DNA from: Candidatus Woesearchaeota archaeon
Lineage (GTDB): Archaea > Nanobdellota > Nanobdellia > Woesearchaeales > B72-G16
NCBI GenBank assembly: GCA_003650545.1
Contig: QMQO01000001.1
Location: 4,845 to 68,844, forward strand
Reading direction: 5' to 3'
Length of the DNA: 64,000 nucleotides
Part shown: positions 1 through 64,000 of the stretch, piece after piece
Layout of the letters: every line of letters begins with the position of its first letter
How positions within the stretch are numbered: the stretch's first letter is position 1
Notes under the pieces: generated by a model
Told to the model about the DNA's origin: nothing
The model's input: only the letters and a program-made list of their open reading frames with translations
Databases searched by the model: none
Program-made: the position numbers and the translations under genes

Positions 1-1
1 T

Positions 2-265
2 GAAGTTGTGTTCTATAAGGTCGAACCAAAGGATGTAACAAGGGAGCGGCCAGAAGAGTGTAAAGATAAACCATGCATGTGCATATATGCAAAAGCAGGA
101 TATGGCTACAGGTGTGAACGCTTTAACTTTGATCTGACGTTTGCATCTGGCTTGGTTAATATACCTGGACAGACAGAGATCCAGCAAACATTGGTTAGTT
201 TCCATAACACCCGAACGATAGTTTTAAATAGGCATAAAGAAACGATCGAGATAGATGTAAAATAG
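2..265 (+). CDS. C-terminal part of a cluster protein (gene continues upstream of window); Cys motif domain paralogous to product of 4325..4969
   Basis: Frame is open to the window edge (the track start is an internal GTG). The ECKDKPCMCIYAKAGYGYRCERF segment and the following beta-like segment align by eye with RCKGNACMCLMRSSGVSFDCKIY of the 4325 gene. The stop lies 8 nt before the next start. Confidence 0.5.
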   Translation, partial: EVVFYKVEPKDVTRERPEECKDKPCMCIYAKAGYGYRCERFNFDLTFASGLVNIPGQTEIQQTLVSFHNTRTIVLNRHKETIEIDVK

Positions 266-272
266 ATGTAAA

Positions 273-1190
273 ATGAGGCTAAGAAGGCTTGAAAAAAGCG
301 GTGGTACTTTTACGATTGAAACTCTGGTTTATCTGATATTGATGGTGATGACTTTTGCTATTCTTGGAAGCTTTCTCGTAAATGTTGGCGAGGGTGGTAA
401 ACAAGCAGAACGTGATCAGATCTGTAGAACATCTGCATTGTTGAATGCAAATACAAAAACTTTTGGGGTTGATCTTTTCTATCTTGACTGTCCACAGCGC
501 TTGGTGAGAATCACAGAGAAGGATGTTACAAAAAAAGCTACTAAAAATGAGAGAAAAAAGATAAGCGAATATGGCTATAGTGTTGACTGGGATAACCAGA
601 AAGAACTTGCAGGATATAGAACAGATGCAATTATTGCTAAAGAGATGTATGATTGCTGGCGCTTGCTTGGAGAGGGTAAGCTGCCTTTGTTTGGCCAGTG
701 GGCATATGATAGTATAGCAGAGAGTGATAAGGCTGCTAAGTGGAAATTATTCTTAGAGATGTTTGAAAAACAGCTGGCTTATGTGCAAGGTCTTGAACAG
801 GCAGATGTTATGTGTGTTATATGCTCGAGAATAAAGTTTGATAAAGAAGTTAAGGAAATGGTTAAAGAAGATAGAGATCTGACAAAATGGCTAAAATCTC
901 ATCCAATACCAAGTGAAGAGAAGGTGATGAGTTATTATGATTATCTGACAGAACTCCTTGCTCCTAAAACAAAGTTAATCCCATATAGTTATAATACAAA
1001 GAATCCGCTTGCAATAGTTTATGCTAGAGTCAATACAGGGTATCTAACTAACTTGGGAAATAGAATCTGGTCGGTTCTAACTGAAGGAATCTCTGCATCA
1101 GTCCAGGGAAGTTTTTATGATGGTGTTTCGATTATTGCCATAGCACCTTACTCTGATGCATTAAGGAATTGTGATCATATTGCTAACTGA
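273..1190 (+). CDS. pilin-like (class III signal) N-terminus protein, function unknown
   Basis: N-terminus is MRLRRLEKSGG/TFTIETLVYLILMVMTFAILG. This is a basic leader, then Gly, then a hydrophobic helix with Glu at +5, as in the G/FTLIE prepilin motif. No recognisable domain afterwards. Confidence 0.6.
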   Translation: MRLRRLEKSGGTFTIETLVYLILMVMTFAILGSFLVNVGEGGKQAERDQICRTSALLNANTKTFGVDLFYLDCPQRLVRITEKDVTKKATKNERKKISEYGYSVDWDNQKELAGYRTDAIIAKEMYDCWRLLGEGKLPLFGQWAYDSIAESDKAAKWKLFLEMFEKQLAYVQGLEQADVMCVICSRIKFDKEVKEMVKEDRDLTKWLKSHPIPSEEKVMSYYDYLTELLAPKTKLIPYSYNTKNPLAIVYARVNTGYLTNLGNRIWSVLTEGISASVQGSFYDGVSIIAIAPYSDALRNCDHIAN

Positions 1191-1192
1191 AA

Positions 1193-1348
1193 ATGAAAAT
1201 GAGAAAACTTAAAAAAAAAGCAATAGCATGGCCCTACCTCTTAGCGCTCATATTGGCAGCCATGTTAATAGTGGTGCTAGCGATTCTATATCTGAAGGGC
1301 GGCTCTAAACTGGGAGATGTTTGGAATAGCTTACTAGGCAGATTTTAG
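1193..1348 (+). CDS. small single-pass membrane protein (51 aa), hypothetical
   Basis: Below the track cutoff. ATG lies 3 nt after the previous stop. Product MKMRKLKKKAIAWPYLLALILAAMLIVVLAILYLKGGSKLGDVWNSLLGRF has a basic leader plus one TM helix. Confidence 0.35.
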   Translation: MKMRKLKKKAIAWPYLLALILAAMLIVVLAILYLKGGSKLGDVWNSLLGRF

Positions 1349-1514
1349 ATTTGCTAAAGTTTGAATATTGCTGTGCTCTGCTGAGTTGCTGAGGGTTGCT
1401 GAACATTGTTGAGGCTGCTAAACCTCGGATGTTGTTGAGTTGGTTTTTATGCAAATACCAAAAAATCAGGAAAGATATAATCAAGAAATGATATATAATC
1501 CTGAATAATATCAT

Positions 1515-1575
1515 GAGAATAACGAGAATAACAAGAATAAGAAAATAATGAGAATAATGAGATTAATGAGATAAA
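1515..1575. repeat. about 7 tandem copies of a 9-nt unit (GAGAATAAC and variants) ending at the start codon of the 1576 gene
   Basis: Read directly: GAGAATAAC GAGAATAAC AAGAATAAG AAAATAATG AGAATAATG AGATTAATG AGATAAAATG. Confidence 0.8.
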
Positions 1576-2973
1576 ATGGTTGCATTAAAAGAAGTAAAAA
1601 GTGCTGTACTTCTGGTGATTGTGTTAATTGTGGTTGTAGCATTGGTTTTTCCAGTTATAAGGGATACTGTAAAGGAAATGTTAGGTTATCAACTGCCTGA
1701 ACTTGAAAGTCCTGTGTTTGCACCAGAAGAGCAACAAACTTCAGTTAGATGTACTGCAGAGGCAATCGCGTTTGCTGCTGATTTTTTAAGCAATCCATCA
1801 AAACAACGTTTTAATGAGGAAAAAAAGAGATGCGGGTGTGAACTTAGGCATAGATGCGAGGATGGTGAAAAAATCGGCTGCAAGGATGGGGTAGCATTCG
1901 GTCAGATCTGTCTGAAATGGAAATATTTGAAGATTAAAAAAATGGAAAATGGCGAATCTGTGACCACAGGCCATAACATCATGAAATTGGAAAATTTGGT
2001 GCTGCCACAGGATGTTAGTTTGTCCCAGCAGGTACTAACCGAGTTTGCGCCTAGATACTGGTTTACCTCAACTACAAAAGGACCAAAGTTTTTAACTTAT
2101 TATGAGCATTTTCCAGAGGATGAAGCTGCGTCATGGGTTATTGCTAAGTCTAACATTGATATGTCCCCAAATATGTTCTCAAGGGTGAATGATCTCTATC
2201 AGGCGATGGATGAAATGTCTCAGGCGTCACGTGTTTCTGAGGATACTCTAGGATTAATAGAAATAACCCCTAATTTTTATGCAGGACTTGCAGACATTTG
2301 GGAGCCTATATCCTTAGAAGCAAGGTCAGGGAATATGCCATTTATGATGGGCATGATTATAAAAGATCCAAGTATTAAAATAGAAGGAAAGATTGCTTTT
2401 TTTTCTGTTCCATTCTATTTAGCAAGTCCGTGCAAAACCGATGCAATCATGGTTTTTGCAAGATGTAAATGCGATCTTCCTGCAAAATCAGATATGCCCA
2501 TATTTCAAAAAAAGATAAAATTAGATGGTGAAGAATATTCCATCCCATATAGAGGTGTTAAGTTAAAAGGACCAGTTCGCCCAAAAAATGGTATTTATGA
2601 AATTGAAGATGAGTCCCTAGCTGATTTTTCAAAAGCGTATAAGTATGGCTGTTATACTGGTTCTATATGGTCAGATGAAATATCTTTACCGTTTGTACAA
2701 TCTGTTTGTATGCTGTTCATTCCTGTAAACACAGACAAGTTCTGCTATACATCTTCGAGAGCCCTGGTCTATGGAGTATATCCTCAGTTAAAAGAACAAC
2801 TATCTAAATGGCCTGAAGGAGGACTTTTTAGCCAAATCTGGGGCGTCCTTAATAAAGAAGCGGCTGTTGATGCAGCAGGCAGATATAATGTACAATACTG
2901 GCCAGAGTCTCCATCAAGCTTTAATGAAGAGGAAATCAATAACATATTAAGTGAGTATTTCACTCAGCGTTAG
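1576..2973 (+). CDS. N-terminally anchored Cys-rich extracellular protein, function unknown
   Basis: N-terminus MVALKEVKSAVLLVIVLIVVVALVF is a single N-terminal TM helix. Long ORF with many Cys and no recognisable motif. Confidence 0.55.
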   Translation: MVALKEVKSAVLLVIVLIVVVALVFPVIRDTVKEMLGYQLPELESPVFAPEEQQTSVRCTAEAIAFAADFLSNPSKQRFNEEKKRCGCELRHRCEDGEKIGCKDGVAFGQICLKWKYLKIKKMENGESVTTGHNIMKLENLVLPQDVSLSQQVLTEFAPRYWFTSTTKGPKFLTYYEHFPEDEAASWVIAKSNIDMSPNMFSRVNDLYQAMDEMSQASRVSEDTLGLIEITPNFYAGLADIWEPISLEARSGNMPFMMGMIIKDPSIKIEGKIAFFSVPFYLASPCKTDAIMVFARCKCDLPAKSDMPIFQKKIKLDGEEYSIPYRGVKLKGPVRPKNGIYEIEDESLADFSKAYKYGCYTGSIWSDEISLPFVQSVCMLFIPVNTDKFCYTSSRALVYGVYPQLKEQLSKWPEGGLFSQIWGVLNKEAAVDAAGRYNVQYWPESPSSFNEEEINNILSEYFTQR

Positions 2974-2989
2974 CACTAAAATATTCTAA

Positions 2990-3721
2990 TCATACTAACA
3001 TAAACAAGATCCCCTGTTTAAGATCTTCTTTCTCCAATCCTGTAACATTACCTACAAAAATCTTCTCTGTTATCACTGGTGTATCAAACCTCTCGGTTCT
3101 GTCTTGTATCTTGTTCAGGTAGATTCCATCTGCAACTATTCTGTTTTCAGAAAAATCAAATGGTTGTTTGATAGAATGATTTTTACCATAGATTATCAAT
3201 GTTGTTCCTTTCACATCTCTTTTCCAGTCGCTATCTAAAAAGATATAAACATATGGTTTTCTGTTCTCAAATGTCTCGAACATATAAATCTCACTTATGC
3301 CATTATTGGGTGTTAGTTCTCTGGTTAGGCTAAAATTATACCAATGAAACGGTTTTCCAAATGCAAAACCCCTGACATCAAAAGCAAAGCTGCCTTCAGG
3401 ACCAGTGTATTGCTGGAACACCATTCTGTATGCTTTCATGTTGCTGTAACCTTCAATGTTAATAGTGGAAACACCGTCCTTTGTGATTACTAGGTTATGG
3501 TTGGGCATCTCCTGAATCACTATTATAATTGAAACTATTATTATAGCGATAATCACAACATATGTCAGAATAGGTATCAAAGGGCTTTTCTCGATGGCTT
3601 GCTCTATTGCTTTGTTGATGATCCTGTCAGAATAACCACGCTTGCGCATCCTCTGCCTAATAGTAGCAAAAGAATAGTTATTTTTTAAGAGCTTCCTTAC
3701 TTCTTTTTTCAAGCTGTCCAT
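2990..3721 (-). CDS. membrane-anchored hypothetical protein (small cytoplasmic helical N-domain, one TM, extracellular domain)
   Basis: 243-aa ORF. N-terminal KRGYSDRIINKAIEQAI segment is followed by the TM helix PLIPILTYVVIIAIIIVSIIIVI. It is the only opposite-strand gene inside the cluster. Confidence 0.55.
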   Translation of the reverse strand: MDSLKKEVRKLLKNNYSFATIRQRMRKRGYSDRIINKAIEQAIEKSPLIPILTYVVIIAIIIVSIIIVIQEMPNHNLVITKDGVSTINIEGYSNMKAYRMVFQQYTGPEGSFAFDVRGFAFGKPFHWYNFSLTRELTPNNGISEIYMFETFENRKPYVYIFLDSDWKRDVKGTTLIIYGKNHSIKQPFDFSENRIVADGIYLNKIQDRTERFDTPVITEKIFVGNVTGLEKEDLKQGILFMLV

Positions 3722-4034
3722 AGGATAGATTTTTATTCAGAGATATTTATAATTTGTGGTTTATTATTCAATTTATTGATTGTTAGCTTGTTTTTTTGGT
3801 TTATGCAATCTTTTACAATGTCTCGATGTCTTGAACATCTTGAATATTCGTTGAAGATAAAAGATAGTTGACAGTTTTGTTTGTGATAGTTTTGTGATAG
3901 TTTGGGTATAAGGTCATAATAGTATATACTTATAAAACCATTTTAAGAAGGAAGATATTTTAAGAAGTTATAGTTCTCATAAGAAGGTTATAAAAACATT
4001 TATAAAAACAAAAAATATATACTGTGAAGAGGTG

Positions 4035-4328
4035 ATGATGCTGAAGAAATCGCAAGGTTTAGCCCTGAGCACTCTAGCAATAGCTGTTCTGGTTATCATT
4101 ATTATTGTGGTTATAGTTGCTTTGATTATAGGCTATGTTGGTAATTGGAAATCTTCGGTTAATATCTCTAAAACTGCAGTAGCTAAAGCTAATTGTGAGA
4201 ATTTCTTGCGTCCAGAAAGAAAATGTATGCGCCAGTGTCCAGATGGATGGGTAGAGGTTGCTATAACTGCTGAGGATTGTGAAGGATATAAATGCTGCGA
4301 ACCTGTTGCTGCAGAAAAGAAAAAATGA
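4035..4328 (+). CDS. small pilin-like protein with Cys-rich C-terminus
   Basis: N-terminus is MMLKKSQG/LALSTLAIAVLVIIIIVVIVALIIG. The short ectodomain has CxxxxxxxxCxxxC and CEGYKCC. A GAGG sequence lies just upstream. Its stop overlaps the next start (ATGA). Confidence 0.6.
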   Translation: MMLKKSQGLALSTLAIAVLVIIIIVVIVALIIGYVGNWKSSVNISKTAVAKANCENFLRPERKCMRQCPDGWVEVAITAEDCEGYKCCEPVAAEKKK

Positions 4329-4969
4329 AACTAAAAAAACCATACAGAAGATTTTCACAAAACAAAAAAGGCATCACTCTTACATTAGAGGAAGTCATAA
4401 AGCTAATTCTTGTAACAATAGTCATTATAATCATTGTTATTCCAATGGGCCGTTTTATCTGGAGGATGATGCTGAAATCACCTAGCCCGGACATGATGAA
4501 CAGTTACAAGAGACTTGATTCAGAGATAAGGGATATAGAACAGGGAGATGTTGTGACAGTGCCAATAAAAACAAAAGCAGGGGAACCATTCCATATAAGA
4601 TTTTATACAAAATCAGATGGATATTCTCGTTGCAAGGGAAACGCATGTATGTGTCTCATGCGGAGTTCTGGTGTTTCTTTTGACTGTAAAATATACAAGG
4701 GTACAAAAGGGTATGTTGATTTTAAACTGGAGGATGGCAATGAGATAAATCCTGGTGAGGTTAGGCATGTAACCATCAGAAGAGACCCAGAGAAGATAGT
4801 TATCAAGATTAGTGCTGCGTCACAACTGTCTGCAGCTGGAGAGAAAAGCAAAGAAGGTGAAGCAACTGCGTCAATAGAAACAGGTTTGGGAATCGAGGGT
4901 ATGTCAAAAGGAACAAAGGCTGGCTCTTGGCAGTGGGTTGGTAAACAGATTGTTGTGACACCACCATAA
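4325..4969 (+). CDS. pilin-like N-terminus protein with CxxxxCMC domain
   Basis: The ATGA overlap with the previous gene makes 4325 the likely start, rather than the track start at 4292. N-terminus is MKLKKPYRRFSQNKKG/ITLTLEEVIKLILVTIVIIIIVI. The C-domain is paralogous to the partial gene at 2..265. Confidence 0.6.
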   Translation: MKLKKPYRRFSQNKKGITLTLEEVIKLILVTIVIIIIVIPMGRFIWRMMLKSPSPDMMNSYKRLDSEIRDIEQGDVVTVPIKTKAGEPFHIRFYTKSDGYSRCKGNACMCLMRSSGVSFDCKIYKGTKGYVDFKLEDGNEINPGEVRHVTIRRDPEKIVIKISAASQLSAAGEKSKEGEATASIETGLGIEGMSKGTKAGSWQWVGKQIVVTPP

Positions 4970-5119
4970 AAACACAAATAAGAAATTAAATATAAAAATA
5001 TAAAACAATAAAAAATTAAAAGTAAATAATAAAAAATAATAAAAAAATAAAATATAAGTAAAAATAGATTCATCATAGAGGTGTTGAATTTTAAATTACT
5101 TGAAAAAAAGAATAGAGCG

Positions 5120-7153
5120 ATGAAACAAAAACTTTTTATGATTGTGTTTTCAGTTTTGCTTTTGATAGTACTGGGTTTATCTTATGGAAATGAACGCGAC
5201 TGTCCGGATGGATGGACTTATGTGCCAGATGGTTATGAATATCATGGAGAGACTAAGCACTGCTTGGGGCCAGTTTTCGAAGAGGATAATAGATGCTATT
5301 GGCAACAGTATAAATGTTACTGTGATGCAAACGAGTATTGTAGTTTTGGACAATACTGCCTAAACCAAAAATGCGTTTCAGAAGAGAATGTGTTTAACAT
5401 AGGCGATAAAATAAAGCTGAACATAAACACCAATCCTGATAAGGATGTTGAGATCTTGATTACAGAAAAAGGACCAATTCTAAGATTGTTGCATGACGAA
5501 CAAGATATAGTCGACTCTAAAAAGGTTTATAAGGAAGGTGACTCTCTAAGAATAGCAGTTAATTATAAAGGTCATTTATTCTCATTGTATTTTAAGGATG
5601 GCGTTTTTCATAAAGTGATTGAAAAGGTTAATTTTGGTTTTCTAATTTCGGTTGATGAAGATAAAGACGGAAAATTATTATGTGGCGACAGGTATATCTA
5701 TGAATATAACAATGGTGATCCACAAGATTACAAGAGGTATATAATTGTGTTTAAGCAAGGTAAGGATAAGTGTGAGGTCAAGGGTTTTTATAGAGACGAT
5801 AAAGAAGGCGGTGGTGGTGAAACTTCTTGGTATTATGATCCTGGCGACAAGCCAGTGTCAATAAATGATGATAGTAATCTTAGAGAGTTAAAACAAAAGT
5901 TTTATTCTTATGATTTTGTTGATGTAACAAATGATGTTGCTGCTATGCTTTTTGAATTAGATGACAATAGAGAGGTTATTAGGAACATACCAACAGAGAC
6001 AACAGAGACAACAGAGCCAGGAGCGCCAAAGGAAATTGAAGGTAAAAAAAAAGTTTATTTATGTAAGAATGCTGTAGATGATTCTGACATTTGTACAATA
6101 TATCTAAATATATGTAAAGATGAAGAGTATGAGAATTCTTACAATAGTTTTGAAGAATGCTTAGAGGCAAGAGTAGGGAGAGAAAAGGCGAAGTTTTATT
6201 TTTATTTTGTTAAGGATGTTAATTGGGAAGATGATGATGAGTTTCGGGAGTTCAGCAAAAAAAGTTTTGAGTACCTTAAAGATGTTTTGAAGAGGTCAGA
6301 TCCAGAAGCATACGATCTATTTTCTCAAAAAATTGAAGCAAAATATATAACAGACTTAGATGTTGATTGCGCTGAGCTAAAAAAAGCAAGGGATAAGAAA
6401 ACTTTGTTAAGATACATATCATATCATGAAGATGATATTGATAATCTACCATCACAGCGCATACCATATAAGGTTATTTGTGTTAAGGATACTTTCTATA
6501 AAGAATATATTAATCCAAATGAACCTTATTATGGGGAACCAGACTGTGAAACCTATGTAATAGGAACAACCTGGCTATATAGTTCTGTGATCTTTATATC
6601 TCGTAGACATCCTGATCCATTTAAGTCTCAAGTTGAACACATTGATACACTGGCTCATGAATTTGGTCACTCGATGGGGTTTTGTGATGAGTATGCTTGG
6701 AAAACATATCGGGACTCTGATATCTCTATGTCCGGTCTACTTTGGCATATTGGATGCCCAAATGAATTTCCTCCTTGTTGTGAACGTGTCTTCTTTCCAT
6801 ATGAGAATTATATAAAAAATGTTAACGCTGAGATGATTAAGAAGATTAAGGAATTTAAAAAATATGGTTTTAACTGTGTGGCGTCTCAAGACTTTGACCC
6901 TAACCCTGATTTTCCATATAGATGTGATCACAATATGAAGTGTGGTGTTTATCATATTGATCCTTATTGTGCTGGATATCCGTTTGGAAAACCAGAAGAA
7001 AAAATAAGAAGTATTATGGGTATAGGGAAAGTACGTCTTGATCCCGAATATATTATAGTGTATCCTACCCCTATAGTACCTTCTGAGCAAGGTAAGAAAG
7101 GCACAACATTAGCGAATTATGTCAGATTAAAAGGAATAGGTGTCTTTGGATGA
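5120..7153 (+). CDS. secreted Cys-rich zinc metallopeptidase (HExxH; M64-like HEFGHSxGxxDEY motif)
   Basis: Sec-type signal MKQKLFMIVFSVLLLIVLGLSYG. Catalytic-looking motif TLAHEFGHSMGFCDEYAW. Many Cys throughout. The family call is from motif memory only. Confidence 0.6.
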   Translation: MKQKLFMIVFSVLLLIVLGLSYGNERDCPDGWTYVPDGYEYHGETKHCLGPVFEEDNRCYWQQYKCYCDANEYCSFGQYCLNQKCVSEENVFNIGDKIKLNINTNPDKDVEILITEKGPILRLLHDEQDIVDSKKVYKEGDSLRIAVNYKGHLFSLYFKDGVFHKVIEKVNFGFLISVDEDKDGKLLCGDRYIYEYNNGDPQDYKRYIIVFKQGKDKCEVKGFYRDDKEGGGGETSWYYDPGDKPVSINDDSNLRELKQKFYSYDFVDVTNDVAAMLFELDDNREVIRNIPTETTETTEPGAPKEIEGKKKVYLCKNAVDDSDICTIYLNICKDEEYENSYNSFEECLEARVGREKAKFYFYFVKDVNWEDDDEFREFSKKSFEYLKDVLKRSDPEAYDLFSQKIEAKYITDLDVDCAELKKARDKKTLLRYISYHEDDIDNLPSQRIPYKVICVKDTFYKEYINPNEPYYGEPDCETYVIGTTWLYSSVIFISRRHPDPFKSQVEHIDTLAHEFGHSMGFCDEYAWKTYRDSDISMSGLLWHIGCPNEFPPCCERVFFPYENYIKNVNAEMIKKIKEFKKYGFNCVASQDFDPNPDFPYRCDHNMKCGVYHIDPYCAGYPFGKPEEKIRSIMGIGKVRLDPEYIIVYPTPIVPSEQGKKGTTLANYVRLKGIGVFG

Positions 7154-7863
7154 AACAATTAAATCATTGGAAAAAACAAACAAAAATTGGTGTGTGTATT
7201 TTGATTTTTCTATTTTTTGTTAGTCTTGTTTGTGCAGACAAAGCTTTCTTTGTGACATTGAAATTTTATAATCCTGCTCTAGGAAATGATTCTGTTGAAC
7301 TCTTGGGCTATAGTGTTGGCTATATCAATCCCTGGCCTGACGAACCAAAATCTGCAGATTATCAGATTCGGCTTTATGATAGTCACGGAGATTTGATATC
7401 TGAAAGAAATCATCAGGTGATTTTTCTTTTATTTGGGAGATTTGTCAGAGAATTAAATCAAACGATCTCGATAATCCCAATGAAATATTCCAGAGACATT
7501 AAACATATACAAGTCTATAGAAAAGGAACCTTATTGCTATCTAGAAAAATAACTGAACTTTGTAATGGCAATGGATTTTGTGATGGCAAAGAAAATTATT
7601 ATAGTTGTAGCACAGATTGTAAAAGCTATTCAGCAGACGGTGTTTGCGTACCTGTAGGTGATTTCGTGTGCGATCCTGACTGTTTACAGGGTACAGATCC
7701 TGATTGCTATAAGGTTAAACCAATTGAGGTTTCACACAGGCCAATGGAGGTGTCAGCAGAAGTTGAAGAAAGATTCAATGTCTGGATAGCAATTGCTTTT
7801 TTAGCGTTTATGTGTGCGTTACTCTTGTCGTTCTTATACTACAAGAGACGCCATGCTAAATAA
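7150..7863 (+). CDS. type I membrane protein with Cys-rich ectodomain, function unknown
   Basis: ATGA overlap with the metallopeptidase gene. N-terminal signal ends ...FLFFVSLVCA. Cys cluster CNGNGFCDGKENYYSCSTDCKS. C-terminal TM WIAIAFLAFMCALLLSFLYY is followed by KRRHAK. Confidence 0.55.
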   Translation: MKQLNHWKKQTKIGVCILIFLFFVSLVCADKAFFVTLKFYNPALGNDSVELLGYSVGYINPWPDEPKSADYQIRLYDSHGDLISERNHQVIFLLFGRFVRELNQTISIIPMKYSRDIKHIQVYRKGTLLLSRKITELCNGNGFCDGKENYYSCSTDCKSYSADGVCVPVGDFVCDPDCLQGTDPDCYKVKPIEVSHRPMEVSAEVEERFNVWIAIAFLAFMCALLLSFLYYKRRHAK

Positions 7864-8280
7864 AATTATTTTGACATTGTGTAGGATTAATTGTAGGATT
7901 AAGGCTTTACTCAATTAAGGTGTTAATTAATGATTAAATTTGATAATTGAGATTACATGAATCTGAAAAATGCTTGAGAAAGATGAACTGTACATCATGT
8001 TAGGATTGGAGATTTGTGCAGATGTTCTTGTTAGACGATATAGATGTTGAAGGGCTGTCGAAGGACAGAGTGCTTGATAAAAAAACAATATAAAAAATAA
8101 TATAAAAGAAAAAAATAAAAATGGCAAATGGTAATATAAATAGTACTATGATAGTTTGCACAAACAAAAGCTTTATAAATGATTGTTCATTATTCTAAAC
8201 AACTGTATGAAATTTGAACGATTGTTCAATTTATTGAACATTTTTTTAAAAAGATGTGTAGTCTAAAAAAGGAGAGAATC

Positions 8281-8529
8281 ATGTTTAGAGAATTTGGGTT
8301 GCTAAAACCTTTTCTGGATAATCCTGGTGAAGAGTATCATCTTCGTGAGTTGGCCAGAATGCTTAGGAAGAGTCCAGCTACAGTTGATAAGAATCTTGAA
8401 GTGTTCGTTAAAGCCGGTGTTCTTAATAAAAGAAAAATGCGAATGTATACTCTCTACTCTGCTAATGAGGCTAACCCTTTTTTTAGAGAGATAAAGCTGT
8501 TTTATAAAAAAATGAAGAAGGTGTTTTAA
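8281..8529 (+). CDS. small winged-helix DNA-binding protein (putative cluster regulator)
   Basis: The segment YHLRELARMLRKSPATVDKNLEVFVKAGVLNK looks like a wHTH recognition region. GGAG lies upstream of the ATG at 8281. The stop abuts the next start. Confidence 0.5.
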   Translation: MFREFGLLKPFLDNPGEEYHLRELARMLRKSPATVDKNLEVFVKAGVLNKRKMRMYTLYSANEANPFFREIKLFYKKMKKVF

Positions 8530-9576
8530 ATGAAGCGCACAAGGAATCGGCCAAGGAATCTGCTAACCTCAAGAAAGGGAACAATGCAGCAGTTGATCTG
8601 GGAGCCCTTGATGCACCTAATCTTAGTGTTTGTGATAATATTCCTGCCGCTGCTGGCTTATACAGCAGCTATAACAAATGACACTATGTTTGAGAAGAAG
8701 TTCTATGCGATAGATACTGCGTTGATGTTGGAGACTTTGTATGCTGCTCCAGGAAGTGTTTTGTTTGATTATGGTGAAAAGAATGTACAACAATTTAGTT
8801 TTGATTTCAGTCAGCACAAAGTAGAGGTTTTTGATAGAGAAAAATCTGGCAAAAAGCCTCCAAAGTATCAGATAATGTATTTTAATGTTATTGCAGATAA
8901 TAATGTGCCATTTGTGCAAAGCTCTGTTGATAAACAACCTCTAGTTTTTCTCAAGTCCGATGTTGTTGGAGTGAATCTTGAACCCAGCAAATACCAAGAA
9001 AGCTTTTTAAAACAGACACCATGCAGCATTAAAGATTATAGAATTACTGGTAAAGTTGTTTTTGATTATGAGAGGCTTGCAGAAGAAGAATCGCCTGTTT
9101 ACACAGAAGTTGCTGGAACTGAGAAAATGATGAGCAATAGCGATCTAAATGCGATAATGGAGTCAGCAATTATGTTAAGGCTTAATGATGCGGATGAAGA
9201 TTATTTTTCATTAAAATATTCTACTGGCTCTGGAGTGGGTTACGAGTATACTATTGAGCAGCTTCCAGAGCATGACTTGTTTATAATGTTTAAGGTTTCA
9301 GACTTGAATAAAATATATTATAACGCTGACAAGGAAAAGTACGCGAAACTTGCATGCCTATTACAGAAAGAATTCGGCTATATAGCTTCACCAAAGAAGG
9401 GTGTTGATGGTGTAGAGATTAATTTTGCTAGAACCAGGTTTGTTTACTCTACACTGGATGAAAAAAATGCGATTGTTAAGGACTTTATAAATGATGTTGT
9501 GAGCAAGACCACAAAAGCCATTGAAATGTTTTTCGGTGGGGAGGAAGCTGAGAAAAAGGGAACTGAGTTTGAGTAA
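8530..9576 (+). CDS. pilin-like N-terminus protein, function unknown
   Basis: N-terminus is MKRTRNRPRNLLTSRKG/TMQQLIWEPLMHLILVFVIIFLPLLAYTA. It is followed by a roughly 300-aa soluble domain with no recognisable motif. Confidence 0.5.
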   Translation: MKRTRNRPRNLLTSRKGTMQQLIWEPLMHLILVFVIIFLPLLAYTAAITNDTMFEKKFYAIDTALMLETLYAAPGSVLFDYGEKNVQQFSFDFSQHKVEVFDREKSGKKPPKYQIMYFNVIADNNVPFVQSSVDKQPLVFLKSDVVGVNLEPSKYQESFLKQTPCSIKDYRITGKVVFDYERLAEEESPVYTEVAGTEKMMSNSDLNAIMESAIMLRLNDADEDYFSLKYSTGSGVGYEYTIEQLPEHDLFIMFKVSDLNKIYYNADKEKYAKLACLLQKEFGYIASPKKGVDGVEINFARTRFVYSTLDEKNAIVKDFINDVVSKTTKAIEMFFGGEEAEKKGTEFE

Positions 9577-9804
9577 AAGTAAAAGGCTAAGTTAAAATGA
9601 GAAAACCAAAATGATAAACTAAAAAATGCTAAAAACTAATGATGGTTAAAAAATAAGAAAAAAAATATGATTAAAAAATAAGAAAAATAAGAAAAAATTT
9701 GAAAAAATACAAAGAAAAGAAATCAAAAAGCAAGCTAATAAAATTGTATAGAAAGTATAAAAGATTAAAAAAATCAAGAAAAAAATGAAATTAAAGGAAG
9801 AGAA

Positions 9805-10308
9805 ATGAAACTGTTGAAAAGTAAACGAGGAATAACCGAGTTAGTGATGAAGTGGGTAGTAAGACTTATAATGGTGGTTGTAGTGTTATTTGCACTTAAC
9901 TTTATACTACAAAATGCTTACAAACAAAAACTAGACTATGGATGTCTGAGGGCAGATGTGTTGACCTATCGTTTAATGTATGGAAAAAATTTGATGATGT
10001 ATACTGATGATGTGACAGGCAGAGTGTATACCGGAATAATTGATTTAGAGGAGTTTAGAAAAAAAAATTTACTAGATGATGCAATGGGTGGTGGTATCAC
10101 GACTATCGCGATAGAAGCTTTGTTGAAGTATAAAGATGAGTCTGGTGAGGATAAAACAGAGAGTTTATATTTTAATAAGGATTTTTACGAGACAGTGAAA
10201 AGTTCTACTACGAGAAGAAATCAGCATCTTTTTTTTGTGAAGGTCAAAGATGGTGATAGGTTCTATGATGGTATTTTAGATATAACTGTGTTTGACTTTT
10301 CAAGATGA
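9805..10308 (+). CDS. small pilin-like protein
   Basis: N-terminus MKLLKSKRG/ITELVMKWVVRLIMVVVVLFALNFIL. Size (167 aa) is typical of a pilin subunit. The 4-nt overlap with the next gene suggests coupling. Confidence 0.6.
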   Translation: MKLLKSKRGITELVMKWVVRLIMVVVVLFALNFILQNAYKQKLDYGCLRADVLTYRLMYGKNLMMYTDDVTGRVYTGIIDLEEFRKKNLLDDAMGGGITTIAIEALLKYKDESGEDKTESLYFNKDFYETVKSSTTRRNQHLFFVKVKDGDRFYDGILDITVFDFSR

Positions 10309-10730
10309 TACGAAAAATGCATAAAAAAGGTATTTCGGAGATGTTTATGTTAGTGGTGGTTATATTCATCTTGTTTGCTTATTTCATGATATTCTTTTCA
10401 ATAATAGGTTTGACATTTGAGGAGAATAAACGCGAAATCAAAGCAGAGTTTTCTGCAAAGTTCAACGAAACAAATTTTGTAAATATATTGCGTGCTGGTA
10501 CAATTTATGGAGATTTTGCAGAGCTAATTGCTTTTGCTTGTTTTGACGGGAATTATGAAGATAAGTTGGGGAATGTAAAAGACAGACTTGTAGATAAAAA
10601 TCTCTTTAAAGCTATGTCAATTAAATGTGATAATGGAAAAAATATTGACTATGGTGCAGGTTTCCGGGGTTATAGGATTCAAATTCCTTCATTGAATAGA
10701 AAAATAATAAATGTGTATTTTATAAGCTAA
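10305..10730 (+). CDS. small pilin-like protein
   Basis: N-terminus MIRKMHKKG/ISEMFMLVVVIFILFAYFMIFFSIIG. Product is 141 aa. Confidence 0.6.
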   Translation: MIRKMHKKGISEMFMLVVVIFILFAYFMIFFSIIGLTFEENKREIKAEFSAKFNETNFVNILRAGTIYGDFAELIAFACFDGNYEDKLGNVKDRLVDKNLFKAMSIKCDNGKNIDYGAGFRGYRIQIPSLNRKIINVYFIS

Positions 10731-10770
10731 ATTAAGATTTGTAAGCTGAACAAAAGGCTAAAGAGCTAAA

Positions 10771-12225
10771 ATGAACAGAAAAGCAGCAATAGGGTTGTTT
10801 GAAGTTGGCTTTATGATGGTTGTTGTTCTATCACTGACAATAATGTCTGTTGCTTTGTTGAATAAGATAAACAAAGTGCATGTTATTGGTAAAAAACAAG
10901 CTGCATTGATTGAAGCTTACAAAGAAGGGGAGAAGACGCTGCTTTATATAGATGAAGCTACAAGTCTGGCTGCAAAGCAAACTATATATGACCTGGCAAA
11001 GTTGGCTGGCTTCAACCTACCAAAAGAATGTGGTGCGTATCTTGGTGTACCAAAGTGGCATGCACCTAGATGGGAAAATGGAAAATTCAAGGGAATGCAA
11101 TACTGTGAACCTGAAACAGAAGAGTTAGAAAATGACTTTATCAAAATGTTTAACTTAGCGTTTGCAGAGTATGCAGCTGAATTTTCCAGTAAAAATCTGC
11201 ATGTTAAGGTTCCGTTAGATAATCACGATATTGTGCTTATGCCAATTGAAAATAAAAATTCTATGGATATAATAGGTATTTCAAAGAAGCCTATACTGAT
11301 CAGTATTTTAAAAGATGCTATTGGCGCTGACACAGCAGGCTTGCTGAGGAAAACAACAATTAATGTAGATAGTGTTGATTATGATGTGGTGGTGTTGGCA
11401 GGAGAAACACATGAAGATGTAGTAAAAACAATATCACTAGATCTTGTAAAATGTTATAAGGATTCAAAAACAGATCCAAATGCTTGTAAGAATAAGCGGT
11501 ATATTGTGCGTAATGAGGTCACTAAAAATGATATAGAAGAATTCTTGAGTGATGAAGAAAATTTAATTAAAAACAGTATTGACAAACAGACTGCAAAAGA
11601 GCTTATAGGGAATAAATATTTTGTCTTTCCTACAACACAAATAACAGACGATAAAATTGAAACAAATTATATTTATGATTTCAAGGTTGAAAGAGGCAGG
11701 GTTACAGTGTCTCGTTCAAAACAGCTGCCTCTGGTGTGGCCAACAGATTATAATGTGGTAACCTCTTGTTATGGAAACAGAAAAATTTCTGGAAGAGCAA
11801 GCAAATTCCATAGAGGAGTAGATATCAGAGCAGGAGCCGGCGATAATATATACGCTATTGCTGATGGGAGTGTTACTTATGTTGGTTGGAAGGGAGGATA
11901 TGGAAATACTGTTCAAATTGATCATGGTAATTTTGTTTCGCTATATGGACATAATAAAGAGATAAAAGTTAGGAAAAATCAGAAGGTTAAGGCAGGCGAG
12001 GTGATTGCTCTTGCAGATAAAACTGGCGTGAGCAAAGGAGATCATCTACACCTTTCGATATATGTTGATGGAGAAGCCAAAGATCCTCTTGAATTTTATA
12101 TGCAACATCTCGGTAGTTTAGACGTGCTGGGACTGAGATTTGTAAAAAGAAGCAATTGCGTATACTATTTGGAAAAAAACAAATATGCGTATGCAGATTA
12201 TATTGAAGCAAATCAGGTAGGTTAA
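10771..12225 (+). CDS. M23 family metalloendopeptidase (peptidoglycan endopeptidase type) with pilin-like N-terminus
   Basis: C-terminal KFHRGVDIRAGAGDNIYAIADGSVTYVGWKGGYGNTVQIDHGNFVSLYGH...GDHLHLSIYVDGEAKDP carries the HxxxD and HxH zinc motifs of M23. N-terminus is MNRKAAIG/LFEVGFMMVVVLSLTIMSVALL. Confidence 0.85.
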   Translation: MNRKAAIGLFEVGFMMVVVLSLTIMSVALLNKINKVHVIGKKQAALIEAYKEGEKTLLYIDEATSLAAKQTIYDLAKLAGFNLPKECGAYLGVPKWHAPRWENGKFKGMQYCEPETEELENDFIKMFNLAFAEYAAEFSSKNLHVKVPLDNHDIVLMPIENKNSMDIIGISKKPILISILKDAIGADTAGLLRKTTINVDSVDYDVVVLAGETHEDVVKTISLDLVKCYKDSKTDPNACKNKRYIVRNEVTKNDIEEFLSDEENLIKNSIDKQTAKELIGNKYFVFPTTQITDDKIETNYIYDFKVERGRVTVSRSKQLPLVWPTDYNVVTSCYGNRKISGRASKFHRGVDIRAGAGDNIYAIADGSVTYVGWKGGYGNTVQIDHGNFVSLYGHNKEIKVRKNQKVKAGEVIALADKTGVSKGDHLHLSIYVDGEAKDPLEFYMQHLGSLDVLGLRFVKRSNCVYYLEKNKYAYADYIEANQVG

Positions 12226-14490
12226 ATGAAAAAACATCTGATCAGGAATGGAATGTTTGTACTGCTAATGTTGATAATGTTTGGCGGAATGATTTTGTGG
12301 TTTACAGAAGACAATGGCTCTAATCAGGTTACAGGAATGGTTGATTTGAACAAAGATGCAATTGATAGAATCGCACAATACGATGACATCATTAAGAAGG
12401 CAGCTCACAAGTTTAACGTGCCAGAGAGTTTGATCAAGGGCACTATTTATGTAGAATCTAGAGGAAATTATAAAGCAATATCAAAAAGGCCCGCGTATGA
12501 GGGCGGTGGTTTGTGTGGAGCAGTCGGCCTGATGCAATTAATGCCTTTGACTGCGTATAAGTACGGCAAGGATTATGGTTTAACAGTTCTATTCGAAGAT
12601 TCTCGTGATGCAAAATGTAATCCTGCTATGGCAAGAAGGTTGTACGATGCGATTCAAGGAAAGAGTGACGAAGATATCTTTCGGATGGATAATCGTTTCG
12701 ACCCTGAAAAAAACATCTATGCTGGAACTAATTATTTGGCTTATATGCTTCATACAAAATATGCAGGTGACCCAGAAGCTTACGCAAAAACAATGATAGA
12801 ATATAATTCTGGTATCTCCTGTAAAGAAAAAACAGTTGAAGAGTGTCGTGCTAGTTTAACAAAACAGACAAGTGATTATTTTGATTTTGTGTTGGATGTT
12901 ATAAGTGAATATGAAGGTGGCATCTTGCCAATCTCGGTCGCGCCACCAACCTATGCAAGCTATGTCAATAGAATCTATGAAACAACAGGCGTCTATCTGG
13001 TAGATCCATCTTTTAGAACCAGAGTAGATTTTGACTTTGGGGTTTATAAAAAAGCATTTGAAGAGTTTAAGAAGGTTGAAGAAGTGTGCGGGAAGTTCGA
13101 TAAGCAGAAAAAGTTTGACGATTGCGTAAAACAAGAAACAGAAAAGCTTGGTGGAGGTCTCAGGTGGGGTGTGGTTGGTGATGGTGTCAGTGATGAAGAC
13201 AAACTGATTAAGTTTGCAAAGCAGTACGAGCAATGCTTATCATCTTTAGATCATTTTTGTTATTGCGATCTTGATGTTCCTGACGGTTATGAGATCTATA
13301 CTGAGCAGGAAGCTCAGAACGAAGACGGTTTCTACAGATTTAAGTTGTTGAAGGATGGTAAAGTTGTTTATGCTAATAACGATTATGGGGTAATTCACGC
13401 ATTATGTATATATTCAAATCATAAGATAGAAAAAGTAAACAACCTTAGATTAAGCGATAATAAGGTTGTTGTTGGAAATAAAAATGAAGAAAAAGATGTT
13501 GATAGACTCAGAATGGTTAAATACATAGATGATAACTATGAGTTATTATCGTGTATAAGCGTAGAAAAACAAAAGCCTTTGGATTTACATGAATGCAGAA
13601 AAGCACCTATAAGAACCGCACTCATAAAAGCGAAAACAGGCCTTAGCTTATATGTGTCGGATGGTGTAAATGTTAAAGAAGAAGAGGTAGTCATAAATTT
13701 TGCTTATGATATTCCTGACGAGGTTGGACCTTCAAATGAACTGGCAATCAATGCTATAGATGAGTTTAGGGCTGAAGGCTCGGTTATGTTGAGTTGGCGA
13801 GATTCCCCAGACACAGACACAATAAAATATCTTGTTTATTATGGGAAAGGTTCTGTTTCTATTACAGAAGAACAAAACCCGCAACTAGAGGTTGTTGTTG
13901 CTGATATTCCTGAGAAAAATCTTTATTATGATTTAAGTGAAGATGCTAGGCCTGTTAAAGATAAACCAAATGAATTTGTTGTAGAACGTGTACCAGGCAG
14001 AGCTGATGACATTTCTCTAGAACATAATGAACCATATTACTCTTTCAAAGATAATAGGTATCATGTTATTATAGACAACTTAGAGGATGGTGTAGAGTAT
14101 AGCTTTGTAGTAGTACCTGTAGATATTTGGGGCAACAAGAATTTAGTTGTAGAAGAAGGCAAAAATATGATTAAAATTATACCTGAAGATGATTTACCTC
14201 CTGCTGCAATAGATTTCAGTGTTGCTTCAGATGGAACCGTTGCTTGGAATGTTGATTTAAAGAATTTAAAGAATGATGATGGTAGCGAGCTAGTAGATCT
14301 TCAGAATGTCTATGTGTATGAGAGTCCTAAGCCTTTTAGCTATATGGATATACCGAAAATGAATAAATATCGCACTCCAGTAAGTGGAAAGATGTATAAG
14401 GCGAGTAAGGGTCGTTATGTGGCTGTTGTTGCCAGAGATGAAACCGATCATGTCAGTAGATATATAAATATGATCTTATTAAAAAAGTAA
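12226..14490 (+). CDS. soluble lytic transglycosylase (SLT/GH23) domain protein with C-terminal FN3-like repeats
   Basis: The region PESLIKGTIYVESRGNYKAIS...AVGLMQLMPLTAYKYG...YAGTNYLAYML matches the SLT catalytic Glu-Ser and GLMQ motifs. C-terminal segments such as SVMLSWRDSPDTDTIKYLVYY and YSFVVVPVDIWGNKN look FN3-like. N-terminal anchor is MKKHLIRNG/MFVLLMLIMFGGMILWF. The start abuts the M23 gene stop. Confidence 0.85.
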   Translation: MKKHLIRNGMFVLLMLIMFGGMILWFTEDNGSNQVTGMVDLNKDAIDRIAQYDDIIKKAAHKFNVPESLIKGTIYVESRGNYKAISKRPAYEGGGLCGAVGLMQLMPLTAYKYGKDYGLTVLFEDSRDAKCNPAMARRLYDAIQGKSDEDIFRMDNRFDPEKNIYAGTNYLAYMLHTKYAGDPEAYAKTMIEYNSGISCKEKTVEECRASLTKQTSDYFDFVLDVISEYEGGILPISVAPPTYASYVNRIYETTGVYLVDPSFRTRVDFDFGVYKKAFEEFKKVEEVCGKFDKQKKFDDCVKQETEKLGGGLRWGVVGDGVSDEDKLIKFAKQYEQCLSSLDHFCYCDLDVPDGYEIYTEQEAQNEDGFYRFKLLKDGKVVYANNDYGVIHALCIYSNHKIEKVNNLRLSDNKVVVGNKNEEKDVDRLRMVKYIDDNYELLSCISVEKQKPLDLHECRKAPIRTALIKAKTGLSLYVSDGVNVKEEEVVINFAYDIPDEVGPSNELAINAIDEFRAEGSVMLSWRDSPDTDTIKYLVYYGKGSVSITEEQNPQLEVVVADIPEKNLYYDLSEDARPVKDKPNEFVVERVPGRADDISLEHNEPYYSFKDNRYHVIIDNLEDGVEYSFVVVPVDIWGNKNLVVEEGKNMIKIIPEDDLPPAAIDFSVASDGTVAWNVDLKNLKNDDGSELVDLQNVYVYESPKPFSYMDIPKMNKYRTPVSGKMYKASKGRYVAVVARDETDHVSRYINMILLKK

Positions 14491-14691
14491 AATGAATAAT
14501 AAAATGAATTTTTAAAGCGCATATACAATGAGCTGGTTTTGCTAATTTTGGGTTGAAACTAAATAGAAATAGGATGTCTTTAAAATTAGAGATAAAATGT
14601 TTTTTTGATGTGTGTTTGATGTATGGACCTTTCTTAATAAAATTTTTAAAACCAAAATAAAAACAAGATAAAAATAAGATTCAAAATAGAT

Positions 14692-14967
14692 TCACGCAAA
14701 TGAACCCACTATACTAACTACGCTGCCAATTACAACTGCTGTTATTATAACTATAGCTACTCCAATTGCTATACCAACTATACTACAAACCAAACCAGCA
14801 ATTGCCATTCCCTTTCCTTCTGCTTGTCTTGCTTTGATCTTCTTCAATGCAACTAATGATAACACTAGGCCAACTATTCCGCAAATAATTGCGATAAACC
14901 ATGCCCAAGAAAATACTATGGACACTATACCTAGCACCATCCCTGCAATAGCCAATCCTTTTCCCAT
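14692..14967 (-). CDS. small integral membrane protein with internal duplication (DUF4190-like)
   Basis: Two repeats, GKGLAIAGMVLGIVSIVFS... and GKGMAIAGLVCSIVGIAIG..., each followed by a hydrophobic helix. Confidence 0.55.
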   Translation of the reverse strand: MGKGLAIAGMVLGIVSIVFSWAWFIAIICGIVGLVLSLVALKKIKARQAEGKGMAIAGLVCSIVGIAIGVAIVIITAVVIGSVVSIVGSFA

Positions 14968-15082
14968 TGTTTATACCTCCTTTTTTTGAGTTATTAGTGA
15001 AGAATAATTAAAATAATATTTAAAATTTGTGTAAAGTTGCTATAAGAATTAACAGAATTAACATATTTCTCTTGTCCATTAT

Positions 15083-16882
15083 TTACCCTTCTAGACCCAA
15101 GCTTTTTACAATCAATCTAGAATCAAACTCAGTTAGATCATCATATCCTTGGCCAGTACCAAGATATAAAATTGGTTTTTTTGTTACATAGCTTATCGAA
15201 ATGGCAGCACCACCTTTGTCATCAACATCTGCCTTTGATAGAATTATTCCATTAACATTTGTAACTTTGCTAAACTCTTTTGCCTGTTCAACACAGTCAT
15301 TTCCTGTGATGCTCTCGCCAATAAAGATTGTGATGTCTGGCTTGCTCACGCGAATAACCTTGGCAAGCTCTTCCATCAAGTTGATGTTACTGTGTTGTCT
15401 TCCAGCAGTGTCTATTAGCACAACATCCATTGCTTTTGCCTTTGCATATTTAATGGCGTCAAATGCTACAGCTGCGCTATCTGCTCCGTAATCATGTTTG
15501 ATCACCTTTACACCAACCTTTTTTGCGTGTTCTTCCAGCTGATCAATAGCAGCTGCACGGAAAGTATCGCCAGCTGCGATTACAGGCAATAAACCTTCTT
15601 TCTTAAACAAATTGGCTAGTTTCGCTATTGTGGTTGTTTTGCCAGATCCATTTACACCAACAAAACAGATCACATAAGGTTCGCCCTTTTCTTTTTTTTT
15701 GCGGATATTGCTCAAGAGATTAATTTTCTCAACATCAAACAAAGATTCTATACTGTTCTTTAATGAGTTTTCTATTTTCGGCAACACCTTGCCTCGTGGA
15801 ATTGGGGTGTCAACAAGCTCTTTTTTTAGATCTTCTTTAATTTTGTCTATTACTTCGACAGCAACATTGTTCTCCAAAAGAACAACTTCTAGGTTCCAGA
15901 ATAGCTTCTCGAACTTTTCTGCACTAATTCTCTTTGTTACTATTTTTTCTTTAAGTTTTTTGAAGAACCCTGCTCTTGGTTTTTCTTTTTTTACTTTTTC
16001 TCTCATTTCGGCTTCTTCTATGTCTTCTATAATCTTTTTTTTCTCTTTTTCTTCCTTTAACCTCTCCATCTGTTCGTCTTTCTCTTTTGTTTTTTTTTCA
16101 ATTTTCTGTATTTTCAATTCCTTTCTTTCTTCGTCTCTTGTTTTTTCTAGTTCTTCAAGCTCTTGCTCCAGCCTAGTCTCAGGAATTTTTTCAATTTCTC
16201 GTTCAAGTTCTTCAACCTTTTTTTCTACTTCTTTTTTTTCTTTAACAAGCTCGTGTTTTTTCTCTTCTAATTTTTTTACTTCTTCTTCTTGACGTGAGAC
16301 TTCTTCTTTTTCTGCTTTGATTTTTTTGGGGTCTTCTTTTTCAATCATCTCACCGACTATTTGTTCCTTTTCTTCGTCGATCTGTTCTTTCTTTTGTTCT
16401 ATTTTTGAATCTAATTTTTCTATGATTTCTTCAGCATCAAGAATGATCTTTTCTTCTTTTCTCGCTTTTTTTCTATATTTTAATTTTTCTTCAATTTCAG
16501 CAAACTCATCTTTTATTTCTGGAGCAGGTATTATTTCAGCTGGTTCTGGAATTTCTTTTTTTTCTTTTTTCTCTTCTTCTTTCTTTTTAATTTCTTCGAA
16601 TTCTTTTTTATACTCTTCTTCTTTTTTCTTAAATAATTTTGAAAATAGCCCTTTTTTTTCTTTTTTTTCTTTAATAGTTTCTGTTTCTGGTTTTTTTATT
16701 TCTGTTTTTTCCCTTTCTTTCTTTTCAACAGTTTCTTTTTTTTCTTCACTTTTTTCTTTTTTAGCTTCGTCCTTCTCAATTGCCTTCTCTTCTGGGGTTT
16801 TAATCTCTTCTGCTTCTTCTTCAAAACTCTCTGAGAATTTCTTAAGACCTTTTTTGAGTTTATCACGTAAAAACTTGAACAT
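15083..16882 (-). CDS. ftsY: signal recognition particle receptor FtsY with long Lys/Glu-rich N-terminal extension
   Basis: The C-terminal NG domain has GVNGSGKTTTIAKLA, DTFRAAAIDQL, DTAGRQH and LSKADVDDKGGAAIS. Roughly the first 300 aa are K/E low complexity. Confidence 0.95.
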   Translation of the reverse strand: MFKFLRDKLKKGLKKFSESFEEEAEEIKTPEEKAIEKDEAKKEKSEEKKETVEKKEREKTEIKKPETETIKEKKEKKGLFSKLFKKKEEEYKKEFEEIKKKEEEKKEKKEIPEPAEIIPAPEIKDEFAEIEEKLKYRKKARKEEKIILDAEEIIEKLDSKIEQKKEQIDEEKEQIVGEMIEKEDPKKIKAEKEEVSRQEEEVKKLEEKKHELVKEKKEVEKKVEELEREIEKIPETRLEQELEELEKTRDEERKELKIQKIEKKTKEKDEQMERLKEEKEKKKIIEDIEEAEMREKVKKEKPRAGFFKKLKEKIVTKRISAEKFEKLFWNLEVVLLENNVAVEVIDKIKEDLKKELVDTPIPRGKVLPKIENSLKNSIESLFDVEKINLLSNIRKKKEKGEPYVICFVGVNGSGKTTTIAKLANLFKKEGLLPVIAAGDTFRAAAIDQLEEHAKKVGVKVIKHDYGADSAAVAFDAIKYAKAKAMDVVLIDTAGRQHSNINLMEELAKVIRVSKPDITIFIGESITGNDCVEQAKEFSKVTNVNGIILSKADVDDKGGAAISISYVTKKPILYLGTGQGYDDLTEFDSRLIVKSLGLEG

Positions 16883-16886
16883 GGTA

Positions 16887-17357
16887 TCACTCTTCGCTCA
16901 GTTTTAATATTGATTCTTCCATCTGCTCTATCTGGAGTGTTAAAAATGATAATGTGTCTGTAAGTTCACGCTTGTAGTTTATGAGTTCTTTAACTTGCTT
17001 GTTAATCATTTTTATTGCTTCGTCTATGCTCTTTTCGACAGTGACTTTGCTTCCAATATTGACTTTTATGTTTTTATTATCGTCAAGTTTGGCTGCTGCA
17101 AAAATACCAGGACCTACTGGTACAAGAATGTCTGTGCCTTGTTTTGTGTTCTTTATATCTTCTAATGCTTCGGTAGTTGCATTTAGTTGCTCCAGATTTT
17201 CGTCAATCTTCTTTATTTGTGCTTCTATATTATTGATTTGTTGACTGGCCATTTGCATTTCTATGTAATGTTGTTGAAGTTGCTGTTGTTTCTCTTCTTC
17301 TGTTTGCTTTGTTCCAAGCTTTGTTCCAACTTTTTTTTCATTTTTTTCTTTTGCCAT
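16887..17357 (-). CDS. pfdA: prefoldin alpha subunit
   Basis: Coiled coil, then DILVPVGPGIFAAAKLDDNKNIKVNIGSKVTVEKSIDEAIKMI, then coiled coil. It sits in the conserved position next to ftsY. Start placed at MAKEKNEKK. Confidence 0.85.
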   Translation of the reverse strand: MAKEKNEKKVGTKLGTKQTEEEKQQQLQQHYIEMQMASQQINNIEAQIKKIDENLEQLNATTEALEDIKNTKQGTDILVPVGPGIFAAAKLDDNKNIKVNIGSKVTVEKSIDEAIKMINKQVKELINYKRELTDTLSFLTLQIEQMEESILKLSEE

Positions 17358-17466
17358 TGTTATGTTAAAAAACGCTTTTTTTTGACGCATTAAAAACTTA
17401 AAAATCTGTTTTTTTTAGACGTCCTAAAAATGTTATTATCGGTAAAATGGAAATCTACAACACATT

Positions 17467-17637
17467 TTAAAGTCCCTTTAATTTTTTTGTCAGTTTTTTA
17501 TGAAATTCTTCGTATTTTTTTTCGGAATCAAAAAGTTTTAACGGGGGCCCAAGTATACTCTGTTTTTCTTCTTTATACTTCTTAAAATTTTCCTTCATTA
17601 AATATAAGAGATATTTTTTCTCGAGTTCTGTGAGCAT
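17467..17637 (-). CDS. small basic hypothetical protein (56 aa) between aIF6 and pfdA
   Basis: Below the track cutoff. Product is MLTELEKKYLLYLMKENFKKYKEEKQSILGPPLKLFDSEKKYEEFHKKLTKKLKGL. It occupies the slot where many archaea have rpLX, but the sequence does not resemble LX to my eye. Confidence 0.3.
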   Translation of the reverse strand: MLTELEKKYLLYLMKENFKKYKEEKQSILGPPLKLFDSEKKYEEFHKKLTKKLKGL

Positions 17638-17681
17638 TTTTATCTTTTTTTTACTTATATTTTATTTTTTTTTATTATTTT

Positions 17682-18356
17682 TTATCTCTTCAAAAAACCC
17701 AGTGCCATATCGGTATTCTGAATCTCTATCCCTGTAGATGCAGCGCCTATAATGAAACCATTACTATTGACTATTATTCCTGAACTGACAAATGGAACAC
17801 CGAAGTTAATAGTACCTGTATCTACACTAACATTTAATAATCTTTCTATTTTTTTCTGTTCCTGCTTTAAAATTTCAGGATGAGTAAGGCAATGGTTTTT
17901 CCTGAGTACTGCCAGAGAGCCAACAATGTTTAACTCAGCTATAGTTCCTCTCTTTACAGGGACTTTAAGCGCTTCTTTGATTTCCTTGATAGCTATGTCA
18001 GAAAACTCTGGATTGACAACACAGCCTTTGTTGTTGCAAAGTATGTTATTGCCAAGTGCTGTCAAGTGTGTTTTGATAATTTTGTATTTTATCTTTAATT
18101 TTTCAAGTGTCTTAAGCTCTTCTTCAAAAACAATCTCTGGTAGCAATAAGCAGTTTTTGTTTCCAACTGCAAATACACCTAACATATTAGTGCCACATAG
18201 TGAAAGTTTATGAATAGGAACATCAAGGATTTTTTTGATCTTGTTTTGCTCTGCTTTAGGCATGTTGTAACCTAGTAGGCAATATTTATCTGTTGTGTAG
18301 GCATAAAGACCTATGTTAGGATTGCCTTGAAAGCTTGTTTTTAGTACATGAGCCAT
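17682..18356 (-). CDS. eif6: translation initiation factor 6 (aIF6)
   Basis: N-terminus is FQGNPNIGLYAYTTDKYCLLG. The pentein-like repeat pattern, the length (224 aa) and the neighbourhood with pfdA and ftsY all fit. Confidence 0.9.
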   Translation of the reverse strand: MAHVLKTSFQGNPNIGLYAYTTDKYCLLGYNMPKAEQNKIKKILDVPIHKLSLCGTNMLGVFAVGNKNCLLLPEIVFEEELKTLEKLKIKYKIIKTHLTALGNNILCNNKGCVVNPEFSDIAIKEIKEALKVPVKRGTIAELNIVGSLAVLRKNHCLTHPEILKQEQKKIERLLNVSVDTGTINFGVPFVSSGIIVNSNGFIIGAASTGIEIQNTDMALGFLKR

Positions 18357-18430
18357 GCTATTTAGATTTTTTAACTGTTTATATAGTTTTGTTATATTTC
18401 TGTAAATGTGTGGTAGATGTGTGATAGAAT

Positions 18431-18464
18431 TCTAAGGTATCTAAGGTGTCTAAAGTATCTAACA
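18431..18464. repeat. about 4 tandem copies of a 9-nt unit (TCTAAGGTA variants) in a divergent promoter region
   Basis: Read directly: TCTAAGGTA TCTAAGGTG TCTAAAGTA TCTAACA. Confidence 0.75.
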
Positions 18465-18679
18465 TTATGGTTTATTAGTAAGGTTAGTGTACATTAGATA
18501 GAGACGATATAGATAAAAAATAGAGATAAATGGGTGCAGAAAAAAAGAAATAGGATACAGAAAAAAAAGATGGATGAATCTGTTTTAATTATCTTTATTT
18601 TAGAGTAGTGTCACAGCATTAAAAATTTATAAATTTTGATATAGTTAAAATTAAATATCTCAAAAAAATTGTTTCAAAC

Positions 18680-19000
18680 ATGATTAGAAACATGGATGAC
18701 TTAGAAAGAGAATTAAGATATATCCCTCAAACTGAGCTTTACAGATTTATAGACTTAAGAATGTCTGAATTGTGTAGATTGGTAAAACCAGGACATAATG
18801 TAGAAGTTTTTCAAGAAGGTTATTTTTGTTCGAACTGTAACTACAAATTAAATAATGAAGAGACGTGGTGGCATTATTGCCCAAATTGTTTAGTTATTTT
18901 TGATTGTTGTGAAGAAGAAAATGAACCTTGCGAAATTTGTGGATCAGAAGTTGAAAGACTTGTTCTTGAATCTTATAAAAAGATAAGTCAGAAAAGATAA
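18680..19000 (+). CDS. zinc-ribbon protein, function unknown
   Basis: Paired CxxC motifs: CSNCNY...CPNC and CEIC. Confidence 0.5.
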   Translation: MIRNMDDLERELRYIPQTELYRFIDLRMSELCRLVKPGHNVEVFQEGYFCSNCNYKLNNEETWWHYCPNCLVIFDCCEEENEPCEICGSEVERLVLESYKKISQKR

Positions 19001-19091
19001 ATCAAGAACGAAACTCAGGTTGAAATTTTCCTTCATGTGATTGGATGAAACAAAACCCAAAAAATTTTTGATATTAATTTTTATCTGATTT

Positions 19092-19433
19092 TTATAGGAG
19101 TTTTACGAATTTATTATTGTTATCAACCAAAATATTCTTTGCTTTGATTGGTTTGTCTGTTAATTCAAACCCCATAATGATAACTTCATCGCCAATTTTA
19201 ATCAAGTGAGCAGCAGCACCATTTATGCAGATATTTCCAGAACCGCGTTCTCCAGCAATTACATAAGTTTCAAGTCTTACACCTGACGTGTTACTAACAA
19301 CTAATACTTTTTCACCTGGCCAGAAACCAGCTTTCTTAATTAAATCCTCATCAATGGTAATACTGCCTATGTAATTTATGTTGGCTTCTGTTACTGTTGC
19401 TTTATGGATTTTTGATCTTAGTAGCCATCTCAT
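19092..19433 (-). CDS. panD: aspartate 1-decarboxylase, pyruvoyl-dependent (bacterial PanD type)
   Basis: [31 protein letters not shown] carries the Gly-Ser self-cleavage site. The 113-aa length fits PanD. Confidence 0.9.
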
Positions 19434-19678
19434 AGTGCATATGAATTAAACCGATTTAATAAATGTTGTTAAAAACCTCATGTTAAATGTTAGAGAATGA
19501 GTGCATTTTGATATTAGCTTAACATGCTTAGCATCAATTAAATTTTCTTCTTTCGGATTTTTTTCGGTTTTTTTGAAACATTTTTATATTTCAAACAGAT
19601 AATGGTGGAAATTAAAAAATTTTAAGAGTTGTGGTTTAACTATCTAAAATTTCTAATATTTGCTTTTTAATATTCTAT

Positions 19679-20206
19679 TCAATCATTAACAAAATTTTTG
19701 TAGTTTATAGCCCTGTCTCTTCTTAATACCTTTCCGTCTGCAGAAATAAGAGCCAATTCGATTGCGGATTCTTCAGGATTAAAATCTCTATCTAAATAGA
19801 ACACTCTGTCTCTATCACATGGTCCTGAATGAAATCCACTATAGATTCTTTTTTTTTCATATTTTGGAATTTTAGCAGAGATACAATCGCCAACTCTTAC
19901 AACTGAAACACCATCAAAAATAAGAGTTCTAATAGGGATATCTGGGTTTTCTGGTGAAACTCTAAGAAGGAGTCTTAAAGTAAAACCTCCTTTATAGACA
20001 GGGGGCTTACCCCCAAAAACCATTTCCGAATAAGGTGTGAATGATGTTACATACGATTCTGAAACAACTTCGTCAACGCTAAAGTTTTCTGTAACAATAA
20101 GTTCTGATAAGGGTTTTGATCGTGATTCTAAATCTTCAATTTCCTTCTGTCTTTTTTTTTCGCCATCTTTCATAATTTTGTCCAAATCTATCTTTTGGCT
20201 TCTCAT
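19679..20206 (-). CDS. hypothetical protein
   Basis: 175-aa ORF with no recognisable motif. Confidence 0.45.
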   Translation of the reverse strand: MRSQKIDLDKIMKDGEKKRQKEIEDLESRSKPLSELIVTENFSVDEVVSESYVTSFTPYSEMVFGGKPPVYKGGFTLRLLLRVSPENPDIPIRTLIFDGVSVVRVGDCISAKIPKYEKKRIYSGFHSGPCDRDRVFYLDRDFNPEESAIELALISADGKVLRRDRAINYKNFVND

Positions 20207-20448
20207 GGTAGAAAGAGAATGAATTAAATATAAAAACTTATCGGAAAAAGAATCATGTCAAAGCCTCCTCATAAAATTATGTCCCCAAATTTATATCCCT
20301 AAATTTATATCTGAGGTTATACTAAATTGTTCAACAATATTATTTAAAAATCAGAAATCAGAGGTTTAGCAATAATTATTAAAAGAAAATAATCAAAAGA
20401 AAAAGAATAAAAGAAAAAGAATTAAAGGAAAAGAATTTACATGTTTAT

Positions 20449-21015
20449 ATGGATAAAGAAAAAATAATTCAAGAAACAGAGAATTTTATGAAAAAGAATA
20501 TCCCTAAATCTAGAATTACTAAGGAAGGTTCGAGTGAAATTTATTTTAGGCATGTTCTTGGAGTCAAAAAATATGCTTTACATTTAGCAGAGCTCTATAA
20601 TGCTGATAAATTTATCGTTACAATAGCAGCATTATTACATGATGTTGGTGCTGATGCCGGAAAATATCATGCTGAAGAAAGTGCTAAAATTTCCCGGAAA
20701 TTTTTGTCCAGGTTTGATATTCCTGAAAATATTAAAGAAAAAATAATTAGATGCATTGAGAAGCATTCTATAGGCTCAAATACAGAAACAATCGAAGAAC
20801 AAATAGTCCAAGATGCAGATGGAATTATTTTTATAGAAGATACATTCAAATTTTTCTTTGATGAACAAAAACAAAAATTTCCTCATGAAGAAGCAAAAAA
20901 ATTGAGTATCAAAAAAATAAAAGAGATGATGAATAAAATTAAAACAGAAGAAGGTATTAGATTAGCTAAAAATTTTTTTTCTGTATCTTTGAGTTATCTG
21001 GAATCTACATTTTAA
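20449..21015 (+). CDS. HD-domain phosphohydrolase
   Basis: H...LLHDVGA...H...DADG pattern (RHVLGV, ALLHDVG, IEKHS, VQDADG). Confidence 0.75.
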   Translation: MDKEKIIQETENFMKKNIPKSRITKEGSSEIYFRHVLGVKKYALHLAELYNADKFIVTIAALLHDVGADAGKYHAEESAKISRKFLSRFDIPENIKEKIIRCIEKHSIGSNTETIEEQIVQDADGIIFIEDTFKFFFDEQKQKFPHEEAKKLSIKKIKEMMNKIKTEEGIRLAKNFFSVSLSYLESTF

Positions 21016-21376
21016 CTTTTTTGTTCTTTTTTGTTGTCAAAATAATCTTTTGTTATTTGTACAAATATAATATTTTACAAATATAATATTTTTTATTGCA
21101 AACTCTGTAAATGACAAAATGTTAAAAAAATTGAAGAGTCTTATCTGAGGATGATGCATTCAGAGCTAAAACATTTTGATAAAAAAAATGAAAAACTAAT
21201 TTTAGAATATTATTGAAAAATATAAATCTTTAAAAATTCAACATCTACAATTAAAATAAAAACATCTTAAGAAAAATTAGGTTATATCTAGATCAAAAGT
21301 AGACCTATTATAACCTATTATAAAGACTAATAACCTTTTATAGAGACTGGAGACTTTCTAGACTTCTATATAGACC

Positions 21377-21814
21377 TTAAGCTATAAATCTACATTTAGA
21401 AAAATATGTGTGATAATATAATATCAGCTCTTTTGTTAAATTTGTACAAAAGCATTCTAATATTTTTTGTCTTTCTTCAGATAAATGTTTGAAATCTCTC
21501 AAATCTTTCGCAATTAAATTTGTCTGAAGTAGGACCTCGTCAACATGTCCGCCTTTTTCTTTCCAGTATTTTTCAAAGTTTTCTCTACCTGAAATAGCAT
21601 AAGCTAAAATAATAGAGACATCTGCATTCTTTACAACCGGTTCTTCACCTTGTGTTAGTTTATTAATAAGGTGAGATAAATATTTTACCGAGTATCTTCT
21701 TCAGCACCAGTTAACCTAATTGCAAATATCTACGGCTGCTTCTGAAACAAGAAAAGTTAGGTTAGGATTTCTGGGGTCAAATTCAGGAACTATATCTTTG
21801 TGCTTATAACTCAT
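21377..21814 (-). pseudogene. decayed ORF (three collinear reading-frame pieces, function unknown)
   Basis: On the minus strand, the ATG at 21814 opens MSYKHKDIVPEFDPRNPNLTFLVSEAAVDICN, then TAG. A short LTGAEEDTR piece follows in another frame. A further roughly 100-codon open stretch has no Met: YLSHLINKLTQGEEPVVKNADVSIILAYAISGRENFEKYWKEKGGHVDEV... Confidence 0.45.
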
Positions 21815-22172
21815 GATTAAAGGAATGTTTTAATTATTTAAATAAACATTTGTGATTTAGTATATGATTTAGTATAGTGATAAAGAATACTTTTGTGCCT
21901 GAGTATCAATGAAATTAATTATAGTCTTCTGCAGAAATAGATAAATAGAATTCAATAGAATTCTAAAATGATTTAGAAAAAGAAGTGTAATTAAAGAAGT
22001 ATAAAGAAGTATGAGAAAAGTGAATTTAGATTCCCAAATCACACCACAATTCAAAACCACAATTTAAAACAAGGAAATATTTTTATACAGTTCTAGTGAC
22101 AAATCCCTTCTACTTCAGAAAACTATATTTGTGACTACGCAAAAGTTTATATATTGATGGTTTTTTAAAAAA

Positions 22173-23018
22173 ATGATGGGGGAGTTTATGGTTGATAGCT
22201 TTGATGAGATTGAGGAAAAGCTGAAGAATAGTTTTCAGGCGATGAAAGCCGATGTTCAAGCTGTGAAGGAAAGCTTAGAAAACAAACAAAAGCTCCATTC
22301 TGAGCGTGTAAAAGATGCTTTTGACAAAGTAAAGCAGGATATCGCCTCAATTGAACAAGAGATAGCAACTGCTAAGAAAAGGCTCGACTACAGAGATGAT
22401 CTAAGAGAAACTGTTCATGATATAAAACAACTAAAATTAGATTTAGAAAAGATAAAGCGTGTTTATGTGAAAAAGGAAGAACTTGGCGAAGATCTTGAGA
22501 AACTAATTAAACTGATAAACGAGCTTGATGCTAATACATTAAAAAAAATTGAATTGTATAAAGATTTTGATAAGATAAATGCTGATATATTAAAACTAAA
22601 AGATAACAAACTTGATGTTAAAGAATTTGACAGATTTTCGTCTAAGGTTGAGCGTGCGCTTGAAGGTAAAGCAGAAATCAAAGATGTTGAGAAGTTTATG
22701 CGTCTGGCTGAAAAAGGAAGAGTTATTACAAAAATCCCTATTAAAAAGGTTGAGCTCAAACAAAGGGGGGTAGCAAAGAGGTTTGCTAAAACTAGGCTTG
22801 GGGAAAAGACGATAGAGTCCAAAAAGGAGCCATACAGTAAGGTGAATAGAATTGCAAATATCTTGCTGTTCTTGGCTTTCCTTTTTTTGGTTGGAAGTAT
22901 AGTTATATTTTTTTTAAATAGAACATTTATAGACTATTTTTTGGTAATTGGTGCTGCTCTGCTTATAGCTTCAATTGTGGTTAAGATCATGTTCCTAGTA
23001 GATAAAAAGAATTTCTAA
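22173..23018 (+). CDS. tail-anchored coiled-coil membrane protein, function unknown
   Basis: Roughly 220 aa of heptad-like K/E/L-rich sequence. The C-terminus has two hydrophobic helices, IANILLFLAFLFLVGSIVIFFL and FLVIGAALLIASIVVKIMFLV. Confidence 0.55.
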   Translation: MMGEFMVDSFDEIEEKLKNSFQAMKADVQAVKESLENKQKLHSERVKDAFDKVKQDIASIEQEIATAKKRLDYRDDLRETVHDIKQLKLDLEKIKRVYVKKEELGEDLEKLIKLINELDANTLKKIELYKDFDKINADILKLKDNKLDVKEFDRFSSKVERALEGKAEIKDVEKFMRLAEKGRVITKIPIKKVELKQRGVAKRFAKTRLGEKTIESKKEPYSKVNRIANILLFLAFLFLVGSIVIFFLNRTFIDYFLVIGAALLIASIVVKIMFLVDKKNF

Positions 23019-23060
23019 TTAAGTGGTGATGATAAATATTTATATAAGAACTTCTTTTAC

Positions 23061-23262
23061 AAATGTGAAAACTATTCAGAAGTATAAATTTTCAGTATAT
23101 TAAAAATAAGAAAAATAAATGTGAAAGAAGGGGTAATGTTTGTGTGTTTACAGAAAACATTCGAGGGTGGAACAACAGGTTTGTTAGCATTTGTTTTATA
23201 AATGTGAAAACAAATGTTGTGTGAAATGTGAAATTTTAACATTTGGTTTTTAAATGTAAAAT
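23061..23262. repeat. five dispersed direct copies of AAATGTGAAA(A/G) upstream of the recombinase-like gene
   Basis: Copies start at about 23061, 23117, 23200, 23223 (GAAATGTGAAAT) and 23251 (AAATGTAAAA). All are in the same orientation within 200 bp. Confidence 0.7.
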
Positions 23263-23271
23263 AGTGGTGCT

Positions 23272-23964
23272 ATGCATAAGCAGATTAATTATATAAGTCA
23301 AGAGGAGTGGCAGAAGCTAAATAGTGTTATTGTTAATGCCCGTGACAAGCTGATAATTAATACCATATATCATACAGGCTGCACTGTTTCTGAGCTTGTA
23401 AGGATAAAAGTAAAGGATGTTGACTTTGTGAACTCTATGATATACTTTCCTGCAGAAAACACAAAATCAAGGAAAGATAGGTTTTCAAGAATTCCAGTAA
23501 GTCTGGCGTTTAGGCTAAAGAGCTATCTTGAGTTAATAGGGGATGAAAAGAATCAGGATGTATTTGTTTTTGGTAGCAATAAACAAAGTGCAATATCAGA
23601 GAATAGAGTTAGGCAGATTGTAAAGAAGTATGCTGACAAGGCAGGAATTCAGAAAGTGTATGGAGTTGATAGCAAAGGAAGAAAGTTGTATGCTGTTACT
23701 GTTCACACATTAAGACATAGCCACATAAAACACGCAATCGACAAGAATGTTCCCTTACAGGCTATAATGAAGCAAGTAGGTCATAGCAACATAAGGACAA
23801 CAAAGTTCTATTATAATTTGAGTGCAAATGATGTTAAACAAGCTTATGAGCAAGCAGGTTTTGACGATTCTGATGAAGAAGAACTGATGTTTGGATCTGA
23901 CGAGCCAAACATGTCAAATATGCCAAATTCAGGGGATTATGGAGATTATGATGCAGACTCGTAG
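23272..23964 (+). CDS. tyrosine recombinase-like protein (catalytic-domain only, Arg I apparently replaced)
   Basis: HTLRHSHIKHAI (HxxR) and GHSNIRTTKFYY (His and Tyr) match integrase boxes. The box I position reads TGCTVSEL instead of TGLRxSEL. There is no N-terminal core-binding domain, and the C-terminal tail is acidic. Confidence 0.7.
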   Translation: MHKQINYISQEEWQKLNSVIVNARDKLIINTIYHTGCTVSELVRIKVKDVDFVNSMIYFPAENTKSRKDRFSRIPVSLAFRLKSYLELIGDEKNQDVFVFGSNKQSAISENRVRQIVKKYADKAGIQKVYGVDSKGRKLYAVTVHTLRHSHIKHAIDKNVPLQAIMKQVGHSNIRTTKFYYNLSANDVKQAYEQAGFDDSDEEELMFGSDEPNMSNMPNSGDYGDYDADS

Positions 23965-26900
23965 GAAGACTAAAGTTGTAAGAAAAAAGCATAGAATTCT
24001 GCTAATAAAAGGTCTCAATGTTGCGTTGATATTTATATTGTTTATAGTGATGATGCGTTTGATGATTTTTGTTGAGCCAGATATAGGGAATAAAGTTAGA
24101 AATATGTTTTTAGATGTTGATGAAAAAGAATATAAACCGATATTTGACTTAGGTCTAGTTGAGAAACAAACTGATAAGGAATTCGTTGATGTTAAAATAG
24201 AGGTTAAGAATAGAGACACACCAATAAAATCAGTAGAGTTTAAAGGGGCAAAAACTGATACGCTAAAGAATTTTAGAGTTGTCAATGTGGTTGAAGATAG
24301 CAATAATGCGAAGTTTGCTGAAATTTATTCAGTAGATTCTGCAGACGCAGAGTTTGATTCTGCGAAACTGATTGTTGAAGCTAATGGAAAAGATCTGTTT
24401 AAATGTGTTGATTGGGATGGAGAAAAACAAGAGTGCAAAGGAAAGTGGAAGAAGATTAAAGATATTACTCCAGGGGAGAATTATGAATTGACAGTGACAA
24501 AAGGTGATCCTGGCTTTGCAGAGATTGGTTATATCGCTCTGACTGATAAAGACGAATATCTCATTGATGCAGATTTTAAGATTAAAGGTGATGGAAATAA
24601 AGTTGATGTTGAGATAATACCTAAGGATAGTGTTATTAAGAAGATTGTGGTAAATGATTTTGAAAGAGATTCTTTAGATAATGACATGAGAATTGAAAAT
24701 AAAACAAATGAAAATGGTTTTGTGCAAAGTTATTCTATTGATCCAACTATGCTAGCTTTCGGCGATGTAGAAGTGACTGTTGTTGCGAGAGGAACAAAGT
24801 TGATGAAGTGTAAGGATTGGGATTTTGAAATGCAGAAATGTAAAGGGAACTGGGAAATTTGGAAGAATGGCCTTGTACCTGGAGTAGAATATACATTTAC
24901 TTTAACAAAAGAGGATCCTGGCTATGGAGAGATAGTTAATATATCTGATGCAGTACATCTAGATAGTAATTTGAGTTTTATCTCTAATATTTATGATGAA
25001 GTTAAAAGTAAGGATGGTGTATGGTCTGAACCAATCTATGAAAATGAGTATGTTAGAATTGTCTTCGAGGAAAATCTTACAGCTGATGATGACATAATGG
25101 TCTATGTAAGGAATAATCAAAGTCTTAATACTAATATAGAGGTTTATTATTATAATAGTACAGAAAAGATAACTGGTTTTCCTAGAATCATCAATGAGGA
25201 CTATTATAGGGTTTATCTAACAGGCATGACAGGTAGTCATGATACTTTTGACCTTAAGGTTGTTAATACAGACTCTGAGACAGCATATCTGGAGTTTGAC
25301 CATATAATAGATCCTAAATTAACACCTGTTCAGATTTTTTATGAGACCTTTCCTAATGCTGATGGGGCTTGGGATGGTTCTTCAGATACGGCACAGGATG
25401 AACCGGGTTGGGTGACAATTCAGGGTTCAAGTGATTCTAATGATGTCCAGGTGAGCAATGAAGATGTGGCTAGTGGCACTTTGCCGCCGTCAGGAGGAAA
25501 CCATTTAACATTTGAAGATTGTGATGATGGTCAGCTAATACCAAATACACAATATGATCTGGCTTGTGTGCCTATAGACTTAGATGGTTATTCTAATGTA
25601 ACTATAGAAGTTTATGGCCAATCAGATGATGTTGATGCGAATGAGTGGCTGCAGGTTTCATACTCAATAGATGCTGCAAGCTGTACAGATGGATCATGGG
25701 TGCAGTTAGGTTATTATGAAAACCCAACAGACGACACCTGGTATTTGATAACATATAGCATACCTAATGAAAATGCTAGTGCGAATTTTAGGCTGAGGTT
25801 TGCTTCGAAGTCAAACAGAGCAGGAGAGCATTTTTATATTGATGATGTAAAAGTAACAGGAAACCCAATTCCAGTTGTTGCAGATCCAAAAACTTATAAT
25901 TTATCATTGATAGGAAAAACAATATTTGAGGTTGGCGACACTATAGTCACTAGAGTTAATGTGACTGACGCAAGCGGCTCAGATGATATTGAAGCTGTTT
26001 TGATAACCATAACAAGTCCGAATTCAACAGATGTGGTTGTTAATGCCTCAATGACAAATGTTTCTTCTATTACTAATGGTTATGTCTATGAATATAATTA
26101 TACTATCCCTTTGGTGTTTTCTGCAATTGGAAATTGGAGTATAGTTATTTATGCAAATGATAGTTATTCTGTTTTGGGGCGAAACTCTACTAAGTTTACA
26201 GCATTCGATACTACAGCTCCAAGCTATGTTAACTTAAGCGAGTCTCCAGCACATCCTGCAACATACGCTCCGGGCCAAAGCTATCAGTTTAATGCAACAT
26301 GGACAGATAATCTAAATATTGATACTGTAATACTGGAATTTGATGGGGTTAATTATACAGTTCTAACTAATGATAGCAATGAATATTACTATTCCTTTAC
26401 AGACTTAGCTGTAGGAACATATAATTATACTTGGTATGCAAATGATACAAGCAATAATTGGAATAGCACAATAATGCAGAATTATACTATAAACCAGGCT
26501 AGCAGTGAAATAAATTTAACTTTAGATGAAAATGATTCTAATATAACAGTTGAAGTTGGTAGTTATGTTAATATTACTGCTACTCTAGTGACACCCATAG
26601 CAGGTTACATTGAATTATACAATAATGGAACTCTAATAAATAGTGGAAACAGTCCATTGAACAATTATACGCTGTTTAGCGCTATTGGAATTTATAATAT
26701 AACTGCTTTTTATCTAGAAACACATAATTATTCATCCGGTTATGAAACACATTATGTCATAGTACGGGATACTACGGCTCCTATAGTAGAGCTAAACAAT
26801 CCAACTAACGGGTATAATACATCTTCTACTTCGATCAACTTTAACTGGACAGTCTTGGACAATGTTGACACTAACTTGTCTTGTAATCTTACACTTGACG

Positions 26901-28573
26901 GTGTGACAAATGCAAGCAATATTGCTTCTTTGAATAATACACCAGTAAATTACTCTGTAAGCACTTTAAATGATGGAACACATTACTGGAATGTGACGTG
27001 CTGGGATAACTCGAATAATACTAATACTAGTGAAACGAGAAGCTTTACTATTGATACTGTTGGACCAATAATAGAGTTAAATGCACCAATTGAAGCTCAT
27101 AATTTTTCTACAAATACCATCAACTTTAATTGGACGGCGACTGATGCAAAACAAAATGAGATTACATGTAATCTGACACTAGATGGAGTTACTAATATAA
27201 GTGGAATAACATCTTTGAATGCGACGCCAACAAATTATACTGTCTCTGGCTTGTTAGATGGTTTGCATTACTGGAATGTAACGTGCTGGGATAAAGTTAA
27301 CAATACTAACACAAGCGCTACAAGAAGTTTTATAGTCGATACAGTGGAACCAAAAATAAATCTTACATCTCCAGTAAATTATTATAATTCATCTTCAAGC
27401 AATGTTTCATTTGAATGGATTGCAACTGATGGTCTTGATTCAGTATTGACATGCGATATAACAATAGACTATTCTGTGAACATGTCAGATGTCCTGTCAA
27501 CAAATAACACGCCAACCTTGGTTATTGTAACGGGATTACAATCTGGAACACATCACTGGAATGTAACATGTGGAGATGATGCGGGAAACTATAATACGAG
27601 CGAAACAAGAATGCTTGTTGTAGACCTTATAAATCCTGTTATAAATGCTGTAAGCGATTCACCAGATCCCTTGAATCAAACATCTTATATCAACATAACT
27701 GCTAATGTGACAGATGATCTTGGTGTTGACACTGTTTTGGTTGATATACTTGGAGTGAATTACACCATGCAACAGGGAACTATAGATATCTATTATTACG
27801 ATGGTTTTAATACAACCCAACTTGGTCTAATAAACTATACAGTCTATGCAAATGATACAGCGGGCAATAACGCAATAGCAGTCAGTAGCAACTTTACTGT
27901 TGTTGATGTAACGCTGCCTGTTATTAATAGTATAAGTGATTCGCCAGATCCGGTTGATCCAGGCACTGTTATAAACATAACTGCTAATGTTACAGATAAT
28001 ACAGGTGTTAGTAAGGTATGGGTTCAGATAAATGGTTTGAATTATACTATGTTAAAAGCTGACTCTGAAACATATTATTATGATGGTTTTGATACTAGCA
28101 GTGTTCCTGCTGGAACACATAACTACTATGTATATGCAAATGATACTTCTGGTAATAATGCAACTCCTATAGTTGGAAGCTTCTCTGTTAACCCTTTAGT
28201 TTCAGTAATGCTTTATAATTATCCTGTTAACTTCACCAGTACAGAGGTCGGCTTTACTGTTAATGCAACAAATGCCAAAGGCTTTCCAATGATTATTGAG
28301 AATGAGGGAAATGTCTATGTGAATGTTTCTATTAAAGGAACCGATATGATTGGGCAGATAAATAATAGCTATACAATACCTGTAAACCAGATTGAATATA
28401 GCTTATACGAGAGCTTTAATGAGAGTAACACTTTAACTACAGGATTTACTTCGATTGTTGATAACATACTATATTTCAGCAATAGGACAGTTTATTTTAG
28501 GATTTCTGTGCCAATAAATAGAATACAGCAAACTTATCAAGGTAATCTGACTATCAGAGCTATACAGAGCTAA
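23948..28573 (+). CDS. giant N-terminally anchored surface glycoprotein/adhesin with Ig-like repeat arrays
   Basis: The start MMQTRRKTKVVRKKHRILLIKGLNVALIFILFIVMM overlaps the recombinase-like gene stop. The protein contains several repeat families and dozens of N-x-S/T sequons in its C-terminal two thirds. Confidence 0.75.
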   Translation: MMQTRRKTKVVRKKHRILLIKGLNVALIFILFIVMMRLMIFVEPDIGNKVRNMFLDVDEKEYKPIFDLGLVEKQTDKEFVDVKIEVKNRDTPIKSVEFKGAKTDTLKNFRVVNVVEDSNNAKFAEIYSVDSADAEFDSAKLIVEANGKDLFKCVDWDGEKQECKGKWKKIKDITPGENYELTVTKGDPGFAEIGYIALTDKDEYLIDADFKIKGDGNKVDVEIIPKDSVIKKIVVNDFERDSLDNDMRIENKTNENGFVQSYSIDPTMLAFGDVEVTVVARGTKLMKCKDWDFEMQKCKGNWEIWKNGLVPGVEYTFTLTKEDPGYGEIVNISDAVHLDSNLSFISNIYDEVKSKDGVWSEPIYENEYVRIVFEENLTADDDIMVYVRNNQSLNTNIEVYYYNSTEKITGFPRIINEDYYRVYLTGMTGSHDTFDLKVVNTDSETAYLEFDHIIDPKLTPVQIFYETFPNADGAWDGSSDTAQDEPGWVTIQGSSDSNDVQVSNEDVASGTLPPSGGNHLTFEDCDDGQLIPNTQYDLACVPIDLDGYSNVTIEVYGQSDDVDANEWLQVSYSIDAASCTDGSWVQLGYYENPTDDTWYLITYSIPNENASANFRLRFASKSNRAGEHFYIDDVKVTGNPIPVVADPKTYNLSLIGKTIFEVGDTIVTRVNVTDASGSDDIEAVLITITSPNSTDVVVNASMTNVSSITNGYVYEYNYTIPLVFSAIGNWSIVIYANDSYSVLGRNSTKFTAFDTTAPSYVNLSESPAHPATYAPGQSYQFNATWTDNLNIDTVILEFDGVNYTVLTNDSNEYYYSFTDLAVGTYNYTWYANDTSNNWNSTIMQNYTINQASSEINLTLDENDSNITVEVGSYVNITATLVTPIAGYIELYNNGTLINSGNSPLNNYTLFSAIGIYNITAFYLETHNYSSGYETHYVIVRDTTAPIVELNNPTNGYNTSSTSINFNWTVLDNVDTNLSCNLTLDGVTNASNIASLNNTPVNYSVSTLNDGTHYWNVTCWDNSNNTNTSETRSFTIDTVGPIIELNAPIEAHNFSTNTINFNWTATDAKQNEITCNLTLDGVTNISGITSLNATPTNYTVSGLLDGLHYWNVTCWDKVNNTNTSATRSFIVDTVEPKINLTSPVNYYNSSSSNVSFEWIATDGLDSVLTCDITIDYSVNMSDVLSTNNTPTLVIVTGLQSGTHHWNVTCGDDAGNYNTSETRMLVVDLINPVINAVSDSPDPLNQTSYINITANVTDDLGVDTVLVDILGVNYTMQQGTIDIYYYDGFNTTQLGLINYTVYANDTAGNNAIAVSSNFTVVDVTLPVINSISDSPDPVDPGTVINITANVTDNTGVSKVWVQINGLNYTMLKADSETYYYDGFDTSSVPAGTHNYYVYANDTSGNNATPIVGSFSVNPLVSVMLYNYPVNFTSTEVGFTVNATNAKGFPMIIENEGNVYVNVSIKGTDMIGQINNSYTIPVNQIEYSLYESFNESNTLTTGFTSIVDNILYFSNRTVYFRISVPINRIQQTYQGNLTIRAIQS
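26768..27622 (+). repeat. three tandem 285-nt (95-aa) coding repeats inside the giant surface protein
   Basis: Units begin DTTAPIVELNNP, DTVGPIIELNAP and DTVEPKINLTSP. Each contains INFNWT...C(N/D)(L/I)T(L/I)D...HYWNVTCWD...NTS(E/A)TR. Confidence 0.85.
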
Positions 28574-28821
28574 GGTTTTATTCTGTAATAGAACATGAAG
28601 AAAGTAAAAATCATTAGTGCTAAAACTAAACTTAATGTGATTATGAATAGTTTTTTATCAGTGCTAAAGCCGAATGGAATAAAACCAATCACGCCAACTG
28701 CAGACACCTTGACATTGCTCTCTTTGTTTTTTGGTAGTAACAAAGAGCTAGCCATGAGAATGATTATTCCTAAGAATATTACCACAATTCCAATAAATGT
28801 TAGCTGGTTTTGTGTTATCAT
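28570..28821 (-). CDS. small polytopic membrane protein, hypothetical
   Basis: 83 aa with three hydrophobic segments. It converges on the adhesin gene with a 4-nt overlap. Confidence 0.45.
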   Translation of the reverse strand: MITQNQLTFIGIVVIFLGIIILMASSLLLPKNKESNVKVSAVGVIGFIPFGFSTDKKLFIITLSLVLALMIFTFFMFYYRIKP

Positions 28822-28864
28822 TCTAATTGGATTTTTTTATCTTAATAAGTATTTTTCCATAATC

Positions 28865-28874
28865 TTTATAAATA
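28865..28874 (+). promoter_or_regulatory. archaeal TATA box for tRNA-Val
   Basis: TTTATAAATA is centred about 27 nt upstream of the tRNA 5' end at 28897. Confidence 0.55.
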
Positions 28875-28896
28875 GGGTATATGTGCTATATAGAAC

Positions 28897-29068
28897 GGGC
28901 TCGTGGTCTAGCGGCTATCGGAAGACCGTAAATGACAGCGCCCTTACATTGTGAGATTGTTTCAATTGTTTCACACAAGAGAGGCGTTAATCCCCGGTTC
29001 GAGTCGGAGAATCAAAATTAGCTTTATCAATTTCAACTTGCATCTTCGCGAATATCCGGGCGGGCCCA
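28897..29068 (+). tRNA. tRNA-Val (anticodon UAC) with three introns
   Basis: Exons are 28897-28916, 28932-28948, 28982-29003 and 29055-29068. They assemble into a 73-nt cloverleaf: GGGCTCG TG GTCT AGCGGCTA TGAC A GCGCC CTTACAA GGCGT TAATC CCCGG TTCGAGT CCGGG CGGGCCC A. Introns are 15 nt (D-loop), 33 nt (37/38) and 51 nt (T-loop 59/60), each with a BHB-like fold. Confidence 0.85.
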
Positions 29069-29171
29069 TTCCTAGAAAATTTTTTATGTAGTAAAAAAAA
29101 TGGCTTTAGAGTGCTTGAAAATGCAGACTGTCTTACTATCTTGTTTGTCTGCATCTTCTTTGCATCTTTAA

Positions 29172-29295
29172 GCGGCAGTAGTATAGTGGTTAGAGATTCA
29201 TAATCGGCCAATACCCGGCGTTGCCAACGCCGTAACCGGGGTTCAAATATGCCGAAGCAATTTATGCTTCGCGATTGAAAGTCCCCGCTGCCGCA
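29172..29295 (+). tRNA. tRNA-Gly (anticodon GCC) with two non-canonical introns
   Basis: Exons are 29172-29193, 29212-29247 and 29282-29295. They give a 72-nt cloverleaf: GCGGCAG TA GTAT AGTGGTTA GTAC C CGGCG TTGCCAA CGCCG TAAC CGGGG TTCAAAT CCCCG CTGCCGC A. Introns are 18 nt (D-loop) and 34 nt (T-loop 59/60). Confidence 0.85.
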
Positions 29296-29453
29296 TACGA
29301 GATAATATTTTTTTTTAGACATAAGGAAAAATCATTTTATGGAAAAATGTTTTATGGAAAAACCTTACAACATTGATACAACTCAGAATAATATAGTGAA
29401 GAAGACAAGAAGAACTCGCATATAAGCATATAAGATTTTTTATATTTTCGAAA

Positions 29454-30125
29454 ATGAAAATACTTTTCCTAGAAGCAAGAAACGATATTCAGCTAAAGAG
29501 AATAAAAAATATAGAAATTCTTCCAACCAAGATTGGTTTATTAGGCATAGTACAATATGCAGACCAATTACAAAAGTTAAAAGAAACCCTTGAAAATTCG
29601 GGCAAGGAAGTTATTTTTGGAAAATCGGCTAAAACAAAGAATGTTGGTCAGATACTTGGTTGTGATATTAAAGCTGCAGAAAGTATTGAAGATAGAGTTG
29701 ATGCATTCTTATTTCTTGGAGATGGGTTATTTCACCCGAGAATGCTGTTGTTAAAGTTAAAAAAACCTGTATTCTTCCTAAGTCCCACAAAAAATAAGAT
29801 ATATCAGTTAAAGGACTCTGATCTAAAGAGAATAAAAATCAAGCAGAAGACGGCTACAATCAAGTATCTATCTTCTAAGGAAATAGGAATAATCGTTAGT
29901 ATAAAACCAGGGCAGAATCAGACAAAGGCTGCTATTTTATTGAAAGAAAAGTTGAGGAAACAAGGTAAGAATGCATACTTATTGATAGCAGATACTGTTG
30001 ATTATCAACAACTTGAGAATTTTCCATTTATAGAATGTTTTGTTAACACAGCTTGTCCTAGAATAGCACTAGATGATTACGAAGCAATAAAAAAACCAAT
30101 TCTTAATATTGATGACGTCCCTTAA
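29454..30125 (+). CDS. dph2: diphthamide synthesis Dph2-like protein, N-terminally short
   Basis: GQILGCD, FLGDGLFHP and NTACPRIALDDY resemble archaeal Dph2 domains 2-3. At 223 aa it is about 100 aa shorter than typical archaeal Dph2. Confidence 0.55.
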   Translation: MKILFLEARNDIQLKRIKNIEILPTKIGLLGIVQYADQLQKLKETLENSGKEVIFGKSAKTKNVGQILGCDIKAAESIEDRVDAFLFLGDGLFHPRMLLLKLKKPVFFLSPTKNKIYQLKDSDLKRIKIKQKTATIKYLSSKEIGIIVSIKPGQNQTKAAILLKEKLRKQGKNAYLLIADTVDYQQLENFPFIECFVNTACPRIALDDYEAIKKPILNIDDVP

Positions 30126-30136
30126 TCTTCGGCTAA

Positions 30137-31039
30137 TTATTTATTCTTAACTTTGTCGAAACTTTTGCTTAACTCTTTGCTCCAAAAGCTGGGTAGTGGA
30201 TTAGAAACAAAGCCACGATAAACATCTGCATAGATGTATACAAGGCCTGGTTCTGATTTGAGTGCATCAAAGTCAGAAGATGCATCTTCGTAAATCTTCT
30301 TGACAATGTTGCGTTCAAGATCTTTTTGTAACAAAGAGTTAGGTTTTAGCAACAAGAAATCTGCCTGCCTTATAGCATTAACGTCTATATTAGATGAGTT
30401 TTGTGAGATGAAGATCACACTGAGGTCCTTGTGCCTTGCAACCAGTAGCACTTTTGACAAAAGCTTGTTGATATTGCTCATTGTATCCCTGCTCGAGAAT
30501 GTGATGCCACCTTCGTCTATGAGAAGGACAGAATTTCTTGCGATATCGTCAATTATATCAAAATTTTTAATAGAAGTTATCCAGTTGGGAATCTTGTCTG
30601 TTTTGAAGCCCAATGCATAAATATTCTTGTTTGTTTTTGCTTTGAAGTTTTCTAATAGTTTCATGCCAATTGCTGACTTGCCTTTACCCCTTGCACCTAA
30701 GATGATACCAATTTTACTATCTGATCTATAAAGCTTGTTTTCCCATTCATCAAAGCTTCCTTTAATTGTTTTTAGCACATTAAATTTTGCATAGGTGTAA
30801 TCTACTCGAAGTTTTCCTGTTGCAATGGGTCTTTCTCTATCTTTCTTCTCTTCAGATTTTACTTTTATTTTTTCTTTCTTTTTATTTTTTGCAATCTTTT
30901 TGAACACAACCTTAAAGATCATAATCGCGAGAATGACCATGCTTTTTAAAAACTCTTTTATTACATAATAGACAGCATACATTGGGTAACCTATTATTTT
31001 TTTCCACCATGCGATTCTTCTGTTTCTCAGTTTGGCCAT
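30137..31039 (-). CDS. membrane-anchored P-loop NTPase (Zot-like)
   Basis: N-terminal TM helices and a K-rich linker. Walker A is GIILGARGKGKSAIG and Walker B is SVLLIDEGG. The following ARHKDLSVIFISQNSSNIDVNAIRQADFLLLK resembles Zot/pI-type NTPases. Confidence 0.6.
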   Translation of the reverse strand: MAKLRNRRIAWWKKIIGYPMYAVYYVIKEFLKSMVILAIMIFKVVFKKIAKNKKKEKIKVKSEEKKDRERPIATGKLRVDYTYAKFNVLKTIKGSFDEWENKLYRSDSKIGIILGARGKGKSAIGMKLLENFKAKTNKNIYALGFKTDKIPNWITSIKNFDIIDDIARNSVLLIDEGGITFSSRDTMSNINKLLSKVLLVARHKDLSVIFISQNSSNIDVNAIRQADFLLLKPNSLLQKDLERNIVKKIYEDASSDFDALKSEPGLVYIYADVYRGFVSNPLPSFWSKELSKSFDKVKNK

Positions 31040-31111
31040 GGTTATTAATGATTATTTCTGTATTTAAAAGATTTTCTGAAAATTTATATAACCAAATTTT
31101 TTTCTAGTTGT

Positions 31112-32323
31112 ATGACAGAATTATTAGCACCAGCTGGAAATTGGCCTGCCTTGAGGGCTGCTGTAGAAGCTGGCGCAGATGCTGTTTATTTTGGTGTAAA
31201 GCAACTGAATATGAGAATAACTACAGAAAATTTTGATATTGGTGAGATCAAGAAAATAACAGAGTATTGCCATGAAAGCGGTGTTAAAGCATATCTTACA
31301 TTAAATGTTATAATTTATGACGAAGAACTGCCGATTGTGAAGAAAATAATAACAACTGCAAAAAATGCGAACATAGATGCAATAATCGCTTGGGATAATG
31401 CTGTGTTGACAGAATGTAAAAGACAAGACATAAGAATTCATTTGTCTACACAGGCTAGTGTTAGCAATTACGAGGCTGTTAAGGTATACGCCAGTCTTGG
31501 TGTTAAAAGAATAATTCTAGCTCGTGAATTATCTATTCCTCAGATTGCTTTTATAAAAAAACAGATTAAGAAAGATGAGCTAGATGTTGAACTGGAAACT
31601 TTTGTTCACGGTGCTATGTGTGTCGCTATCAGCGGGAGGTGTTTCACTAGTCAGTTTGTGTTTGGTAAGAGTGCAAATAGGGGGAATTGTCTGCAACCTT
31701 GCAGACGGGAATATATAGTTCAAGATACTGACAATGAAATCACATTAAAACTAGGTAATAATTATGTTATGTCGGCTAAAGATTTATGTGCATTGCCATT
31801 CTTGAATAAACTTGTAGAAGCAGAAATCGATGCTTTTAAAGTTGAAGGTAGAAATAAGCAGCCAGAGTACGTGAAAACTGTTGTTGAAGTTTATAGAGAA
31901 GCGTTAAATTCTATTGAGAAAAAAAAGTTTGATAAAAAGCTTGTTAGTAAATTGATGATTAAACTCAGAACAGTTTATAACCGCGACTTTAGTTCAGGTT
32001 TCTTCTTGGGAAAACCTTTGCCAGAGCACTTTGCAGATGCTTATGGTAGCAAGCAAAAGATGAAAAAAGTTTTTTTGGGATTTGTTGGTAACTATTATCC
32101 TAAGGTTGGTGCTGCAGAAATAAAGTTACTTACATCTGGCCTAAAGCATGGTAATTGGATTATGTTTCAGGGGAAGACAACGGGTGTTTTTGAACAGGTT
32201 GTGAGTAGTATGGAGATTAATAACAAAAAGACTAAAGCTGCAGCTAAAGGCGAGTCAGTTGCGATTAAAGTTAATCGAAGAGTTAGAAAGAATGATAAGG
32301 TCTTTTTGATTTCTTATTCATAG
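31112..32323 (+). CDS. peptidase U32 family protein
   Basis: N-terminus is ELLAPAGNWPALRAAVEAGADAVYFG. Also present: ILARELS, the FVHGAMCVAISGRCF Cys motif, and VEGR. Confidence 0.85.
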   Translation: MTELLAPAGNWPALRAAVEAGADAVYFGVKQLNMRITTENFDIGEIKKITEYCHESGVKAYLTLNVIIYDEELPIVKKIITTAKNANIDAIIAWDNAVLTECKRQDIRIHLSTQASVSNYEAVKVYASLGVKRIILARELSIPQIAFIKKQIKKDELDVELETFVHGAMCVAISGRCFTSQFVFGKSANRGNCLQPCRREYIVQDTDNEITLKLGNNYVMSAKDLCALPFLNKLVEAEIDAFKVEGRNKQPEYVKTVVEVYREALNSIEKKKFDKKLVSKLMIKLRTVYNRDFSSGFFLGKPLPEHFADAYGSKQKMKKVFLGFVGNYYPKVGAAEIKLLTSGLKHGNWIMFQGKTTGVFEQVVSSMEINNKKTKAAAKGESVAIKVNRRVRKNDKVFLISYS

Positions 32324-32410
32324 TATGCTTATTTATAATAGGCTTAGAGTAGGCTTAGAATTATTTTTGTTTATTATATGTTAATATTTTTGAATATAAC
32401 ATTCTTAAAA

Positions 32411-34942
32411 TTATATTTTGCCTAGCTTCTTTTTTAAATCGTTTAAACGGTTACTGATATCATTAAGTTCTTTCTCATTTGTCTTGATTTTTATTTTTAG
32501 ATTTCTGAAAGAAAATTTGTCTTTAGGTACAGTCTTAACTGGCTTTATCTTCTTAAGGCTGCGCTCTTCTTTTTTCTTTATTATTTTAGCTTTTTCAATC
32601 TCTTCTCGTTGTTCATTTAAGTGTTCCTTTCTAATTCGCTCTTGCATATAAATACCTTTTCTAAGCTTTTTCAATGTCTCTTTCTCTCTTTGCTCTGCTT
32701 TTTTATTAAAATAGATTTCGCGAGCTTTCTTTTTGTGCTTGAGTTTTATTTGTAAAATATAATTCTGTTGCTGTTGAATCTCTTTGTATTTGCCTATCCT
32801 GTCAATCTTGAATTTGTAATCTTCAAAATTTTTTTTGAGATTGCCGTACGCATCTTTGCTGAATGATAAGAATGCATTGAAGTTTTTAATAATACCGCTA
32901 GATAAGCTGGTTGTATAATTTTTCAGCGCGTTTGTAGCTTTTTCAAATTTTAACTTTGGTTCATGTCTTTCTTTGATATTTTCTGTCCTGAATTGAACAA
33001 GTTTAGCATCAAACTTGTTTCTAGCGTTAAGTTCTAAATTCTGATGATATCTATGCAAAATGACGTAACTGGTTATGATGATGATATTTATAAGCGCTAC
33101 GAAACCAACAGCTAGCCAACCAATAGATTTTTTATCAAGTTTCAGTATCGATTCTGGAAATTCAAGAATACTCGATCCTGTTAAATCTTTTTTAATATCC
33201 TTTGTTGATGTTTTGTTATCTGTTTGTGAGAAAGTTTCTAAAACTTTTTTTGTTTCCTCAGGTATATCTTGAGTTTTCACTGATGCTGGCGCTTGAATCT
33301 CGACAATTGTTTTTTTTGGTGCAAGAGTTTTTTGAAAAGTTGCATTCCCGGTAATTGCAAAATAGCTAAAGCTAGGGGTGAAGGCGGTATAGTGTGCGTA
33401 ATGGCTATCTTCTCTTGATAGGATAGTGTTAAGTTCATTCCAGCTGTCAGTGTAGTGCATCAACCTTACTGAATTTTTACTGATGTTGTTGGATGTCAGC
33501 CAGGTTTTTTCAACTTTAAATTTAATTTCGTTATTAGTTATATTAACGTTTCTGTCTTTGCTAATCTCTAGATATTTATAGACCTTATTTGGGGCTGAAT
33601 CGATATGTTCTGGTTTATTAGTTAGTGCTTTTACTTCTAAATTAAGGTTTGTTATTTCTTCCTTTGCAGTGATTTTAATTCCAGTAATAGGTATGTTTTC
33701 TCTTTTAATGTTGATTTCATAGTAATTACCTTTATTTATCTTTAGGATTAGATATGTTACCGCGTATTCAGACGGTTTCGTACCAAGGTTGCCACTTCCA
33801 GCTGTATTGTCAGGAGGGCTATAGCCAGGACAATAGCTAACTTCGCTTGGTTTGTCTTGGTCAGTACCACAATGATGCTGTTCTTCACAGTGTCTTATTT
33901 TATACTTTATACCTTCCTGACAGCTGCTCCACTCATCGCATTCCCATCTTTCAATACACCTGAACACTGTGAAGTTGTATTCGTCAGATGTGAAACTGTT
34001 GTTTTTGACATCCTTTGCAATGACAAAAAATTTTTTTTCGCCCATGCTCAGCGGACTAATCACCCAGGTATAGGTTTTGTTAGAGCCAAAGCTTGGAAGC
34101 TGAGTTTTACCTTCGATATAAATTTTGGCTTCGTCTATATCATTATGATCTGTAAAATTTACAGTTATTGTTTGACTTTCGTTCGTATAAACTAAACTAC
34201 GATATTTGATTTGAATTATTTTTGGTGGTATTTGGTCTTCTACAGTTATGTTGATATATTTGGTTAACTTAGTTATGCTATCGTTAAGGGTTAAGCTAAT
34301 TGTTAGATTGCCTTCTTTATCAAAACTATAGGTAGTGTTTAGTGTGGTTGCTGTTATTTTGCTAAGGTTCCAGAGATATGTTATATTAGCATTATCTGGG
34401 TTATAGAGGGAAGATGTAAAGTTTATGGTTTCGTATAAATTAAAGATCGCATTGTTCTTAGGGTTAGTTATGTTAAAATCAAAACCGTCATAGACTGGAC
34501 TAACATTAACAAGGAATGATGAGTTTGTTTCATGACCTTCAGGATCCCTTATTGTTAAGTTAACATTTTCAATACCATTCCAGTTAGCAGCTGCAGTGAT
34601 ATTTAAGCTTAATGTTGTGTTATCTGTTATTGTGATTTTTATATTATCTGTTGTGAACTCTGTTCTGAGATCGCTTAAATTAGTATCATTATCTGTAACA
34701 TAGGTCTTTAATTTGATTGAATCATTGTAACCGTCTTCTTCAAAAATTATGGTTGGGATTTGGTTTATAACAGGTGACATGTTTGTTTCGTTCAAATCCA
34801 TTATTGTAACTTGGCCCATATATTTTATTGGCAATATAATCGCGAGGGATATGGCTGCAAATACTAACATTGTGCTCACGATTCCGTCTAGGTTAATATT
34901 TGCGCGTTTCATAACATTCCAAAAATCACTTCTTTTTTTCAC
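32411..34942 (-). CDS. large surface protein with PGF-pre-PGF-like domain, TM helix and Lys-rich cytoplasmic coiled-coil tail
   Basis: N-terminal anchor followed by beta-rich N-x-S/T-rich repeats. The segment KFKVEKTWLTSNNISKNSVRLMHYTDSWNELNT...YTAFTPSFSYFAITG resembles the archaeal PGF-pre-PGF domain. This is followed by the TM WLAVGFVALINIIIITSYVIL and a K/E-rich tail. Confidence 0.7.
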   Translation of the reverse strand: MKKRSDFWNVMKRANINLDGIVSTMLVFAAISLAIILPIKYMGQVTIMDLNETNMSPVINQIPTIIFEEDGYNDSIKLKTYVTDNDTNLSDLRTEFTTDNIKITITDNTTLSLNITAAANWNGIENVNLTIRDPEGHETNSSFLVNVSPVYDGFDFNITNPKNNAIFNLYETINFTSSLYNPDNANITYLWNLSKITATTLNTTYSFDKEGNLTISLTLNDSITKLTKYINITVEDQIPPKIIQIKYRSLVYTNESQTITVNFTDHNDIDEAKIYIEGKTQLPSFGSNKTYTWVISPLSMGEKKFFVIAKDVKNNSFTSDEYNFTVFRCIERWECDEWSSCQEGIKYKIRHCEEQHHCGTDQDKPSEVSYCPGYSPPDNTAGSGNLGTKPSEYAVTYLILKINKGNYYEINIKRENIPITGIKITAKEEITNLNLEVKALTNKPEHIDSAPNKVYKYLEISKDRNVNITNNEIKFKVEKTWLTSNNISKNSVRLMHYTDSWNELNTILSREDSHYAHYTAFTPSFSYFAITGNATFQKTLAPKKTIVEIQAPASVKTQDIPEETKKVLETFSQTDNKTSTKDIKKDLTGSSILEFPESILKLDKKSIGWLAVGFVALINIIIITSYVILHRYHQNLELNARNKFDAKLVQFRTENIKERHEPKLKFEKATNALKNYTTSLSSGIIKNFNAFLSFSKDAYGNLKKNFEDYKFKIDRIGKYKEIQQQQNYILQIKLKHKKKAREIYFNKKAEQREKETLKKLRKGIYMQERIRKEHLNEQREEIEKAKIIKKKEERSLKKIKPVKTVPKDKFSFRNLKIKIKTNEKELNDISNRLNDLKKKLGKI

Positions 34943-35084
34943 TTTTAGCTTTCTCTAATTCCTTTTTCATATAAAGTTCGATCTTCTTAGAAAGCATGAT
35001 GGCATTCTCGTTACAGTACTCTCTATAGCGATCATATATTTTTGCGTCTACACTTAGTGTTACCTTTTTTTTGCCATCAGCCAT
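34926..35084 (-). CDS. ribbon-helix-helix (CopG-like) small protein, 52 aa
   Basis: Below the track cutoff. MADGKKKVTLSVDAKIYDRYREYCNENAIMLSKKIELYMKKELEKAKSEKKK has the beta-strand plus two-helix RHH pattern. Its 3' end overlaps the start of the 32411..34942 gene by 17 nt. Confidence 0.5.
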   Translation of the reverse strand: MADGKKKVTLSVDAKIYDRYREYCNENAIMLSKKIELYMKKELEKAKSEKKK

Positions 35085-35276
35085 TTATCAACATTTACCT
35101 GATTAAGTGCTCTTATCAGAGTTGATTATAAGAGATTAGATATTATACTTCTATTTAAATCTTTTTATGTAAAAATATGTTTTTTTAAGTATATTTACAT
35201 AAATACACTTCTTTGGAAATAAAAATGAAAAATTAGATTATAAACTTTTATAAATAGACATTCATTCTAGTATTAG

Positions 35277-35624
35277 ATGGCAAAAAAACCGATGTCTGCA
35301 AAAGAAGAGAAAGAATACGAGCAAGAGCAGATTAGAAGGATCAGACTTCCTAGACCACCCCAAGTATTAGGTATTGTAGACCAACGTTTGGGTGGCTCAA
35401 GGCTGAAGGTTCGTTGTTTAGATGGTAAAACCCGCGTCTGTAGGATTCCTGGCAGACTAAAGAAATTTCTGTGGTTGCGAGAGGGAGATGTTGTGATTAT
35501 TGAGCCATGGGAGTTCTCTGGAGAAGAAAAAGGCGATGTTGTATTGAAATACAAGCCGATTCAGGTGCAATATCTTAGAAAGAAGGGATATCTTGATAAA
35601 CTTGAAGGACTTGAAGAATTTTGA
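35277..35624 (+). CDS. eif1a: translation initiation factor 1A (aIF1A)
   Basis: The region RIRLPRPPQVLGIVDQRLGGSRLKVRCLDGKTRVCRIPGRLKKFLWLREGDVVIIEPWEF is a typical aIF1A S1-like fold sequence. Confidence 0.9.
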   Translation: MAKKPMSAKEEKEYEQEQIRRIRLPRPPQVLGIVDQRLGGSRLKVRCLDGKTRVCRIPGRLKKFLWLREGDVVIIEPWEFSGEEKGDVVLKYKPIQVQYLRKKGYLDKLEGLEEF

Positions 35625-35734
35625 TTGCACATTCGTCCCTGTGACAGACAATAAAATTTTAAATATTTTTTCTTTATATTAAATAAAATTCATATGCAAA
35701 ATAAAAAAACTGAAAAAAACTCGAGGATTATAGT

Positions 35735-36349
35735 ATGGATAATAGAAAACTCTTAAAATTATCTGTTATAGTTGCTATTATAACATTATCTGCACTATTA
35801 TTAACATTGTTTGGTGTCACGAAGATTTTAATAGGAGAACTGATCTTTGCAATCGTCATCACATTGTGTGCAATTGTTATGTTTTTGACTTTAAAGCATT
35901 ATAGAATTTTTGTTATTTTGTCGTTTCTGTTTTACATAGCTAATCTGTTCAATGTGATTTTATTGTATGTTTATTCATACACATATGCGATAATACTATT
36001 GTTGATAATAAGCATAATTGGCTTTTTCTTGGCGATTGCATCTACGGATATGTTAAGAAAAACCAGATCATCAAAGAAAAAGGTTAGAGATACAGATATA
36101 AAGTCAGATATAAAGCCAGAAATTTATGAGGTTGAAGATAGCTTTAATGATATAAAACAAGTAAAGAAAAGTTCTATAGCTATTAAACCAAAGGTTAAGC
36201 CAAGGAAAAAAGCTAAGACAGATTACCAGAAATCAAAGATTTCCACAACAGGTGGGAAGAAGAAAATTAAAACGAAAGTGAAGAAAAAAGCAGAAAAGAA
36301 AGCTACCAAGATCAAGAAAAAAGTTAAAGAGAAAAAGGCAAAGAAATAA
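35735..36349 (+). CDS. polytopic membrane protein with Lys-rich C-terminal tail
   Basis: Four hydrophobic helices are followed by roughly 90 aa of K-rich low complexity. Confidence 0.5.
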   Translation: MDNRKLLKLSVIVAIITLSALLLTLFGVTKILIGELIFAIVITLCAIVMFLTLKHYRIFVILSFLFYIANLFNVILLYVYSYTYAIILLLIISIIGFFLAIASTDMLRKTRSSKKKVRDTDIKSDIKPEIYEVEDSFNDIKQVKKSSIAIKPKVKPRKKAKTDYQKSKISTTGGKKKIKTKVKKKAEKKATKIKKKVKEKKAKK

Positions 36350-36366
36350 ATAAAAATCAGAAATAT

Positions 36367-36885
36367 TTATCTTTTTTTGGGAGTTTTAGTTTTAGCAAAC
36401 TTTTTCTTATCAAGGTATTCGAATTTAAAAAAGAACCAGATTAATAATGCTGCGCCTATAACCAAGGCTGCATCAGCAATATTGAATGCGGGCCATATTC
36501 TGAAATCTATAAAGTCAATAACGCCACGGTAAAAAAAACGGTCAATTAGGTTTCCTATTGTTCCAGCAAATATTAAAGCTGTTGCAGGAATCATTTTAAT
36601 AGGAATTCTCCTGTAATATCTGATGATTGTTCCAAGCACAATTAATGAGATCACAATCATTAGCCATGCATATCCCTGAAATAAAGAAAATGCAGAACCT
36701 CTATTCAAACTGTATGTCAGATAAAAAATGTTTTTGATGACTGGTGTGGAGATTTCAGACTTTTTAGCAAGTAGTTTTGTAATTTGGTCAGATATGACGA
36801 CCAAGACAACTATTAGAATAAAATTTAAATTCCTATTGAATCTCTTGATTAATTTTTCGTTGGATCTGGTCTGCTTTTTTACCAT
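36367..36885 (-). CDS. lspA: lipoprotein signal peptidase (signal peptidase II)
   Basis: LNRGSAFSLF, GTIGNLIDRF and GVIDFIDFRIWPAFNIADAAL match the LspA conserved boxes, including both catalytic Asp contexts. Confidence 0.85.
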   Translation of the reverse strand: MVKKQTRSNEKLIKRFNRNLNFILIVVLVVISDQITKLLAKKSEISTPVIKNIFYLTYSLNRGSAFSLFQGYAWLMIVISLIVLGTIIRYYRRIPIKMIPATALIFAGTIGNLIDRFFYRGVIDFIDFRIWPAFNIADAALVIGAALLIWFFFKFEYLDKKKFAKTKTPKKR

Positions 36886-37274
36886 CGTCTTCTCGGTGAC
36901 TCATGTTCACCAAAAGCTGCACGCTCCAGATTGGCTAGACGTTGGTTAATGCTGTCTAAGGTAACCTTTAAGGTATCTAGCTTACTTGAGATGATTTGGA
37001 TGTCCTTTGAGATTACATCCTCTCTGCTTACTTGAGCTTGTGGCGCTGCACCAGGCATCTCCCTTATATAAGCTGGTCCTTCATCGTAGTAGGGCTTTCT
37101 TTGCTCGTAAATTGGTTCAGGGCGTTCAGCAGTTGTTTCAACTCTCCATGGTTCTGTTTCTGGTAAGCCTGGCAATGGTTTTAATTCAGTTGGTCTTAAG
37201 CCAAGTTTAGGACTAGCAGCAACATCAAATTTTGTTTCTTTTTTTCTGCGAAATATGTCGAAGATCCCCATCAT
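36879..37274 (-). CDS. Pro-rich protein with C-terminal coiled coil, function unknown
   Basis: 131-aa ORF, visibly GC-richer than its neighbours. It overlaps the lspA start by 7 nt. Confidence 0.45.
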   Translation of the reverse strand: MMGIFDIFRRKKETKFDVAASPKLGLRPTELKPLPGLPETEPWRVETTAERPEPIYEQRKPYYDEGPAYIREMPGAAPQAQVSREDVISKDIQIISSKLDTLKVTLDSINQRLANLERAAFGEHESPRRRW

Positions 37275-37284
37275 TCACCTCTTT

Positions 37285-39792
37285 TTACCTCTTTCTTTTC
37301 CATGTAAGTATTTTTTTGAAAAAGTTTAATATATGCTCTAAAAACGTTTCAGGCTGATAGACTTTACTGACCTTTATGATTTTCTGTTCCTTTGTTGGGG
37401 TTTTTATAACTTTAATTCTTAAAATATCAGTACTAGTATAAAAAGTTTTGTCTTCCTGCTTGTATTCTGCAATAGTGGGTGATAATGTTTTAATTCCCGG
37501 TGTGTCAAAACTAATATTGTAAACTATTGTGCGTTTTTCATAAGGAAGAAGTTTGGTGTAATATTCCTCCAACTCATCGTACACTTTGACATAGCTGGAT
37601 ATATTTTGTAGATTTTCTAACCTAAGAAAGACCTCTGCTTTTTCTCCAGTGAAAATTTCTTCTTGAATTAGTTCTTTGTCTATAACAATGCTTGGGACCA
37701 CATAGCTTGAATTATGAACTTTGATGTTAAGTGTACTTGAGTTAATCTCGTAATGTTCATTATCTACTTCATAGCTTAAAATAGTTCTTTTTAGTTTGTG
37801 TGTATCTTTTAACTTGGGTTTGATGTAGTGAACTTTTTCTATCGTGATGCTCTCTCCCGGATTTAAAGTGGCGATGTCATAATAGCGCGTGTTAACCAAA
37901 TCGAAATTTCTTTGTGTGGGAAAAATAAGTCTTATATTTTTGATTTGTACATCGTCGTTATTGGTGATTGTATATCTGAGAGGCAGGATTTCATTTTGGT
38001 ACACTATGTTATCTTCATCATCGAGAACACGCGAAAAAGAAATCTTGTGTTTTTTAATGTTGGTCACTGTTATTTTATTTACGATCGTTTCGTTGATTTG
38101 TTCATTGTTGTAAGTATAGCTGGTGGTGGTGTTGATGGTGTAGGTAGAATCTTTTTTAACTTTCGGTGCTTTTATCGTGTATGTGTATGCTGTAGTTTCT
38201 TGACCTGCAGCTAAACTGATTGTGTTGGCTGAGATCCCTGTAACTTTGAAAACCGTGGGGATATTTTCTATGACTTTTATCCTTAACAGATCGATTTTTC
38301 TGTTATTTTTAATTTTCACTTCAACTTCGCATTTATCATCTTCTAAGATATTTTTTGGCAATGTTTTGGTTATTTGTAATGGTTTTGGTGGATTAATATA
38401 GATATTCATCTTATGTTCTTTTTCAAGATTGTCGCCAAATTCTGTTGTATAATTTATCTTTACATTAAATTTATATTTCGTTCTTTTTTCAACTATTTTA
38501 TTAAGGTGGATCTTCCATACAAGTCTGCGATTTGTTGCATTAAGTCTATCAAGAATAATACCTGCAATATCCTTTAATTCGGTTTCTATACTAGCATTAA
38601 GAAAAGTATAGTCTATATACGGGTTTGGGTTCTGGATAAATACCAATATGGTATAATCTTCGCCGGATTCAAACTCTTCACCATTTTCTATGTTAGAAGT
38701 TACAATTGGATCCTTTATGACTAACTTGAGGCTTGTTTTTTCTGAAAGTATATTCGTTATTTTCTCATCGCTATCTTCATCACGGAATGTTATATCATAG
38801 TAGATATCTAAGTTATACAATCTTTTACCAATTATCTTGAATTCATAGGTTTTTGTGCTGCCTGAAGAGATTCTTGAACCCTCGCTTGGTAATTTAAGGT
38901 ATTTTCTAATCCCTCTTGTTATGTGCGTATCTTTTGGTATTATTTCGCCATTATCCGAGGTATAAATTGAGAATTTATCAATGCGGATATCATGGTTGGG
39001 GTGTTTGTTTTCTACAGTTATTTTCAGTATAATGTTCTCGTCATTTAGTCTTGCAGAAGAAACCTCTTCGAGAGTGTTGTCGATCTCGCTTTGTCTGTAA
39101 AACTTTGAACTGATTGATATAGCTGGCTCTGTTTTAAGGCTGAGCTTTCCGAGGTAGTCTTCAATTTCTTCAATACCATTAAAGTAATTTACTTGGGATG
39201 AAAAACTTTGAGTAAACTTTTCTGTTGGAGTTATTTTATAAGTTAGCTCATGTTCACTATCTCCGTTTAGGTTACCTTCCCAGACAACATTGTTATTGAT
39301 AATAGAACAGCCAGAGCATTCTTCTAAGATGATGTGCTTAGGGAATCTGTCTTTATAATTTATAATTGTGCCATAATCTCCAGTGTTTTTTACAGTGGAT
39401 GTTACTGTGTAGGTTTCTCCAGTGTAAAGTGTGGTTGAACTTATAGATCTTGATACGGTTATAATTGCTTTGATTGAATACACTTTGATTCTTGCCTTGT
39501 ACTCTTCTCTATCATAGTCAAATGTACTTTCTATATAGCAGATTTCTGTCACATTTGTTTGATCGCAACTTCCTTTTTTGATAAAAAGTGGCATCCCAGC
39601 CGTTCGAACTAGAATTTCACTTCTGTCTTTAGAGAATGTAATGATAAAGTTTTCGTTGTTAACTGTAAGGCTATCACCGGAGAAAAGATACCTGTCGTAG
39701 ATAAGACTTTTCGCACTTGCGGTTGTTGTAAGAACAAGTAAGATTATAATAAAGAGAAAAAAATTATTCTTCATCTTACTCGACAATACCAA
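37285..39792 (-). CDS. large secreted beta-sandwich repeat protein (DUF11/CARDB-like by pattern)
   Basis: The signal peptide ends ...LLVLTTTASA/KS. The 835-aa product has recurring roughly 100-aa beta-rich modules, such as GETYTVTSTVKNTGDYG and EVKIKNNRKIDL. Confidence 0.6.
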   Translation of the reverse strand: MVLSSKMKNNFFLFIIILLVLTTTASAKSLIYDRYLFSGDSLTVNNENFIITFSKDRSEILVRTAGMPLFIKKGSCDQTNVTEICYIESTFDYDREEYKARIKVYSIKAIITVSRSISSTTLYTGETYTVTSTVKNTGDYGTIINYKDRFPKHIILEECSGCSIINNNVVWEGNLNGDSEHELTYKITPTEKFTQSFSSQVNYFNGIEEIEDYLGKLSLKTEPAISISSKFYRQSEIDNTLEEVSSARLNDENIILKITVENKHPNHDIRIDKFSIYTSDNGEIIPKDTHITRGIRKYLKLPSEGSRISSGSTKTYEFKIIGKRLYNLDIYYDITFRDEDSDEKITNILSEKTSLKLVIKDPIVTSNIENGEEFESGEDYTILVFIQNPNPYIDYTFLNASIETELKDIAGIILDRLNATNRRLVWKIHLNKIVEKRTKYKFNVKINYTTEFGDNLEKEHKMNIYINPPKPLQITKTLPKNILEDDKCEVEVKIKNNRKIDLLRIKVIENIPTVFKVTGISANTISLAAGQETTAYTYTIKAPKVKKDSTYTINTTTSYTYNNEQINETIVNKITVTNIKKHKISFSRVLDDEDNIVYQNEILPLRYTITNNDDVQIKNIRLIFPTQRNFDLVNTRYYDIATLNPGESITIEKVHYIKPKLKDTHKLKRTILSYEVDNEHYEINSSTLNIKVHNSSYVVPSIVIDKELIQEEIFTGEKAEVFLRLENLQNISSYVKVYDELEEYYTKLLPYEKRTIVYNISFDTPGIKTLSPTIAEYKQEDKTFYTSTDILRIKVIKTPTKEQKIIKVSKVYQPETFLEHILNFFKKILTWKRKR

Positions 39793-40426
39793 CCACTTTA
39801 TTAAGAAGTGAGTTTGGTGTGTACTTCGCTATTTTGAATAATGGGGTTTCAGGGTAAACCCTGATGTCTTTACTCTTGACACCTTTTATTAAGTAGAGCT
39901 GTCCTTCTTCTTCCATTTTTTTGCTGAATAACCCTGCAAAGATTCTTGTTTTCATGTCTGTAGGGGTGGTTTCTGAGTAAAGTATTTCTCTTATATTTTC
40001 TTGTTCTAAGGTTTGACCCTGAAAATTGATACTCTGCTCTTTTATCAGTGGCTGCAGTTTGAATATGAATGCTTTATAATTGTGACCTAGGATTGCTTCG
40101 TAATCTCTGTTTGCAAGATGGGTACTCATAATCTCAAGATCTTCTACTGTTAGGGTTTCTATTGTTTCAGGATCTTCAAAACTAACAATGCGTAACCCTG
40201 CAAGTGCTCTGTCTTTTTCTTGAAGTAAGAATAGCTTTGGTTGTGTGTTGAAGTTTTTTTGTATATCCATATAGTCAGTATAACCAAAGTATAGACCTAT
40301 CCCCGTGAGGATCACTAGCAAGAGAATTGCAAAGGCTACTATCTTCACAATTGATTTTCCGAATTTAATAATAAGAATTATACCAACAATAAGTGTTAGA
40401 ATTTCCACCATTGTTAGTAGCGCCAT
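39776..40426 (-). CDS. N-terminally anchored membrane protein, function unknown
   Basis: Two N-terminal TM helices. It overlaps the downstream large gene by 17 nt, consistent with an operon with 37285..39792, 36879..37274 and lspA. Confidence 0.5.
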   Translation of the reverse strand: MALLTMVEILTLIVGIILIIKFGKSIVKIVAFAILLLVILTGIGLYFGYTDYMDIQKNFNTQPKLFLLQEKDRALAGLRIVSFEDPETIETLTVEDLEIMSTHLANRDYEAILGHNYKAFIFKLQPLIKEQSINFQGQTLEQENIREILYSETTPTDMKTRIFAGLFSKKMEEEGQLYLIKGVKSKDIRVYPETPLFKIAKYTPNSLLNKVVGIVE

Positions 40427-40534
40427 GATATCACCTCTTTATTAGAGGTTATATTATAGGTATTTAAATGTTGCGGGATTTTGGCATTGTAAAGAATAAT
40501 GTAAAGAATAAAAGAAAAAAATTAAATATGGAAT

Positions 40535-40894
40535 TTGGTTTTTGAGATAGAAGAAACTGCAAAAATGGTTGGGAGAGTTAAAAAACATAAACTTACATAT
40601 TACAACAGGTATAAAATTTGTGATGAGGATATTTCTCTAATTGTAACTAATGCTTACGGGAATAGAGAAGAAATATTAATACCGCGTGATGTACAAGTTA
40701 TTGCTGTTGATACATCAGATATTATACGTAAGAATGTTTTTTCACTTATATATTTAAAAAAAATAAGGGGAGCGTTTGTCGAAATAAATAAACACGAATT
40801 CAATAGTCTGTTATATGAAGTTCTGACGAATAAACTTGCTAATTACACCAAAGTAAATCTTGTTATGAGAGAAAACAAATTTTATTATGAATAA
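40535..40894 (+). CDS. hypothetical protein (start uncertain: TTG at 40535 or ATG at 40565)
   Basis: ORF only; no recognisable motif. Confidence 0.35.
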   Translation: MVFEIEETAKMVGRVKKHKLTYYNRYKICDEDISLIVTNAYGNREEILIPRDVQVIAVDTSDIIRKNVFSLIYLKKIRGAFVEINKHEFNSLLYEVLTNKLANYTKVNLVMRENKFYYE

Positions 40895-41607
40895 CTCTCT
40901 TTATAATTCTGCTTAATATCTGCATAATATTTGCAGTTCTTTCTCAGAATGCACTCTTTACATAATGGCTTTTTGTGGCAGTACATTTTGGCGTGCTTTA
41001 CTATCAACGCATGATATTCTTTGTAAACTTTAAGGTTTTTCCTTAAATGTTTGTGGAAGAATTGCTGAACTTCATCGTAGTTGTTGTTTTCGTTTATCAG
41101 ACCAAGCCTAGAGAAAATACGTTTTGTGTATGCATCCACAACAAAGATCGGTTTTTCAAATGCATATAATACGATGCTGTCTGCTGTCTCAGGGCCGATA
41201 CCCTTAATTTTTAGCAGGATGTTCCTTAAGTCGTTAGTTGAGAGTTGTAATAAATTATAGAATTTTGTATGGTAAAGAAACTTTGCTATGATTTTTAGCT
41301 TGATTGCTTTTTGATTATAATAACCCGAGCTACGTATAATTTTAGCAAGTGTTTTCTCGGGAATGGCGAGGATGTTTTTAGGATCCATAAGTTTGTTTTT
41401 GTTGAGCAATGTTATTGTTTTCTCAACGTTTTTCCATGTTGTGTTTTGGGTTAGAATTGCGCCTACGATTATCTCAAAGACATCCCTATTACTTTTAGGA
41501 GGACCGTTATGGTGTTTGCTGTAGAGAGAATTCTTTGATAAAGGCCACCAGCCTTGAGGACCGTATGTTTTATGCAAGGTTTTGTAGATTGTTTGGATTT
41601 TGTTCAT
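40885..41607 (-). CDS. endonuclease III-like HhH-GPD DNA glycosylase family protein
   Basis: ILTQNTTWKNVEKTI, IKGIGPETADSIVLYA, VVDAYTKRIFSRLG and the C-terminal Cys cluster CHKKPLCKECILRKNC. Confidence 0.8.
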   Translation of the reverse strand: MNKIQTIYKTLHKTYGPQGWWPLSKNSLYSKHHNGPPKSNRDVFEIIVGAILTQNTTWKNVEKTITLLNKNKLMDPKNILAIPEKTLAKIIRSSGYYNQKAIKLKIIAKFLYHTKFYNLLQLSTNDLRNILLKIKGIGPETADSIVLYAFEKPIFVVDAYTKRIFSRLGLINENNNYDEVQQFFHKHLRKNLKVYKEYHALIVKHAKMYCHKKPLCKECILRKNCKYYADIKQNYKESYS

Positions 41608-41647
41608 ATTTTCCTTTCCTCAAAACTTAAATGTTAAAATAACCGAA

Positions 41648-42739
41648 TTATCTTAATTTTATAACTAGACCTTCCTCAGTTACTTCCACAGATGTGCCAA
41701 GTTCATCTGAAAGTTGAATCATCCTTTTTTCAATATCTTCTTTTTCAGATCCTTTTGCTTTCCTTGTCTGAAATGTTGTTATTATCGGGATTAGCACAAT
41801 TTCTCGTGGATATCTAACCTTGAAAATAAAAGACCAATCGTTTCTTAATACAGGATCAACTGCATAGTCGTCTATAAAATCTCCTGTATCATACAGTATG
41901 GGTCTGTTATTATAAATTTCTATACCTTGAAAAACGTGAGAAGAATGCCCGTGAAAGATGTCTGCACCAGTATCTATGACAGACCTTGCAAAATCTTGGA
42001 ATTCTCTGCTAGGCCTTAGCTTCATGTTAGGTCCCCAATGTGCCGAGACAATCAATATATCGACTTTACTTCTAACATTAGAAATCTGTTGTTTAATCTC
42101 TTCTAGGCCTGCATCATTTATACGGATATAATTTGTGCCAGGTTTTCCATTAGCTTTCCAGCCGGGTTCATTATCTGTTATAGAGATTATACCTATTCTT
42201 TTTCCCCTTACTTCTAATATCGCTGGCTTTTTTGCTTGCTCTAGTGTTTTGCCTGCACCAGCATGTTTTATACCTGCGTCATCTAAAACCTTGATTGTCT
42301 CTGTTAGACCAGAGTACCTATAATCTAAAATATGGTTGTTGGCAAGTGATGCATAATCAATTAAGGCCATTTTCAACGCTTGCACATTTTCTGGATTTGA
42401 TTTATAGTTGAACACTTTTGGAGTCCACTTTTCTTTTTGCGTTGTTAGTGTTGTTTCGAGATTTATTATTCTCAGGTCTGCATTTTCCAATTCACTTAGT
42501 ATATCTCCCCAGATCCAGATGTAGCCCTTCTCGGCTATGACATCGTTCATTAATCTACCAATCATAACATCCCCCGTAAAGACAATGCTAATAGTTTCAT
42601 TTGGATGTTGTTCTTTTTCTTGAGGTTTTTTACCTTCTTTTATTTTTTCTGATGGAATATATGAAACGCAAGCTGTTAGAAGCATCATAAATACTATGAT
42701 ACATACAATGATCCCTATAAATAGATATTTTTCCATCAT
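41648..42739 (-). CDS. CapA/PgsA-family metallophosphatase-fold protein with bacterial-type lipobox
   Basis: FTGDVMIGR, NLETTLT, SLANNHILDY, VSAHWGPN and GHSSHV match the CapA family. The signal peptide ends MMLLTAC, a lipobox L-T-A-C. Confidence 0.8.
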   Translation of the reverse strand: MMEKYLFIGIIVCIIVFMMLLTACVSYIPSEKIKEGKKPQEKEQHPNETISIVFTGDVMIGRLMNDVIAEKGYIWIWGDILSELENADLRIINLETTLTTQKEKWTPKVFNYKSNPENVQALKMALIDYASLANNHILDYRYSGLTETIKVLDDAGIKHAGAGKTLEQAKKPAILEVRGKRIGIISITDNEPGWKANGKPGTNYIRINDAGLEEIKQQISNVRSKVDILIVSAHWGPNMKLRPSREFQDFARSVIDTGADIFHGHSSHVFQGIEIYNNRPILYDTGDFIDDYAVDPVLRNDWSFIFKVRYPREIVLIPIITTFQTRKAKGSEKEDIEKRMIQLSDELGTSVEVTEEGLVIKLR

Positions 42740-43697
42740 CTCCTTATCATGATCTCTTTAAGTACGTTTTCTTTGACAACAAAAAACCTGACGTCTGGTG
42801 TAATATCGTAAATGTATTGTTTGATAACACCATCGTCTGGCTTCTGTTTGAAAATCACATTTACTTTTAGTTTGTTTTTACCTGAACAAAATATTATAAC
42901 ATCACTAAACTTATTATAATTTAATATCTTTATTTGCTCATATCTGCCTTCAGGAATTATTCCAAAATTCCATTGCCGTTTGAATGTGAATAGCCCTGCA
43001 CTCAAGTGGTGACCAAAAAGATTTGTGTCTGAACCACTGGTCAATATTTCATATCCTTTTTCTTTCCCGTATTTTATAAAGTTATACACGAGAAAATCGC
43101 TTAATCCGTCTTTTTGAAACTCAGGCAGGGTTGCCTTATAGCTTGATGTCAATATTGTTTTTCCGTTTAATGTTCTTACATTTACGATCGACCTCCGATG
43201 AGTCTATTATCAAGAAATGCAAAAATACCGATGACTTTTTGATTATTTATGCGTTTAGTATTTAACCACCCCAATGATGCTAGTTTGAGTCCCTTCTCTT
43301 TTTGTGAAATGGAGTTGTAGTATAATGTAAGCCAATCTTTAAAGTTTTTGTCATCGAGATTTTCTATGAATTTAATTGTTATGCCTCTGACATTCAAATG
43401 TCTTATTCTTTTTCTTTTTTCTTTTTTTAAAGATTCTAGGTAATTTTCAGGAATAGTTTTTGTGTAGAGAATGTTTCTTATTTTTTTTGGTTTTAAAAAA
43501 TAATTATCTAAACCTTTAAAATAATTTTTAATTATTATTACATCTGAATTTTTATTTTTAGCAATCTTTTCTATTTTTATTATATCATTTTCATCATTTA
43601 AATTATTGACAACAAAGTAGCGTAGATTGAAGAATTCCTGGATTTCAGCCATCAGATCATCGATCTTGAATTTTTCAACAGTTGTTCCGTCTCTCAT
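42736..43697 (-). pseudogene. GNAT/Fem-like acyltransferase-fold gene split by a frameshift (ORFs 43182..43697 and 42736..43152)
   Basis: The upstream ORF ends ...AFLDNRLIGGRS then TAA. The downstream frame is already open across the junction (HRRSIVNVRTLNGKTILTSSYKATLPEF...). A 1-nt shift therefore gives one continuous roughly 320-aa product. The downstream ORF otherwise needs a TTG start. Confidence 0.55.
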
Positions 43698-43831
43698 ATC
43701 ATATTAAAATGCTTAGTTTTATTTAAACTTTATTCTACATATCTACACGTCTCTACATCTGTCTCTCTATATTTCTATCTATATCTTTCATTATAATAAT
43801 CTATTTAAAATATTTTCAACATTGATTTTAC

Positions 43832-46800
43832 ATGGGGGCGTTGGAAGATTGCTTCATTGCAAATGAAGTTAGAGTAGATTCTACAAGAAATTACAAACTC
43901 CATGTTTCTTTTCAGGGTTTGGGAGAGGTATATTGTGATTGGAAACACACATTTCCAACGACATTTATCTATGATAAAAAACACCTAGACGAGTTAATAG
44001 ATGCAATTGAAAAAAGTCCCTTAAAAGATTTTAAATTCAGAGTGATAAAAAGAGCTTATCCTGTTGTGCAGCTGGATGCACCAATCCCTCTTGTTTTAGA
44101 TTTTATAGAGAAGAGAATGTCAAAAATTTTTCTAGAGGATATATTTAAAAAATATTCTGAGAAAACTCCCTATTTAATGTGGGTACAAGAAGCAAGAGAT
44201 GCTGCTGCACAAGGTGAGAATCCATTCCAACCTCTTTGGAAGAATATGGTTGCTTTTGTTGAGTCCATTAACCCAGAAGCAAAAGGCCAGCTAAAAAACT
44301 TTAAGATGAATTTTAAAAATTATTTAGAAAAATATGTTCTTGGCAGAACCGATGTAGAAGGAGAATATTATTCGGATGAAAAAGTCAAATGGATGATTCG
44401 GTTCTGTAAATATGTAAAAGCAAGACAGAATCCCAACCATCGTATTTACTATCCTTTTAGTTATTTCTCGCTGGGTTATTATAACCAGCAGGCAAGGTGG
44501 AGAGTTGGAAATGCTGGCGGGTTGTTTAAACTTGATCCAAGGTTGATAGAATTATTGAGAGAACGTAAGAATATCCAAGATAATGTTTTGGCTCTTGAAG
44601 ATAGGATAGACGCCATTTTCAGTTCAGAATCAGGAGCAACAAGGATGAAGAATGAGCTAGTGTCTGCGTTTAAAATGTATAATGGAAGAAACCTTGATAA
44701 GATTCTTACAGGCATTTCTAAAACAACACGTAAAAAAAGAATATTCGCAATTGAATGGTTGAGGAACATCATGGATGAAATTTCTGATCTAGAAAATCGA
44801 ATGGAGAACATGGGACATGTTGAGTTGAGATGTTATTGTGATACAAAAAACAAACGTCTTGGTACAAGGTTATTCAATGTTGAGATCCATCTAGATTCAA
44901 CTGATAGTTTTTTATACCAAAGAATGCTTAATGCAGATGAGATTAGACGACAGATTTGGATATTTTTTGATTTTGAGAAGCCACTATTTGGTGAAGATGA
45001 AGAAAAGTTATCTTATGGAGGTTTTCTCATACTTGCTAATGATAAACCCGTGATGTCTAATATATATACTATCCACAAAACAGGTATTAAAAGTATGAAA
45101 GGATTTGTGGTGAAGCAAAATTTTGGTACTGTTAGAAAAATGTTAGATGCGATAATTGATGATATTAATAAGATTAAAGCAAGATATCCTGAAAAACTAA
45201 TTATCTATGCTCCTTTTAATGCAAAGTTTGATCTGCTCGAAACTCGTGAACAAGAAGGTGGTTTTTTGGTTGGTGCAAGAAAATCAGATCCTATAAAAGA
45301 AGTTTCTCGTGAATTCGGGATTAGAATTGGCGTAAGACAAGCGCAAGTTTATGATTTTTTTTGGCAAGCACAGCTTGATGCGAAACATTTGCCAAGAAAA
45401 AAACTCGATGTGTACGAACTTTTTTGTATGGGCGATGAAGCTGTAGGAAAATCTCTTAGCTATGACGAAATGCGCGAACTAGAATGGATTGCTATAAGTA
45501 ACTGCTTTGATCCTGATGTGGTAAGTTATAATGTAAGTGAACACCTTTCTAAACAAACAGGATTGCCCATTGTTGATCTGGAGATGGTGCGTGATATAGG
45601 TAAGTATGCTGCACAGTGTATCGTCAGTTATCTAATTGACGATGTTGTAGCTCTTAATCGGATATTTGATTCTGAGCGTGGAAGAAAATGTCTTAGGATA
45701 AAAGCGCATATTTCGGAGGAATATGGCATAGAACTCACAAAGACTGCGTATTATCCTTCTCCTATAAATGATGCGCAGGAAAAACTTTACTTTGAAAAAG
45801 TTGGAACGTTCAGAAAGGTTGTTTATCCAGAGAATAAGTTTTCACGCGAATTGGCTGAAAAATCAAAAACCTTCTTTAGCAGATATAGGCGCGGTTTGAT
45901 AAAGCACGATAATGTTGAAGGTGTATTTCATAATGTCCACCAAGTTTATTTGCCTTGGCCAGAGTTCCTTGCAGACCTAATCGCGATAAGATTTTCAGAG
46001 AATGGCACTCTCGAAAGTTCAAAGTTAAGAAGAACATTAGAGCTAGCAGCAGAATTAGATGATCCCTACTCAAAACATCATCTAAGCCAATACATTAGAG
46101 CGCTTGCTGGTTTCATCATAAAGGATTATGGCGACTATCAACTTGAAAGAAATAAGCTAACGAGACTGTTGAAAAAAAGTGGATTGGCAGGAAATTTCTC
46201 TAGTGTTAGAGATGTTGTTGTGATGTTAATGAATACTCTTGATTCAGTCGATAGGTTTAGGTTAAGAAATGGCTATCTATCCGCAAGAAAGATACTTAAT
46301 TTTAGACAGTCTACCCTTTTTAAGCTTACTGAGATAGTGAAAGGGTTTGGTATGCAACAAGACGATCCGTTTGATGCCGATAAAACTCTGGTTGATGTTA
46401 TAAACACTTGTGCTAAATACTATCATAAAAAAAGAAAATTCAAGGGTCAGTTTAATTTTGAACCAAGGTTTGTTAGAGAGATATTAGGTGATAGGGATAA
46501 AGGTGTTGGCTTATTCTTAGATGTAGCAAATAAATTAAAGAATGCTGGCTTTAGCATCCTTAAAAACAATGGAGATTTTCTTTATGTGATTGGTGATGCG
46601 AGAAAGTTACCAGAACCAACTGTGCATCTACAAACGATAAATAGTGTTCTTAAGGTCAAAGACAGGTTATATTATAAAGTTGCAGGTCAATTTGCAGGAA
46701 TTAAAATAAGAGAGAAGCCATCTAATCAACTTTGCGTATATGAGTCAAGAGTGTATGCAGAGTTCCTAGACAGAATTCTTTCAGGAAATGTAGAAGATGC

Positions 46801-47191
46801 AGCAGAGTTTGCATATAGGGCTATTATGAATGTTATCAATGCAGATAACATTGATCTGGTTTGGTATGTGAAGAGTCGAGATATTTATAATGCTTATGAT
46901 GTCTATGATGGCTGTGTCTTTTTTTATGATCCCTATAGGCAACCGGATAAAGTTGAGTATGTTGAAAAAGAATTTGGTAGTATGGGTTACAAAGTTCTTA
47001 GGCGGATAGAGGATCTAAATCTAGATATGCGTAAATATCGTGAAAGGTTGAGGGTCCAGTTTGACTTTTTTCTGAGTCCCTTTATGAACCCTGCACAAAG
47101 ACTTAAGTTATTAAGGACTGGTAAGGTTCCAGATGGTGTCACAGAAAAAAGGCCGTATAATCTAACCTTAGATTTTGATGCTTTAGATTAA
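43832..47191 (+). CDS. family B DNA polymerase-like protein: DEDDy exonuclease motifs present, polymerase motifs A and C degenerate
   Basis: Exo I is FFDFE (around aa 380), Exo II is FNAKFDL (around aa 463-467), and Exo III is SYLIDD (around aa 600-604). The motif A position reads VYLPWPEFLADLI instead of DxxSLYPSII. The motif C position reads LYVIGDAR instead of YGDTDS. The downstream KDRLYYKV...ESRVYAEF..VEDAAEF layout parallels the KKRYA...RRDW...eeA region of PolB. Confidence 0.55.
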   Translation: MGALEDCFIANEVRVDSTRNYKLHVSFQGLGEVYCDWKHTFPTTFIYDKKHLDELIDAIEKSPLKDFKFRVIKRAYPVVQLDAPIPLVLDFIEKRMSKIFLEDIFKKYSEKTPYLMWVQEARDAAAQGENPFQPLWKNMVAFVESINPEAKGQLKNFKMNFKNYLEKYVLGRTDVEGEYYSDEKVKWMIRFCKYVKARQNPNHRIYYPFSYFSLGYYNQQARWRVGNAGGLFKLDPRLIELLRERKNIQDNVLALEDRIDAIFSSESGATRMKNELVSAFKMYNGRNLDKILTGISKTTRKKRIFAIEWLRNIMDEISDLENRMENMGHVELRCYCDTKNKRLGTRLFNVEIHLDSTDSFLYQRMLNADEIRRQIWIFFDFEKPLFGEDEEKLSYGGFLILANDKPVMSNIYTIHKTGIKSMKGFVVKQNFGTVRKMLDAIIDDINKIKARYPEKLIIYAPFNAKFDLLETREQEGGFLVGARKSDPIKEVSREFGIRIGVRQAQVYDFFWQAQLDAKHLPRKKLDVYELFCMGDEAVGKSLSYDEMRELEWIAISNCFDPDVVSYNVSEHLSKQTGLPIVDLEMVRDIGKYAAQCIVSYLIDDVVALNRIFDSERGRKCLRIKAHISEEYGIELTKTAYYPSPINDAQEKLYFEKVGTFRKVVYPENKFSRELAEKSKTFFSRYRRGLIKHDNVEGVFHNVHQVYLPWPEFLADLIAIRFSENGTLESSKLRRTLELAAELDDPYSKHHLSQYIRALAGFIIKDYGDYQLERNKLTRLLKKSGLAGNFSSVRDVVVMLMNTLDSVDRFRLRNGYLSARKILNFRQSTLFKLTEIVKGFGMQQDDPFDADKTLVDVINTCAKYYHKKRKFKGQFNFEPRFVREILGDRDKGVGLFLDVANKLKNAGFSILKNNGDFLYVIGDARKLPEPTVHLQTINSVLKVKDRLYYKVAGQFAGIKIREKPSNQLCVYESRVYAEFLDRILSGNVEDAAEFAYRAIMNVINADNIDLVWYVKSRDIYNAYDVYDGCVFFYDPYRQPDKVEYVEKEFGSMGYKVLRRIEDLNLDMRKYRERLRVQFDFFLSPFMNPAQRLKLLRTGKVPDGVTEKRPYNLTLDFDALD

Positions 47192-47206
47192 GTAAGAATA
47201 TTATTT

Positions 47207-47587
47207 TTATTCTTCAAGCAAGATAGCATTAACAACGCCTACTTGAGCGGGCCTAGATGTAATGCGGGCTTTACCTAATTCTGTATCAATAATTGTGCCT
47301 TTTGTTAGAATGTTTCTTCTAACATAGTGTCTGTTGGCAGGATTTTCAAGAATAGCTTTGATCTTGACTTTTTTTACTCTTCTGTCTTTCCCAACAACAT
47401 TTGCGTACTCTTCTTCAAATAACCTTGTTTTTAGGTTGCCACCTAATACACGAATATTCTTTCTTTTTGTGTTACCTAATTTAGTAAGAGTGGCTACTCT
47501 ACCTAAGTTAGCCTTTGGCTTTTTCTTTTGGCGCTTGTAGACGCCTCCTGTTACCTTTCGATGTGAGCGTTTTTGACTAATCGCCAT
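47207..47587 (-). CDS. rps8e: 30S ribosomal protein S8e
   Basis: [30 protein letters not shown]...IRVLGGN... is typical eS8. Start placed at the internal Met of the track ORF. Confidence 0.9.
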
Positions 47588-47921
47588 TTTTCTTTGTGTT
47601 TCTTGCTTGTAGGATTTAAAAGGATTTATAAAGCTATCCATTTAATTCTAACACAGGATATTTTTCAATACATTAGATTTAAAATAAAAACTATAGCGAT
47701 TCAGTGTTTTATTTTACTTTACACATTCTTATGTTATAGTTCTCTTTCTGAGTTAAACCCGAAAGTGCAGCAACAAAATGCAGAGTAAAAAGTAGTTTTA
47801 ATCCTTTACGAATTCATGACATTGAATATCACAGGCAAAAAGCAGAAACCTTTAAATATACTTGTTAATTTTAACACAGAGTGGGGTGACCCATTATTTT
47901 ATTAATTTGGGAGGTTATAAA

Positions 47922-48146
47922 ATGGAACAATCAAGACCATTAGATATGCTTAATAAGGCTCGTGATAAGCGGGTTATAGTTGAGCTTAAAAATAATAAAC
48001 AATTTATAGGTGACTTAAAAGCGTTTGACATACATATTAATGTAGTTCTTGAAAATGCTGAAGAGTGGGTTGAAGGAGAACTTAAAAGAAAATTAGGTAG
48101 TGTTTTCCTGCGCGGAGATACAATTACAATCATATCACCAGCGTAA
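47922..48146 (+). CDS. Sm-like (LSm) archaeal protein
   Basis: RPLDMLNKARDKRVIVELKNNKQFIGDLKAFDIHINVVLENAEE...VFLRGDTITIISP contains the Sm1 and Sm2 motifs. GGAGG lies 8 nt upstream of the ATG at 47922. Confidence 0.9.
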   Translation: MEQSRPLDMLNKARDKRVIVELKNNKQFIGDLKAFDIHINVVLENAEEWVEGELKRKLGSVFLRGDTITIISPA

Positions 48147-48176
48147 GTAACTATGTTGTTTAACTAGGTGTATCAG

Positions 48177-48383
48177 ATGACAAAAGGAACAGCATCTATG
48201 GGCAAGAAAACAGGAAAGAAAACACATATAGTCTGCAGACGTTGTGGTAAACGAACATATCATCTGCGCAAAAAGAGATGTTCTAGTTGCGGTTATGGAA
48301 ATAAGACTAAGGTACGCAAATTTAGATGGCAAAAAAAGGGAAGTGCAATAAAAAGAAATAAAGATAAAAAAAAGAGAAAATAA
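48177..48383 (+). CDS. rpl37e: 50S ribosomal protein L37e
   Basis: MTKGTASMGKKTGKKTHIVCRRCGKRTYHLRKKRCSSCGYG carries the zinc ribbon of eL37. Confidence 0.9.
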   Translation: MTKGTASMGKKTGKKTHIVCRRCGKRTYHLRKKRCSSCGYGNKTKVRKFRWQKKGSAIKRNKDKKKRK

Positions 48384-48387
48384 ACCT

Positions 48388-49098
48388 ATGTCTTGTCAAA
48401 AGCAACCTAAGATTTTAGTAGGATGCCCAACATATATTGGTAAGCAATATTGTTGGCAGCACTATGTAGGAGCAGTAAAAGCACTAACATACAATAACAA
48501 AGATGTTTTAATAGTAGATAACTCTAAGACTGATGAATATTACCATAAAATCAAAAAGGATTTGCCAACTATCAAAGATGAATTCTTGCAAAATGCTAAA
48601 GATAGGATAGTGCACTCTAGAAATCTGTTAAGAGAGAAGGTGCTGAATGAGGAATATGATTATTTCTTGAGTTTAGAGCAAGATGTGATTCCACCTAAAA
48701 ACATAATAGAGGCTTTGCTGAACCACGGCAAGAAGATTGTAACTGCTGTGTATCTGCATTATCAAAAAACAACTAATGGTAAGTTAGCACCTGCTGTGCT
48801 TGCATACAAAAAGGTTGGCCTGAATGACGCTGGCGAAAACATTGTTCAACCATATAGTCCACAAGAGATAATTGGTAAAGGGCTTGTGTTGGTTAGCTCA
48901 TGCGGCATGGGTTGCTTGTTGATTCATCGCGATGTTCTAGAAAATGTTAGATTCAGGCATGTCCCGGGTAAAAAATCTTTTGATGATATTTGGTTTTGCA
49001 TTGATGCAAAGAAGGCAGGCTATAATATATACTGTGATGGTAATTGCGTATGTGGCCATGTTGTACAAAGACCAAAACAAAGGAATAGTTCTCTTTGA
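48388..49098 (+). CDS. glycosyltransferase-like protein (GT-A fold, family uncertain)
   Basis: ILVGCPTY...LIVDNSKTDEY...LSLEQDVIPP resembles the nucleotide-binding and DxD-like regions of GT2-type enzymes. Support is weak. Confidence 0.45.
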   Translation: MSCQKQPKILVGCPTYIGKQYCWQHYVGAVKALTYNNKDVLIVDNSKTDEYYHKIKKDLPTIKDEFLQNAKDRIVHSRNLLREKVLNEEYDYFLSLEQDVIPPKNIIEALLNHGKKIVTAVYLHYQKTTNGKLAPAVLAYKKVGLNDAGENIVQPYSPQEIIGKGLVLVSSCGMGCLLIHRDVLENVRFRHVPGKKSFDDIWFCIDAKKAGYNIYCDGNCVCGHVVQRPKQRNSSL

Positions 49099-49275
49099 TT
49101 AATAGAGTAGATATATTTTAGTTTACTAAAAATGGATCACCTAAATAGATAGATTTTTATAAGCGTTATATCTTCTTTAAATGTTATGTAGGAACTAGAA
49201 TTTCGCTCTAAATGATATTTTGTTGTTTGACTTAGAGGTGCTATGATTTCGATTTACCTTTTGCTTATGATGATT

Positions 49276-49434
49276 GCGGGGATGCCGGAGTGGCCAAACG
49301 GGACAGACAATCTGGTCTAAGCTTAGGTCGCTTAACGCGTAGGTAACCTGTTGGCTTAGACAGAAGCATAGCTTTTATTAAAAAGCTGCACTTTTGGAGC
49401 AATGCCTACGGGGGTTCGAATCCTCCTCCCCGCA
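49276..49434 (+). tRNA. tRNA-Leu (anticodon UAG), class II, with three introns and a 7-nt anticodon micro-exon
   Basis: Exons are 49276-49306, 49321-49327, 49346-49359 and 49403-49434. They give an 84-nt molecule: GCGGGGA TG CCG GAGTGGCCAAA CGG G ACAGG CTTAGGA CCTGT TGGCTTAGTGCCTAC GGGGG TTCGAAT CCTCC TCCCCGC A. Introns are 14 nt (30/31), 18 nt (37/38) and 43 nt (variable loop). The acceptor and T arms are unambiguous. The internal exon assignment rests on hand-drawn BHB cores. Confidence 0.7.
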
Positions 49435-49720
49435 CTTCTTTTTATAGAATTTAATAAGGTTTTAATATAGCAAACGCTATACTGACATACTTTTTTAACA
49501 AATAAAACAACTTATTACTTTCAAGTAGTTATGAACTTTTAGGTCTTAATTCCACGAAATTTTGCATAATCAATTTCTAAACAACTAAAATTAATTCCAG
49601 ATTTGCGAAAATTTTATAAAAACAATATTTTTATACGCACGTTAGTGAGCTAGGATGCTCGATGAAACCATATAATGGTTTTGTATGTAAAGATAGCCAA
49701 GATAAACATGCGAAACACTT

Positions 49721-49728
49721 AGGAGGTG
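49721..49728 (+). promoter_or_regulatory. Shine-Dalgarno sequence of the S-layer gene
   Basis: AGGAGGTG lies 7 nt upstream of the ATG at 49736. A/T-rich TATA-like boxes (TTTTATAAAAA, TTTTTATACG) lie about 100 nt upstream. Confidence 0.6.
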
Positions 49729-49735
49729 TTTAGAT

Positions 49736-52240
49736 ATGGAAGTAAAAAAGGTGTTGAAGACTGCGTTTGCTCTTGGAACTGGTCTAGCAATGCTAGGAGC
49801 TACGGTTATGGGAGCAGCAGCATATGACCTTAATGACTATCCGAGTCCGTTTATTACGGCTGGTGCATTAAATGCATGGATAGTTGTGGGTGAAAATGCT
49901 TTGGCAGTCGACACAATAGGAATGACTGACATTGCAACAAGTTTGCAATTGCAGTTAGCACCAGGTGCAGAGCTAGCACCAAGCGTGCAAGTGTTAGGAG
50001 ATTCGTTTAGAATCGACAAAAGCACAAACTTCTTGGAGATTAATGAAGATCTACAGGATGTTATATCGACTTTGACAGACGACGACCTGAACGCTCTAGT
50101 AGGCGGTACATTCAGAGCAAAGGATGGTAGCTATGACTACTCAGAGTACTTGGATATACCAACAAATTCAGCATCTGTGCAGTATACTGTTGATGATGAT
50201 GATGACGATGACAAGCATGCTTCGTATTTACATTACAACATTAATACAGCTGCGTATACGTACAGGTTAGAATTCGCAACATCAGCAGAATCTGATGTAG
50301 TCACAACGAGTGGTGAACAGCTAGACGATTTCCAGGATAAGACTATCACCATCCTTGGAAAGCCTTATACCATCATTGCAACTGACAATAAAACAACCAC
50401 GAATGGATTAAAGATAGATTTGATGGGTGGAGCAATCCAGGATGTGCTAGAAGAAGGATCTTCAAAAACATACACATTGGATGGCACTGACTATGAAGTT
50501 AAGGTAGTTATTATCTCAGATAGTGGAACTGGAACAGATACAGTAATTATGGAGATAAATGGTGAGAGAACAGACGAACTAAGTGAAGGAGAGACATATA
50601 AGCTTGCTGACGATACAGAAGTTGGTATCAGAGATATATTGCCAAACGAAGCTGGAGAGCTTGCAGGAGGAGACATTGTAAGTTTCTACTTGGGAGCTCA
50701 AAAGATAGTGCTAGAAGACACAAACTATTTAACTGTTGGAACCGGCGACCAAGAAGTAGAAGTTAATGACAATGACATAGATGATACAGCAGTTGCTATA
50801 ACAGCTACGTATGATGGTAAAATTAAACTGACAAAGATTAATGTGACATATACACCAGACGATGATTTGTACATTCCAGAAAAAGGCAAATTGTCAGATG
50901 TTGTTGACGACCCTGAGCAACTGTTCACAAAAATGATAGATGTAGAGTTTAAAGGGTTACAGACCGGAACAACAGAAGAAATTGAACTTGATGCCAATGG
51001 TGACGACAAGTATAAGCTGAGATTTACTAATGACGCTGGCTACAATATTGATATACCTTATATCTACTGTACTGGTAGTACTATGTCAAGTGGCGATGGT
51101 ACAAGGGATCTTGTTAAGACAGAATACTGTGATGATGGTGCTAAAGGAGCTGCTATAACAACTTGTAACAGAAGTATGACATTCAATATCGACATAAATG
51201 ATTATTTTGTTGTAGACAGTGGAGAAAGCAGCTATTTATTGCAGTATAAGGACCAAGATGCAGATGATAACACACTGAAATTTGTAGTAGAGGGTGCACC
51301 TAGTGGCTCTGATACAATAGAGATAACGTATTCTGGAATAGCAGGAAATGCATCGGGTTCAGCAAACGCAGTCATTCCTCTTGGAGGAAAGGATTTTATG
51401 GTGTGGATTTCTGCCGATTCAAATGACCAAGCTATAGCAGTAGACCTTAATGATGACCAGTCTATTGCTAATTTGACGACTTTAGTGATGGACACTAAAC
51501 TTGGTGCGCAGATCAACTTAACATTGCTGCCTGAAGCATTCTTTGTTAGATCCGAACAGCTTGACAATGACAGCTATGACTGGATAAATGTAACTGCTAC
51601 ATGTGCTAGTTCAGTGTTGGATTTTGCAACGCCAGGTTACATAACATCTACGTCATCTACAACCACACCACAGGCGTATGCAACAGGATGGATCGCTTCA
51701 AAAGATGCTGATTCTGACGACAAAGATGGTATGACAAGGTATGGTATCTATGCAGAGATAAAAGATGGTGGATCAAATAATCCAGACGAGCTAACATTGA
51801 CATATCCAGATGACCAAGTTGAAGCGCTTGTGTATGTTACATCTGGGGAAGTGACAACAGTTGGTGGCGGCACAACAGCAGGAAGCATTGTAGGAACATC
51901 TATCTTTGATAGCGATCTAGCTGCTAAAGGCGGACTAGCAGCTAACAATGTAATCGTTGTTGGTGGACCATGTGCTAACAGTGTTGCAGCTGACTTGATG
52001 GGTAATCCAGCAGATTGTACAGAAGGCTTTACACCTGGACGTGCAATGGTTAAGCTTTTCCCCAGTGCAACTGGCAGCAAAGTTGCGATGTTGGTAGCTG
52101 GTTATGCTGGAGAAGACACCAGGAAAGCAGCAAGAGTTGTTGCTGATATGACAAAGCTACAAGCTTTGGCAGACGGTGTTATGGAAGTTGAAGTTAGCGG
52201 AGCAAACATCGAGAATCCAGTTGTAACTGTTGTACAATAA
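49736..52240 (+). CDS. S-layer protein (Methanococcales-type)
   Basis: The signal peptide MEVKKVLKTAFALGTGLAMLGATVMGAAA is followed by YDLNDYPSPFI. The C-terminal NNVIVVGGPCANSVAADLMG resembles euryarchaeal S-layer proteins. The product is acidic, T/D/G-rich and Lys-poor. The gene is visibly GC-richer than its surroundings and has a strong RBS. Confidence 0.8.
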   Translation: MEVKKVLKTAFALGTGLAMLGATVMGAAAYDLNDYPSPFITAGALNAWIVVGENALAVDTIGMTDIATSLQLQLAPGAELAPSVQVLGDSFRIDKSTNFLEINEDLQDVISTLTDDDLNALVGGTFRAKDGSYDYSEYLDIPTNSASVQYTVDDDDDDDKHASYLHYNINTAAYTYRLEFATSAESDVVTTSGEQLDDFQDKTITILGKPYTIIATDNKTTTNGLKIDLMGGAIQDVLEEGSSKTYTLDGTDYEVKVVIISDSGTGTDTVIMEINGERTDELSEGETYKLADDTEVGIRDILPNEAGELAGGDIVSFYLGAQKIVLEDTNYLTVGTGDQEVEVNDNDIDDTAVAITATYDGKIKLTKINVTYTPDDDLYIPEKGKLSDVVDDPEQLFTKMIDVEFKGLQTGTTEEIELDANGDDKYKLRFTNDAGYNIDIPYIYCTGSTMSSGDGTRDLVKTEYCDDGAKGAAITTCNRSMTFNIDINDYFVVDSGESSYLLQYKDQDADDNTLKFVVEGAPSGSDTIEITYSGIAGNASGSANAVIPLGGKDFMVWISADSNDQAIAVDLNDDQSIANLTTLVMDTKLGAQINLTLLPEAFFVRSEQLDNDSYDWINVTATCASSVLDFATPGYITSTSSTTTPQAYATGWIASKDADSDDKDGMTRYGIYAEIKDGGSNNPDELTLTYPDDQVEALVYVTSGEVTTVGGGTTAGSIVGTSIFDSDLAAKGGLAANNVIVVGGPCANSVAADLMGNPADCTEGFTPGRAMVKLFPSATGSKVAMLVAGYAGEDTRKAARVVADMTKLQALADGVMEVEVSGANIENPVVTVVQ

Positions 52241-52403
52241 AGAGGAAATTAATTTTCCTTTTTTTTCTTCTTTTTTTTTAAAAGAGCTCTTTTATTCTAC
52301 TGTATTGAATTCTTGTTTCCATTGTAGAGTTCTTCTTCATCCTAAGTAATGTTCCTTGTTTTCTGATATTTTCTTTGCAGAAGTCTATTTTAAAGATTTG
52401 AGA

Positions 52404-53636
52404 TTAACTTAAGGTTCCAGTAAATACATTGTGCTTACTTCTTGTTATTTTTATTCTAACTTTTCTGCCTGTCTTTTTGTTGCATCTGACAGAAATGAGC
52501 CTATCTTTAGCAATAGCTAGACGTTCGTTAGGATAACGACCATTACAGATTATTGTTGCGGTAATTATCTGATCTTTCTTAAATGGTTTTTTTAATGTTT
52601 TATCCTTAACAATGCCAAAATCATTAGGATTTAGAATCAGCTTAACTTTGTAGTGTTCTTCCCAATTTTTTAATTCTTTGTAGAAGAGATTCCACGGCAG
52701 TTGCTTTGTAGGTTTTCTTCCCAGAGAATATTCCAAGAAATTTTGAATTCCTAGCTTTGGTACTTTTTGTTTTCGTTTAATTGTTTTAATTGAATACTCT
52801 ATTAGCTCTGTTAGATCCTCGTTAAATCCTGGCAATAAAATAGGTGCTATTATTATATCTAGATCTTTGGTTGCTGTATAAGCTAATATCCTTTTTAAAT
52901 GTTTGAGATTGTAGGGAGCGTCTGCTAGTTTCCTACAGAGCTCTTCATTTATTGCATTTAATGAGATGTTTAATCTATCTAATCCAGCTTTTATTAGTTG
53001 GTCTATTAGTCCTTCTGTTAGTAGCAAGCCGTTAGTGTTAATTGAAATAGTCTCAACATTCTTGATTTTCCTTAATTCTTCAACAAGGTCGACTATCTCG
53101 GCGTAAAGCAAGCTTTCACCATGTGCATTTATGTGAGCTTCTACAGGATGTTTTTTTATTGCTGCTAATTTTTTGAACTCTTCAACTAAATAATCCAGTT
53201 CTACTAGGAAATCGTATGTTTTCTTGTTAATACCTTCAGAAATTGAACAATAGATGCAGTTAAGATTACAGCCTGTGACTGGCTTGATCTCAATTAGGTT
53301 GGTGCCGCGATCTACAAGACCAAAGTAATTTGTTCCAATTAATGGTATGCCTGAATTTTTGTGTATATAGATAGTATTTTTATTGTGCAACACGCTTTTA
53401 AGCTGTGTTAATCCTCTATTGATTAATAGGTTAAACTTATGTATGGCTCTTTTTTTTGAAGTTTCAAATGTTATGCTATATTTCCTTAGTTTATATTTTC
53501 CAATTTTCTCTAGTTCTGAATTCGGAATCTCAAAATAGAACCATTTAAGGAAGATAACCTTTGTTTTACCATCTAATCGGATGAATTTCAATTGCTCAAA
53601 TTTCAGTTTAGCAGTCATTTTTGATTTTTTAAACAT
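52404..53636 (-). CDS. radical SAM protein with C-terminal TRAM/OB-like segment
   Basis: GCNLNCIYCSISEG is the CxxxCxxC motif. GESLLY and NTNGLLL are also present. Start placed at the ATG two codons inside the track ORF, which begins at TTG. Confidence 0.75.
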   Translation of the reverse strand: MFKKSKMTAKLKFEQLKFIRLDGKTKVIFLKWFYFEIPNSELEKIGKYKLRKYSITFETSKKRAIHKFNLLINRGLTQLKSVLHNKNTIYIHKNSGIPLIGTNYFGLVDRGTNLIEIKPVTGCNLNCIYCSISEGINKKTYDFLVELDYLVEEFKKLAAIKKHPVEAHINAHGESLLYAEIVDLVEELRKIKNVETISINTNGLLLTEGLIDQLIKAGLDRLNISLNAINEELCRKLADAPYNLKHLKRILAYTATKDLDIIIAPILLPGFNEDLTELIEYSIKTIKRKQKVPKLGIQNFLEYSLGRKPTKQLPWNLFYKELKNWEEHYKVKLILNPNDFGIVKDKTLKKPFKKDQIITATIICNGRYPNERLAIAKDRLISVRCNKKTGRKVRIKITRSKHNVFTGTLS

Positions 53637-53810
53637 AACCAAAACTACAAACGTTTTTAAGTTTGATAAATTAAAATTATACTTTCATGAATTCAAAGCT
53701 AAAATGTCTAATATTCGTGCTGTTTATGTGAATGACATTTGATTTCATATATATAGCATTATGTAAATATTTATAAATATGTACACTTTTATTATCGTGG
53801 GGTCGAACAG

Positions 53811-54518
53811 ATGGCTGTAAACATAAACTTTGAAACTCTGTTTGAATTCTTAAGGAACGAGAAAAAGAGAGATGAATTGCAAAAACTAGATAGTAATTTC
53901 TTTGAAAGTTTGCTTAGCTATCTGATCGAGAAAAAAAAGCTACTAGAACAACAGCAGAGTAAGGTTGATATTTTCTCAGTTACAGAGCGCGCTAAAACTG
54001 AACGGCAGCTAACAAGCGTGCTTCAGATTATTAAAGAACTGTATGAAAGAAGGGAGAAAAAAATAATTAATATGGCTATCAATAAAGTGAGAACTGGTTC
54101 TGGTCTTATCGATACGTCTGCATTACTAAAGGAAGAACAATCATTTTATAATGATATGGTTGAAATTCTAAGTAGGTATAAAAAGGGTTTGTTGTCTAAC
54201 CTGTTGAGTTGTAGGCAACCGAATGTTGAAGTTGCTGAGAAAAAAGAAGTTAAAGAAAAAAAGAAAGAAGGCAAAGAAGACAAAAAAGACAATAAAAAAG
54301 AACTATCAAAAGATGAAAAAGACGAATCTGTATCTCCAATATCAAATAAGGATGAAATCCTAGTAAGATTTATTTCGCCAATACCTAAGTTTTATGGACC
54401 TGAGTTAGAAGTATATGGACCATTTGACGAAGAGGATATGGCTAAACTTCCAAGAAAAGTGGCTGAAGTTCTGATAAACAAGGCTAGAGCAGAAGAGATA
54501 AAAGATAGTTCTGATTAA
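53811..54518 (+). CDS. GINS subunit (Gins51/Gins15-like) with inserted Lys/Glu-rich linker
   Basis: The N-terminus INFETLFEFLRNEKKRDELQKLDSNFFESLLSYL matches the GINS A-domain start. The C-terminal VRFISPIPKFYGPELEVYGPFDEEDMAKLPRKVAEVLINKARAEEI matches the B-domain. Confidence 0.7.
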   Translation: MAVNINFETLFEFLRNEKKRDELQKLDSNFFESLLSYLIEKKKLLEQQQSKVDIFSVTERAKTERQLTSVLQIIKELYERREKKIINMAINKVRTGSGLIDTSALLKEEQSFYNDMVEILSRYKKGLLSNLLSCRQPNVEVAEKKEVKEKKKEGKEDKKDNKKELSKDEKDESVSPISNKDEILVRFISPIPKFYGPELEVYGPFDEEDMAKLPRKVAEVLINKARAEEIKDSSD

Positions 54519-54613
54519 ATAATTCTGCTTGTTCATGAAGTTTAACACCCCTCTTTTAAAACTTAAAAACAAAAAACAAAACACTTAAAAAGGCGCCTAT
54601 TTTCTGAATATTG

Positions 54614-54925
54614 ATGAAATTGCCCAAGACTATTAGGAGGCTCTGTCCTTACTGTAAGAAGCATACACAACACAAAGTTATGCAGTCTAAAAAGCGAGCA
54701 AAGGGTAGTGCACACCCTCTTACAGTGGGCTCTAAATCAAGGACAAGAAAGCGTGGACAATGGAGGGGATATGGTAATTTAGGGAAGTATAGCAAACCGC
54801 CAAAACCAAAAATGTCTGGCAAGAAGCAAAGCAAAAAGACTGACTTGAGGTATGAGTGTACAGTTTGTAAAAAGAAACATATACAGAAAAAAGGTATTCG
54901 TGCAAAAAGGGTGGAGTTTAAATAA
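54614..54925 (+). CDS. rpl44e: 50S ribosomal protein L44e
   Basis: MKLPKTIRRLCPYCKKHTQHKV...GYGNLGKYSKPPKPKMSGKKQSKKTDLRYECTVCKKKH. Confidence 0.9.
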   Translation: MKLPKTIRRLCPYCKKHTQHKVMQSKKRAKGSAHPLTVGSKSRTRKRGQWRGYGNLGKYSKPPKPKMSGKKQSKKTDLRYECTVCKKKHIQKKGIRAKRVEFK

Positions 54926-54994
54926 TTCTATTTACGAACCCGATACTTTTAAATACCATTCTTATTTACGTATATACGAAATAAACAAGGGGGA

Positions 54995-55180
54995 ATGATT
55001 ATGATTAAGGAGCCTGTTTCAAAATTTGTTAAGATAAGGTGTCCAAAGTGTAGGAATGAGCAGATAACTTTCGGTAAATCTGCTACTAAAGTTAATTGCC
55101 TTGTATGTGGAAAGGTGTTAGTGGAACCAACAGGTGGTAAGAGCAAGATTAAAGCTAGAATATTAGAGATACTGGATTGA
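54995..55180 (+). CDS. rps27e: 30S ribosomal protein S27e
   Basis: VKIRCPKCRNEQITFGKSATKVNCLVCGKVLVEPTGGK carries the zinc ribbon of eS27. Confidence 0.9.
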   Translation: MIMIKEPVSKFVKIRCPKCRNEQITFGKSATKVNCLVCGKVLVEPTGGKSKIKARILEILD

Positions 55181-55196
55181 GATAATTAAGATAATT

Positions 55197-55988
55197 ATGC
55201 AAGGAATGCTACTAAAAAAATCAGGGTATCCTGAGGAGAATGAGATAGTACTCTGCACAGTGACAGCTGTAAAATACACGTCTGTTTTTGTTAAGGTTAA
55301 TTTCTATGATAAATCTGGAATGATTCATATAAGCGAGATCTCTCCTGGAAGGATAAGGAATATTCGAGATTATGTGAAAGAGGGGAAGGTTATTGTTTGT
55401 AAAGTTCTATCTGTGAATAAAGAGAAGGGCCACATAGATCTTTCGTTGAGAAGAGTTAACGAAACTCAAAGAAGAGCAAAAATGGAAGAAGTCAGACAAG
55501 AACAGAAAGCTCAGAAAATAGTTGAATTTGTAGCTGAGAAGCTCAAGATGACCGCTAGGGAACTTTATGATAAACTTTCTGAAAAAATCCTAGAAGAATA
55601 CGATTCATTGTATAACTGCTTTTCGGATGTTGTTGCAGGAGAGGTTACCTTAAAAGAACTCGGGGTTGATCCCATGATTGCAGATGAGATAACAGATGTA
55701 GTGATGCAACGTGTAAAATTACCCGAAGTAGAGCTGAAGGGTGAATTCAAACTTTCAACTTATGATCCCGATGGAGTAGGTATTATAAAAGAAGCTTTAG
55801 CACAGGCTACCAAAATTAATAAAGATGCAAAGATAACTTATGTTGGTGGTGGCAGATACGATGTTGTTCTGTATTCACAGGATTACAAATCTGCAGAAAA
55901 AATGCTTGAAAAGATGTCCACAGCAGTGATAGATTTTATGGAGAGTAAGGGTGGCCAAGCCAGTTTCCAAAAGATAGAATCAAAATGA
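55197..55988 (+). CDS. eif2a: translation initiation factor 2 alpha subunit (aIF2-alpha)
   Basis: The S1 domain reads YPEENEIVLCTVTAVKYTSVFVKVNFYDKSGMIHISEISPGRIRNIRDYVKEGKVIVCKVLSVNKEKGHIDLSLRRV. Confidence 0.9.
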   Translation: MQGMLLKKSGYPEENEIVLCTVTAVKYTSVFVKVNFYDKSGMIHISEISPGRIRNIRDYVKEGKVIVCKVLSVNKEKGHIDLSLRRVNETQRRAKMEEVRQEQKAQKIVEFVAEKLKMTARELYDKLSEKILEEYDSLYNCFSDVVAGEVTLKELGVDPMIADEITDVVMQRVKLPEVELKGEFKLSTYDPDGVGIIKEALAQATKINKDAKITYVGGGRYDVVLYSQDYKSAEKMLEKMSTAVIDFMESKGGQASFQKIESK

Positions 55989-56158
55989 GACATATATTGA
56001 AGTGTAGCAAATGTGGAGGATACACACTTAATAAAAAATGTAGATGTGGCGGCATAGCTGCTACGATAAAACCACCAAAATATTCAGTTGAGGATAAATA
56101 TGCTAAATATCGTCGAGAAATCAAACGAAAAGAAAGAGAGGAAGCAGGCATACTATGA
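55985..56158 (+). CDS. nop10: H/ACA RNP protein Nop10 (57 aa)
   Basis: Below the track cutoff. Product is MRHILKCSKCGGYTLNKKCRCGGIAATIKPPKYSVEDKYAKYRREIKRKEREEAGIL. ATGA overlaps occur at both ends, in the conserved eIF2a-nop10 arrangement. Confidence 0.85.
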   Translation: MRHILKCSKCGGYTLNKKCRCGGIAATIKPPKYSVEDKYAKYRREIKRKEREEAGIL

Positions 56159-56934
56159 GTAACTGGGAATTTACACTTGTTGGAAAGAAACCAAAATTAA
56201 AAAATCCAATTCTAATAGAAGGTTTGCCTGGTATAGGCAATGTAGGAAAGATAGTTGTTGATTTTTTGATTGAACAGCTAAAACCAAAAAAAATATATGA
56301 CATTTTTTCTCCTTCCTTTCCACATTCTGTATTTGTAAATGAAAAAAATCTTGTAGAGCTACCATCTATAGAAATGTACTACTTAGATATTAATAAACGT
56401 AGCTTTTTACTATTGACAGGGGATGTTCAGCCAACAGACGAAGTAAACTCTTATGAGTTTGTAGAAAAAGTTCTAGATGTCGTTTCAGAACTTGGTTGTA
56501 AAGAAATAATAACTATCGGCGGTATTGGCTTGCAGCAACCTCCAAAAAAGCCAAGGATATTTTGTACTGGTAATAATGCTGCATTTATCCGGAAGTATAA
56601 GGGCAGTGCAGATAACAGGTTGTATGGTGTGGTCGGTCCGATAATAGGAGCTTCTGGTTTATTACTGGGTTTAGGTCAGAAAAGAAAAATAAACGCAATG
56701 GCTTTACTTGCCGAGACATTTGTCCATCCGATGTATCTTGGTGTTGATGGCGCTCAAGAAGTATTAAAGATTCTTGATAATAATTTTAGATTCAAGATTG
56801 ATTTAAAGAAACTTACGAAAGAATTAAAAGAAGTAAAGACAGAACTAAAAAAGATAAGCGATCTCGGTGAAGTTAGCAAACAAACTGCTATGAAGAAAGC
56901 TGAGAAAGTAAGACAGATAAGTTATATAGGTTGA
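56155..56934 (+). CDS. proteasome assembly chaperone PAC2-family protein
   Basis: NPILIEGLPGIGNVGKIVVDFLIEQL is a typical N-terminus of archaeal PAC2 (COG1938) proteins. It sits in the conserved position after nop10. Confidence 0.75.
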   Translation: MSNWEFTLVGKKPKLKNPILIEGLPGIGNVGKIVVDFLIEQLKPKKIYDIFSPSFPHSVFVNEKNLVELPSIEMYYLDINKRSFLLLTGDVQPTDEVNSYEFVEKVLDVVSELGCKEIITIGGIGLQQPPKKPRIFCTGNNAAFIRKYKGSADNRLYGVVGPIIGASGLLLGLGQKRKINAMALLAETFVHPMYLGVDGAQEVLKILDNNFRFKIDLKKLTKELKEVKTELKKISDLGEVSKQTAMKKAEKVRQISYIG

Positions 56935-57029
56935 TAGAAATTATAGTGTTTTAATTGAATCAACAATTGAGACAACAGTTTAATGTTCTTTGTTATCAAC
57001 TTTAAGTTTTTCTTTTTTTTTGGCTAAAG

Positions 57030-57047
57030 TTACCAAGATTACCAAGA
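57030..57047. repeat. two tandem copies of TTACCAAGA upstream of enolase
   Basis: Read directly: TTACCAAGA TTACCAAGA. Confidence 0.7.
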
Positions 57048-57119
57048 CACTGATAGAATTAAGTAGTTAAATTTATAAATAAAGGTCATTTATATTTAAC
57101 AAGAACAAGGTAATGATTT

Positions 57120-58367
57120 ATGGTGAAACTGGAAAAGGTAAAAGCAAGAGAGGTAATAGATTCTCGTGGAAACCCTACTGTAGAAGTTCAGATAGATACT
57201 TCTAAGGGTAGAGTCTTTGGCATAGCACCGAGTGGAGCTAGCATTGGTAGACATGAGGCATTAGAGATACGAGATCATAAAAAGGCTTATCTAGGTTTAG
57301 GTGTTACAAAAGCTGTAAGGAATGTTCCATTGTTAGCACAGAGGTTAAAAGGTAAACAGCTTGATATGATTAAGGCAGATAGAATTATTTCTAAAGCAGC
57401 TGGAAAAAATAAAATAAAATTTGGTGCAAATGCTACAACAGCATTAAGCATTGCTGTGGCCAGGGCTGATGCATTAAATAGAGGGCTTCCTTTGTATAAA
57501 TATATTTCTTATGTTAGTGGAAGAAAACTGAGAATGCCTGTCCCATTTGCAAATGTGATTAATGGTGGAAAACATGCATCTGGAGGTCTTGAGATACAAG
57601 AATTGATGATCGTTCCTGTAAAGGCCAAGAGTTTTAGGCAGGCAACACAGATGATATCAGAAACTTATCATGTTCTAAAACAAGATATAATCAAAAAGAT
57701 AGGCAAAGAATCTGCAAATGTTGCGGATGAGGGGGGCTTTGTGCCAAAGATTGCAAACACGTATGAGGCGTTAAGCTTGCTTAATGGTGCGATAGAAGAT
57801 GCAGGTTATCAAAGAAAGATGAAGATTGCTATAGATGCAGCAGCTAGTAATTTCTATTACATTAAAAGGTATGTTATTGATGGTGAAAAATTTTTCGGTG
57901 ATGGTTTGATTGATAAATATCAAGATCTAATAAACATGTTTCCAGTTATCTCAATAGAAGATCCTTTTGCAGAAGATGACTTTAGGAACTTTAAGATGTT
58001 TTATGAGCGCATTGGCCATAGGATTCAAGTTGTTGGCGATGATCTATTAGTGACAAATCCTGAGAGGATTAAGTTTGCTATCAAGGAGAAGCTTTGTGAT
58101 ACTCTGCTGATGAAGGTCAATCAGATCGGTACAGTGACAGAAGCTCTAGATGCTGCAAAGTTAGCTTTTGACGCAGGTTGGAATGTTATGGTGAGCCATA
58201 GAAGCGGTGAAACAGAAGATACATTTATATCTGATCTTGCTTGTGGTTTAGGCTGCGGCCAGATTAAATTAGGCGCGCCATGTCGCGGAGAAAGGACAGC
58301 TAAATATAATCGTTTGCTTAGAATAGAAGAAGAGCTTGGCAAAAAGGTGAAGTTTGGGTGGCAGTAA
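57120..58367 (+). CDS. eno: enolase
   Basis: VKAREVIDSRGNPTVEVQI, IEDPFAEDD, LLMKVNQIGT and SHRSGETEDT. Confidence 0.95.
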   Translation: MVKLEKVKAREVIDSRGNPTVEVQIDTSKGRVFGIAPSGASIGRHEALEIRDHKKAYLGLGVTKAVRNVPLLAQRLKGKQLDMIKADRIISKAAGKNKIKFGANATTALSIAVARADALNRGLPLYKYISYVSGRKLRMPVPFANVINGGKHASGGLEIQELMIVPVKAKSFRQATQMISETYHVLKQDIIKKIGKESANVADEGGFVPKIANTYEALSLLNGAIEDAGYQRKMKIAIDAAASNFYYIKRYVIDGEKFFGDGLIDKYQDLINMFPVISIEDPFAEDDFRNFKMFYERIGHRIQVVGDDLLVTNPERIKFAIKEKLCDTLLMKVNQIGTVTEALDAAKLAFDAGWNVMVSHRSGETEDTFISDLACGLGCGQIKLGAPCRGERTAKYNRLLRIEEELGKKVKFGWQ

Positions 58368-59878
58368 AACAACCGGTTATGCTAATTATACAGGATGGGT
58401 ATGGCTACAGAAGAAGTAAACAGTATAATGCTGTTGCATTAGCTAAAACGCCAAACTTTGATCATTATTGGAAGAAAAATCCTCATACTCTGCTACATGC
58501 GTCAGACCACTATGTTGGATTGCCTGATGGTTTCCCTGGTAATAGTGAAGTTGGTCACGAAAATCTTGGAGCAGGAAGAATTGTTGACCAAGATATGGTA
58601 AGGGTTAATAAGGCAATCAGAACAGGAGAGTTTTATAAAAATAAAGTTTTAATGGCTGCAATAGCTAATGTGAAGAAGAATAAAAGTAATCTCCATCTAA
58701 TGGGCTTGCTTTCAGACGGTGGTGTGCATTCACATATAGATCACCTATTTGCTTTGTTAAGGCTTGCTAAGAAACACAAGATTAAAAATGTTTATGTTCA
58801 TTGTTTTACAGATGGCAGAGATGTTAGGATTAAATCTGCAAAGAAATACATCAAGCAGTTGCAGGTGTATATGAAAAAACTTTGTGTTGGTGAGATTGCT
58901 AGTATTATAGGAAGATACTATTCAATGGATAGAGATAACAGATGGAATCGCGAGCATAAAGCATACGATGCAATGGTAAATGGATTTGGCCTTTATTATG
59001 ATGATCCAATCAAAGCTGTTGATGAGGCGTATAAGAGAGGAGAGACTGACGAGTTCATCAAACCAAACGTGATATATTGTAAAAGGCATAAAATTAGACA
59101 TCTAGTGAAAGATAACGATTCAATAATTTTCTTCAATTTTCGTAGTGATAGGGCAAGGCAGATAACAAAAGCGTTTGTTCAGGGCAGGTTTAAGGAATTT
59201 AAAAGACACAGAATAATAAAGCTTTATTTTGCTTCTTTGACTCAGTATGATAGTAAGATAAGGAATTCTCACGTTGTATTTTCTCCTGTTCATTTAAAAA
59301 ACATACTCGCAGATGTTTTGGATAGAAACAGGATTAGACAGTTGAGGGCTGCTGAAACAGAGAAATATGCACATGTTACCTATTTCTTTAACTGTGGTAG
59401 GGAGAGCCCATTTCCTACAGAGGATAGAATTTTGATTCCTAGTCCCAAAGTTTCAACATACGATCTTAAACCCGAGATGAGTGTAAACAAAATCAAGGAT
59501 TCTGTTATAGAGTATATTAGTAAAAAAAAGTTTGGTTTTGTGCTTGTTAATTTTGCTAATCCAGATATGGTAGGACATTCGGGAAAATTAAATCCAACAA
59601 TCAAGGCTGTTGAGTCAACTGATAGAGCATTGGGTTCTCTTGTTGACAGAGCGGTAAATCTTGGTTATGCTGTAATTATCACAGCAGACCATGGAAATGC
59701 AGAAGAGATGATTGGAAGGTATCAGACGAGCCACACTCGTAATAAGGTACATTGTATCTTAGTTAATTATGGTGAGAAGGTTAAATTGAAGGATGGTAGT
59801 ATTTCTAACATCGCTCCTACTGTGTTAAAGATAATGGGTTTGGAGAAACCTAAAGAGATGAGCGATGGGTTGTTTTGA
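58358..59878 (+). CDS. gpmI: 2,3-bisphosphoglycerate-independent phosphoglycerate mutase (GpmI type)
   Basis: LIIQDGYG, GNSEVGHENLGAGRIV, LLSDGGVHSH, NFANPDMVGH and TADHGNAE. A GTG start overlaps the eno stop. Confidence 0.9.
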   Translation: MAVKQPVMLIIQDGYGYRRSKQYNAVALAKTPNFDHYWKKNPHTLLHASDHYVGLPDGFPGNSEVGHENLGAGRIVDQDMVRVNKAIRTGEFYKNKVLMAAIANVKKNKSNLHLMGLLSDGGVHSHIDHLFALLRLAKKHKIKNVYVHCFTDGRDVRIKSAKKYIKQLQVYMKKLCVGEIASIIGRYYSMDRDNRWNREHKAYDAMVNGFGLYYDDPIKAVDEAYKRGETDEFIKPNVIYCKRHKIRHLVKDNDSIIFFNFRSDRARQITKAFVQGRFKEFKRHRIIKLYFASLTQYDSKIRNSHVVFSPVHLKNILADVLDRNRIRQLRAAETEKYAHVTYFFNCGRESPFPTEDRILIPSPKVSTYDLKPEMSVNKIKDSVIEYISKKKFGFVLVNFANPDMVGHSGKLNPTIKAVESTDRALGSLVDRAVNLGYAVIITADHGNAEEMIGRYQTSHTRNKVHCILVNYGEKVKLKDGSISNIAPTVLKIMGLEKPKEMSDGLF

Positions 59879-60449
59879 GTCGCGCTAGATGGCCAGACTT
59901 AATCTCTTTTTCGTATAATTCGACTGTTCTGGGATCATCGGGATCAACTAAATAATTTAAAGTGAACCAGCTTGCAGATTTTCCCCCGTCGCCACAATAG
60001 ATTGTTTTACACTCTAATGGTTTAACCTCTTGAATTCCGCAAAGTATTTTTACATCAGTAACTGCCTCTGTAAATCTTTCAAGTGCTTTCCAAAGCCTTA
60101 AAAAAGAATTTGCAGAAACATATATCCTGCTTCTTATTTCTTCAATTTGTTTTTCTTTCTTGATCCAACTTCCAACACCAAATATACAATAAAAGTTATA
60201 TTTTTTTGGTTTGAATCTGTTTTTGAAGTATACTTCAGTAGGAAGCAGTCCTTTAGACACTAAGTCATCAAAAGGAATGCTTAAATAATCCGCAATTCTT
60301 TCAGCTTCACCTTCTAGAAGTACAGGAGTTGAGCTTTCGCAACAAGTGCTTGTTTTACACTGTTTGCAGCCCAGATTTGAATAGGCTATGATGGTCTCTA
60401 AATCTGTGTTCGTTGTTATGTTTGGTTCAACTAGTTGTCTAAAGTTCAT
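59850..60449 (-). CDS. YkgJ-family Cys-cluster (zinc/iron-chelating) domain protein
   Basis: The N-terminal GCKQCKTSTCCES is a CxxCxxxxCC-type motif. Further Cys occur near the C-terminus (ECKTIYCGDG). Confidence 0.5.
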   Translation of the reverse strand: MNFRQLVEPNITTNTDLETIIAYSNLGCKQCKTSTCCESSTPVLLEGEAERIADYLSIPFDDLVSKGLLPTEVYFKNRFKPKKYNFYCIFGVGSWIKKEKQIEEIRSRIYVSANSFLRLWKALERFTEAVTDVKILCGIQEVKPLECKTIYCGDGGKSASWFTLNYLVDPDDPRTVELYEKEIKSGHLARLKTTHRSSL

Positions 60450-60547
60450 ATTACTACTATTTAGTGGCTATGAGCTTTATAAATTTTTCGCTTTTTTTGT
60501 TCAATTTTTTGTTAAGATTTTTTAAACATGATGTTTTTCTAGTGAAT

Positions 60548-61213
60548 ATGCAGATATCTAAGATTAAAAGAATGATTCCAGAGAGATTGTACGATGAATT
60601 GTCTAAGGTTATTTCTAAGCTGAGACCTTGCCAAGAGAAGGCTATTAAAGCTGGCATGTTAAGTGGAAGAAACCTTCTAGTATGTACGCCAACAGCTAGT
60701 GGAAAAACTTTGATTGCAGAGTTGGTTATGCTTAAGTCAATTTTAGAGCATAAGGGAAAAGCGATCTACATTGTACCTCTAAAAGCGCTTGCAAATGAAA
60801 AGTATAAAGATTTTACAGCACACTATGGACATCTTTGTAAGATAGCTATTGCTATCGGTGATTTTGATAGTCAGGATGCTTACTTAAGGAATTTTGATAT
60901 GATAATTTGCACATCTGAAAAATTAGATAGTTTGATTAGGCACAACACACCCTGGTTACGTGATGTTGCTGTTGTTATTGTTGACGAAATACACCTTTTG
61001 AATGATCCAGGCAGAGGACCGACGTTAGAGGTGTTAATAACTCTGTTACGGAAATTATTAGAAGATGTTCAAGTGATAGGATTGAGTGCAACAATAGGTA
61101 ATCCGGACGAACTTGCAGAATGGCTTGGAGCAGAGCTTGTTGAGGATAATTGGAGACCAGTTAAGTTAAAGCAAGGGGTTTATTTTATGGGCGAGATTGA
61201 GTTTAAGAAATAA
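60548..61213 (+). CDS. Hel308/Ski2-like helicase fragment (first RecA domain only)
   Basis: LRPCQEKAI (Q motif), CTPTASGKT (motif I), VIVDEIHLL (DEIH, motif II) and GLSATIGN (motif III). The ORF stops shortly after WRPVKLKQGVY. No RecA2, winged-helix or ratchet domains follow. Confidence 0.7.
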   Translation: MQISKIKRMIPERLYDELSKVISKLRPCQEKAIKAGMLSGRNLLVCTPTASGKTLIAELVMLKSILEHKGKAIYIVPLKALANEKYKDFTAHYGHLCKIAIAIGDFDSQDAYLRNFDMIICTSEKLDSLIRHNTPWLRDVAVVIVDEIHLLNDPGRGPTLEVLITLLRKLLEDVQVIGLSATIGNPDELAEWLGAELVEDNWRPVKLKQGVYFMGEIEFKK

Positions 61214-61297
61214 GATTTTATTTTAGGATGACGATGACAATGTCTATGTTTGGTTGATTAATTTTTGGTTGTCAGTTACTGGTTTTTTTGTTTTTGC

Positions 61298-61993
61298 TTA
61301 TTTAATCTTCTCCATTACAAAACAACTAACAGCAATCCTTACAATTCTTTTTTTATGAAACTTCATTGTTTGTTTGATTGGCAACTGAAATCGAATTTCG
61401 TCTATAATATTAAAATGATAGTCGCTTGCAACAGCCTGTACAAACTTTCTAGTTGAGGTTTTATGGAACGAATAAACAACATCAGCGATTCTGAATGCAG
61501 TTTCGAGAAAAATTTTATCAGCATGCTTTTGTTTTGTACCGAATGGGGGATTCATGATGACAGTGTCAATTCTTTTATCAAATTTTTTACCAAGATTCTT
61601 GATGTTATCACAAATAAACTTTGCTTTTCCTCTCATGATTTTAGGGTATCTTTTCTTTAGCAGATTTAAGTTTTCTTTAGCTAATGTTAATGCGTTTTTG
61701 TCTTCGTCGATAAAATAAACGAGCGAACTGCCTAACATCATAGTGCCTAAACCTAGTATCCCTGTGCCACAACCAAGATCAGCTATGCATTTTCTAGCTA
61801 GATGGCCATGCATGTGTGCATACCAGCAAATAGTTGCTGCTATCTCTGGATCAGTGCTGTATTGCTCTAATTTAGGCTCTGGTGAGTGAAATATAGCTAA
61901 TTTAGATAGTTCTATGGCTAGCTTGGATTTACTCACTCTGCTTATGTTTGTGCTTGAATAAGAGCTTGATTTTGTCATATTTATAGAATTCAT
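61298..61993 (-). CDS. SAM-dependent N6-adenine RNA methyltransferase (METTL5-like, COG2263 type)
   Basis: Motif I is IADLGCGTGILG and motif IV is VIMNPPFGT. Confidence 0.75.
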   Translation of the reverse strand: MNSINMTKSSSYSSTNISRVSKSKLAIELSKLAIFHSPEPKLEQYSTDPEIAATICWYAHMHGHLARKCIADLGCGTGILGLGTMMLGSSLVYFIDEDKNALTLAKENLNLLKKRYPKIMRGKAKFICDNIKNLGKKFDKRIDTVIMNPPFGTKQKHADKIFLETAFRIADVVYSFHKTSTRKFVQAVASDYHFNIIDEIRFQLPIKQTMKFHKKRIVRIAVSCFVMEKIK

Positions 61994-62174
61994 ACTCTAT
62001 GTTTAAAAAGGTTACCTTTTAAATTTGCTATTTGTAATTGGTGGATAATTATAAATTTTTATAAACAAGCTATAATTTCTGACTGACTGTTGGTGTGTGA
62101 TTGTTGATGTTCTAGCGTCGATAAACATCCTGTAGATGATTATAGATGATTCAAGCTGGTTGGGGGTTAAAAAT

Positions 62175-62690
62175 ATGGCAGAAACAAAAGAAGAAACAAT
62201 ACAATTAAAAAATGAATTGAACCAGATTCGTGAGGAGTTGGATGAGCATCTTATTGGCATTAATGAAAATACAACTGAGATAGAAACTCAATATGAATAT
62301 CTTTCTGAGATTGATGCAAAGATCGAGAAGCTAAGTGAGAAGATCGACGATATCTACTTGTTTTTAGGAGTGAATAAAGAGCATTATGAACTTAAAAGAG
62401 AGCTCACTCTTCGAGAAAAGGAGATATTTAAGATACTTTATCAGGAAGAGGTTGAGAATGTCGATTTCCGTTTTATCGCAAGAACACTGATATTACCTGT
62501 CTCTTTGGTTAAGCGCTCCATCGATAACATGATTGCGAAAGGCGTTCCAATTAATAAGAAATTCTTAAAATCAGGGGTTTATCTTTCATTAGATCGCTAC
62601 TTTAAACGGCTACAGGCAAAATTCAATCTTGTTGGTATTGAAAATAGCCCTAAAAAGATTATACAACTCTCACTTTTTGATTATAGATGA
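62175..62690 (+). CDS. coiled-coil plus putative HTH protein, function unknown
   Basis: The N-terminal coiled coil begins MAETKEETIQLKNELNQIREELDEH. The C-terminal LTLREKEIFKILYQ...RTLILPVSLVKRSIDNMIAKG is HTH-like. Confidence 0.45.
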   Translation: MAETKEETIQLKNELNQIREELDEHLIGINENTTEIETQYEYLSEIDAKIEKLSEKIDDIYLFLGVNKEHYELKRELTLREKEIFKILYQEEVENVDFRFIARTLILPVSLVKRSIDNMIAKGVPINKKFLKSGVYLSLDRYFKRLQAKFNLVGIENSPKKIIQLSLFDYR

Positions 62691-62922
62691 TGTTTTGGCT
62701 GGTGTTTTGATTGTTTTTTGTCGGTAGATTTCTGACATTTGTTCTAATTTAAACTAAAAAATTCGTTTTAATATTGATGCTAAATTAGCGTTATTTGTCT
62801 TAATTATGTCGTCTTTTATCGAGATAATTATCTTTACCTCAAGAATAATCTTAAATTTATCGAATCTGCAATTAAAAATTAATATATTCAATCAAAGTGC
62901 ATAAGTTTTAAAAGTTTTAGTT

Positions 62923-63414
62923 TTATTCTATATTTTTGCTGGTATTTTGCCGTTGTGATTTACTTATTTTTTCATTTTTCAGCAGCTTTTGGAGCTCAAG
63001 AATAAGTTTTGCTGTTTTTTCTGTGTTATTCCTAATTTTTATGGCTGTTTTTTCAAATGCACTTTCAAGAGTGTTTCCGTTTAATTTATACCCTATTATT
63101 ACTTTACTGTCTTTTATATAGCTAGTCTTTTTAATCAGATCAAGATCGATCCAACGTTTAAGATAATCGTACATAGTTTGCCTTGTGATGCCAGCAAAAA
63201 ATGCCATTTCCTCGACAGTAATCACTGCTTTTTCAGGTTGTCTTTCGCGACTAGCTTCTTTGGCACGCTCGTAAAGTTCTACTAAAACACGATTCATTTG
63301 CTCTGTAGAACCTTTTTTGCGAGGCATCAGTCCAATTCTATTAATGATGACATTTGCAAGCTCTTCTGAGTTAGAATTTAGATCTGGCTCATGATCCTGG
63401 AGTATGATCTTCAT
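62923..63414 (-). CDS. winged-helix transcriptional regulator-like protein
   Basis: The segment MAFFAGITRQTMYDYLKRWIDLDLIKK is an HTH followed by a wing-like segment. Confidence 0.5.
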   Translation of the reverse strand: MKIILQDHEPDLNSNSEELANVIINRIGLMPRKKGSTEQMNRVLVELYERAKEASRERQPEKAVITVEEMAFFAGITRQTMYDYLKRWIDLDLIKKTSYIKDSKVIIGYKLNGNTLESAFEKTAIKIRNNTEKTAKLILELQKLLKNEKISKSQRQNTSKNIE

Positions 63415-63542
63415 GCTTTCACCTTGTTTTTCCTTGTTTTTTTAACTTTTTTTCAATGGATTATGTTAAATTTATATAGAATAGAGCTATTATTTAAATC
63501 TATCGTCATAATTTCGACAACTGTCGTAATCTTTATATGTGT

Positions 63543-63579
63543 TTTTAATTTTTGATTAAAGCTTTTAATTTTGATTAAA
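63543..63579. promoter_or_regulatory. two tandem copies of TTTTAATTT(T)TGATTAAA (each containing the inverted repeat TTAAT..ATTAA) upstream of the 62923..63414 regulator
   Basis: Read directly. The position, 130-165 nt upstream of the divergent wHTH gene, suggests an operator, but this is inference. Confidence 0.35.
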
Positions 63580-64000
63580 ATTTTATTTTTTTAAGTATAG
63601 TTTTATATGTAAAATTATCGTCGAAAATTATGAGTTTTGCTCAAACATTTTTAGCAGATTCATTATGAGCCAGAATTAGTTGTTGTTTCTGAATGGTAAT
63701 ATTATTTGTTATAGATTTTTCGGATTTTTTTGGTGTGAATTTTGAGTTCAAATAATTTTCGATATAATCCCGAATTCATAAACAGGACAAAAACTGTGTT
63801 TTTCTGGGATGATCTTTTCATAATCGGCATTATATCGAAAAATGGGTTTTTTTCGTGCATAATCCCGTCAAAATAGTTTGGGGTGGTTTTACACAAGAAG
63901 CGGGCTTCACGGGTGTAAATATGCTAAAGTATGAACAAGTTAGAGAGTTTGAGCTAAATTGTAGGAATAATCCCGATAGAGTAAAATATGCGGTGTTTTT

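Follow-up and report, generated by a model that had tools for sequence, protein, structure and literature searches.

The gene cluster at positions 2-14490 of the window (the whole 64,000-nt stretch analysed here, from a Candidatus Woesearchaeota (DPANN) contig) is probably, at about 65%, the subunit-gene block of a type IV pilus-like system of the archaeal T4P/Tad class, lying as a satellite to its machinery and carrying wall hydrolases. The parent system is a widespread, uncharacterised DPANN type IV pilus-like system. An earlier note on this DNA had put the apparatus forward as a novel candidate. It is less novel than that, as flaI, flaJ and flaK (in most Woesearchaeota MAGs; PMC5994134, PMC11606122) and large SLT proteins (PMC8204110) have already been reported in this group.

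The region is a tight, almost wholly plus-strand run of 15 ORFs, counting a 51-aa ORF at 1193-1348. The earlier note counted fourteen, thirteen of them on the plus strand, and correctly saw a single minus-strand ORF (2990-3721). Its ORF coordinates and junctions read as it gave them: 4-nt overlaps join 4032-4328 to 4325-4969, 5081-7153 to 7150-7863, and 9805-10308 to 10305-10730, and two pairs abut (8254-8529/8530-9576 and 10771-12225/12226-14490). On the source contig, the cluster reaches 5.1 kb upstream of the window edge, where it starts directly after a methyltransferase gene; in total it has 21 genes over about 19.3 kb. The upstream continuation that had been expected is real, but it holds only pilin-like genes up to the methyltransferase and no machinery. 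Genes for an ATPase, a platform protein, or an A24 peptidase are absent from the window, as the earlier note had said, and likewise from 5.4 kb upstream and 10 kb downstream. Since they are not beside the cluster here, they would have to act from another locus.

The cluster products share an N-terminal design. Between 15 and 17 of the 21 start with [KR][KR][G/A/S] followed by a hydrophobic helix, and helix prediction gives exactly one such N-terminal helix per product with the design. A permissive pattern, [KR][GAS] followed within 10 residues by a 16-residue hydrophobic stretch, is present in 17 of 21 cluster genes but in just 5 of the 53 remaining ORFs of the window (Fisher p = 5e-9); with two dubious hits removed, 15 of 21 pass (p = 3e-7). 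The eight N-termini quoted in the earlier note all match the sequence exactly, and its "at least eight" holds as an undercount, since the products of 1193-1348 (KKKA/IAWPYLL), 1576-2973 (KEVKSA/VLLV), and the edge-cut first gene (RRKKG/TIHVSL, read on the source contig) have the design too. The acidic residue that it placed a few positions after the Gly has no fixed position. Its Glu at +5 in the 273 product holds only if cleavage occurs after GG, whereas in the consensus of 154 family members E or D comes immediately after K[G/A]. The HMM check for class III signals that it had proposed went against it: pilin, archaellin, and class III signal models of Pfam and NCBIfam gave zero matches to any product. 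A strict FlaFind-type pattern would, we presume, accept only about one of the cluster N-termini.

The lack of any pilin model match favors another reading, in which the cluster encodes a surface toolkit of ordinary signal-anchored proteins (N-terminus inside, domain outside) grouped for co-expression and forming no filament. The M23 and SLT enzymes would then stay bound to the archaeon's membrane and gain nutrients by breaking down murein fragments or the walls of bacteria close by, and the ATPase next to the cluster in relatives would serve just a few true pilins. The unlinked machinery genes and the size of several products (305-754 aa), far above that of typical pilins, point the same way. 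We consider this reading unlikely, though it is the foremost of the alternatives, and the evidence against it comes from protein families and from gene order.

W1 (273-1190, plus strand) is a conserved core component, a 305-aa bitopic protein with six conserved Cys and a CVICSRIKFD motif; it has no Pfam or NCBIfam match, and its family counts 3316 representative clusters at E<=1e-3. Its AF2 model (pLDDT 81) has a 46-residue N-terminal helix, continuous over residues 15-60, and then a mixed beta/alpha head. A plain signal-anchor with a stalk would equally be expected to have such a helix. The head had zero fold matches among PDB and BFVD structures, so the structural comparison suggested earlier, which was run on W1 alone, yielded a head unlike known pilin folds, in line with a toolkit without filament. 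Against that reading, [KR][GAS] stands just before the hydrophobic core in 142 of 154 family members, with G in 96, A in 40, and S in 6 at position -1. This pattern suggests that the W1 family conserves a processing-type site beyond a mere positive-inside anchor.

W5 (4035-4328, plus strand; ORF from 4032) also argues for pilins. This 97-aa major-pilin candidate, KKSQG/LALSTLAIAVLVIII, has a small 6-Cys head and a paralogue in an upstream gene (L001 4706-5116). Seven aligned W5 homologues conserve the N-terminal ~33 residues (KK[AG]QGLSLNTIIIAxLVILVLVV) and vary in their heads. As judged from this alignment, W5 shows the usual pilin pattern of a conserved N-terminus and a variable head, which is unfavorable to the toolkit reading.

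Most other cluster products have counterparts in related loci. The first gene (2-265, plus strand) is the 3' part of a 167-aa pilin-like gene (full gene L001 5168-5671) with its N-terminus RRKKG/TIHVSLRFVVILLL upstream of the window. It is a paralogue (blastp E 1e-6 to 2e-8) of W6 (4325-4969, plus strand), a 214-aa pilin-like-signal protein, NKKG/ITLTLEEVIKLIL, with a 156-aa homologue in L007 (E 1e-5). W2 (1193-1348, plus strand), 51 aa, reads as little beyond KKKA and a hydrophobic helix; in L005, L007, and L008 the W1 homologue is likewise followed by an equivalent short ORF, of 44-50 aa. In the same three loci, the position of W3 (1576-2973, plus strand), a 465-aa pilin-like-signal protein whose ectodomain is rich in cysteine (12 Cys), is taken by Cys-rich proteins of 469-1287 aa and weak similarity (E 0.004). 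The 243-aa bitopic W4 (2990-3721, minus strand) is conserved in the cluster: a 214-aa minus-strand ORF of L007 has the same position and orientation (blastp E 2e-19), and W4 has an extra 45-residue N-terminal cytoplasmic segment. W10 (8530-9576, plus strand), a 348-aa pilin-like-signal protein, matches proteins of L007 (272 aa, blastp E 7e-9) and L005 (144 aa, E 3e-7), and its N-domain carries an M23 domain in L008 (blastp against the N-domain of the L008 M23 protein, E 2e-4). The 167-aa pilin-like-signal protein W11 (9805-10308, plus strand; KSKRG/ITELVMKWVV) has homologues in L007 (E 1e-10) and L008 (E 1e-3), and a search with its family found 17 metagenome loci with the same neighbours. The 137-aa pilin-like-signal protein W12 (10317-10730, plus strand, alternative start 10305; MHKKG/ISEMFMLVVV) has equivalent ORFs in relatives between W11 and the terminal proteins.

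W7 (5081-7153, plus strand) is an accessory 690-aa Cys-rich secreted protein. The earlier note called it a Sec-secreted HExxH protease; the Sec-like leader and the zincin motif (HEFGHSMGFCD) are visible, but Pfam and PDB searches were without match and a protease is supported by a weak M6-domain match (E 0.0035). W8 (7150-7863, plus strand), also accessory and 237 aa long, is secreted, rich in Cys, and anchored in the membrane at its C-terminus. W7 and W8 look like local insertions because no counterparts occur in the ORF lists of L005, L007, L008, and L009. The 91-aa cytoplasmic W9 (8254-8529, plus strand) has weak winged-helix matches (HTH_5 E 0.0056 and other sub-threshold HTH hits), on which the small wHTH protein of the earlier note rests, and it is a possible local regulator.

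Gene order links the cluster to a pilus-like machinery. In the distant relative L007, homologues of 11 cluster genes stand in the same order; along most of their length they are 22-30% identical, and shorter N-terminal stretches reach up to 42%. We collected 40 species-level loci anchored on W1, all from Woese-, Pace-, and Nanoarchaeota. A FlaI/CpaF-type (T2SSE) ATPase gene is found at 24 of the 40, a nine-helix platform-like gene at 30, and one or both at 31; an A24 prepilin peptidase lies downstream in 26 (Pfam PF01478 E 4e-12, 46.9 bits). The homologous clusters thus sit between the ATPase and polytopic platform-like protein on one side and the A24 peptidase on the other, at a conserved chromosomal position beside RPA and housekeeping genes. 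The ATPase is unusually long (about 760 aa) and matches archaeal GspE 2oap (4e-25), CpaF (8e-19), and FlaI (1e-17). The platform-like protein has nine predicted helices in a 2+4+3 pattern; T2SSF, NCBIfam, and PDB searches with it were without match. Among ORFs after the W1 homologue, 223 of 288 have the N-terminal design, against 94 of 378 elsewhere in these loci (p = 6e-43). Runs of 10-12 consecutive M-x-x-K-[KR]-[GA] genes lie between the ATPase/platform pair and the A24 peptidase, which is hard to reconcile with ordinary signal anchors. The pilus- or pseudopilus-like subunit set proposed for this DPANN archaeon is therefore backed by synteny, by machinery beside homologous clusters, and by the recurring hydrolase link described below, with the pilin models and the W1 head fold as dissenting results.

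The same locus evidence would serve a pseudopilus of the bindosome or T2SS kind. Such a system would form no long pilus but a short piston or scaffold, by which enzymes and binding proteins are pushed or held in the S-layer or beyond it, with the hydrolases as cargo or stationary subunits. Many large and diverse subunits, beside only one or two small ones, would suit it, and the Sulfolobus bindosome has as its hallmark functional proteins that bear class III signals (PMC4858521). The sequence data do not separate it from the pilus-like reading; a second retraction-type ATPase or secretin-like partner was not seen, and none is expected in archaea. We regard it as a slimmer prospect than the toolkit.

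The cluster ends in two cell-wall hydrolases, and both enzyme assignments of the earlier note were confirmed with intact catalytic motifs. W13 (10771-12225, plus strand) has a class III-like N-terminus, a carrier domain (residues ~30-315), and an M23 metallopeptidase domain (residues 345-439; PF01551 E 2e-29) whose zinc ligands (HxxxD and HxH) line up with those of the M23 peptidase 6jmx in the PDB. W14 (12226-14490, plus strand) has the N-terminal helix IRNG/MFVLLMLIMF, an SLT domain (residues ~55-190; PF01464 E 5e-18) whose catalytic E-S and GLMQ motifs align with the lytic transglycosylase of PDB 9vi7, and a C-terminal region of ~520 residues whose homologues form the ends of the terminal proteins in L055 and L064. 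The W13 carrier domain is also found in L007, L050, L051, L055, L057, and L060-L065. In relatives, this conserved N-terminal carrier domain is joined to M23 (L057), to SLT (L064, with the C-domain), to both (L055, where carrier, M23, SLT, and C-domain are fused in one protein of 1328 aa), or to neither. In L008, the order is ATPase, platform, pilin-like genes, M23, two further genes, and SLT. M23 and SLT domains were seen in L008 and in a subset of the W11-anchored loci only; the 40 W1-anchored loci gave none except one weak SLT-like match in L027. The hydrolases are optional cargo and not a core part, because the complete terminal proteins of L050, L061, and L062 have no enzyme domain.

BfpH, R64 PilT, and VirB1 are lytic transglycosylases of bacterial pilus/secretion loci that open the producer's own wall. 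This known pattern of an SLT gene inside a filament or secretion gene cluster raises the idea that M23 and SLT let the pilus through by making an opening in a murein-like layer that the archaeon would have. The window also holds bacterial-type envelope genes (signal peptidase II and PGA_cap), which would fit. However, it encodes an archaeal S-layer domain protein, murein synthesis genes were not seen among the window ORFs scanned, and most related loci work without a hydrolase. The present enzyme further differs from the bacterial ones in its pilin-like N-terminus, its pairing or fusion with an M23 peptidase, and a producer with an S-layer and no known murein. Genome surveys moreover describe such SLT proteins as directed at bacterial walls (PMC8204110), and we hold an own-envelope role to be very improbable. 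Murein is absent from an S-layer archaeon itself, so the enzymes probably act on the wall of a bacterium that it contacts.

The enzymes also bring to mind an integrated virus or mobile element that codes for lysis enzymes and membrane proteins. Phage tails and lysins often contain M23 and SLT domains, and the second-best PDB sequence match of W14 is a phage tape-measure protein (E 1.5e-4). This origin is effectively refuted. A PHROG search of ten cluster proteins gave none for nine and one weak match (E 0.0023, a family of unknown function), integrase and capsid genes are absent from the cluster, the cluster does not stand out from its surroundings in G+C, W1 matches no fold in BFVD, and the chromosomal position is conserved in relatives.

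The preferred pilus-like system resembles archaeal type IV pili (Methanococcus Epd, Sulfolobus Aap/Ups, Haloferax PilA; PMC4858521) in the FlaI/CpaF-class ATPase, polytopic membrane partner, and A24 peptidase of related loci, in its many proteins that begin with a short basic leader, then Gly/Ala and a hydrophobic helix, and in multi-gene "minor pilin" sets as in Methanococci. It differs in having no recognisable arCOG/Pfam pilin family, the long ATPase, 10-20 pilin-like genes per locus (many 300-1300 aa), an acidic residue or Gln after the Gly/Ala, and a subunit block detached from the machinery. The archaeal census left out DPANN except Nanoarchaeum-type genomes (PMC4858521). The Sulfolobus bindosome (Bas) likewise combines functional extracellular proteins bearing class III-type signals with a dedicated T4P-like ATPase and membrane protein, on which assembly here is predicted to depend; Bas proteins bind sugars, whereas here murein hydrolases on a conserved carrier domain would be the cargo, and no sequence relationship to Bas proteins is seen. 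Streptococcus sanguinis PilB and PilC also have a grafted functional module after their pilin-type N-terminal segment (PMC8179133). Here the module varies among relatives, the organism is an archaeon, and the pilin module is putative; that survey covers bacteria only, and the architectures it discusses include a single peptidase module (IPR030392) but neither M23 nor SLT (PMC8179133). W14 is very likely one of the large extracellular Woese-/Pacearchaeota SLT proteins (fam00969), which share its lineages, domain, and proposed target, bacterial walls; pili, class III-type N-termini, an M23 partner, and a position at the end of a pilin cluster are unmentioned there (PMC8204110). Saccharibacteria, also ultrasmall episymbionts, contact hosts through T4P, but that machinery is bacterial T4aP and hydrolase-bearing subunits are not described for it (PMC9894109, PMC11623550).

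In the proposed mechanism, the N-terminal helix would insert each product into the membrane, and the A24 peptidase would clip the short Lys/Arg leader after Gly/Ala. The FlaI/CpaF-type ATPase, on the nine-helix platform protein, would then lift the helices out of the membrane, building a filament or a short pseudopilus. Its bulk subunit is likely W5, a small Cys-rich protein, together with the paralogue of W5 upstream, and the larger conserved 273, 1576, 8530, 9805, and 10317 products may act as minor subunits or at the tip. W13 and W14, which have the same N-terminal design, are presumably displayed on the filament and aimed at the wall of a touched bacterium, where the M23 endopeptidase would cut murein peptide cross-links and SLT the glycan strands. 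Wall-cutting enzymes in a pilin-like cluster hint at how tiny DPANN archaea could grip or breach bacteria.

The cluster of pilin-like genes, which fills window positions 2-14490, was traced beyond the window in ENA ERZ1742239 NODE_118, a metagenomic contig of 106 kb in which the window occupies positions 5407-69406. As the earlier note had expected, the locus continues past the window edge, and the cluster begins 5.1 kb upstream on the contig; immediately before it, at the end of the contig, lies a gene for a Nol1/Nop2/Sun-like methyltransferase. The upstream part adds six plus-strand genes whose products start with the N-terminal design of the cluster (a basic leader ending in [KR][G/A/S], then one hydrophobic helix), together with one exonuclease III gene as an interloper. 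The complete unit contains 21 genes in about 19.3 kb, its last base is window position 14490, and its G+C content is uniform with the surroundings. The coordinates, gene overlaps and N-termini that had been read from the sequence alone were all correct. The rest of the window encodes the archaeal markers aIF2-alpha, L44e, S27e, Nop10, prefoldin, GINS, PAC2 and an S-layer outer domain, and aIF6 and aIF1A were picked out by eye from N-terminal sequences. These markers and the NCBI name, Candidatus Woesearchaeota archaeon (locus tags DRJ17_ for the proteins of the window), therefore bear out the guess of a DPANN origin.

Only in this genome does an exonuclease III gene (L001, the contig sequence upstream of the window, 3700-4470) interrupt the pilin cluster. 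In relatives, a gene for an RPA-like ssDNA-binding protein directly follows the cluster (related loci L005, 16418-19245, and L064, 13608-14633), and L005 has a RadA gene there as well. These genes may reflect plain synteny or hint at a DNA-related role. In L007 (32-2323, E 2e-23) and L064 (404-3442, E 2e-17), the gene immediately before the pilin cluster encodes a giant protein with bacterial thrombospondin type 3 repeats (TSP3_bac), and no such gene stands ahead of the cluster in this genome.

The N-terminal design had been claimed for at least eight products. The design itself holds, and the count was too low. Under an explicit loose rule, it was found in 17 of 21 cluster genes versus about 5 of 53 other window ORFs (p = 5e-9), and 15 of the 21 retain it when a Sec-like leader and an internal helix are removed (p = 3e-7). 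These 15-17 genes match a class III-type signal by pattern, with a basic leader, Gly or Ala at -1 and about 20 hydrophobic residues, and a single hydrophobic helix is present at the N-terminus of every cluster product. We used the looser rule and tested its enrichment because a strict FlaFind-type pattern, applied by eye, would pass only about one N-terminus. The suggested comparison with class III and pilin/archaellin N-terminal models gave no support, as those of Pfam and NCBIfam match no product, and for the non-enzymatic products scans of Pfam, NCBIfam and PHROGs returned nothing above noise. The short basic leaders would be cleaved and the proteins assembled. The 97-residue product of 4035-4328 and its relatives are small and Cys-rich, with about 33 strongly conserved N-terminal residues and variable heads, as is usual for a major pilin. 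Outside the cluster, a start with [KR][GA] and a hydrophobic helix also occurs in an 843-aa protein with a weak PKD match (32411-34942, minus strand) and in a 1560-aa Ig-domain protein (23891-28573, plus strand). The design may be used more widely among the surface proteins of this cell.

Conservation of gene order in relatives was borne out by L007, a 14.8-kb contig found via a close relative of W1 (the 305-aa product of 273-1190), which mirrors the cluster gene for gene. It begins with four pilin-like genes, small Cys-rich pilin-like genes, W1 and a 50-aa helix-only ORF, followed by a large Cys-rich protein, a minus-strand gene and another small pilin-like gene. It ends with equivalents of W6 (4325-4969), W10 (8530-9576), W11 (9805-10308) and W12 (10317-10730), and then the start of a homologue of the N-domain of W13 (10771-12225). 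Eleven blastp pairs between L007 and the cluster are significant, with 22-30% identity over most of their lengths and up to 42% over shorter N-terminal stretches. The L007 N-termini carry RKAQ, KKAQ, KKSQ or RKGQ ahead of the hydrophobic helix.

W1 has few close relatives, and a search with the profile of its family returned 3316 representative clusters. The [KR][GAS] site is kept in 142 of 154 members, position -1 being G in 96, A in 40 and S in 6, and an acidic residue (E or D) stands at +1 in 94. The family (A2) has six conserved cysteines, including a CxxC within CVICSRIKFD, and belongs to no Pfam family. A first AF2 run with 8 sequences was mediocre (pLDDT 65); with an alignment of 127 sequences AlphaFold gave a model with pLDDT 81 and pTM 0.76, in which a continuous helix (residues 15-60) is followed by a sheet of 4-5 strands with helical insertions. 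For comparison, a pilin has an N-terminal helix of about 50 residues packed on a beta-sheet head. Foldseek of this model against PDB and BFVD found no pilin or other fold at E<1, and the W1 head is without a match in either database. The W1 family is thus a candidate new domain family.

No gene for the pilus machinery was found in the window by searches for Walker A motifs and multi-helix ORFs or with Pfam and tblastn, in agreement with the earlier note. A T2SSE (PilB/FlaI/CpaF-type) ATPase was absent from the window, L001 and the other fetched flank, L003 (Pfam, tblastn), and neither an A24 prepilin peptidase nor a platform protein (FlaJ/TadC/PilC, T2SSF) was found by tblastn in the window or the fetched flanks. 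The sequence upstream, proposed as the place to look, yielded more pilin-like genes and no ATPase, platform or peptidase gene. The 10 kb downstream, read from another assembly, encodes large Ig-domain proteins, and Pfam detected no machinery gene there. Two multi-helix candidates in the window (35735-36349 and 39776-40426) were rejected, having no GxGD-type motif and no Pfam match.

Relatives have an ATPase, a platform-like protein and a prepilin peptidase. In L005, the genes for a 760-aa T2SSE ATPase and a 715-aa polytopic protein share the strand of a distant W1 relative, which they precede by 6-8 kb, and the ATPase also occurs in L008 and L009. Its family comprises at least 5924 clusters with about 60% identity across MAGs named 'Nanoarchaeota/Nanoarchaeia/Woesearchaeota', and its best PDB matches are archaeal GspE, CpaF and FlaI. 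We then considered 40 loci anchored on W1 from species-representative genomes, all Woese-, Pace- or Nanoarchaeota. The ATPase is encoded in 24 of them, a platform-like protein in 30 and at least one of both in 31; only two loci with complete 10 kb upstream sequence are without both. The platform-like protein (712-721 aa, nine predicted helices) follows the ATPase, is 52-53% identical between loci and has no Pfam T2SSF, NCBIfam or PDB match. An A24 peptidase of 287 aa is encoded downstream of the pilin-like run in L036 (14147-15010; PF01478, E 4e-12, 46.9 bits against a cut-off of 26.5), where eleven consecutive ORFs start with M-x-x-K-[KR]-[GA], and homologues occupy the same downstream position in 26 of the 40 loci. 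Across this set, the N-terminal design is present in 223 of the 288 ORFs that follow the W1 homologue, versus 94 of 378 elsewhere (p = 6e-43). Therefore, the canonical locus of the lineage consists of the ATPase, the platform-like protein, 10-12 class III-type proteins and the prepilin peptidase, which would make a complete type IV pilus-like system. As no machinery gene lies in the window or the fetched flanks, the cluster described here is a detached, enlarged subunit block. The earlier reading of a pilus-like assembly is thus largely upheld by synteny and by the machinery of relatives, and we consider it roughly 80% probable that the cluster is part of a type IV pilus-like system; that the enzymes are displayed on a filament and that their target is bacterial are plausible inferences.

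Two features of the machinery genes in relatives may be mentioned. Five ATPase homologues (P0052, P0057, P0058, P0081 and P0086) are about 1270-1280 aa long and contain the extra domains PF14528 (LAGLIDADG_3) and PF14890, a pair that we take to indicate an intein, and the ATPase gene appears to have been invaded by an intein in several lineages. In about nine of the 40 loci (L016, L018, L022, L025, L029, L031, L045, L047 and L049) the best platform match is on the strand opposite to the W1 homologue and, where present, the ATPase, which suggests a recurrent local inversion.

We gave low weight to the possibility that the cluster is a virus or mobile element. Of ten cluster proteins searched against PHROGs, nine had no match and one matched weakly (E 0.0023) to a family of unknown function, and no integrase gene lies inside the cluster, the nearest being about 9 kb beyond it. 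That gene (Phage_integrase, 23272-23964, E 1e-27) is followed by the 1560-aa Ig-domain protein, and 30137-31039 (minus strand) encodes a P-loop NTPase that is Zot-like (E 8e-6) and has a membrane helix at its N-terminus; the region 23272-31039 may be an integrated element. Elsewhere in the window, a bacterial-type signal peptidase II (Peptidase_A8, E 8e-34) is encoded in this archaeon at 36367-36885 (minus strand), and the N-terminus of a PGA_cap protein (41648-42739, minus strand) ends in a lipobox-like LLTAC. The two hint at bacterial-style lipoprotein processing.

Both enzymes named at the 3' end of the pilus-like cluster were confirmed. W13 contains an M23 domain (PF01551, E 2e-29, 102 bits) whose zinc ligands (HxxxD, HxH), in FHRGVD and HLH, align with the M23 peptidase of PDB 6jmx. 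W14 (12226-14490) contains an SLT domain (PF01464, E 5e-18, 65 bits), and its SLT/GH23 catalytic Glu (E-S) and GLMQ motif, in YVESRGN and GLMQLMP, align with lytic transglycosylase 9vi7. Homologous clusters of separate lineages likewise have hydrolases at their 3' ends. In L008, from a Woesearchaeota MAG, the ATPase, platform and pilin-like genes, a 278-aa M23 protein, two pilin-like genes and an SLT protein are all co-directional. The M23 domain of L008 is carried by a W10-like N-domain (E 2e-4), and the SLT protein of this locus has an N-domain weakly similar to that of W13 (E 0.004). When the N-terminal 319 residues of W13 were searched for homologues, only W13 itself was returned; relatives of this domain were detected only by locus-based tblastn.

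With the W11 family as its anchor, a scan found 17 metagenome loci. The terminal protein of L055 (1328 aa) joins the W13 N-domain, M23, SLT and the W14 C-domain in one chain, that of L064 has the N-domain, SLT and the C-domain, and that of L057 has the N-domain and M23 before it is ended by the contig edge. L050, L061 and L062 have the same N-domain and no enzyme. As M23, SLT, both or none are found on the same carrier, the enzymes act as exchangeable cargo of conserved carrier domains where the pilin operon ends. All six hydrolase proteins (those of the cluster, L008, L055 and L064) have a basic-small-hydrophobic, class III-like N-terminus. Apart from one weak SLT-like match (L027, E 6e-5), hydrolases are missing from the 40 W1-anchored loci, which makes the cargo lineage-specific. 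The HExxH protein of 5081-7153, for which a PDB sequence search gave nothing useful, and its neighbour (7150-7863) look like local additions because they have no counterpart in L005, L007, L008 or L009. The hydrolases probably work with the pilus-like system, and we gave low weight to a role in remodelling the archaeon's own wall. That the M23 and SLT proteins are true type IV filament subunits, at the tip or along the shaft, is doubtful.

To our knowledge, the Woese- and Pacearchaeota lineages found here have no cultured member. Earlier work listed flaI, flaJ and flaK among the genes of Woesearchaeota MAGs and assigned them to motility or adhesion (PMC5994134, PMC11606122), and the archaeal type IV pilus census is older than these genomes (PMC4858521). 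A paper that never uses the word pili proposed that large extracellular SLT proteins of Woese- and Pacearchaeota bind bacterial walls or degrade them (PMC8204110), and the modular-pilin concept is of bacterial origin (PMC8179133). We found no paper linking pilin clusters with M23 or SLT in DPANN archaea, within an incomplete coverage of the literature. What is new is the join: the putative pilin repertoire of the system is identified, and murein hydrolases are terminal members of the pilin gene cluster, with pilin-type N-termini and a common carrier domain. The cluster unites the flaI/flaJ/flaK genes of MAG surveys, lineage-specific 'hypothetical' membrane proteins and bacterial-type murein hydrolases, which together point to a machine resembling a type IV pilus, with terminal proteins that would cut the bacterial cell wall. 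Several large unannotated protein families are also defined, usable as profile models for pilus loci across DPANN genomes. If correct, bacterial partners are predicted for the lineages with hydrolase cargo, and there are concrete targets for enzymology, proteomics and cryo-ET. Should the hydrolases be filament subunits, some Woesearchaeota would extend an enzyme-armed pilus that cuts both types of murein bond at the contact point, an archaeal device to breach bacterial cell walls. The exchangeable cargo (M23, SLT, both or none) on one carrier would then be a polymorphic module determining host range, and the cluster would be direct genomic evidence that the hosts or prey of these DPANN archaea are bacterial and not archaeal.

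Follow-up and report, generated by a model that had tools for sequence, protein, structure and literature searches.

Two abutting peptidoglycan hydrolase genes on a Woesearchaeota contig

According to our analysis, two genes on the + strand of the window (the whole 64-kb stretch of DNA that was analysed; all features of the locus described below lie on this strand) encode a modular M23 metallo-endopeptidase of 484 aa, identified by Pfam, alignment and family profile (10771..12225), and a 754-aa protein with a hydrophobic N-terminus, an SLT domain, an orphan Cys-rich 'body' and one or more FN3-like domains (12226..14490). The TAA stop codon of the former occupies 12223-12225 and the ATG of the latter lies at 12226, so that the genes abut, as an earlier note on this DNA had described. 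We regard both products as genuine peptidoglycan hydrolases, with intact active sites and predicted activity, encoded on a Woesearchaeota (DPANN) chromosome. The exact NCBI match is DRJ17_00095 (Candidatus Woesearchaeota archaeon), located on a 106-kb contig which was also recovered by independent assemblies. The archaeal genes of this contig in the window are those for eIF-6, prefoldin, FtsY, ribosomal protein S8e, aIF2-alpha, GINS51 and PAC2; archaeal housekeeping genes lie on either side of the locus, and GC content is even across it (0.33-0.37). An S_layer_C protein is encoded in the same window as both hydrolases (49736-52240), which confirms the archaeal contig and the S-layer gene of the earlier note. 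In the DNA examined, we saw no mur-type genes. Other bacterial-type envelope genes in the window encode LspA and a CapA-like PGA_cap protein.

The M23 protein

The M23 protein begins with a class III (prepilin-like) signal, MNRKAA-IGLFEVGFMMVVVLSLTIMSVALL (10771..10860), recognised by motif statistics and by an AF2 helix which extends over aa 2-78, with a pLDDT of 86-93 over aa 1-40. The conserved family N-domain (aa 38-115; 10882..11115) is defined in the alignment by the pattern IGxxQ...YID..A and by Cys87 and Cys112, both of which are invariant; this domain, for which AF2 confidence is low (pLDDT ~50 past residue 50), possibly forms a small pilin head. An insertion of ~180 aa (aa 135-318; 11173..11724), which is missing from the orthologues P0002 and P0003, has no Pfam match and a pLDDT <50. 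The Peptidase_M23 catalytic domain (11803..12087), identified by Pfam, structure alignment and motifs, is followed by a conserved C-terminal tail with the sequence SNCVYY at nt 12151-12168 (12106..12222), and in the family alignment Cys463 of the tail and Cys333 (VVTSCYG) are both invariant. This layout of leader, hydrophobic helix, small conserved N-domain and enzyme module resembles that of a modular pilin.

The zinc motifs HRGVD and DHLHLS had been described as complete, and our searches bear this out. The Pfam match at aa 345-439 (1.9e-29, 102 bits; cut-off, 28.7 bits) covers the profile in full (1-96/96), and the motifs HRGVD (aa 347-351), LYGHN (aa 391-395) and DHLHLS (aa 424-429) contain all five catalytic and zinc residues, namely, H347 and D351 (nt 11809-11823), H394 (within 11941-11955), and H425 and H427 (within 12040-12057). 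These motifs align residue for residue with the solved enzymes 6jmx (6e-17), 6muk and 3slu. The AF2 model of the domain (pLDDT >90) superposes on 6muk with an rmsd of 1.7 Å over 120 columns and on LytM with a target-normalised TM-score of 0.81. The best sequence and structure matches are cell-shape/division DD-endopeptidases of Gram-negative bacteria, i.e., C. jejuni Pgp3 (6jmx), N. gonorrhoeae 6muk, N. meningitidis NMB0315 (3slu) and H. pylori Csd3, at 32-37% identity and with all active-site residues aligned, a similarity from which cross-link specificity is not readable; beyond the catalytic domain of ~100 aa, everything differs. The enzyme is predicted to cleave the peptide stems or cross-links of peptidoglycan.

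The SLT protein

The N-terminal hydrophobic segment of the SLT protein (aa 1-27; 12226..12306) probably serves as a Sec signal or an anchor. It falls outside the [KR][GA] motif of the cluster, the sequence MKKHLIRNG-MFVLL... being a mismatch to it, and the orthologues carry ordinary Sec-type signal peptides. The shared N-terminal anchor proposed in the earlier note thus holds for the M23 protein (basic-G/A-hydrophobic) and is absent from its neighbour. The JGI call starts the gene 17 codons downstream, at M18 (nt 12277).

The SLT domain (GH23, family-1 type; 12358..12915), supported by Pfam, motifs and alignment, matches the Pfam model with 5.2e-18 and 65 bits (cut-off, 21.3 bits). The previously reported catalytic context is in place, with the catalytic E77 in YVESRG (aa 75-80; nt 12448-12465), GLMQLMP (aa 101-107; nt 12526-12546) and YAGTNYLAYML (aa 165-175), followed by EYNSG (aa 192-196; nt 12799-12813), and the surroundings of the catalytic Glu can be aligned to those in an MltC-like enzyme and in the SLT domain of a phage tape-measure protein. 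We predict a family-1 SLT-type lytic transglycosylase or muramidase cleaving the glycan strand; SLT domains can be muramidases instead of lytic transglycosylases, as in PrgK. The 'body' module (12922..13710), of which the first ~130 aa are kept in many family members, is fused in some members and encoded by a separate gene in others, and no known homologue was found for it. An FN3-like domain with a ~60-aa insertion relative to compact homologues follows (aa 496-645; 13711..14160): the window protein has no direct Pfam fn3 match, one family member has such a match at 8.8e-5, and the family profile which includes aa 496-645 matches solved FN3 domains (5.7e-9, 3.8e-6, 2e-5 and 5.5e-5). The remaining aa 646-754 (14161..14487), a candidate second beta-rich or FN3-like unit unique to this protein, gave self-matches only, so of the FN3-like repeats noted earlier one is borne out. 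Overall, the sequence points to a Sec-type secreted or anchored partner of the M23 enzyme.

A conserved locus of pilin-like proteins

The M23 and SLT genes close, at its 3' end, a locus that is conserved in Woesearchaeota and comprises 15-22 co-directional genes; it starts ~4.8 kb ahead of the window, at contig position 606. The window opens with the 3' end of a gene for a 167-aa pilin-like protein begun upstream (8..265), followed by genes for a 305-aa pilin-like protein with the leader EKSGG-TFTIETLVYLILMV... (273..1190) and a 465-aa N-terminally anchored cluster protein (1576..2973). The 97-98-aa pilin-like protein encoded at 4035..4328, with the leader KKSQG-LALSTLAIAVLV... and a 6-Cys head, is a candidate major subunit and has a paralogue upstream of the window; next to it lies a 214-aa pilin-like protein with the leader NKKG-ITLTLEE... 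and a CxxxxCxC motif (4325..4969). Among the locus products are tiny proteins of 80-136 aa consisting of leader, hydrophobic helix and small head with no other features, a typical major-pilin layout which makes them candidate major pilins. Two cluster genes with Sec signals (5081..7863) encode proteins of 690 aa and 237 aa that belong to no Pfam family, the larger one containing an HEFGH motif (nt 6656-6670). A 91-aa protein abutting the core genes (8254..8529) is possibly a regulator, given matches to HTH_5 and other HTH Pfam models (E 0.006-0.09), all under the curated cut-offs.

The conserved four-gene 3' core consists of an Amidase_3-like protein, two proteins of ~140-195 aa and the M23 protein. 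Here, the slot held in related loci by the Amidase_3-like gene, three genes ahead of M23, is occupied by a gene for a 348-aa pilin-like protein with the leader SRKG-TMQQ... (8530..9576), homologous (blastp, 1.6e-12) to L098_4861, which itself matches Amidase_3 at 1.2e-9. The window protein has no Pfam or PDB match, and amidase metal/catalytic residues are not recognisable in the alignment; the Amidase_3-like protein of the window seems to lack catalytic residues, which counts against the multi-enzyme device proposed below. The other two core genes encode a conserved 167-aa pilin-like protein with the leader KRG-ITELV... (9805..10308), homologous to L002_2062 (8e-5) and L098_5819 (8e-6), and a 137-aa pilin-like protein with the leader HKKG-ISEMF..., a core gene by position (10317..10730).

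Nearly all products of the locus begin with an archaeal class III signal, [KR][KR][GA]Q followed by ~20 hydrophobic residues. Of the 89 locus proteins, 82 fit the leader motif, compared with 4 of the 37 other proteins of the window, in agreement with the pilin-like operon inferred earlier, and the position that follows the final K/R ahead of the hydrophobic core holds G/A/S in 56/89 (background, 18%; p = 3e-20), with Q at position +2 in 21/89. The leaders match the archaeal processing sites established by experiment, KGQV/I/L, KGIS, KAIS and RAQI (PMC4371748), and most of the hydrophobic stretches, inspected by eye, have no evident AxA-type cleavage site. Secreted window proteins outside the locus, the S-layer protein included, carry ordinary Sec signals. 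A plain signal-anchor would likewise show a basic N-terminus followed by a hydrophobic stretch. Genes for a type IV filament ATPase, a platform protein or an A24-type prepilin peptidase were found neither in the window, 5.4 kb upstream and 10 kb downstream of it, nor in the flanking 10 kb of four related loci, and no locus protein matches the Pfam pilin or Class_IIIsignal models. A type 4 filament 'system 1' of the Epd/EppA type has been reported for DPANN archaea (bioRxiv 10.64898/2026.04.22.720090).

The family and its fused modules

An exhaustive search with the M23 family profile returned 229 matches <1e-30, and among the 148 top cluster representatives, taken at 50% identity, no fewer than 63 combine the N-domain with M23. 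All eight named members with this combination (8/8) are Woesearchaeota or Nanoarchaeota. The N-domain and C-terminal tail are family-specific, their recurrence being confined to proteins that bear the locus-type leader, and the window protein is, by these features, a member of a Woesearchaeota-specific family composed of class III leader, N-domain, M23 domain and Cys-tail. H394 is conserved in 69/69 members and D351 in 62/62; all five residues are present in 49/69, with 13 more carrying H427D. E77, G101 and Q104 of the SLT domain are kept in 19/19 aligned sequences. Synteny is kept in six related loci (L002, L006, L098, L100, L101 and L102; GC, 0.32-0.62), in three of which (L098, L100 and L102) RadA and RPA adjoin the locus. 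Instead of a one-off import from bacteria, we find a family and a locus conserved across Woesearchaeota.

Many relatives carry M23 and SLT on a single polypeptide. One of these, P0067 (1065 aa), matches the window M23 and SLT proteins in collinear order (blastp, 2e-18, 3e-19 and 1.7e-15), and in L100 the two are split into separate genes exactly like the window pair. These fusions strengthen the idea, already put forward in the earlier note, that an endopeptidase and a glycan cleaver would act together on murein. The domains added in 35 long members are SLT (14), Amidase_2 (8), GDSL (2), VanY (1), Glucosaminidase (1) and 3D (1), and every recognisable enzyme domain added in the family acts on peptidoglycan, GH73 and a GDSL esterase beside a lytic transglycosylase included. 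Pfam scans of the window proteins and the family recognised no peptidoglycan-binding domain (LysM, PG_binding_1, SPOR or SH3).

Comparison with known systems

Murein hydrolases in DPANN genomes are not new, as the earlier note had pointed out, and AR20 in Castelle 2015 reportedly offers a precedent for a Woesearchaeota lytic transglycosylase. Woesearchaeota SLT/GH23 domains in large extracellular proteins have been published (PMC8204110; GH23 in Vigneron et al. 2022, PMC9723730) and resemble the window SLT protein in phylum, domain and size class; they were proposed to bind and degrade bacterial walls, with bacteria as possible hosts. The parts of these two reports cited here make no mention of an adjacent or fused M23, class III leaders, a multi-gene locus or other fused modules. 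M23 has been noted in four Nanoarchaeia genomes (PMC12352652), and Strock et al. 2025 (PMC12352652) described bacterial-type M23 enzymes in archaea with bacteria as the proposed target, e.g., the Halogranum M23 + PG_binding_1 protein 'Woldo'. Those enzymes are secreted toxins which combine a catalytic with a recognised wall-binding domain, whereas the window M23 protein has no recognised binding domain and carries a pilin-like leader and N-domain within a conserved pilin-like locus.

In the modular type IV pilins PilB and PilC of Streptococcus sanguinis, a class III signal likewise precedes a small pilin module, onto which a functional module is grafted; tip exposure has been proposed for such bacterial pilins, which can bear enzymes or adhesins, and peptidase modules are among the grafts (PMC8179133). 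They differ in having the G|FxxxE N-methyl signature (IPR012902), where the window leader is of the archaeal EppA/PibD type, and in the window protein an M23 murein hydrolase takes the place of the graft and filament incorporation is putative. The Sulfolobus bindosome, in which large non-pilin archaeal proteins with prepilin-type leaders use type IV machinery for surface localisation, offers another parallel; its cargo is made up of solute-binding proteins which serve nutrient uptake and share the bas operon with PilB/PilC homologues, whereas the cargo here would be wall hydrolases, with no ATPase or platform protein nearby. Wall hydrolases of conjugation and secretion systems include VirB1-type SLT proteins and PrgK of pCF10 (LytM + SLT + CHAP), and the closest M23 relatives include fusions of M23 with TrbL/VirB6. 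Like the window pair, PrgK joins LytM/M23 and SLT in an N-terminally anchored protein inside a surface-machine locus. PrgK, however, remodels the wall of its producer and its LytM is degenerate, whereas the active site of the window M23 enzyme is intact and its producer presumably has no murein; the target would therefore have to be another cell.

Interpretation of the locus

Taking the domain identities, intact active sites, conserved locus, leader motif and fusions established here, we consider it probable that the locus encodes a pilin-like multi-enzyme device whose M23 and SLT enzymes would cut the wall of a bacterial partner or prey. A prepilin peptidase would process the pilin-like proteins, which would then stay in the membrane or become part of a type IV filament or a pseudopilus, plausibly forming a complex at its tip. 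A multi-enzyme peptidoglycan-cutting head would thereby be offered to the bacterial cell, and endopeptidase and glycan-strand cleaver would jointly open the sacculus locally, permitting attachment, access or nutrient release.

The SLT protein, which lacks the leader motif, argues against the filament. A possible, if doubtful, alternative does away with the filament altogether: the bacteriolytic enzymes would be anchored in the membrane or released, their N-termini being plain signal-anchors or Sec signals, and would serve antagonism or scavenging of bacterial walls, as with the halophile enzymes of Strock et al. 2025, while the locus as a whole would encode an array of surface proteins. It would account for the Sec-type signals of the SLT and 'body' proteins and for the lack of a Pfam pilin signature and of assembly ATPase, platform protein and prepilin peptidase genes near any locus examined, and there are documented cases of bacteria being killed by secreted archaeal M23 enzymes (PMC12352652). 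It sits less well with a [KR][KR]-[GA]-Q leader far over background and identical to proven EppA and PibD sites, confined to the locus while other exported proteins of the genome have classic Sec signals, or with the tiny proteins resembling major pilins and the ~23-residue hydrophobic stretches mostly devoid of AxA-type sites.

We find it improbable that the enzymes act on the producer's own envelope or a non-murein substrate, the M23 enzyme trimming glycine-rich surface proteins or pilins and the SLT enzyme another glycan, in the manner of the 'space-making' hydrolases found with bacterial secretion and pilus machines. SLT and LytM hydrolases of bacterial machine loci, PrgK among them, do act on the producer's wall, no peptidoglycan-binding domain was detected, and the window holds the further envelope genes named above; yet this organism has an S-layer gene and no mur-type genes in the DNA examined, and the fused modules (Amidase_2, VanY, GH73, 3D and the GDSL esterase) are all murein-specific. 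Moreover, lytic transglycosylation requires the C6-OH of MurNAc, a sugar absent from pseudomurein. A bacterial contaminant (e.g., CPR), a mis-assembly or a very recent one-off transfer into the MAG seems next to impossible. Taken alone, the M23 domain shares up to 49.5% identity with bacterial M23 domains and only ~40% with its own orthologues, and the domain-only trees, suggested earlier for tracing a bacterial donor, were run and are poorly resolved. The archaeal flanks, even GC, independent assemblies and conserved locus, next to RadA and RPA in other Woesearchaeota, effectively refute this explanation, including the mis-bin that the earlier note had named as a potential objection, and the family-specific N-domain and tail, with all named members in Woesearchaeota or Nanoarchaeota, weigh against it too.

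Woesearchaeota lytic transglycosylases were known; for the pilin-like context, the M23 partner and the fusions, we came across no earlier account. Two intact bacterial wall-cutting enzymes in a tiny DPANN archaeon that has no bacterial-type wall of its own suggest a surface device for breaching bacterial walls.

Catalytic domains of the M23 and SLT proteins

According to our analysis, the gene at window positions 10771 to 12225 (+), which ends with a TAA stop codon at 12223 to 12225, encodes a 484-aa protein whose catalytic domain is, judged by its sequence, a genuine member of Peptidase family M23, the LytM-type zinc endopeptidases, and not a chance resemblance. The Pfam model Peptidase_M23 (PF01551) matches residues 345 to 439 over its full profile (1.9e-29; 102.1 bits against a cutoff of 28.7), which bears out the earlier note that had read complete zinc motifs, HRGVD (347 to 351) and DHLHLS (424 to 429), in this product and had advised a Pfam comparison. 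A further motif, LYGHN (391 to 395), holds the third catalytic His, and the zinc and catalytic residues H347, D351, H394, H425, and H427 are all present and aligned to those of solved M23 enzymes, including Campylobacter jejuni Pgp3 (6jmx; 6e-17), the Neisseria enzymes 6muk and 3slu, Helicobacter pylori Csd3, LytM, and lysostaphin. AlphaFold2 (AF2) modeling predicted the LytM β-sheet fold with pLDDT values above 90 for this domain, and Foldseek superposed the model on 6muk (rmsd, 1.7 Å over 120 columns) and on LytM (target-normalized TM-score, 0.79 to 0.81). Outside this domain, the model is informative only in the leader helix. Model confidence is low in an insertion of about 180 aa (residues 135 to 318; 11173 to 11724 [+]) lying between the catalytic domain and the family-specific N-domain (residues 38 to 115); this insertion has no detectable homology and is missing from the closest orthologues. 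A protein identical to the M23 product is present in NCBI as [quoted passage not shown] encoded on a contig of 106,055 bp.

The next gene (12226 to 14490 [+]) abuts the M23 gene, as the earlier note had described, with the TAA codon followed directly by the ATG at 12226. Of two public calls for its start, one gives a 754-aa protein from this abutting ATG and the other a 737-aa protein from M18 (12277), which would take off most of the hydrophobic N terminus. The SLT context that had been recognized by eye in the product was recovered in full: Pfam SLT (PF01464) matches at 5.2e-18 (65.1 bits against a cutoff of 21.3), and the motifs YVESRG (E77-S78), GLMQLMP (with G101-L-M-Q104), and YAGTNYLAYML are all present, besides an AYNxG-type motif, E192-Y-N-S-G196. 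The context of the catalytic Glu aligns with that of an MltC-like lytic transglycosylase and of the SLT domain of a phage tape-measure protein, and E77, S78, G101, and Q104 are kept in all 19 aligned relatives. At the level of sequence, the domain is thus a real match to SLT/GH23 family 1, not a chance one. The SLT domain may form 1,6-anhydroMurNAc or may hydrolyze its substrate as a muramidase, which the SLT domain of PrgK proved to be.

Behind the SLT domain lies a Cys-rich module of about residues 236 to 375, here termed the body, which is common to many family members and is either fused or encoded by a separate gene after the M23 gene (loci L002, L006, L101, and L102). A profile of the body (A9) found no homologue in the PDB, and Pfam returned only stray subthreshold matches to it. 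The earlier note had also described FN3-like repeats after the SLT domain, and this holds for one unit, residues 496 to 645, which carries an insertion of about 60 aa relative to compact versions in relatives. The FN3 domain matched best by a profile of these compact versions with the window segment (A6) was that of RPTP-delta (5.7e-9), followed by those of two chitinases (3.8e-6 and 2e-5, respectively) and of fibronectin (5.5e-5). Pfam fn3 gave no direct match on the window SLT protein; the last 110 aa or so (residues 646 to 754), unique to the window protein, are a candidate second unit. AF2 modeling of the 754-aa protein from a two-sequence alignment reached a mean pLDDT of 35.4, a value too low for assigning a fold to the SLT, body, and FN3 parts.

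A family of M23 proteins in Woesearchaeota

The family to which the M23 protein belongs was revealed by exhaustive profile search, because word-indexed searches are nearly blind to it: the N-terminal 330 aa of the M23 protein matched solely itself, and the SLT protein had two matches. An exhaustive HMM search, for which the window protein was aligned with its two nearest relatives, detected 229 proteins below 1e-30, and an N-domain followed by an M23 domain was found in at least 63 among the best 148 representatives (clusters at 50% identity). The N-domain is recognized by IGxxQ...YID.SA...CG.Y.G..W...C.P, a pattern that includes two invariant Cys residues, and many proteins with this arrangement end in a conserved SNCxY tail. 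All eight members with an organism name are from Woesearchaeota or a "Nanoarchaeota archaeon." Conservation of the active site is high, with H394 in 69/69, D351 in 62/62, and H425 in 67/68 of the members compared; the five canonical residues occur together in 49 of 69, and in 13 more H427 is replaced by Asp. These 13 proteins, among them P0057, P0067, and P0088, carry HxD in place of HxH in the second zinc motif, and in a few the first His is missing as well; they may use an alternative metal ligand or be inactive copies.

Scanning genome contigs with the same alignment returned bacterial matches to the M23 domain only and one Methanosarcinales metagenome-assembled genome (MAG), the source genome not being among the matches. 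The M23-domain gene in this uncultured Methanosarcinales MAG (locus L017, positions 10001 to 10417) lies on the 269-kb contig CAYVNN010000003.1, which is labeled Methanosarcinales; it has 32% identity to the window domain and may represent another archaeal M23 protein outside DPANN.

Fusion and fission of the enzyme pair

Long fusions make up roughly half of the family. One of them, P0067 (1065 aa), carries the N-domain, M23, SLT, body, and FN3-like domains on a single chain and is collinear with the window pair, its residues 11 to 124 and 177 to 322 corresponding to the M23 protein and its residues 355 to 933 to residues 20 to 638 of the SLT protein. As in the window, the locus L100, from a Woesearchaeota assembly, has the two enzymes on separate chains, the gene for an M23 protein of 358 aa abutting that for an SLT protein of 1101 aa. 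Pfam scans of 35 long family members identified SLT as the most frequent added domain (14/35), followed by Amidase_2 (8/35) and GDSL esterase (2/35), with VanY, Glucosaminidase (GH73), the 3D domain, and fn3 in 1/35 each. All recognizable added enzyme domains of the family are murein acting. Ape-type esterases are known, and on this basis an SGNH/GDSL esterase beside a lytic transglycosylase would fit a need for MurNAc de-O-acetylation. Because of the fusions, the murein-acting added modules, and the conserved SLT residues, there is strong comparative evidence that peptidoglycan is the predicted substrate and that the products of the two window genes would act together. LysM, PG_binding, SPOR, and SH3 domains were found in neither window protein nor in the 35 long relatives. 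The window pair differs in this from the modular archaeal peptidoglycan hydrolases of Strock et al. (2025), which combine a catalytic domain with a recognized peptidoglycan-binding domain.

Architecture of the locus and synteny

The pair forms the 3' end of a locus of about 19 kb and about 22 codirectional genes, which extends from contig position 606 to window position 14490 (the window starting at contig position 5407) and has a methyltransferase-like gene, as read from the sequence, as its 5' neighbor. Related loci were reached via the closest homologues (L001, L002, and L006) or via the exhaustive profile search (L098, L100, L101, and L102). L002, L098, and L100 to L102 comprise up to 17 codirectional genes with the same N termini as in the window locus and share a conserved 3' core order, namely, an Amidase_3-like protein (about 290 to 380 aa), a protein of about 160 to 180 aa, one of about 155 to 195 aa, the M23 protein, and then an SLT and/or body protein. 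The contig of L006 is short and carries just the M23 gene and the body gene behind it. L001 has no M23 gene; it comprises a small helix-turn-helix (HTH) gene and the genes for a pilin-like protein of 638 aa and for a protein whose SLT domain is at the C terminus. Synteny is supported by matches of the 8530 product (the protein encoded from window position 8530) to L002_1203 (1e-10) and L098_4861 (1.6e-12), of the 9805 product to L002_2062 (8e-5) and L098_5819 (8e-6), of the M23 N terminus and catalytic domain each on its own, and of the middle of the SLT protein to L002_4076 (4e-4). A scan of metagenome contigs gave 80 new loci, and when these were screened by tblastn with all locus proteins, none showed synteny, which was limited to L002 and L006. 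L098, L100, and L102 lie on archaeal chromosomes, since RPA and RadA genes follow the locus, and the GC content of the related loci ranges from 0.32 to 0.62; the locus has therefore been kept across compositionally very different genomes. A single import from bacteria does not agree with a family and a locus that recur across Woesearchaeota.

The Amidase_3-like gene of the window (8530 to 9576 [+]) appears, on the comparisons made here, to be degenerate. The homology of its product to L098_4861, a protein matching Amidase_3 at positions 41 to 173 (1.2e-9), lies mostly in the N-terminal half; the window product itself had no match in Pfam or the PDB and lacks the His/Glu/His motif residues in the alignment, and the profiles of the Amidase_3-like family (A4 and A7) found nothing in the PDB. 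In this gene, three positions before the M23 gene and Amidase_3-like in some genomes, loss of zinc ligands and catalytic residues is patchy: the L100 protein (7776 to 8876) keeps DPAHGG and has the His of SIH changed to G, the opposite holds for the L098 protein (4861 to 5844), and both features are absent from the window copy. The amidase-like protein may be a wall-binding pseudo-enzyme.

Directly 5' of the hydrolase core, a small protein with subthreshold helix-turn-helix matches is encoded at 8254 to 8529 (+), which may be a dedicated regulator. A small protein similar to it by eye (L001, 313 to 498) precedes the pilin-like and SLT genes of that locus, and blastp gave no match between the two at E ≤ 1. 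Farther upstream, a 690-aa protein with a Sec signal (5081 to 7153 [+]) has no Pfam family and contains HEFGH, a zincin-like HExxH motif, at 6656 to 6670.

Prepilin-type leaders

In nearly all locus proteins, a few basic residues and then G, A, or S precede a hydrophobic stretch of about 20 residues at the N terminus. This is seen in KRG-ITELV (9805), KKG-ISEMF (10317), KKG-ITLTL (4325), RKG-TMQQ (8530), KKSQG-LALS (4035), and SGG-TFTIE (273), along with RKAA-IGLFEV of the M23 protein, whose leader reads MNRKAA-IGLFEVGFMMVVVLSL... and whose predicted AF2 helix spans residues 2 to 78, with confidence to about residue 45 and a pLDDT of about 50 for the strands that follow. When the leader was defined as [KR][GAS] among residues 1 to 32 and a 15-aa hydrophobic window starting within the next 12, it was found in 82 of 89 locus proteins versus 4 of 37 other window proteins, in keeping with the view of the earlier note that the M23 enzyme is embedded in a pilin-like operon. 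In a noncircular test, the residue after the last K or R before the hydrophobic core was G, A, or S in 56 of 89 (background, 18%; binomial p = 3e-20), and the residue after the G/A/S position was Q in 21 of 89. Substrates of Methanococcus maripaludis EppA have the sites KGQV, KGQI, KGQL, and RAQI, with Q needed at +1, and those of Sulfolobus PibD have KGIS, KAIS, and RALS (PMC4371748). The locus motifs KKGQ, KKAQ, and KGIS-like are the same as these established archaeal prepilin processing sites.

Ordinary Sec signals occur in further exported proteins of this genome, among them the S-layer protein, an 835-aa protein at 37285, and the proteins at 5081 and 7150. The SLT and body proteins are exceptions to the leader motif, with Sec signals in the orthologues of L100 (...ASA|LD) and L102 (...IKA|QD). 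The N-terminal anchor of the cluster, which had been attributed to both enzymes, is therefore carried by the M23 protein but not by the SLT protein, whose N terminus is RNG-MFVLL.

Very small locus proteins of 80 to 136 aa combine the leader and hydrophobic helix with a tiny six-Cys head and look like candidates for major pilins. The six-cysteine head is found in the protein at 4035 to 4328 (+), in a paralogue at L004 (4706 to 5116), and in homologues in L098, L100, L101, and L102, and its spacing, C-x6-C-x5/6-C-x9-11-C-x5/6-CC, is one that we take to be close to the β-defensin pattern. A profile of 13 such proteins matched platypus defensin-like peptide 1 (1b8w; E = 1.3e-3), with other β-defensins and crotamine weaker; the likeness could be cysteine-driven convergence.

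Relation to bacterial M23 domains and other genes in the window

Phylogenies of the M23 domain, which the earlier note had recommended for tracing a bacterial donor, did not name one, because the domain-only trees are poorly resolved. A BLOSUM62 neighbor-joining (NJ) tree placed 65 of 66 family domains, including that of the window, in a single clade. In Kimura-distance NJ analysis (93 bootstraps, with saturated-distance warnings), a clade of at least 55 of the 66 was weak, occurring in 11 replicates, with the window domain inside in 17.

Taken alone, the window domain (11803 to 12087) resembles bacterial M23 domains (49.5% identity to P0008 and 49% to P0006) more than it does the orthologues nearest to it, where identity is about 40% (40.2% for P0002 and 41.7% for P0074), yet 61 of 66 family domains have their nearest neighbor inside the family. 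A replaced domain, a slow rate of evolution, or biased sampling may explain this. Among the closest bacterial M23 relatives, P0006 and P0015 are fused with TrbL/VirB6 (PF04610) and are thus conjugation-machine hydrolases.

Other bacterial-type genes are present in the window. A lipoprotein signal peptidase II (Peptidase_A8/LspA; 7.5e-34), unusual for archaea, is encoded at 36367 to 36885 (−), and another bacterial-type envelope gene, CapA-like PGA_cap (2.9e-80) of the poly-γ-glutamate capsule synthesis type, is found at 41648 to 42739 (−). A Phage_integrase-family gene (23272 to 23964 [+]) overlaps the predicted TTG start of a gene for a 1560-aa Big_13/Big_7 surface protein (23891 to 28573 [+]), and 1.6 kb beyond the latter is a Zot-like P-loop ATPase gene (30137 to 31039 [−]); the integrase and Zot-like genes may be the remnant of an integrated element. 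Neither a tRNA gene nor an Rfam family was detected within the window.

A possible wall-piercing filament and its alternatives

From two predicted murein hydrolases with intact active sites, their conservation across the lineage, the fusion and fission of their genes, murein-specific modules, and a prepilin-type leader on the M23 protein and its neighbors, we tentatively put forward a reading that we regard as possible and still doubtful: that Woesearchaeota build a type IV pilus-like filament whose tip is the conserved four-gene pilin-like core with a peptidoglycan-cutting head, made of the M23 modular pilin, the degenerate amidase-like pilin, and the associated SLT/FN3 protein, as a wall-piercing organelle to attach to and breach bacterial hosts or prey. 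The leaders of the locus proteins would be cleaved, with the predicted cut just behind the A or G next to the basic residues, the proteins would be displayed on a type IV filament or would prime one, the four-gene core would resemble a minor-pilin tip complex in number and size, and the sacculus targeted would be that of a bacterial partner.

The chief rival reading has the same enzymes act without a filament, as membrane-anchored or secreted lysins. It is favored by the position of the SLT and body proteins outside the leader motif and by the fact that no curated pilin model matches the locus proteins (no Pfam pilin, N_methyl, or Class_IIIsignal match at E ≤ 0.1 to 1 in those scanned). It is favored as well by the lack of any assembly ATPase, platform protein, or A24 prepilin peptidase in the window, the contig flanks, and the 10-kb flanks of the related loci, the 10 kb past the 3' end of the window being likewise free of type IV filament genes. 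On the other side stand the likeness of the leaders to archaeal prepilin processing sites and a general report of type 4 filament system 1 in DPANN (bioRxiv 10.64898/2026.04.22.720090). An action of the hydrolases on the archaeon's own envelope is unlikely; the DNA examined showed no mur-type genes, the other enzyme modules added in the family are murein specific, and the window encodes an S_layer_C protein (49736 to 52240). This confirms the S-layer gene that the earlier note had placed in the window. The hydrolase genes are directly followed by genes for eIF-6, prefoldin alpha, and FtsY, with ribosomal protein S8e, aIF2-alpha, GINS51, and PAC2 genes elsewhere in the window, and Woesearchaeota are placed by the NCBI taxonomy as a phylum within Nanobdellati, the DPANN group. 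These archaeal flanking genes, an even GC content of 0.33 to 0.37 across the locus, and the conserved chromosomal position make contamination unlikely, and on the same grounds mis-binning and a mobile-element origin were discarded.

Relation to known systems and significance

That murein hydrolases occur in DPANN was, as the earlier note remarked, known before: lytic transglycosylase proteins of Woesearchaeota and Pacearchaeota have been published (PMC8204110 and PMC9723730), and archaeal M23-type hydrolases, including those of four Nanoarchaeia genomes, have been published as well (PMC12352652). In the literature on Woesearchaeota and DPANN, we found no account of pilin or class III signals joined to these enzymes. 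The nearest concepts are the bacterial modular pilins (PMC8179133), the Sulfolobus bindosome, and machine-encoded LytM-SLT hydrolases such as PrgK.

We know of no earlier archaeal example of an enzyme-bearing modular pilin, and the locus would be the first. To our knowledge, all DPANN archaea cultivated so far live on another archaeon. Bacterial hosts for the very abundant Woesearchaeota and Pacearchaeota have been argued mainly from isolated GH23 annotations, and the locus makes this hint a defined, conserved, multicomponent candidate apparatus, in which an endopeptidase, a glycan cleaver, and the murein-specific modules of relatives are physically linked to prepilin-type proteins and the active sites stay intact throughout a lineage in which murein synthesis is not expected. 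The family of N-domain and M23 proteins offers a marker to screen genomes for bacterial association, and new antibacterial lysins might be obtained from the locus enzymes. If the filament reading is true, the small β-defensin-like six-cysteine subunits might add a membrane-active function, and cross-domain episymbiosis or predation would be a lineage-wide trait.

Follow-up and report, generated by a model that had tools for sequence, protein, structure and literature searches.

Multiple bulge-helix-bulge introns interrupt three tRNA genes of a probable Woesearchaeota-type archaeon

Three interrupted tRNA genes in one window

Do two adjacent loci that escape standard tRNA detection encode functional tRNAs interrupted by introns, and if so, how did the introns come to lie where they do? 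We examined this question in the window, by which we mean the whole 64-kb stretch of DNA analyzed here, which has a G+C content of ~34% and whose ORFs include the archaeal marker genes eIF-6, prefoldin, eIF-1A, S8e, L44e, eIF2-alpha, GINS and Dph2. Together with the genomes in which the tRNA-Gly 5′ exon recurs (see below), these markers identify the host as a probable Woesearchaeota-type DPANN archaeon. ARAGORN returned 0 tRNAs across the full 64 kb, and Rfam at gathering scores reported no tRNA in the window and no other family covering the inserts; a permissive E-value scan of positions 28700–29500 yielded only noise, in the form of MIR854, IsrR and RalA fragments. The public assembly annotates two spurious ORFs over the Val and Gly genes. 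An integrase gene lies ~5 kb upstream of this tRNA pair. The repeat TGCATCTTC occurs three times in a local cluster, its core 9-mer being seen 4 times window-wide against 1.7 expected, which is not above chance.

A sequence-only reading of this DNA had proposed that neither locus folds as a contiguous tRNA and that excising five short inserts would leave clean cloverleaves for tRNA-Val(UAC) and tRNA-Gly(GCC). The sequence and all five insert coordinates agreed with our own, and ARAGORN recovered regular cloverleaves from the spliced sequences of both genes (Val(tac) and Gly(gcc)) and of a third, Leu(tag). A purpose-written intron-aware aligner placed the Val and Gly junctions identically to those obtained by cloverleaf splicing, and the gene bounds could be refined to a Gly start at 29172 and a Val end at 29068. 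The third gene, tRNA-Leu(UAG), which the earlier reading did not contain, lies ~20 kb from the Val/Gly pair and was located by scanning the 34% G+C window for G+C-rich islands. The window thus holds three tRNA genes with eight introns in total, all three genes having been missed by ARAGORN and Rfam. The features of the Val/Gly pair are as follows; the elements outside the genes were read directly from the DNA.

28865–28874, plus strand: TATA-box-like element TTTATAAATA, centre ~27 nt upstream of the tRNA-Val 5′ end
28897–29068, plus strand: tRNA-Val(UAC) gene; exons 28897–28916, 28932–28948, 28982–29003 and 29055–29068; mature tRNA 73 nt, CCA not encoded
28917–28931, plus strand: Val intron 1, 15 nt, D-loop position 20a/21; central helix GCGG:CCGT, bulges CTA and AAA, mini-hairpin TC-GGAA-GA
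28949–28981, plus strand: Val intron 2, 33 nt, canonical position 37/38; central helix 3/4 (CTT:AAG plus A.C), inner helix TGTGA:TCACA
29004–29054, plus strand: Val intron 3, 51 nt, T-loop position 59/60; central helix TTCG:CGAA, bulges AGT and TAT, inner helix CGGAGA:TCTTCG
29080–29085, plus strand: oligo-T run T6, 12 nt past the tRNA-Val 3′ end
29172–29295, plus strand: tRNA-Gly(GCC) gene; exons 29172–29193, 29212–29247 and 29282–29295; mature tRNA 72 nt
29194–29211, plus strand: Gly intron 1, 18 nt, D-stem position 22/23 (3′ strand); central helix GGTT:GGCC, bulges AGA and AAT
29248–29281, plus strand: Gly intron 2, 34 nt, T-loop position 59/60; central helix TTCA:TGAA, bulges AAT and AGT
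29308–29316, plus strand: oligo-T run T9, 3′ of tRNA-Gly

The Leu gene belongs to class II, and its second exon is a micro-exon of 7 nt (49321–49327).

49276–49434, plus strand: tRNA-Leu(UAG) gene; exons 49276–49306, 49321–49327, 49346–49359 and 49403–49434; mature tRNA 84 nt
49307–49320, plus strand: Leu intron 1, 14 nt, anticodon-stem position 30/31; central helix GGAC:GTCT, bulges AGA and AAG
49328–49345, plus strand: Leu intron 2, 18 nt, canonical position 37/38; central helix CTTA:TAGG (4/4), bulges GGT and TAA
49360–49402, plus strand: Leu intron 3, 43 nt, variable-arm loop; central helix GCTT:GAGC, bulges AGA and AAT

Exons are colinear and contiguous in all three genes, which rules out split or permuted tRNA genes. 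By analogy with archaeal promoter architecture, the TTTATAAATA element upstream of tRNA-Val is a candidate promoter; reading of the DNA revealed no clear promoter for the Gly or the Leu gene. Oligo-T runs follow all three genes, and those at 29080–29085 and 29308–29316 may act as archaeal terminators.

In sequence, the Val exons equal those of a metagenomic locus (L106) and differ little from intron-less orthologs, L044 and L016 among them. An alternative arrangement of the Val D region, with a perfect GTCT/AGAC D-stem, a 13-nt loop and a 10–11-nt insert after position 25, was rejected because the consensus of the orthologs, GGTCTAG(Y)GGCTATGACA, is matched exactly by the junction of the sequence-only reading. 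For tRNA-Leu, an ortholog in L113 carries a sole intron, at 37/38, the same site as Leu intron 2, and its sequence equals the spliced Leu of the window across the junctions of introns 1 and 3, so that the spliced intron 3 junction TTAG|TGCC corresponds to uninterrupted L113 sequence. The two anticodon stems differ by a compensatory pair (ATAGG:CCTAT in L113 against ACAGG:CCTGT in the window). No relative with an intron at the site of Leu intron 1 or intron 3 was found among the sequences examined.

Bulge-helix-bulge motifs at the junctions

The BHB (bulge-helix-bulge) motif consists of a 4-bp central helix of exon and intron bases between two 3-nt bulges. We scored it at junctions fixed by the cloverleaf, and relied on these junctions and on orthologs because an unconstrained BHB scan over-predicts; such a scan, run without the cloverleaf, was dropped for its far too many chance candidates. 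A full motif (central helix 4/4, a 3-nt bulge on either side and 2 bp or more of inner helix) is present at 7 of the 8 junctions, the lone exception to 4/4 pairing being Val 37/38 with 3/4, a pattern that recurs in the Val 37/38 introns of relatives. The inner helix reaches at least 2 bp in all eight introns; each of the five Val and Gly introns carries both 3-nt bulges, and four of these five have the 4/4 helix. At random window positions, by comparison, a 4/4 helix alone occurs at 2.6% of sites and one accompanied by 2 bp or more of inner helix at 0.43%, while shuffling the intron interiors gave BHB frequencies of 0.02–0.8%.

The motifs differ in their outer helices. Val 37/38 and the two 59/60 introns have 5–6 bp there, but the D-region introns and the three Leu introns have just 0–2 bp and count as relaxed motifs. 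At Val intron 3 the outer helix is the T-stem itself; CGGAGA:TCTTCG, previously assigned that role, is in fact the inner helix (h′). Gly intron 2 folds into the hairpin CGAAGCA-ATTTA-TGCTTCG. Both D-region introns combine a 4/4 central helix with an outer helix of 2 bp, and Gly intron 1 has an inner helix of 4 bp within the hairpin GATT-CAT-AATC. Leu intron 1 is classed as a relaxed BHB because its central helix is 4/4 and its inner helix 2 bp but its outer helix only 1 bp, and Leu intron 3 has an inner helix of 6 bp and no outer helix (HBh′ type). Val intron 2 contains a tandem repeat, with ATTGTTTCA present twice.

Whole-precursor folding, a check suggested by the sequence-only reading, bore out part of this picture. 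The BHB was recovered at both 59/60 introns and at Gly 22/23 (pair probabilities 0.55–0.91), lying in the minimum-free-energy fold at Val intron 3 (0.63–0.69), Gly intron 1 (0.55–0.84) and the central helix of Gly intron 2 (0.81–0.91), but it was not favoured at the first two Val introns or in the Leu precursor. In the thermodynamic ensemble of the whole precursor, BHB pairing at Val intron 1 has a probability of 0.03, because a GGUCU:AGACC helix competes; the probability is about 0 at Val intron 2, and the three Leu introns give weak values of 0.1–0.35. The outer helix of Leu intron 2, formed by the anticodon stem, needs intron 1 to be removed, its pair probability then rising from 0.00 to 0.24. 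We take these misses to reflect competing local helices and do not count them against splicing, since orthologs fix the junctions.

Intron sites in relatives and the origin of the introns

Searching GTDB species genomes for exact matches to the Gly 5′ exon gave 102 loci, none from the same species and nearly all in 'Candidatus Woesearchaeota' or Nanoarchaeia MAGs; in many relatives the Val gene lies directly upstream of Gly. Refinement left 78 Gly(GCC) orthologs from Woesearchaeota-type species, with a mean of 0.83 introns per gene (none in 33, one in 26, two in 18 and three in 1). By site, 34 of these 78 species have an intron at 37/38, 15 at 22/23, 14 at 59/60 and 2 at 52/53. The central helix is 4/4 in every one of the 15 introns at 22/23, where GGTT pairs with GACC or GACT (GGCC in the window), and most of the 14 at 59/60 end in TGAAAG or CGAAAG. 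Among the GTDB loci, Val has an intron at 59/60 in 9 species and at 37/38 in 8, and Val 59/60 introns were found at 18 other loci among the relatives. Where introns are lacking, the genes are ordinary tRNAs to the Rfam tRNA model (63.8 bits for Val and 67.6 bits for Gly in L016); with introns they are liable to be miscalled, the Gly gene of L040 as Ser(cga) and the Val gene of L014 as 'Stop(tta)'.

The Val D-loop site was followed in metagenomes by a scan that required an insert of 10–40 nt at the site and left its sequence free, which gave 50 contigs. Including that of the window, 45 distinct introns (44 of them further environmental ones) occupy position 20a/21, and 44 of the 45 have a 4/4 central helix. 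Nucleotide 16 of the D-loop covaries with its intron partner (C:G in 16/16, T:A in 26 and T:G in 3). When BHB cores from 41 of the 45 distinct introns were aligned, 87% of cells are paired and compensatory changes occur at all four inner-helix pairs; the covariation score of 0.567 compares with 0.211 in shuffled alignments (0 of 500 reach the observed value) and with at most 0.16 when the partners are slid. For the 59/60 site, the junctions in relatives were set by T-stem complementarity alone, independently of the BHB; of the 34 distinct introns there, 30 show full 4/4 pairing in the central helix, and covariation links base 57 to its partner. The three-intron Val layout of the window recurs in five environmental genes (L148, L138, L105, L113 and L118). 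In L106, whose Val exons match those of the window, the sole intron is a different, 34-nt D-loop intron; exons are the same and introns differ, and intron content therefore turns over faster than exons.

These data bear on the earlier proposal that the introns of the two neighbouring genes are homologously placed. For the T-loop introns, both at 59/60, the description is apt; in the D region it is not, since Val uses 20a/21 within the D-loop and Gly uses 22/23 inside the D-stem, the two BHB motifs being offset by 2 nt. The distinction holds across relatives, in which all D-region introns of Val (44 further distinct ones) sit at the Val site and all of Gly (15/15) at the Gly site.

The same reading had explained the matching introns by recent transposition or gene conversion between the neighbouring Val and Gly genes, which we consider improbable. 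Some observations do speak for it: a 59/60 intron is present in both genes, and these two introns have in common the 8-mer CTTCGCGA and similar inner helices (CGRAG...CTTCG). Copying between positions has also taken place in a relative, L047, whose Val 37/38 and 59/60 introns agree at 29 of 32 nt, and large-scale intron transposition has been reported in Thermoproteales (PMC4090602). Also in this lineage, a hairpin of the form AATCYTTT..GGATT recurs at Gly 22/23, 37/38 and 52/53. Within the window, however, CTTCGCGA is the best match and the sole common element in 28 pairwise intron comparisons, with p ~0.04 before correction for the 28 tests, and no other intron pair in the window is similar. 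Part of the 59/60 resemblance is moreover expected, because the intron end pairs with T-loop sequence common to both tRNAs, and the D-region introns lie at differing positions, each fixed by family across dozens of relatives. Gly intron 1 instead resembles same-site introns of other species, being identical at 14 of 18 nt to the L040 intron, so that vertical inheritance fits. With no significant intron similarity in the window, recent transposition or conversion between Val and Gly is therefore unsupported.

A second alternative, that these are decayed tRNA pseudogenes with random insertions while intact copies elsewhere serve the cell, is very unlikely. Standard tools call no tRNA at these loci, and intron-less copies may exist in the genome beyond the 64 kb in view. 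Yet the exons are intact and give regular cloverleaves, those of Val being the same as in L106; the inserts carry BHB motifs far above chance; and their positions recur with compensatory changes in many species. On these grounds the claim of the sequence-only reading that the inserts are genuine non-canonical BHB introns, and not marks of pseudogenes, holds. That the inserts are self-splicing group I or group II introns or scars of mobile elements is scarcely credible: group I introns are known in Woesearchaeota rRNA genes (PMC6125680) and the integrase gene lies upstream, but inserts of 14–51 nt are far below the hundreds of nucleotides of a ribozyme core, no Rfam family matches at gathering or permissive thresholds, and BHB geometry fits every insert. 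Our preferred reading is that the three loci are, with high probability, functional and spliced intron-bearing tRNA genes of a Woesearchaeota-type DPANN archaeon.

Splicing, known systems and significance

Under this preferred reading, each gene would be transcribed into a precursor whose RNA forms a BHB at every exon–intron junction; EndA, the archaeal tRNA splicing endonuclease, would cut within each bulge and an RNA ligase would join the exons, with CCA presumably added after splicing because the gene does not encode it. At the 59/60 introns the T-stem would take the role that the anticodon stem plays at 37/38, and in the D region the conserved G18 G19 stretch and its neighbours would provide one strand of the central helix. 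Insertion hot-spots would be fixed for each tRNA family (20a/21 in Val, 22/23 in Gly and 59/60 in both), and the introns would be inherited mostly vertically, with frequent loss and replacement and occasional copying.

The relaxed motifs, with outer helices of 2 bp in the D region and 0–1 bp at Leu introns 1 and 3, suggest an endonuclease of broad specificity. The sequence-only reading had come to the same view, a fair one, and had named heterotetrameric and epsilon2 enzymes; these are not the sole candidates, as an alpha4 enzyme with an L3 loop (PMC5829648) would also qualify. Pfam detected no EndA (PF01974, PF02778) among ~50 window ORFs, tblastn with M. jannaschii EndA (the sequence of PDB 1a79) gave no match in the window or in the relatives' loci searched, and protein-database searches for a Woesearchaeota EndA returned only methanogen or Micrarchaeota relatives. 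A ligase gene is likewise not in the window. With both genes lying outside it, the enzyme is one that we infer.

The closest parallel is found in Thermoproteales such as Pyrobaculum calidifontis (Sugahara 2008, Fujishima 2010), in which tRNA genes with multiple introns are established (PMC4033280, PMC4090602, PMC8450103). [quoted passage not shown] The genes described here resemble them in having up to three introns per tRNA, non-canonical sites and a nested dependence, in that Leu 37/38 would follow 30/31; intron density is also alike, at ~0.84 per gene in Thermoproteales (PMC8450103) versus 0.83 for Gly(GCC) in the relatives studied here. [quoted passage not shown]

A second comparison is with the canonical archaeal intron, which lies at 37/38 in a strict hBHBh′ motif (Marck and Grosjean 2003, as cited in PMC4090602). 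Val intron 2 and Leu intron 2 share this position, and the 59/60 introns mirror the canonical geometry in the neighbouring arm, where a 5-bp stem closes a 7-nt loop that would be cut after its sixth base. The other six introns, in contrast, lie outside the anticodon loop, and several depart from strict hBHBh′ in their outer helices (0 bp at Leu intron 3, 1 bp at Leu intron 1 and 2 bp at the D-region introns). All intron positions seen have already been listed for archaeal tRNA introns (PMC4090602).

Within DPANN, disrupted tRNA genes have been described in the same superphylum as the host of the window (Fujishima 2011, Hirata 2012, Kaneta 2018), and EndA variants there include the epsilon2 enzyme of ARMAN-2 and alpha4 forms with an L3 loop (PMC3239211, Fujishima 2011; PMC3488258, Hirata 2012; PMC5829648). 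Literature searches on tRNA disruption in DPANN found only Kaneta 2018. According to the available portion of that study (PMC5829648), which takes in one Woesearchaeota and one Pacearchaeota genome, alpha4-type EndA with the 'L3' loop is linked to more tRNA gene disruption in DPANN, and incomplete tRNA sets hint at undetected disrupted genes. The family-specific hot-spots found here (Val 20a/21, Gly 22/23, and 59/60), together with their covariation, are not described in that portion of Kaneta 2018.

The finding is thus a known archaeal phenomenon and not a new kind of system, because non-canonical sites and three introns per tRNA are already textbook knowledge in Crenarchaeota, and it leaves the accepted splicing mechanism unchanged. 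What it adds is a lineage-wide pattern of family-specific hot-spots and an annotation blind spot. Comparative data of this kind provide a second, distant lineage with Thermoproteales-like intron density, in which sites are stable for each tRNA family and intron sequences turn over fast, as L106 illustrates, and they offer material for studying the gain and loss of BHB introns and the parallel evolution of EndA specificity. For annotation, all three tRNA genes of the window escape ARAGORN and Rfam, two of them are overlaid by spurious ORFs, and genes of the same family are miscalled in relatives; DPANN gene sets are often described as reduced, so hidden tRNAs bias such inferences. It is quite possible, if a little short of probable, that Woesearchaeota-type archaea underwent a lineage-wide BHB expansion of their own, with Thermoproteales-like density, family hot-spots and an independently broadened, alpha4-derived EndA. 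If so, much of the reported 'missing tRNA' of DPANN archaea would be an artefact of annotation and not a loss of genes.

Annotation of intron-bearing tRNA genes

The public assembly leaves tRNA-Val(UAC) and tRNA-Gly(GCC) unrecognised, with two called open reading frames overlying the pair:

28595-28954, plus strand (L001 2142-2501): 119-aa ORF
28987-29322, minus strand (L001 2534-2869): 111-aa ORF

Both ORFs lack a Pfam match and are probably gene-caller artefacts. Among relatives, ARAGORN miscalled a Gly gene with a 22/23 intron as 'tRNA-Ser(cga)' (L040, 6838-6929) and an intron-bearing Val gene as 'tRNA-Stop(tta)' (L014, 3024-3115). Taxonomic labels also warrant care: a GTDB scan with the Gly 5′ exon recovered Woesearchaeota-type tRNA-Gly from many MAGs labelled 'uncultured Methanosarcinales archaeon', a designation that looks doubtful because these MAGs carry this tRNA.

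Outside the Val-Gly region, the window harbors a further interrupted gene:

49276-49434: tRNA-Leu(UAG), with three introns (30/31, 37/38 and variable arm)
49321-49327: its 7-nt micro-exon

At the 37/38 bulge-helix-bulge motif of this tRNA-Leu, the outer helix forms only once the 30/31 intron is out.

Genomic setting of the tRNA cluster

In two relatives, tRNA genes lie directly upstream of the rRNA operon, as a Val-Gly-Glu cluster in L016 (1-1445) and as a cluster with at least Gly in L087 (3425-8000); the window differs, its tRNA cluster not being directly upstream of an rRNA operon. Protein genes flank the cluster on both sides:

23272-23964: tyrosine-recombinase (Phage_integrase) gene
29454-30125: Dph2-like ORF, 223 aa, matching Pfam Diphthamide_syn

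The recombinase gene is followed by one for a 1560-aa Ig-repeat surface protein, and this region just upstream of the tRNA cluster (23272-28573) may represent an integrated element near tRNA genes. The Dph2-like ORF aligns to the Diphthamide_syn profile only from position 65 of 302, and just short interrupted frames lie upstream of it; either its N-terminal part is absent or its start is miscalled. Elsewhere on this archaeal contig, genes for Peptidase_M23 and SLT transglycosylase, both bacterial cell-wall hydrolase families, adjoin at 10771-14490.

Copying, turnover and possible local duplication of introns

The spacer between tRNA-Val and tRNA-Gly (29069-29171) spans 103 nt, longer than the ~5-26 nt seen in those checked relatives that share this gene order, and contains a hairpin and repeats:

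~29121-29154: 8-bp hairpin ATGCAGAC/GTCTGCAT
29150 and 29161: two copies of the repeat TGCATCTT(C/T)
29039: third copy, within the 59/60 intron of tRNA-Val

Across the whole window, the count of this repeat shows no excess over chance, and its copies cluster locally. The canonical (37/38) Val intron contains a perfect tandem duplication of ATTGTTTCA (28956-28973), and local duplication may have been its route of growth. In the Val genes of loci L132 and L144, the insert repeats the neighbouring exon in diverged form (AGGACATCGCC versus ATGACGTCACC), so that each gene parses in two ways, with a BHB-compatible D-loop intron or, by spliced alignment, an anticodon-stem intron. This exon copy hints that introns can originate through local duplication.

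Within the minus-strand tRNA-Val of L047, a relative, the intron at 37/38 (92 nt) and the one at 59/60 (88 nt) have 29/32 nt in common, which is direct evidence that introns were copied between positions; L018 has a similar 37/38 intron. Finally, the tRNA-Val exons of L106 (CEPX01403171.1) are identical to those of the window, whereas its only intron, 34 nt at the D-loop site, differs in sequence from the window's, and the 37/38 and 59/60 sites are empty. Introns turn over fast compared with exons.
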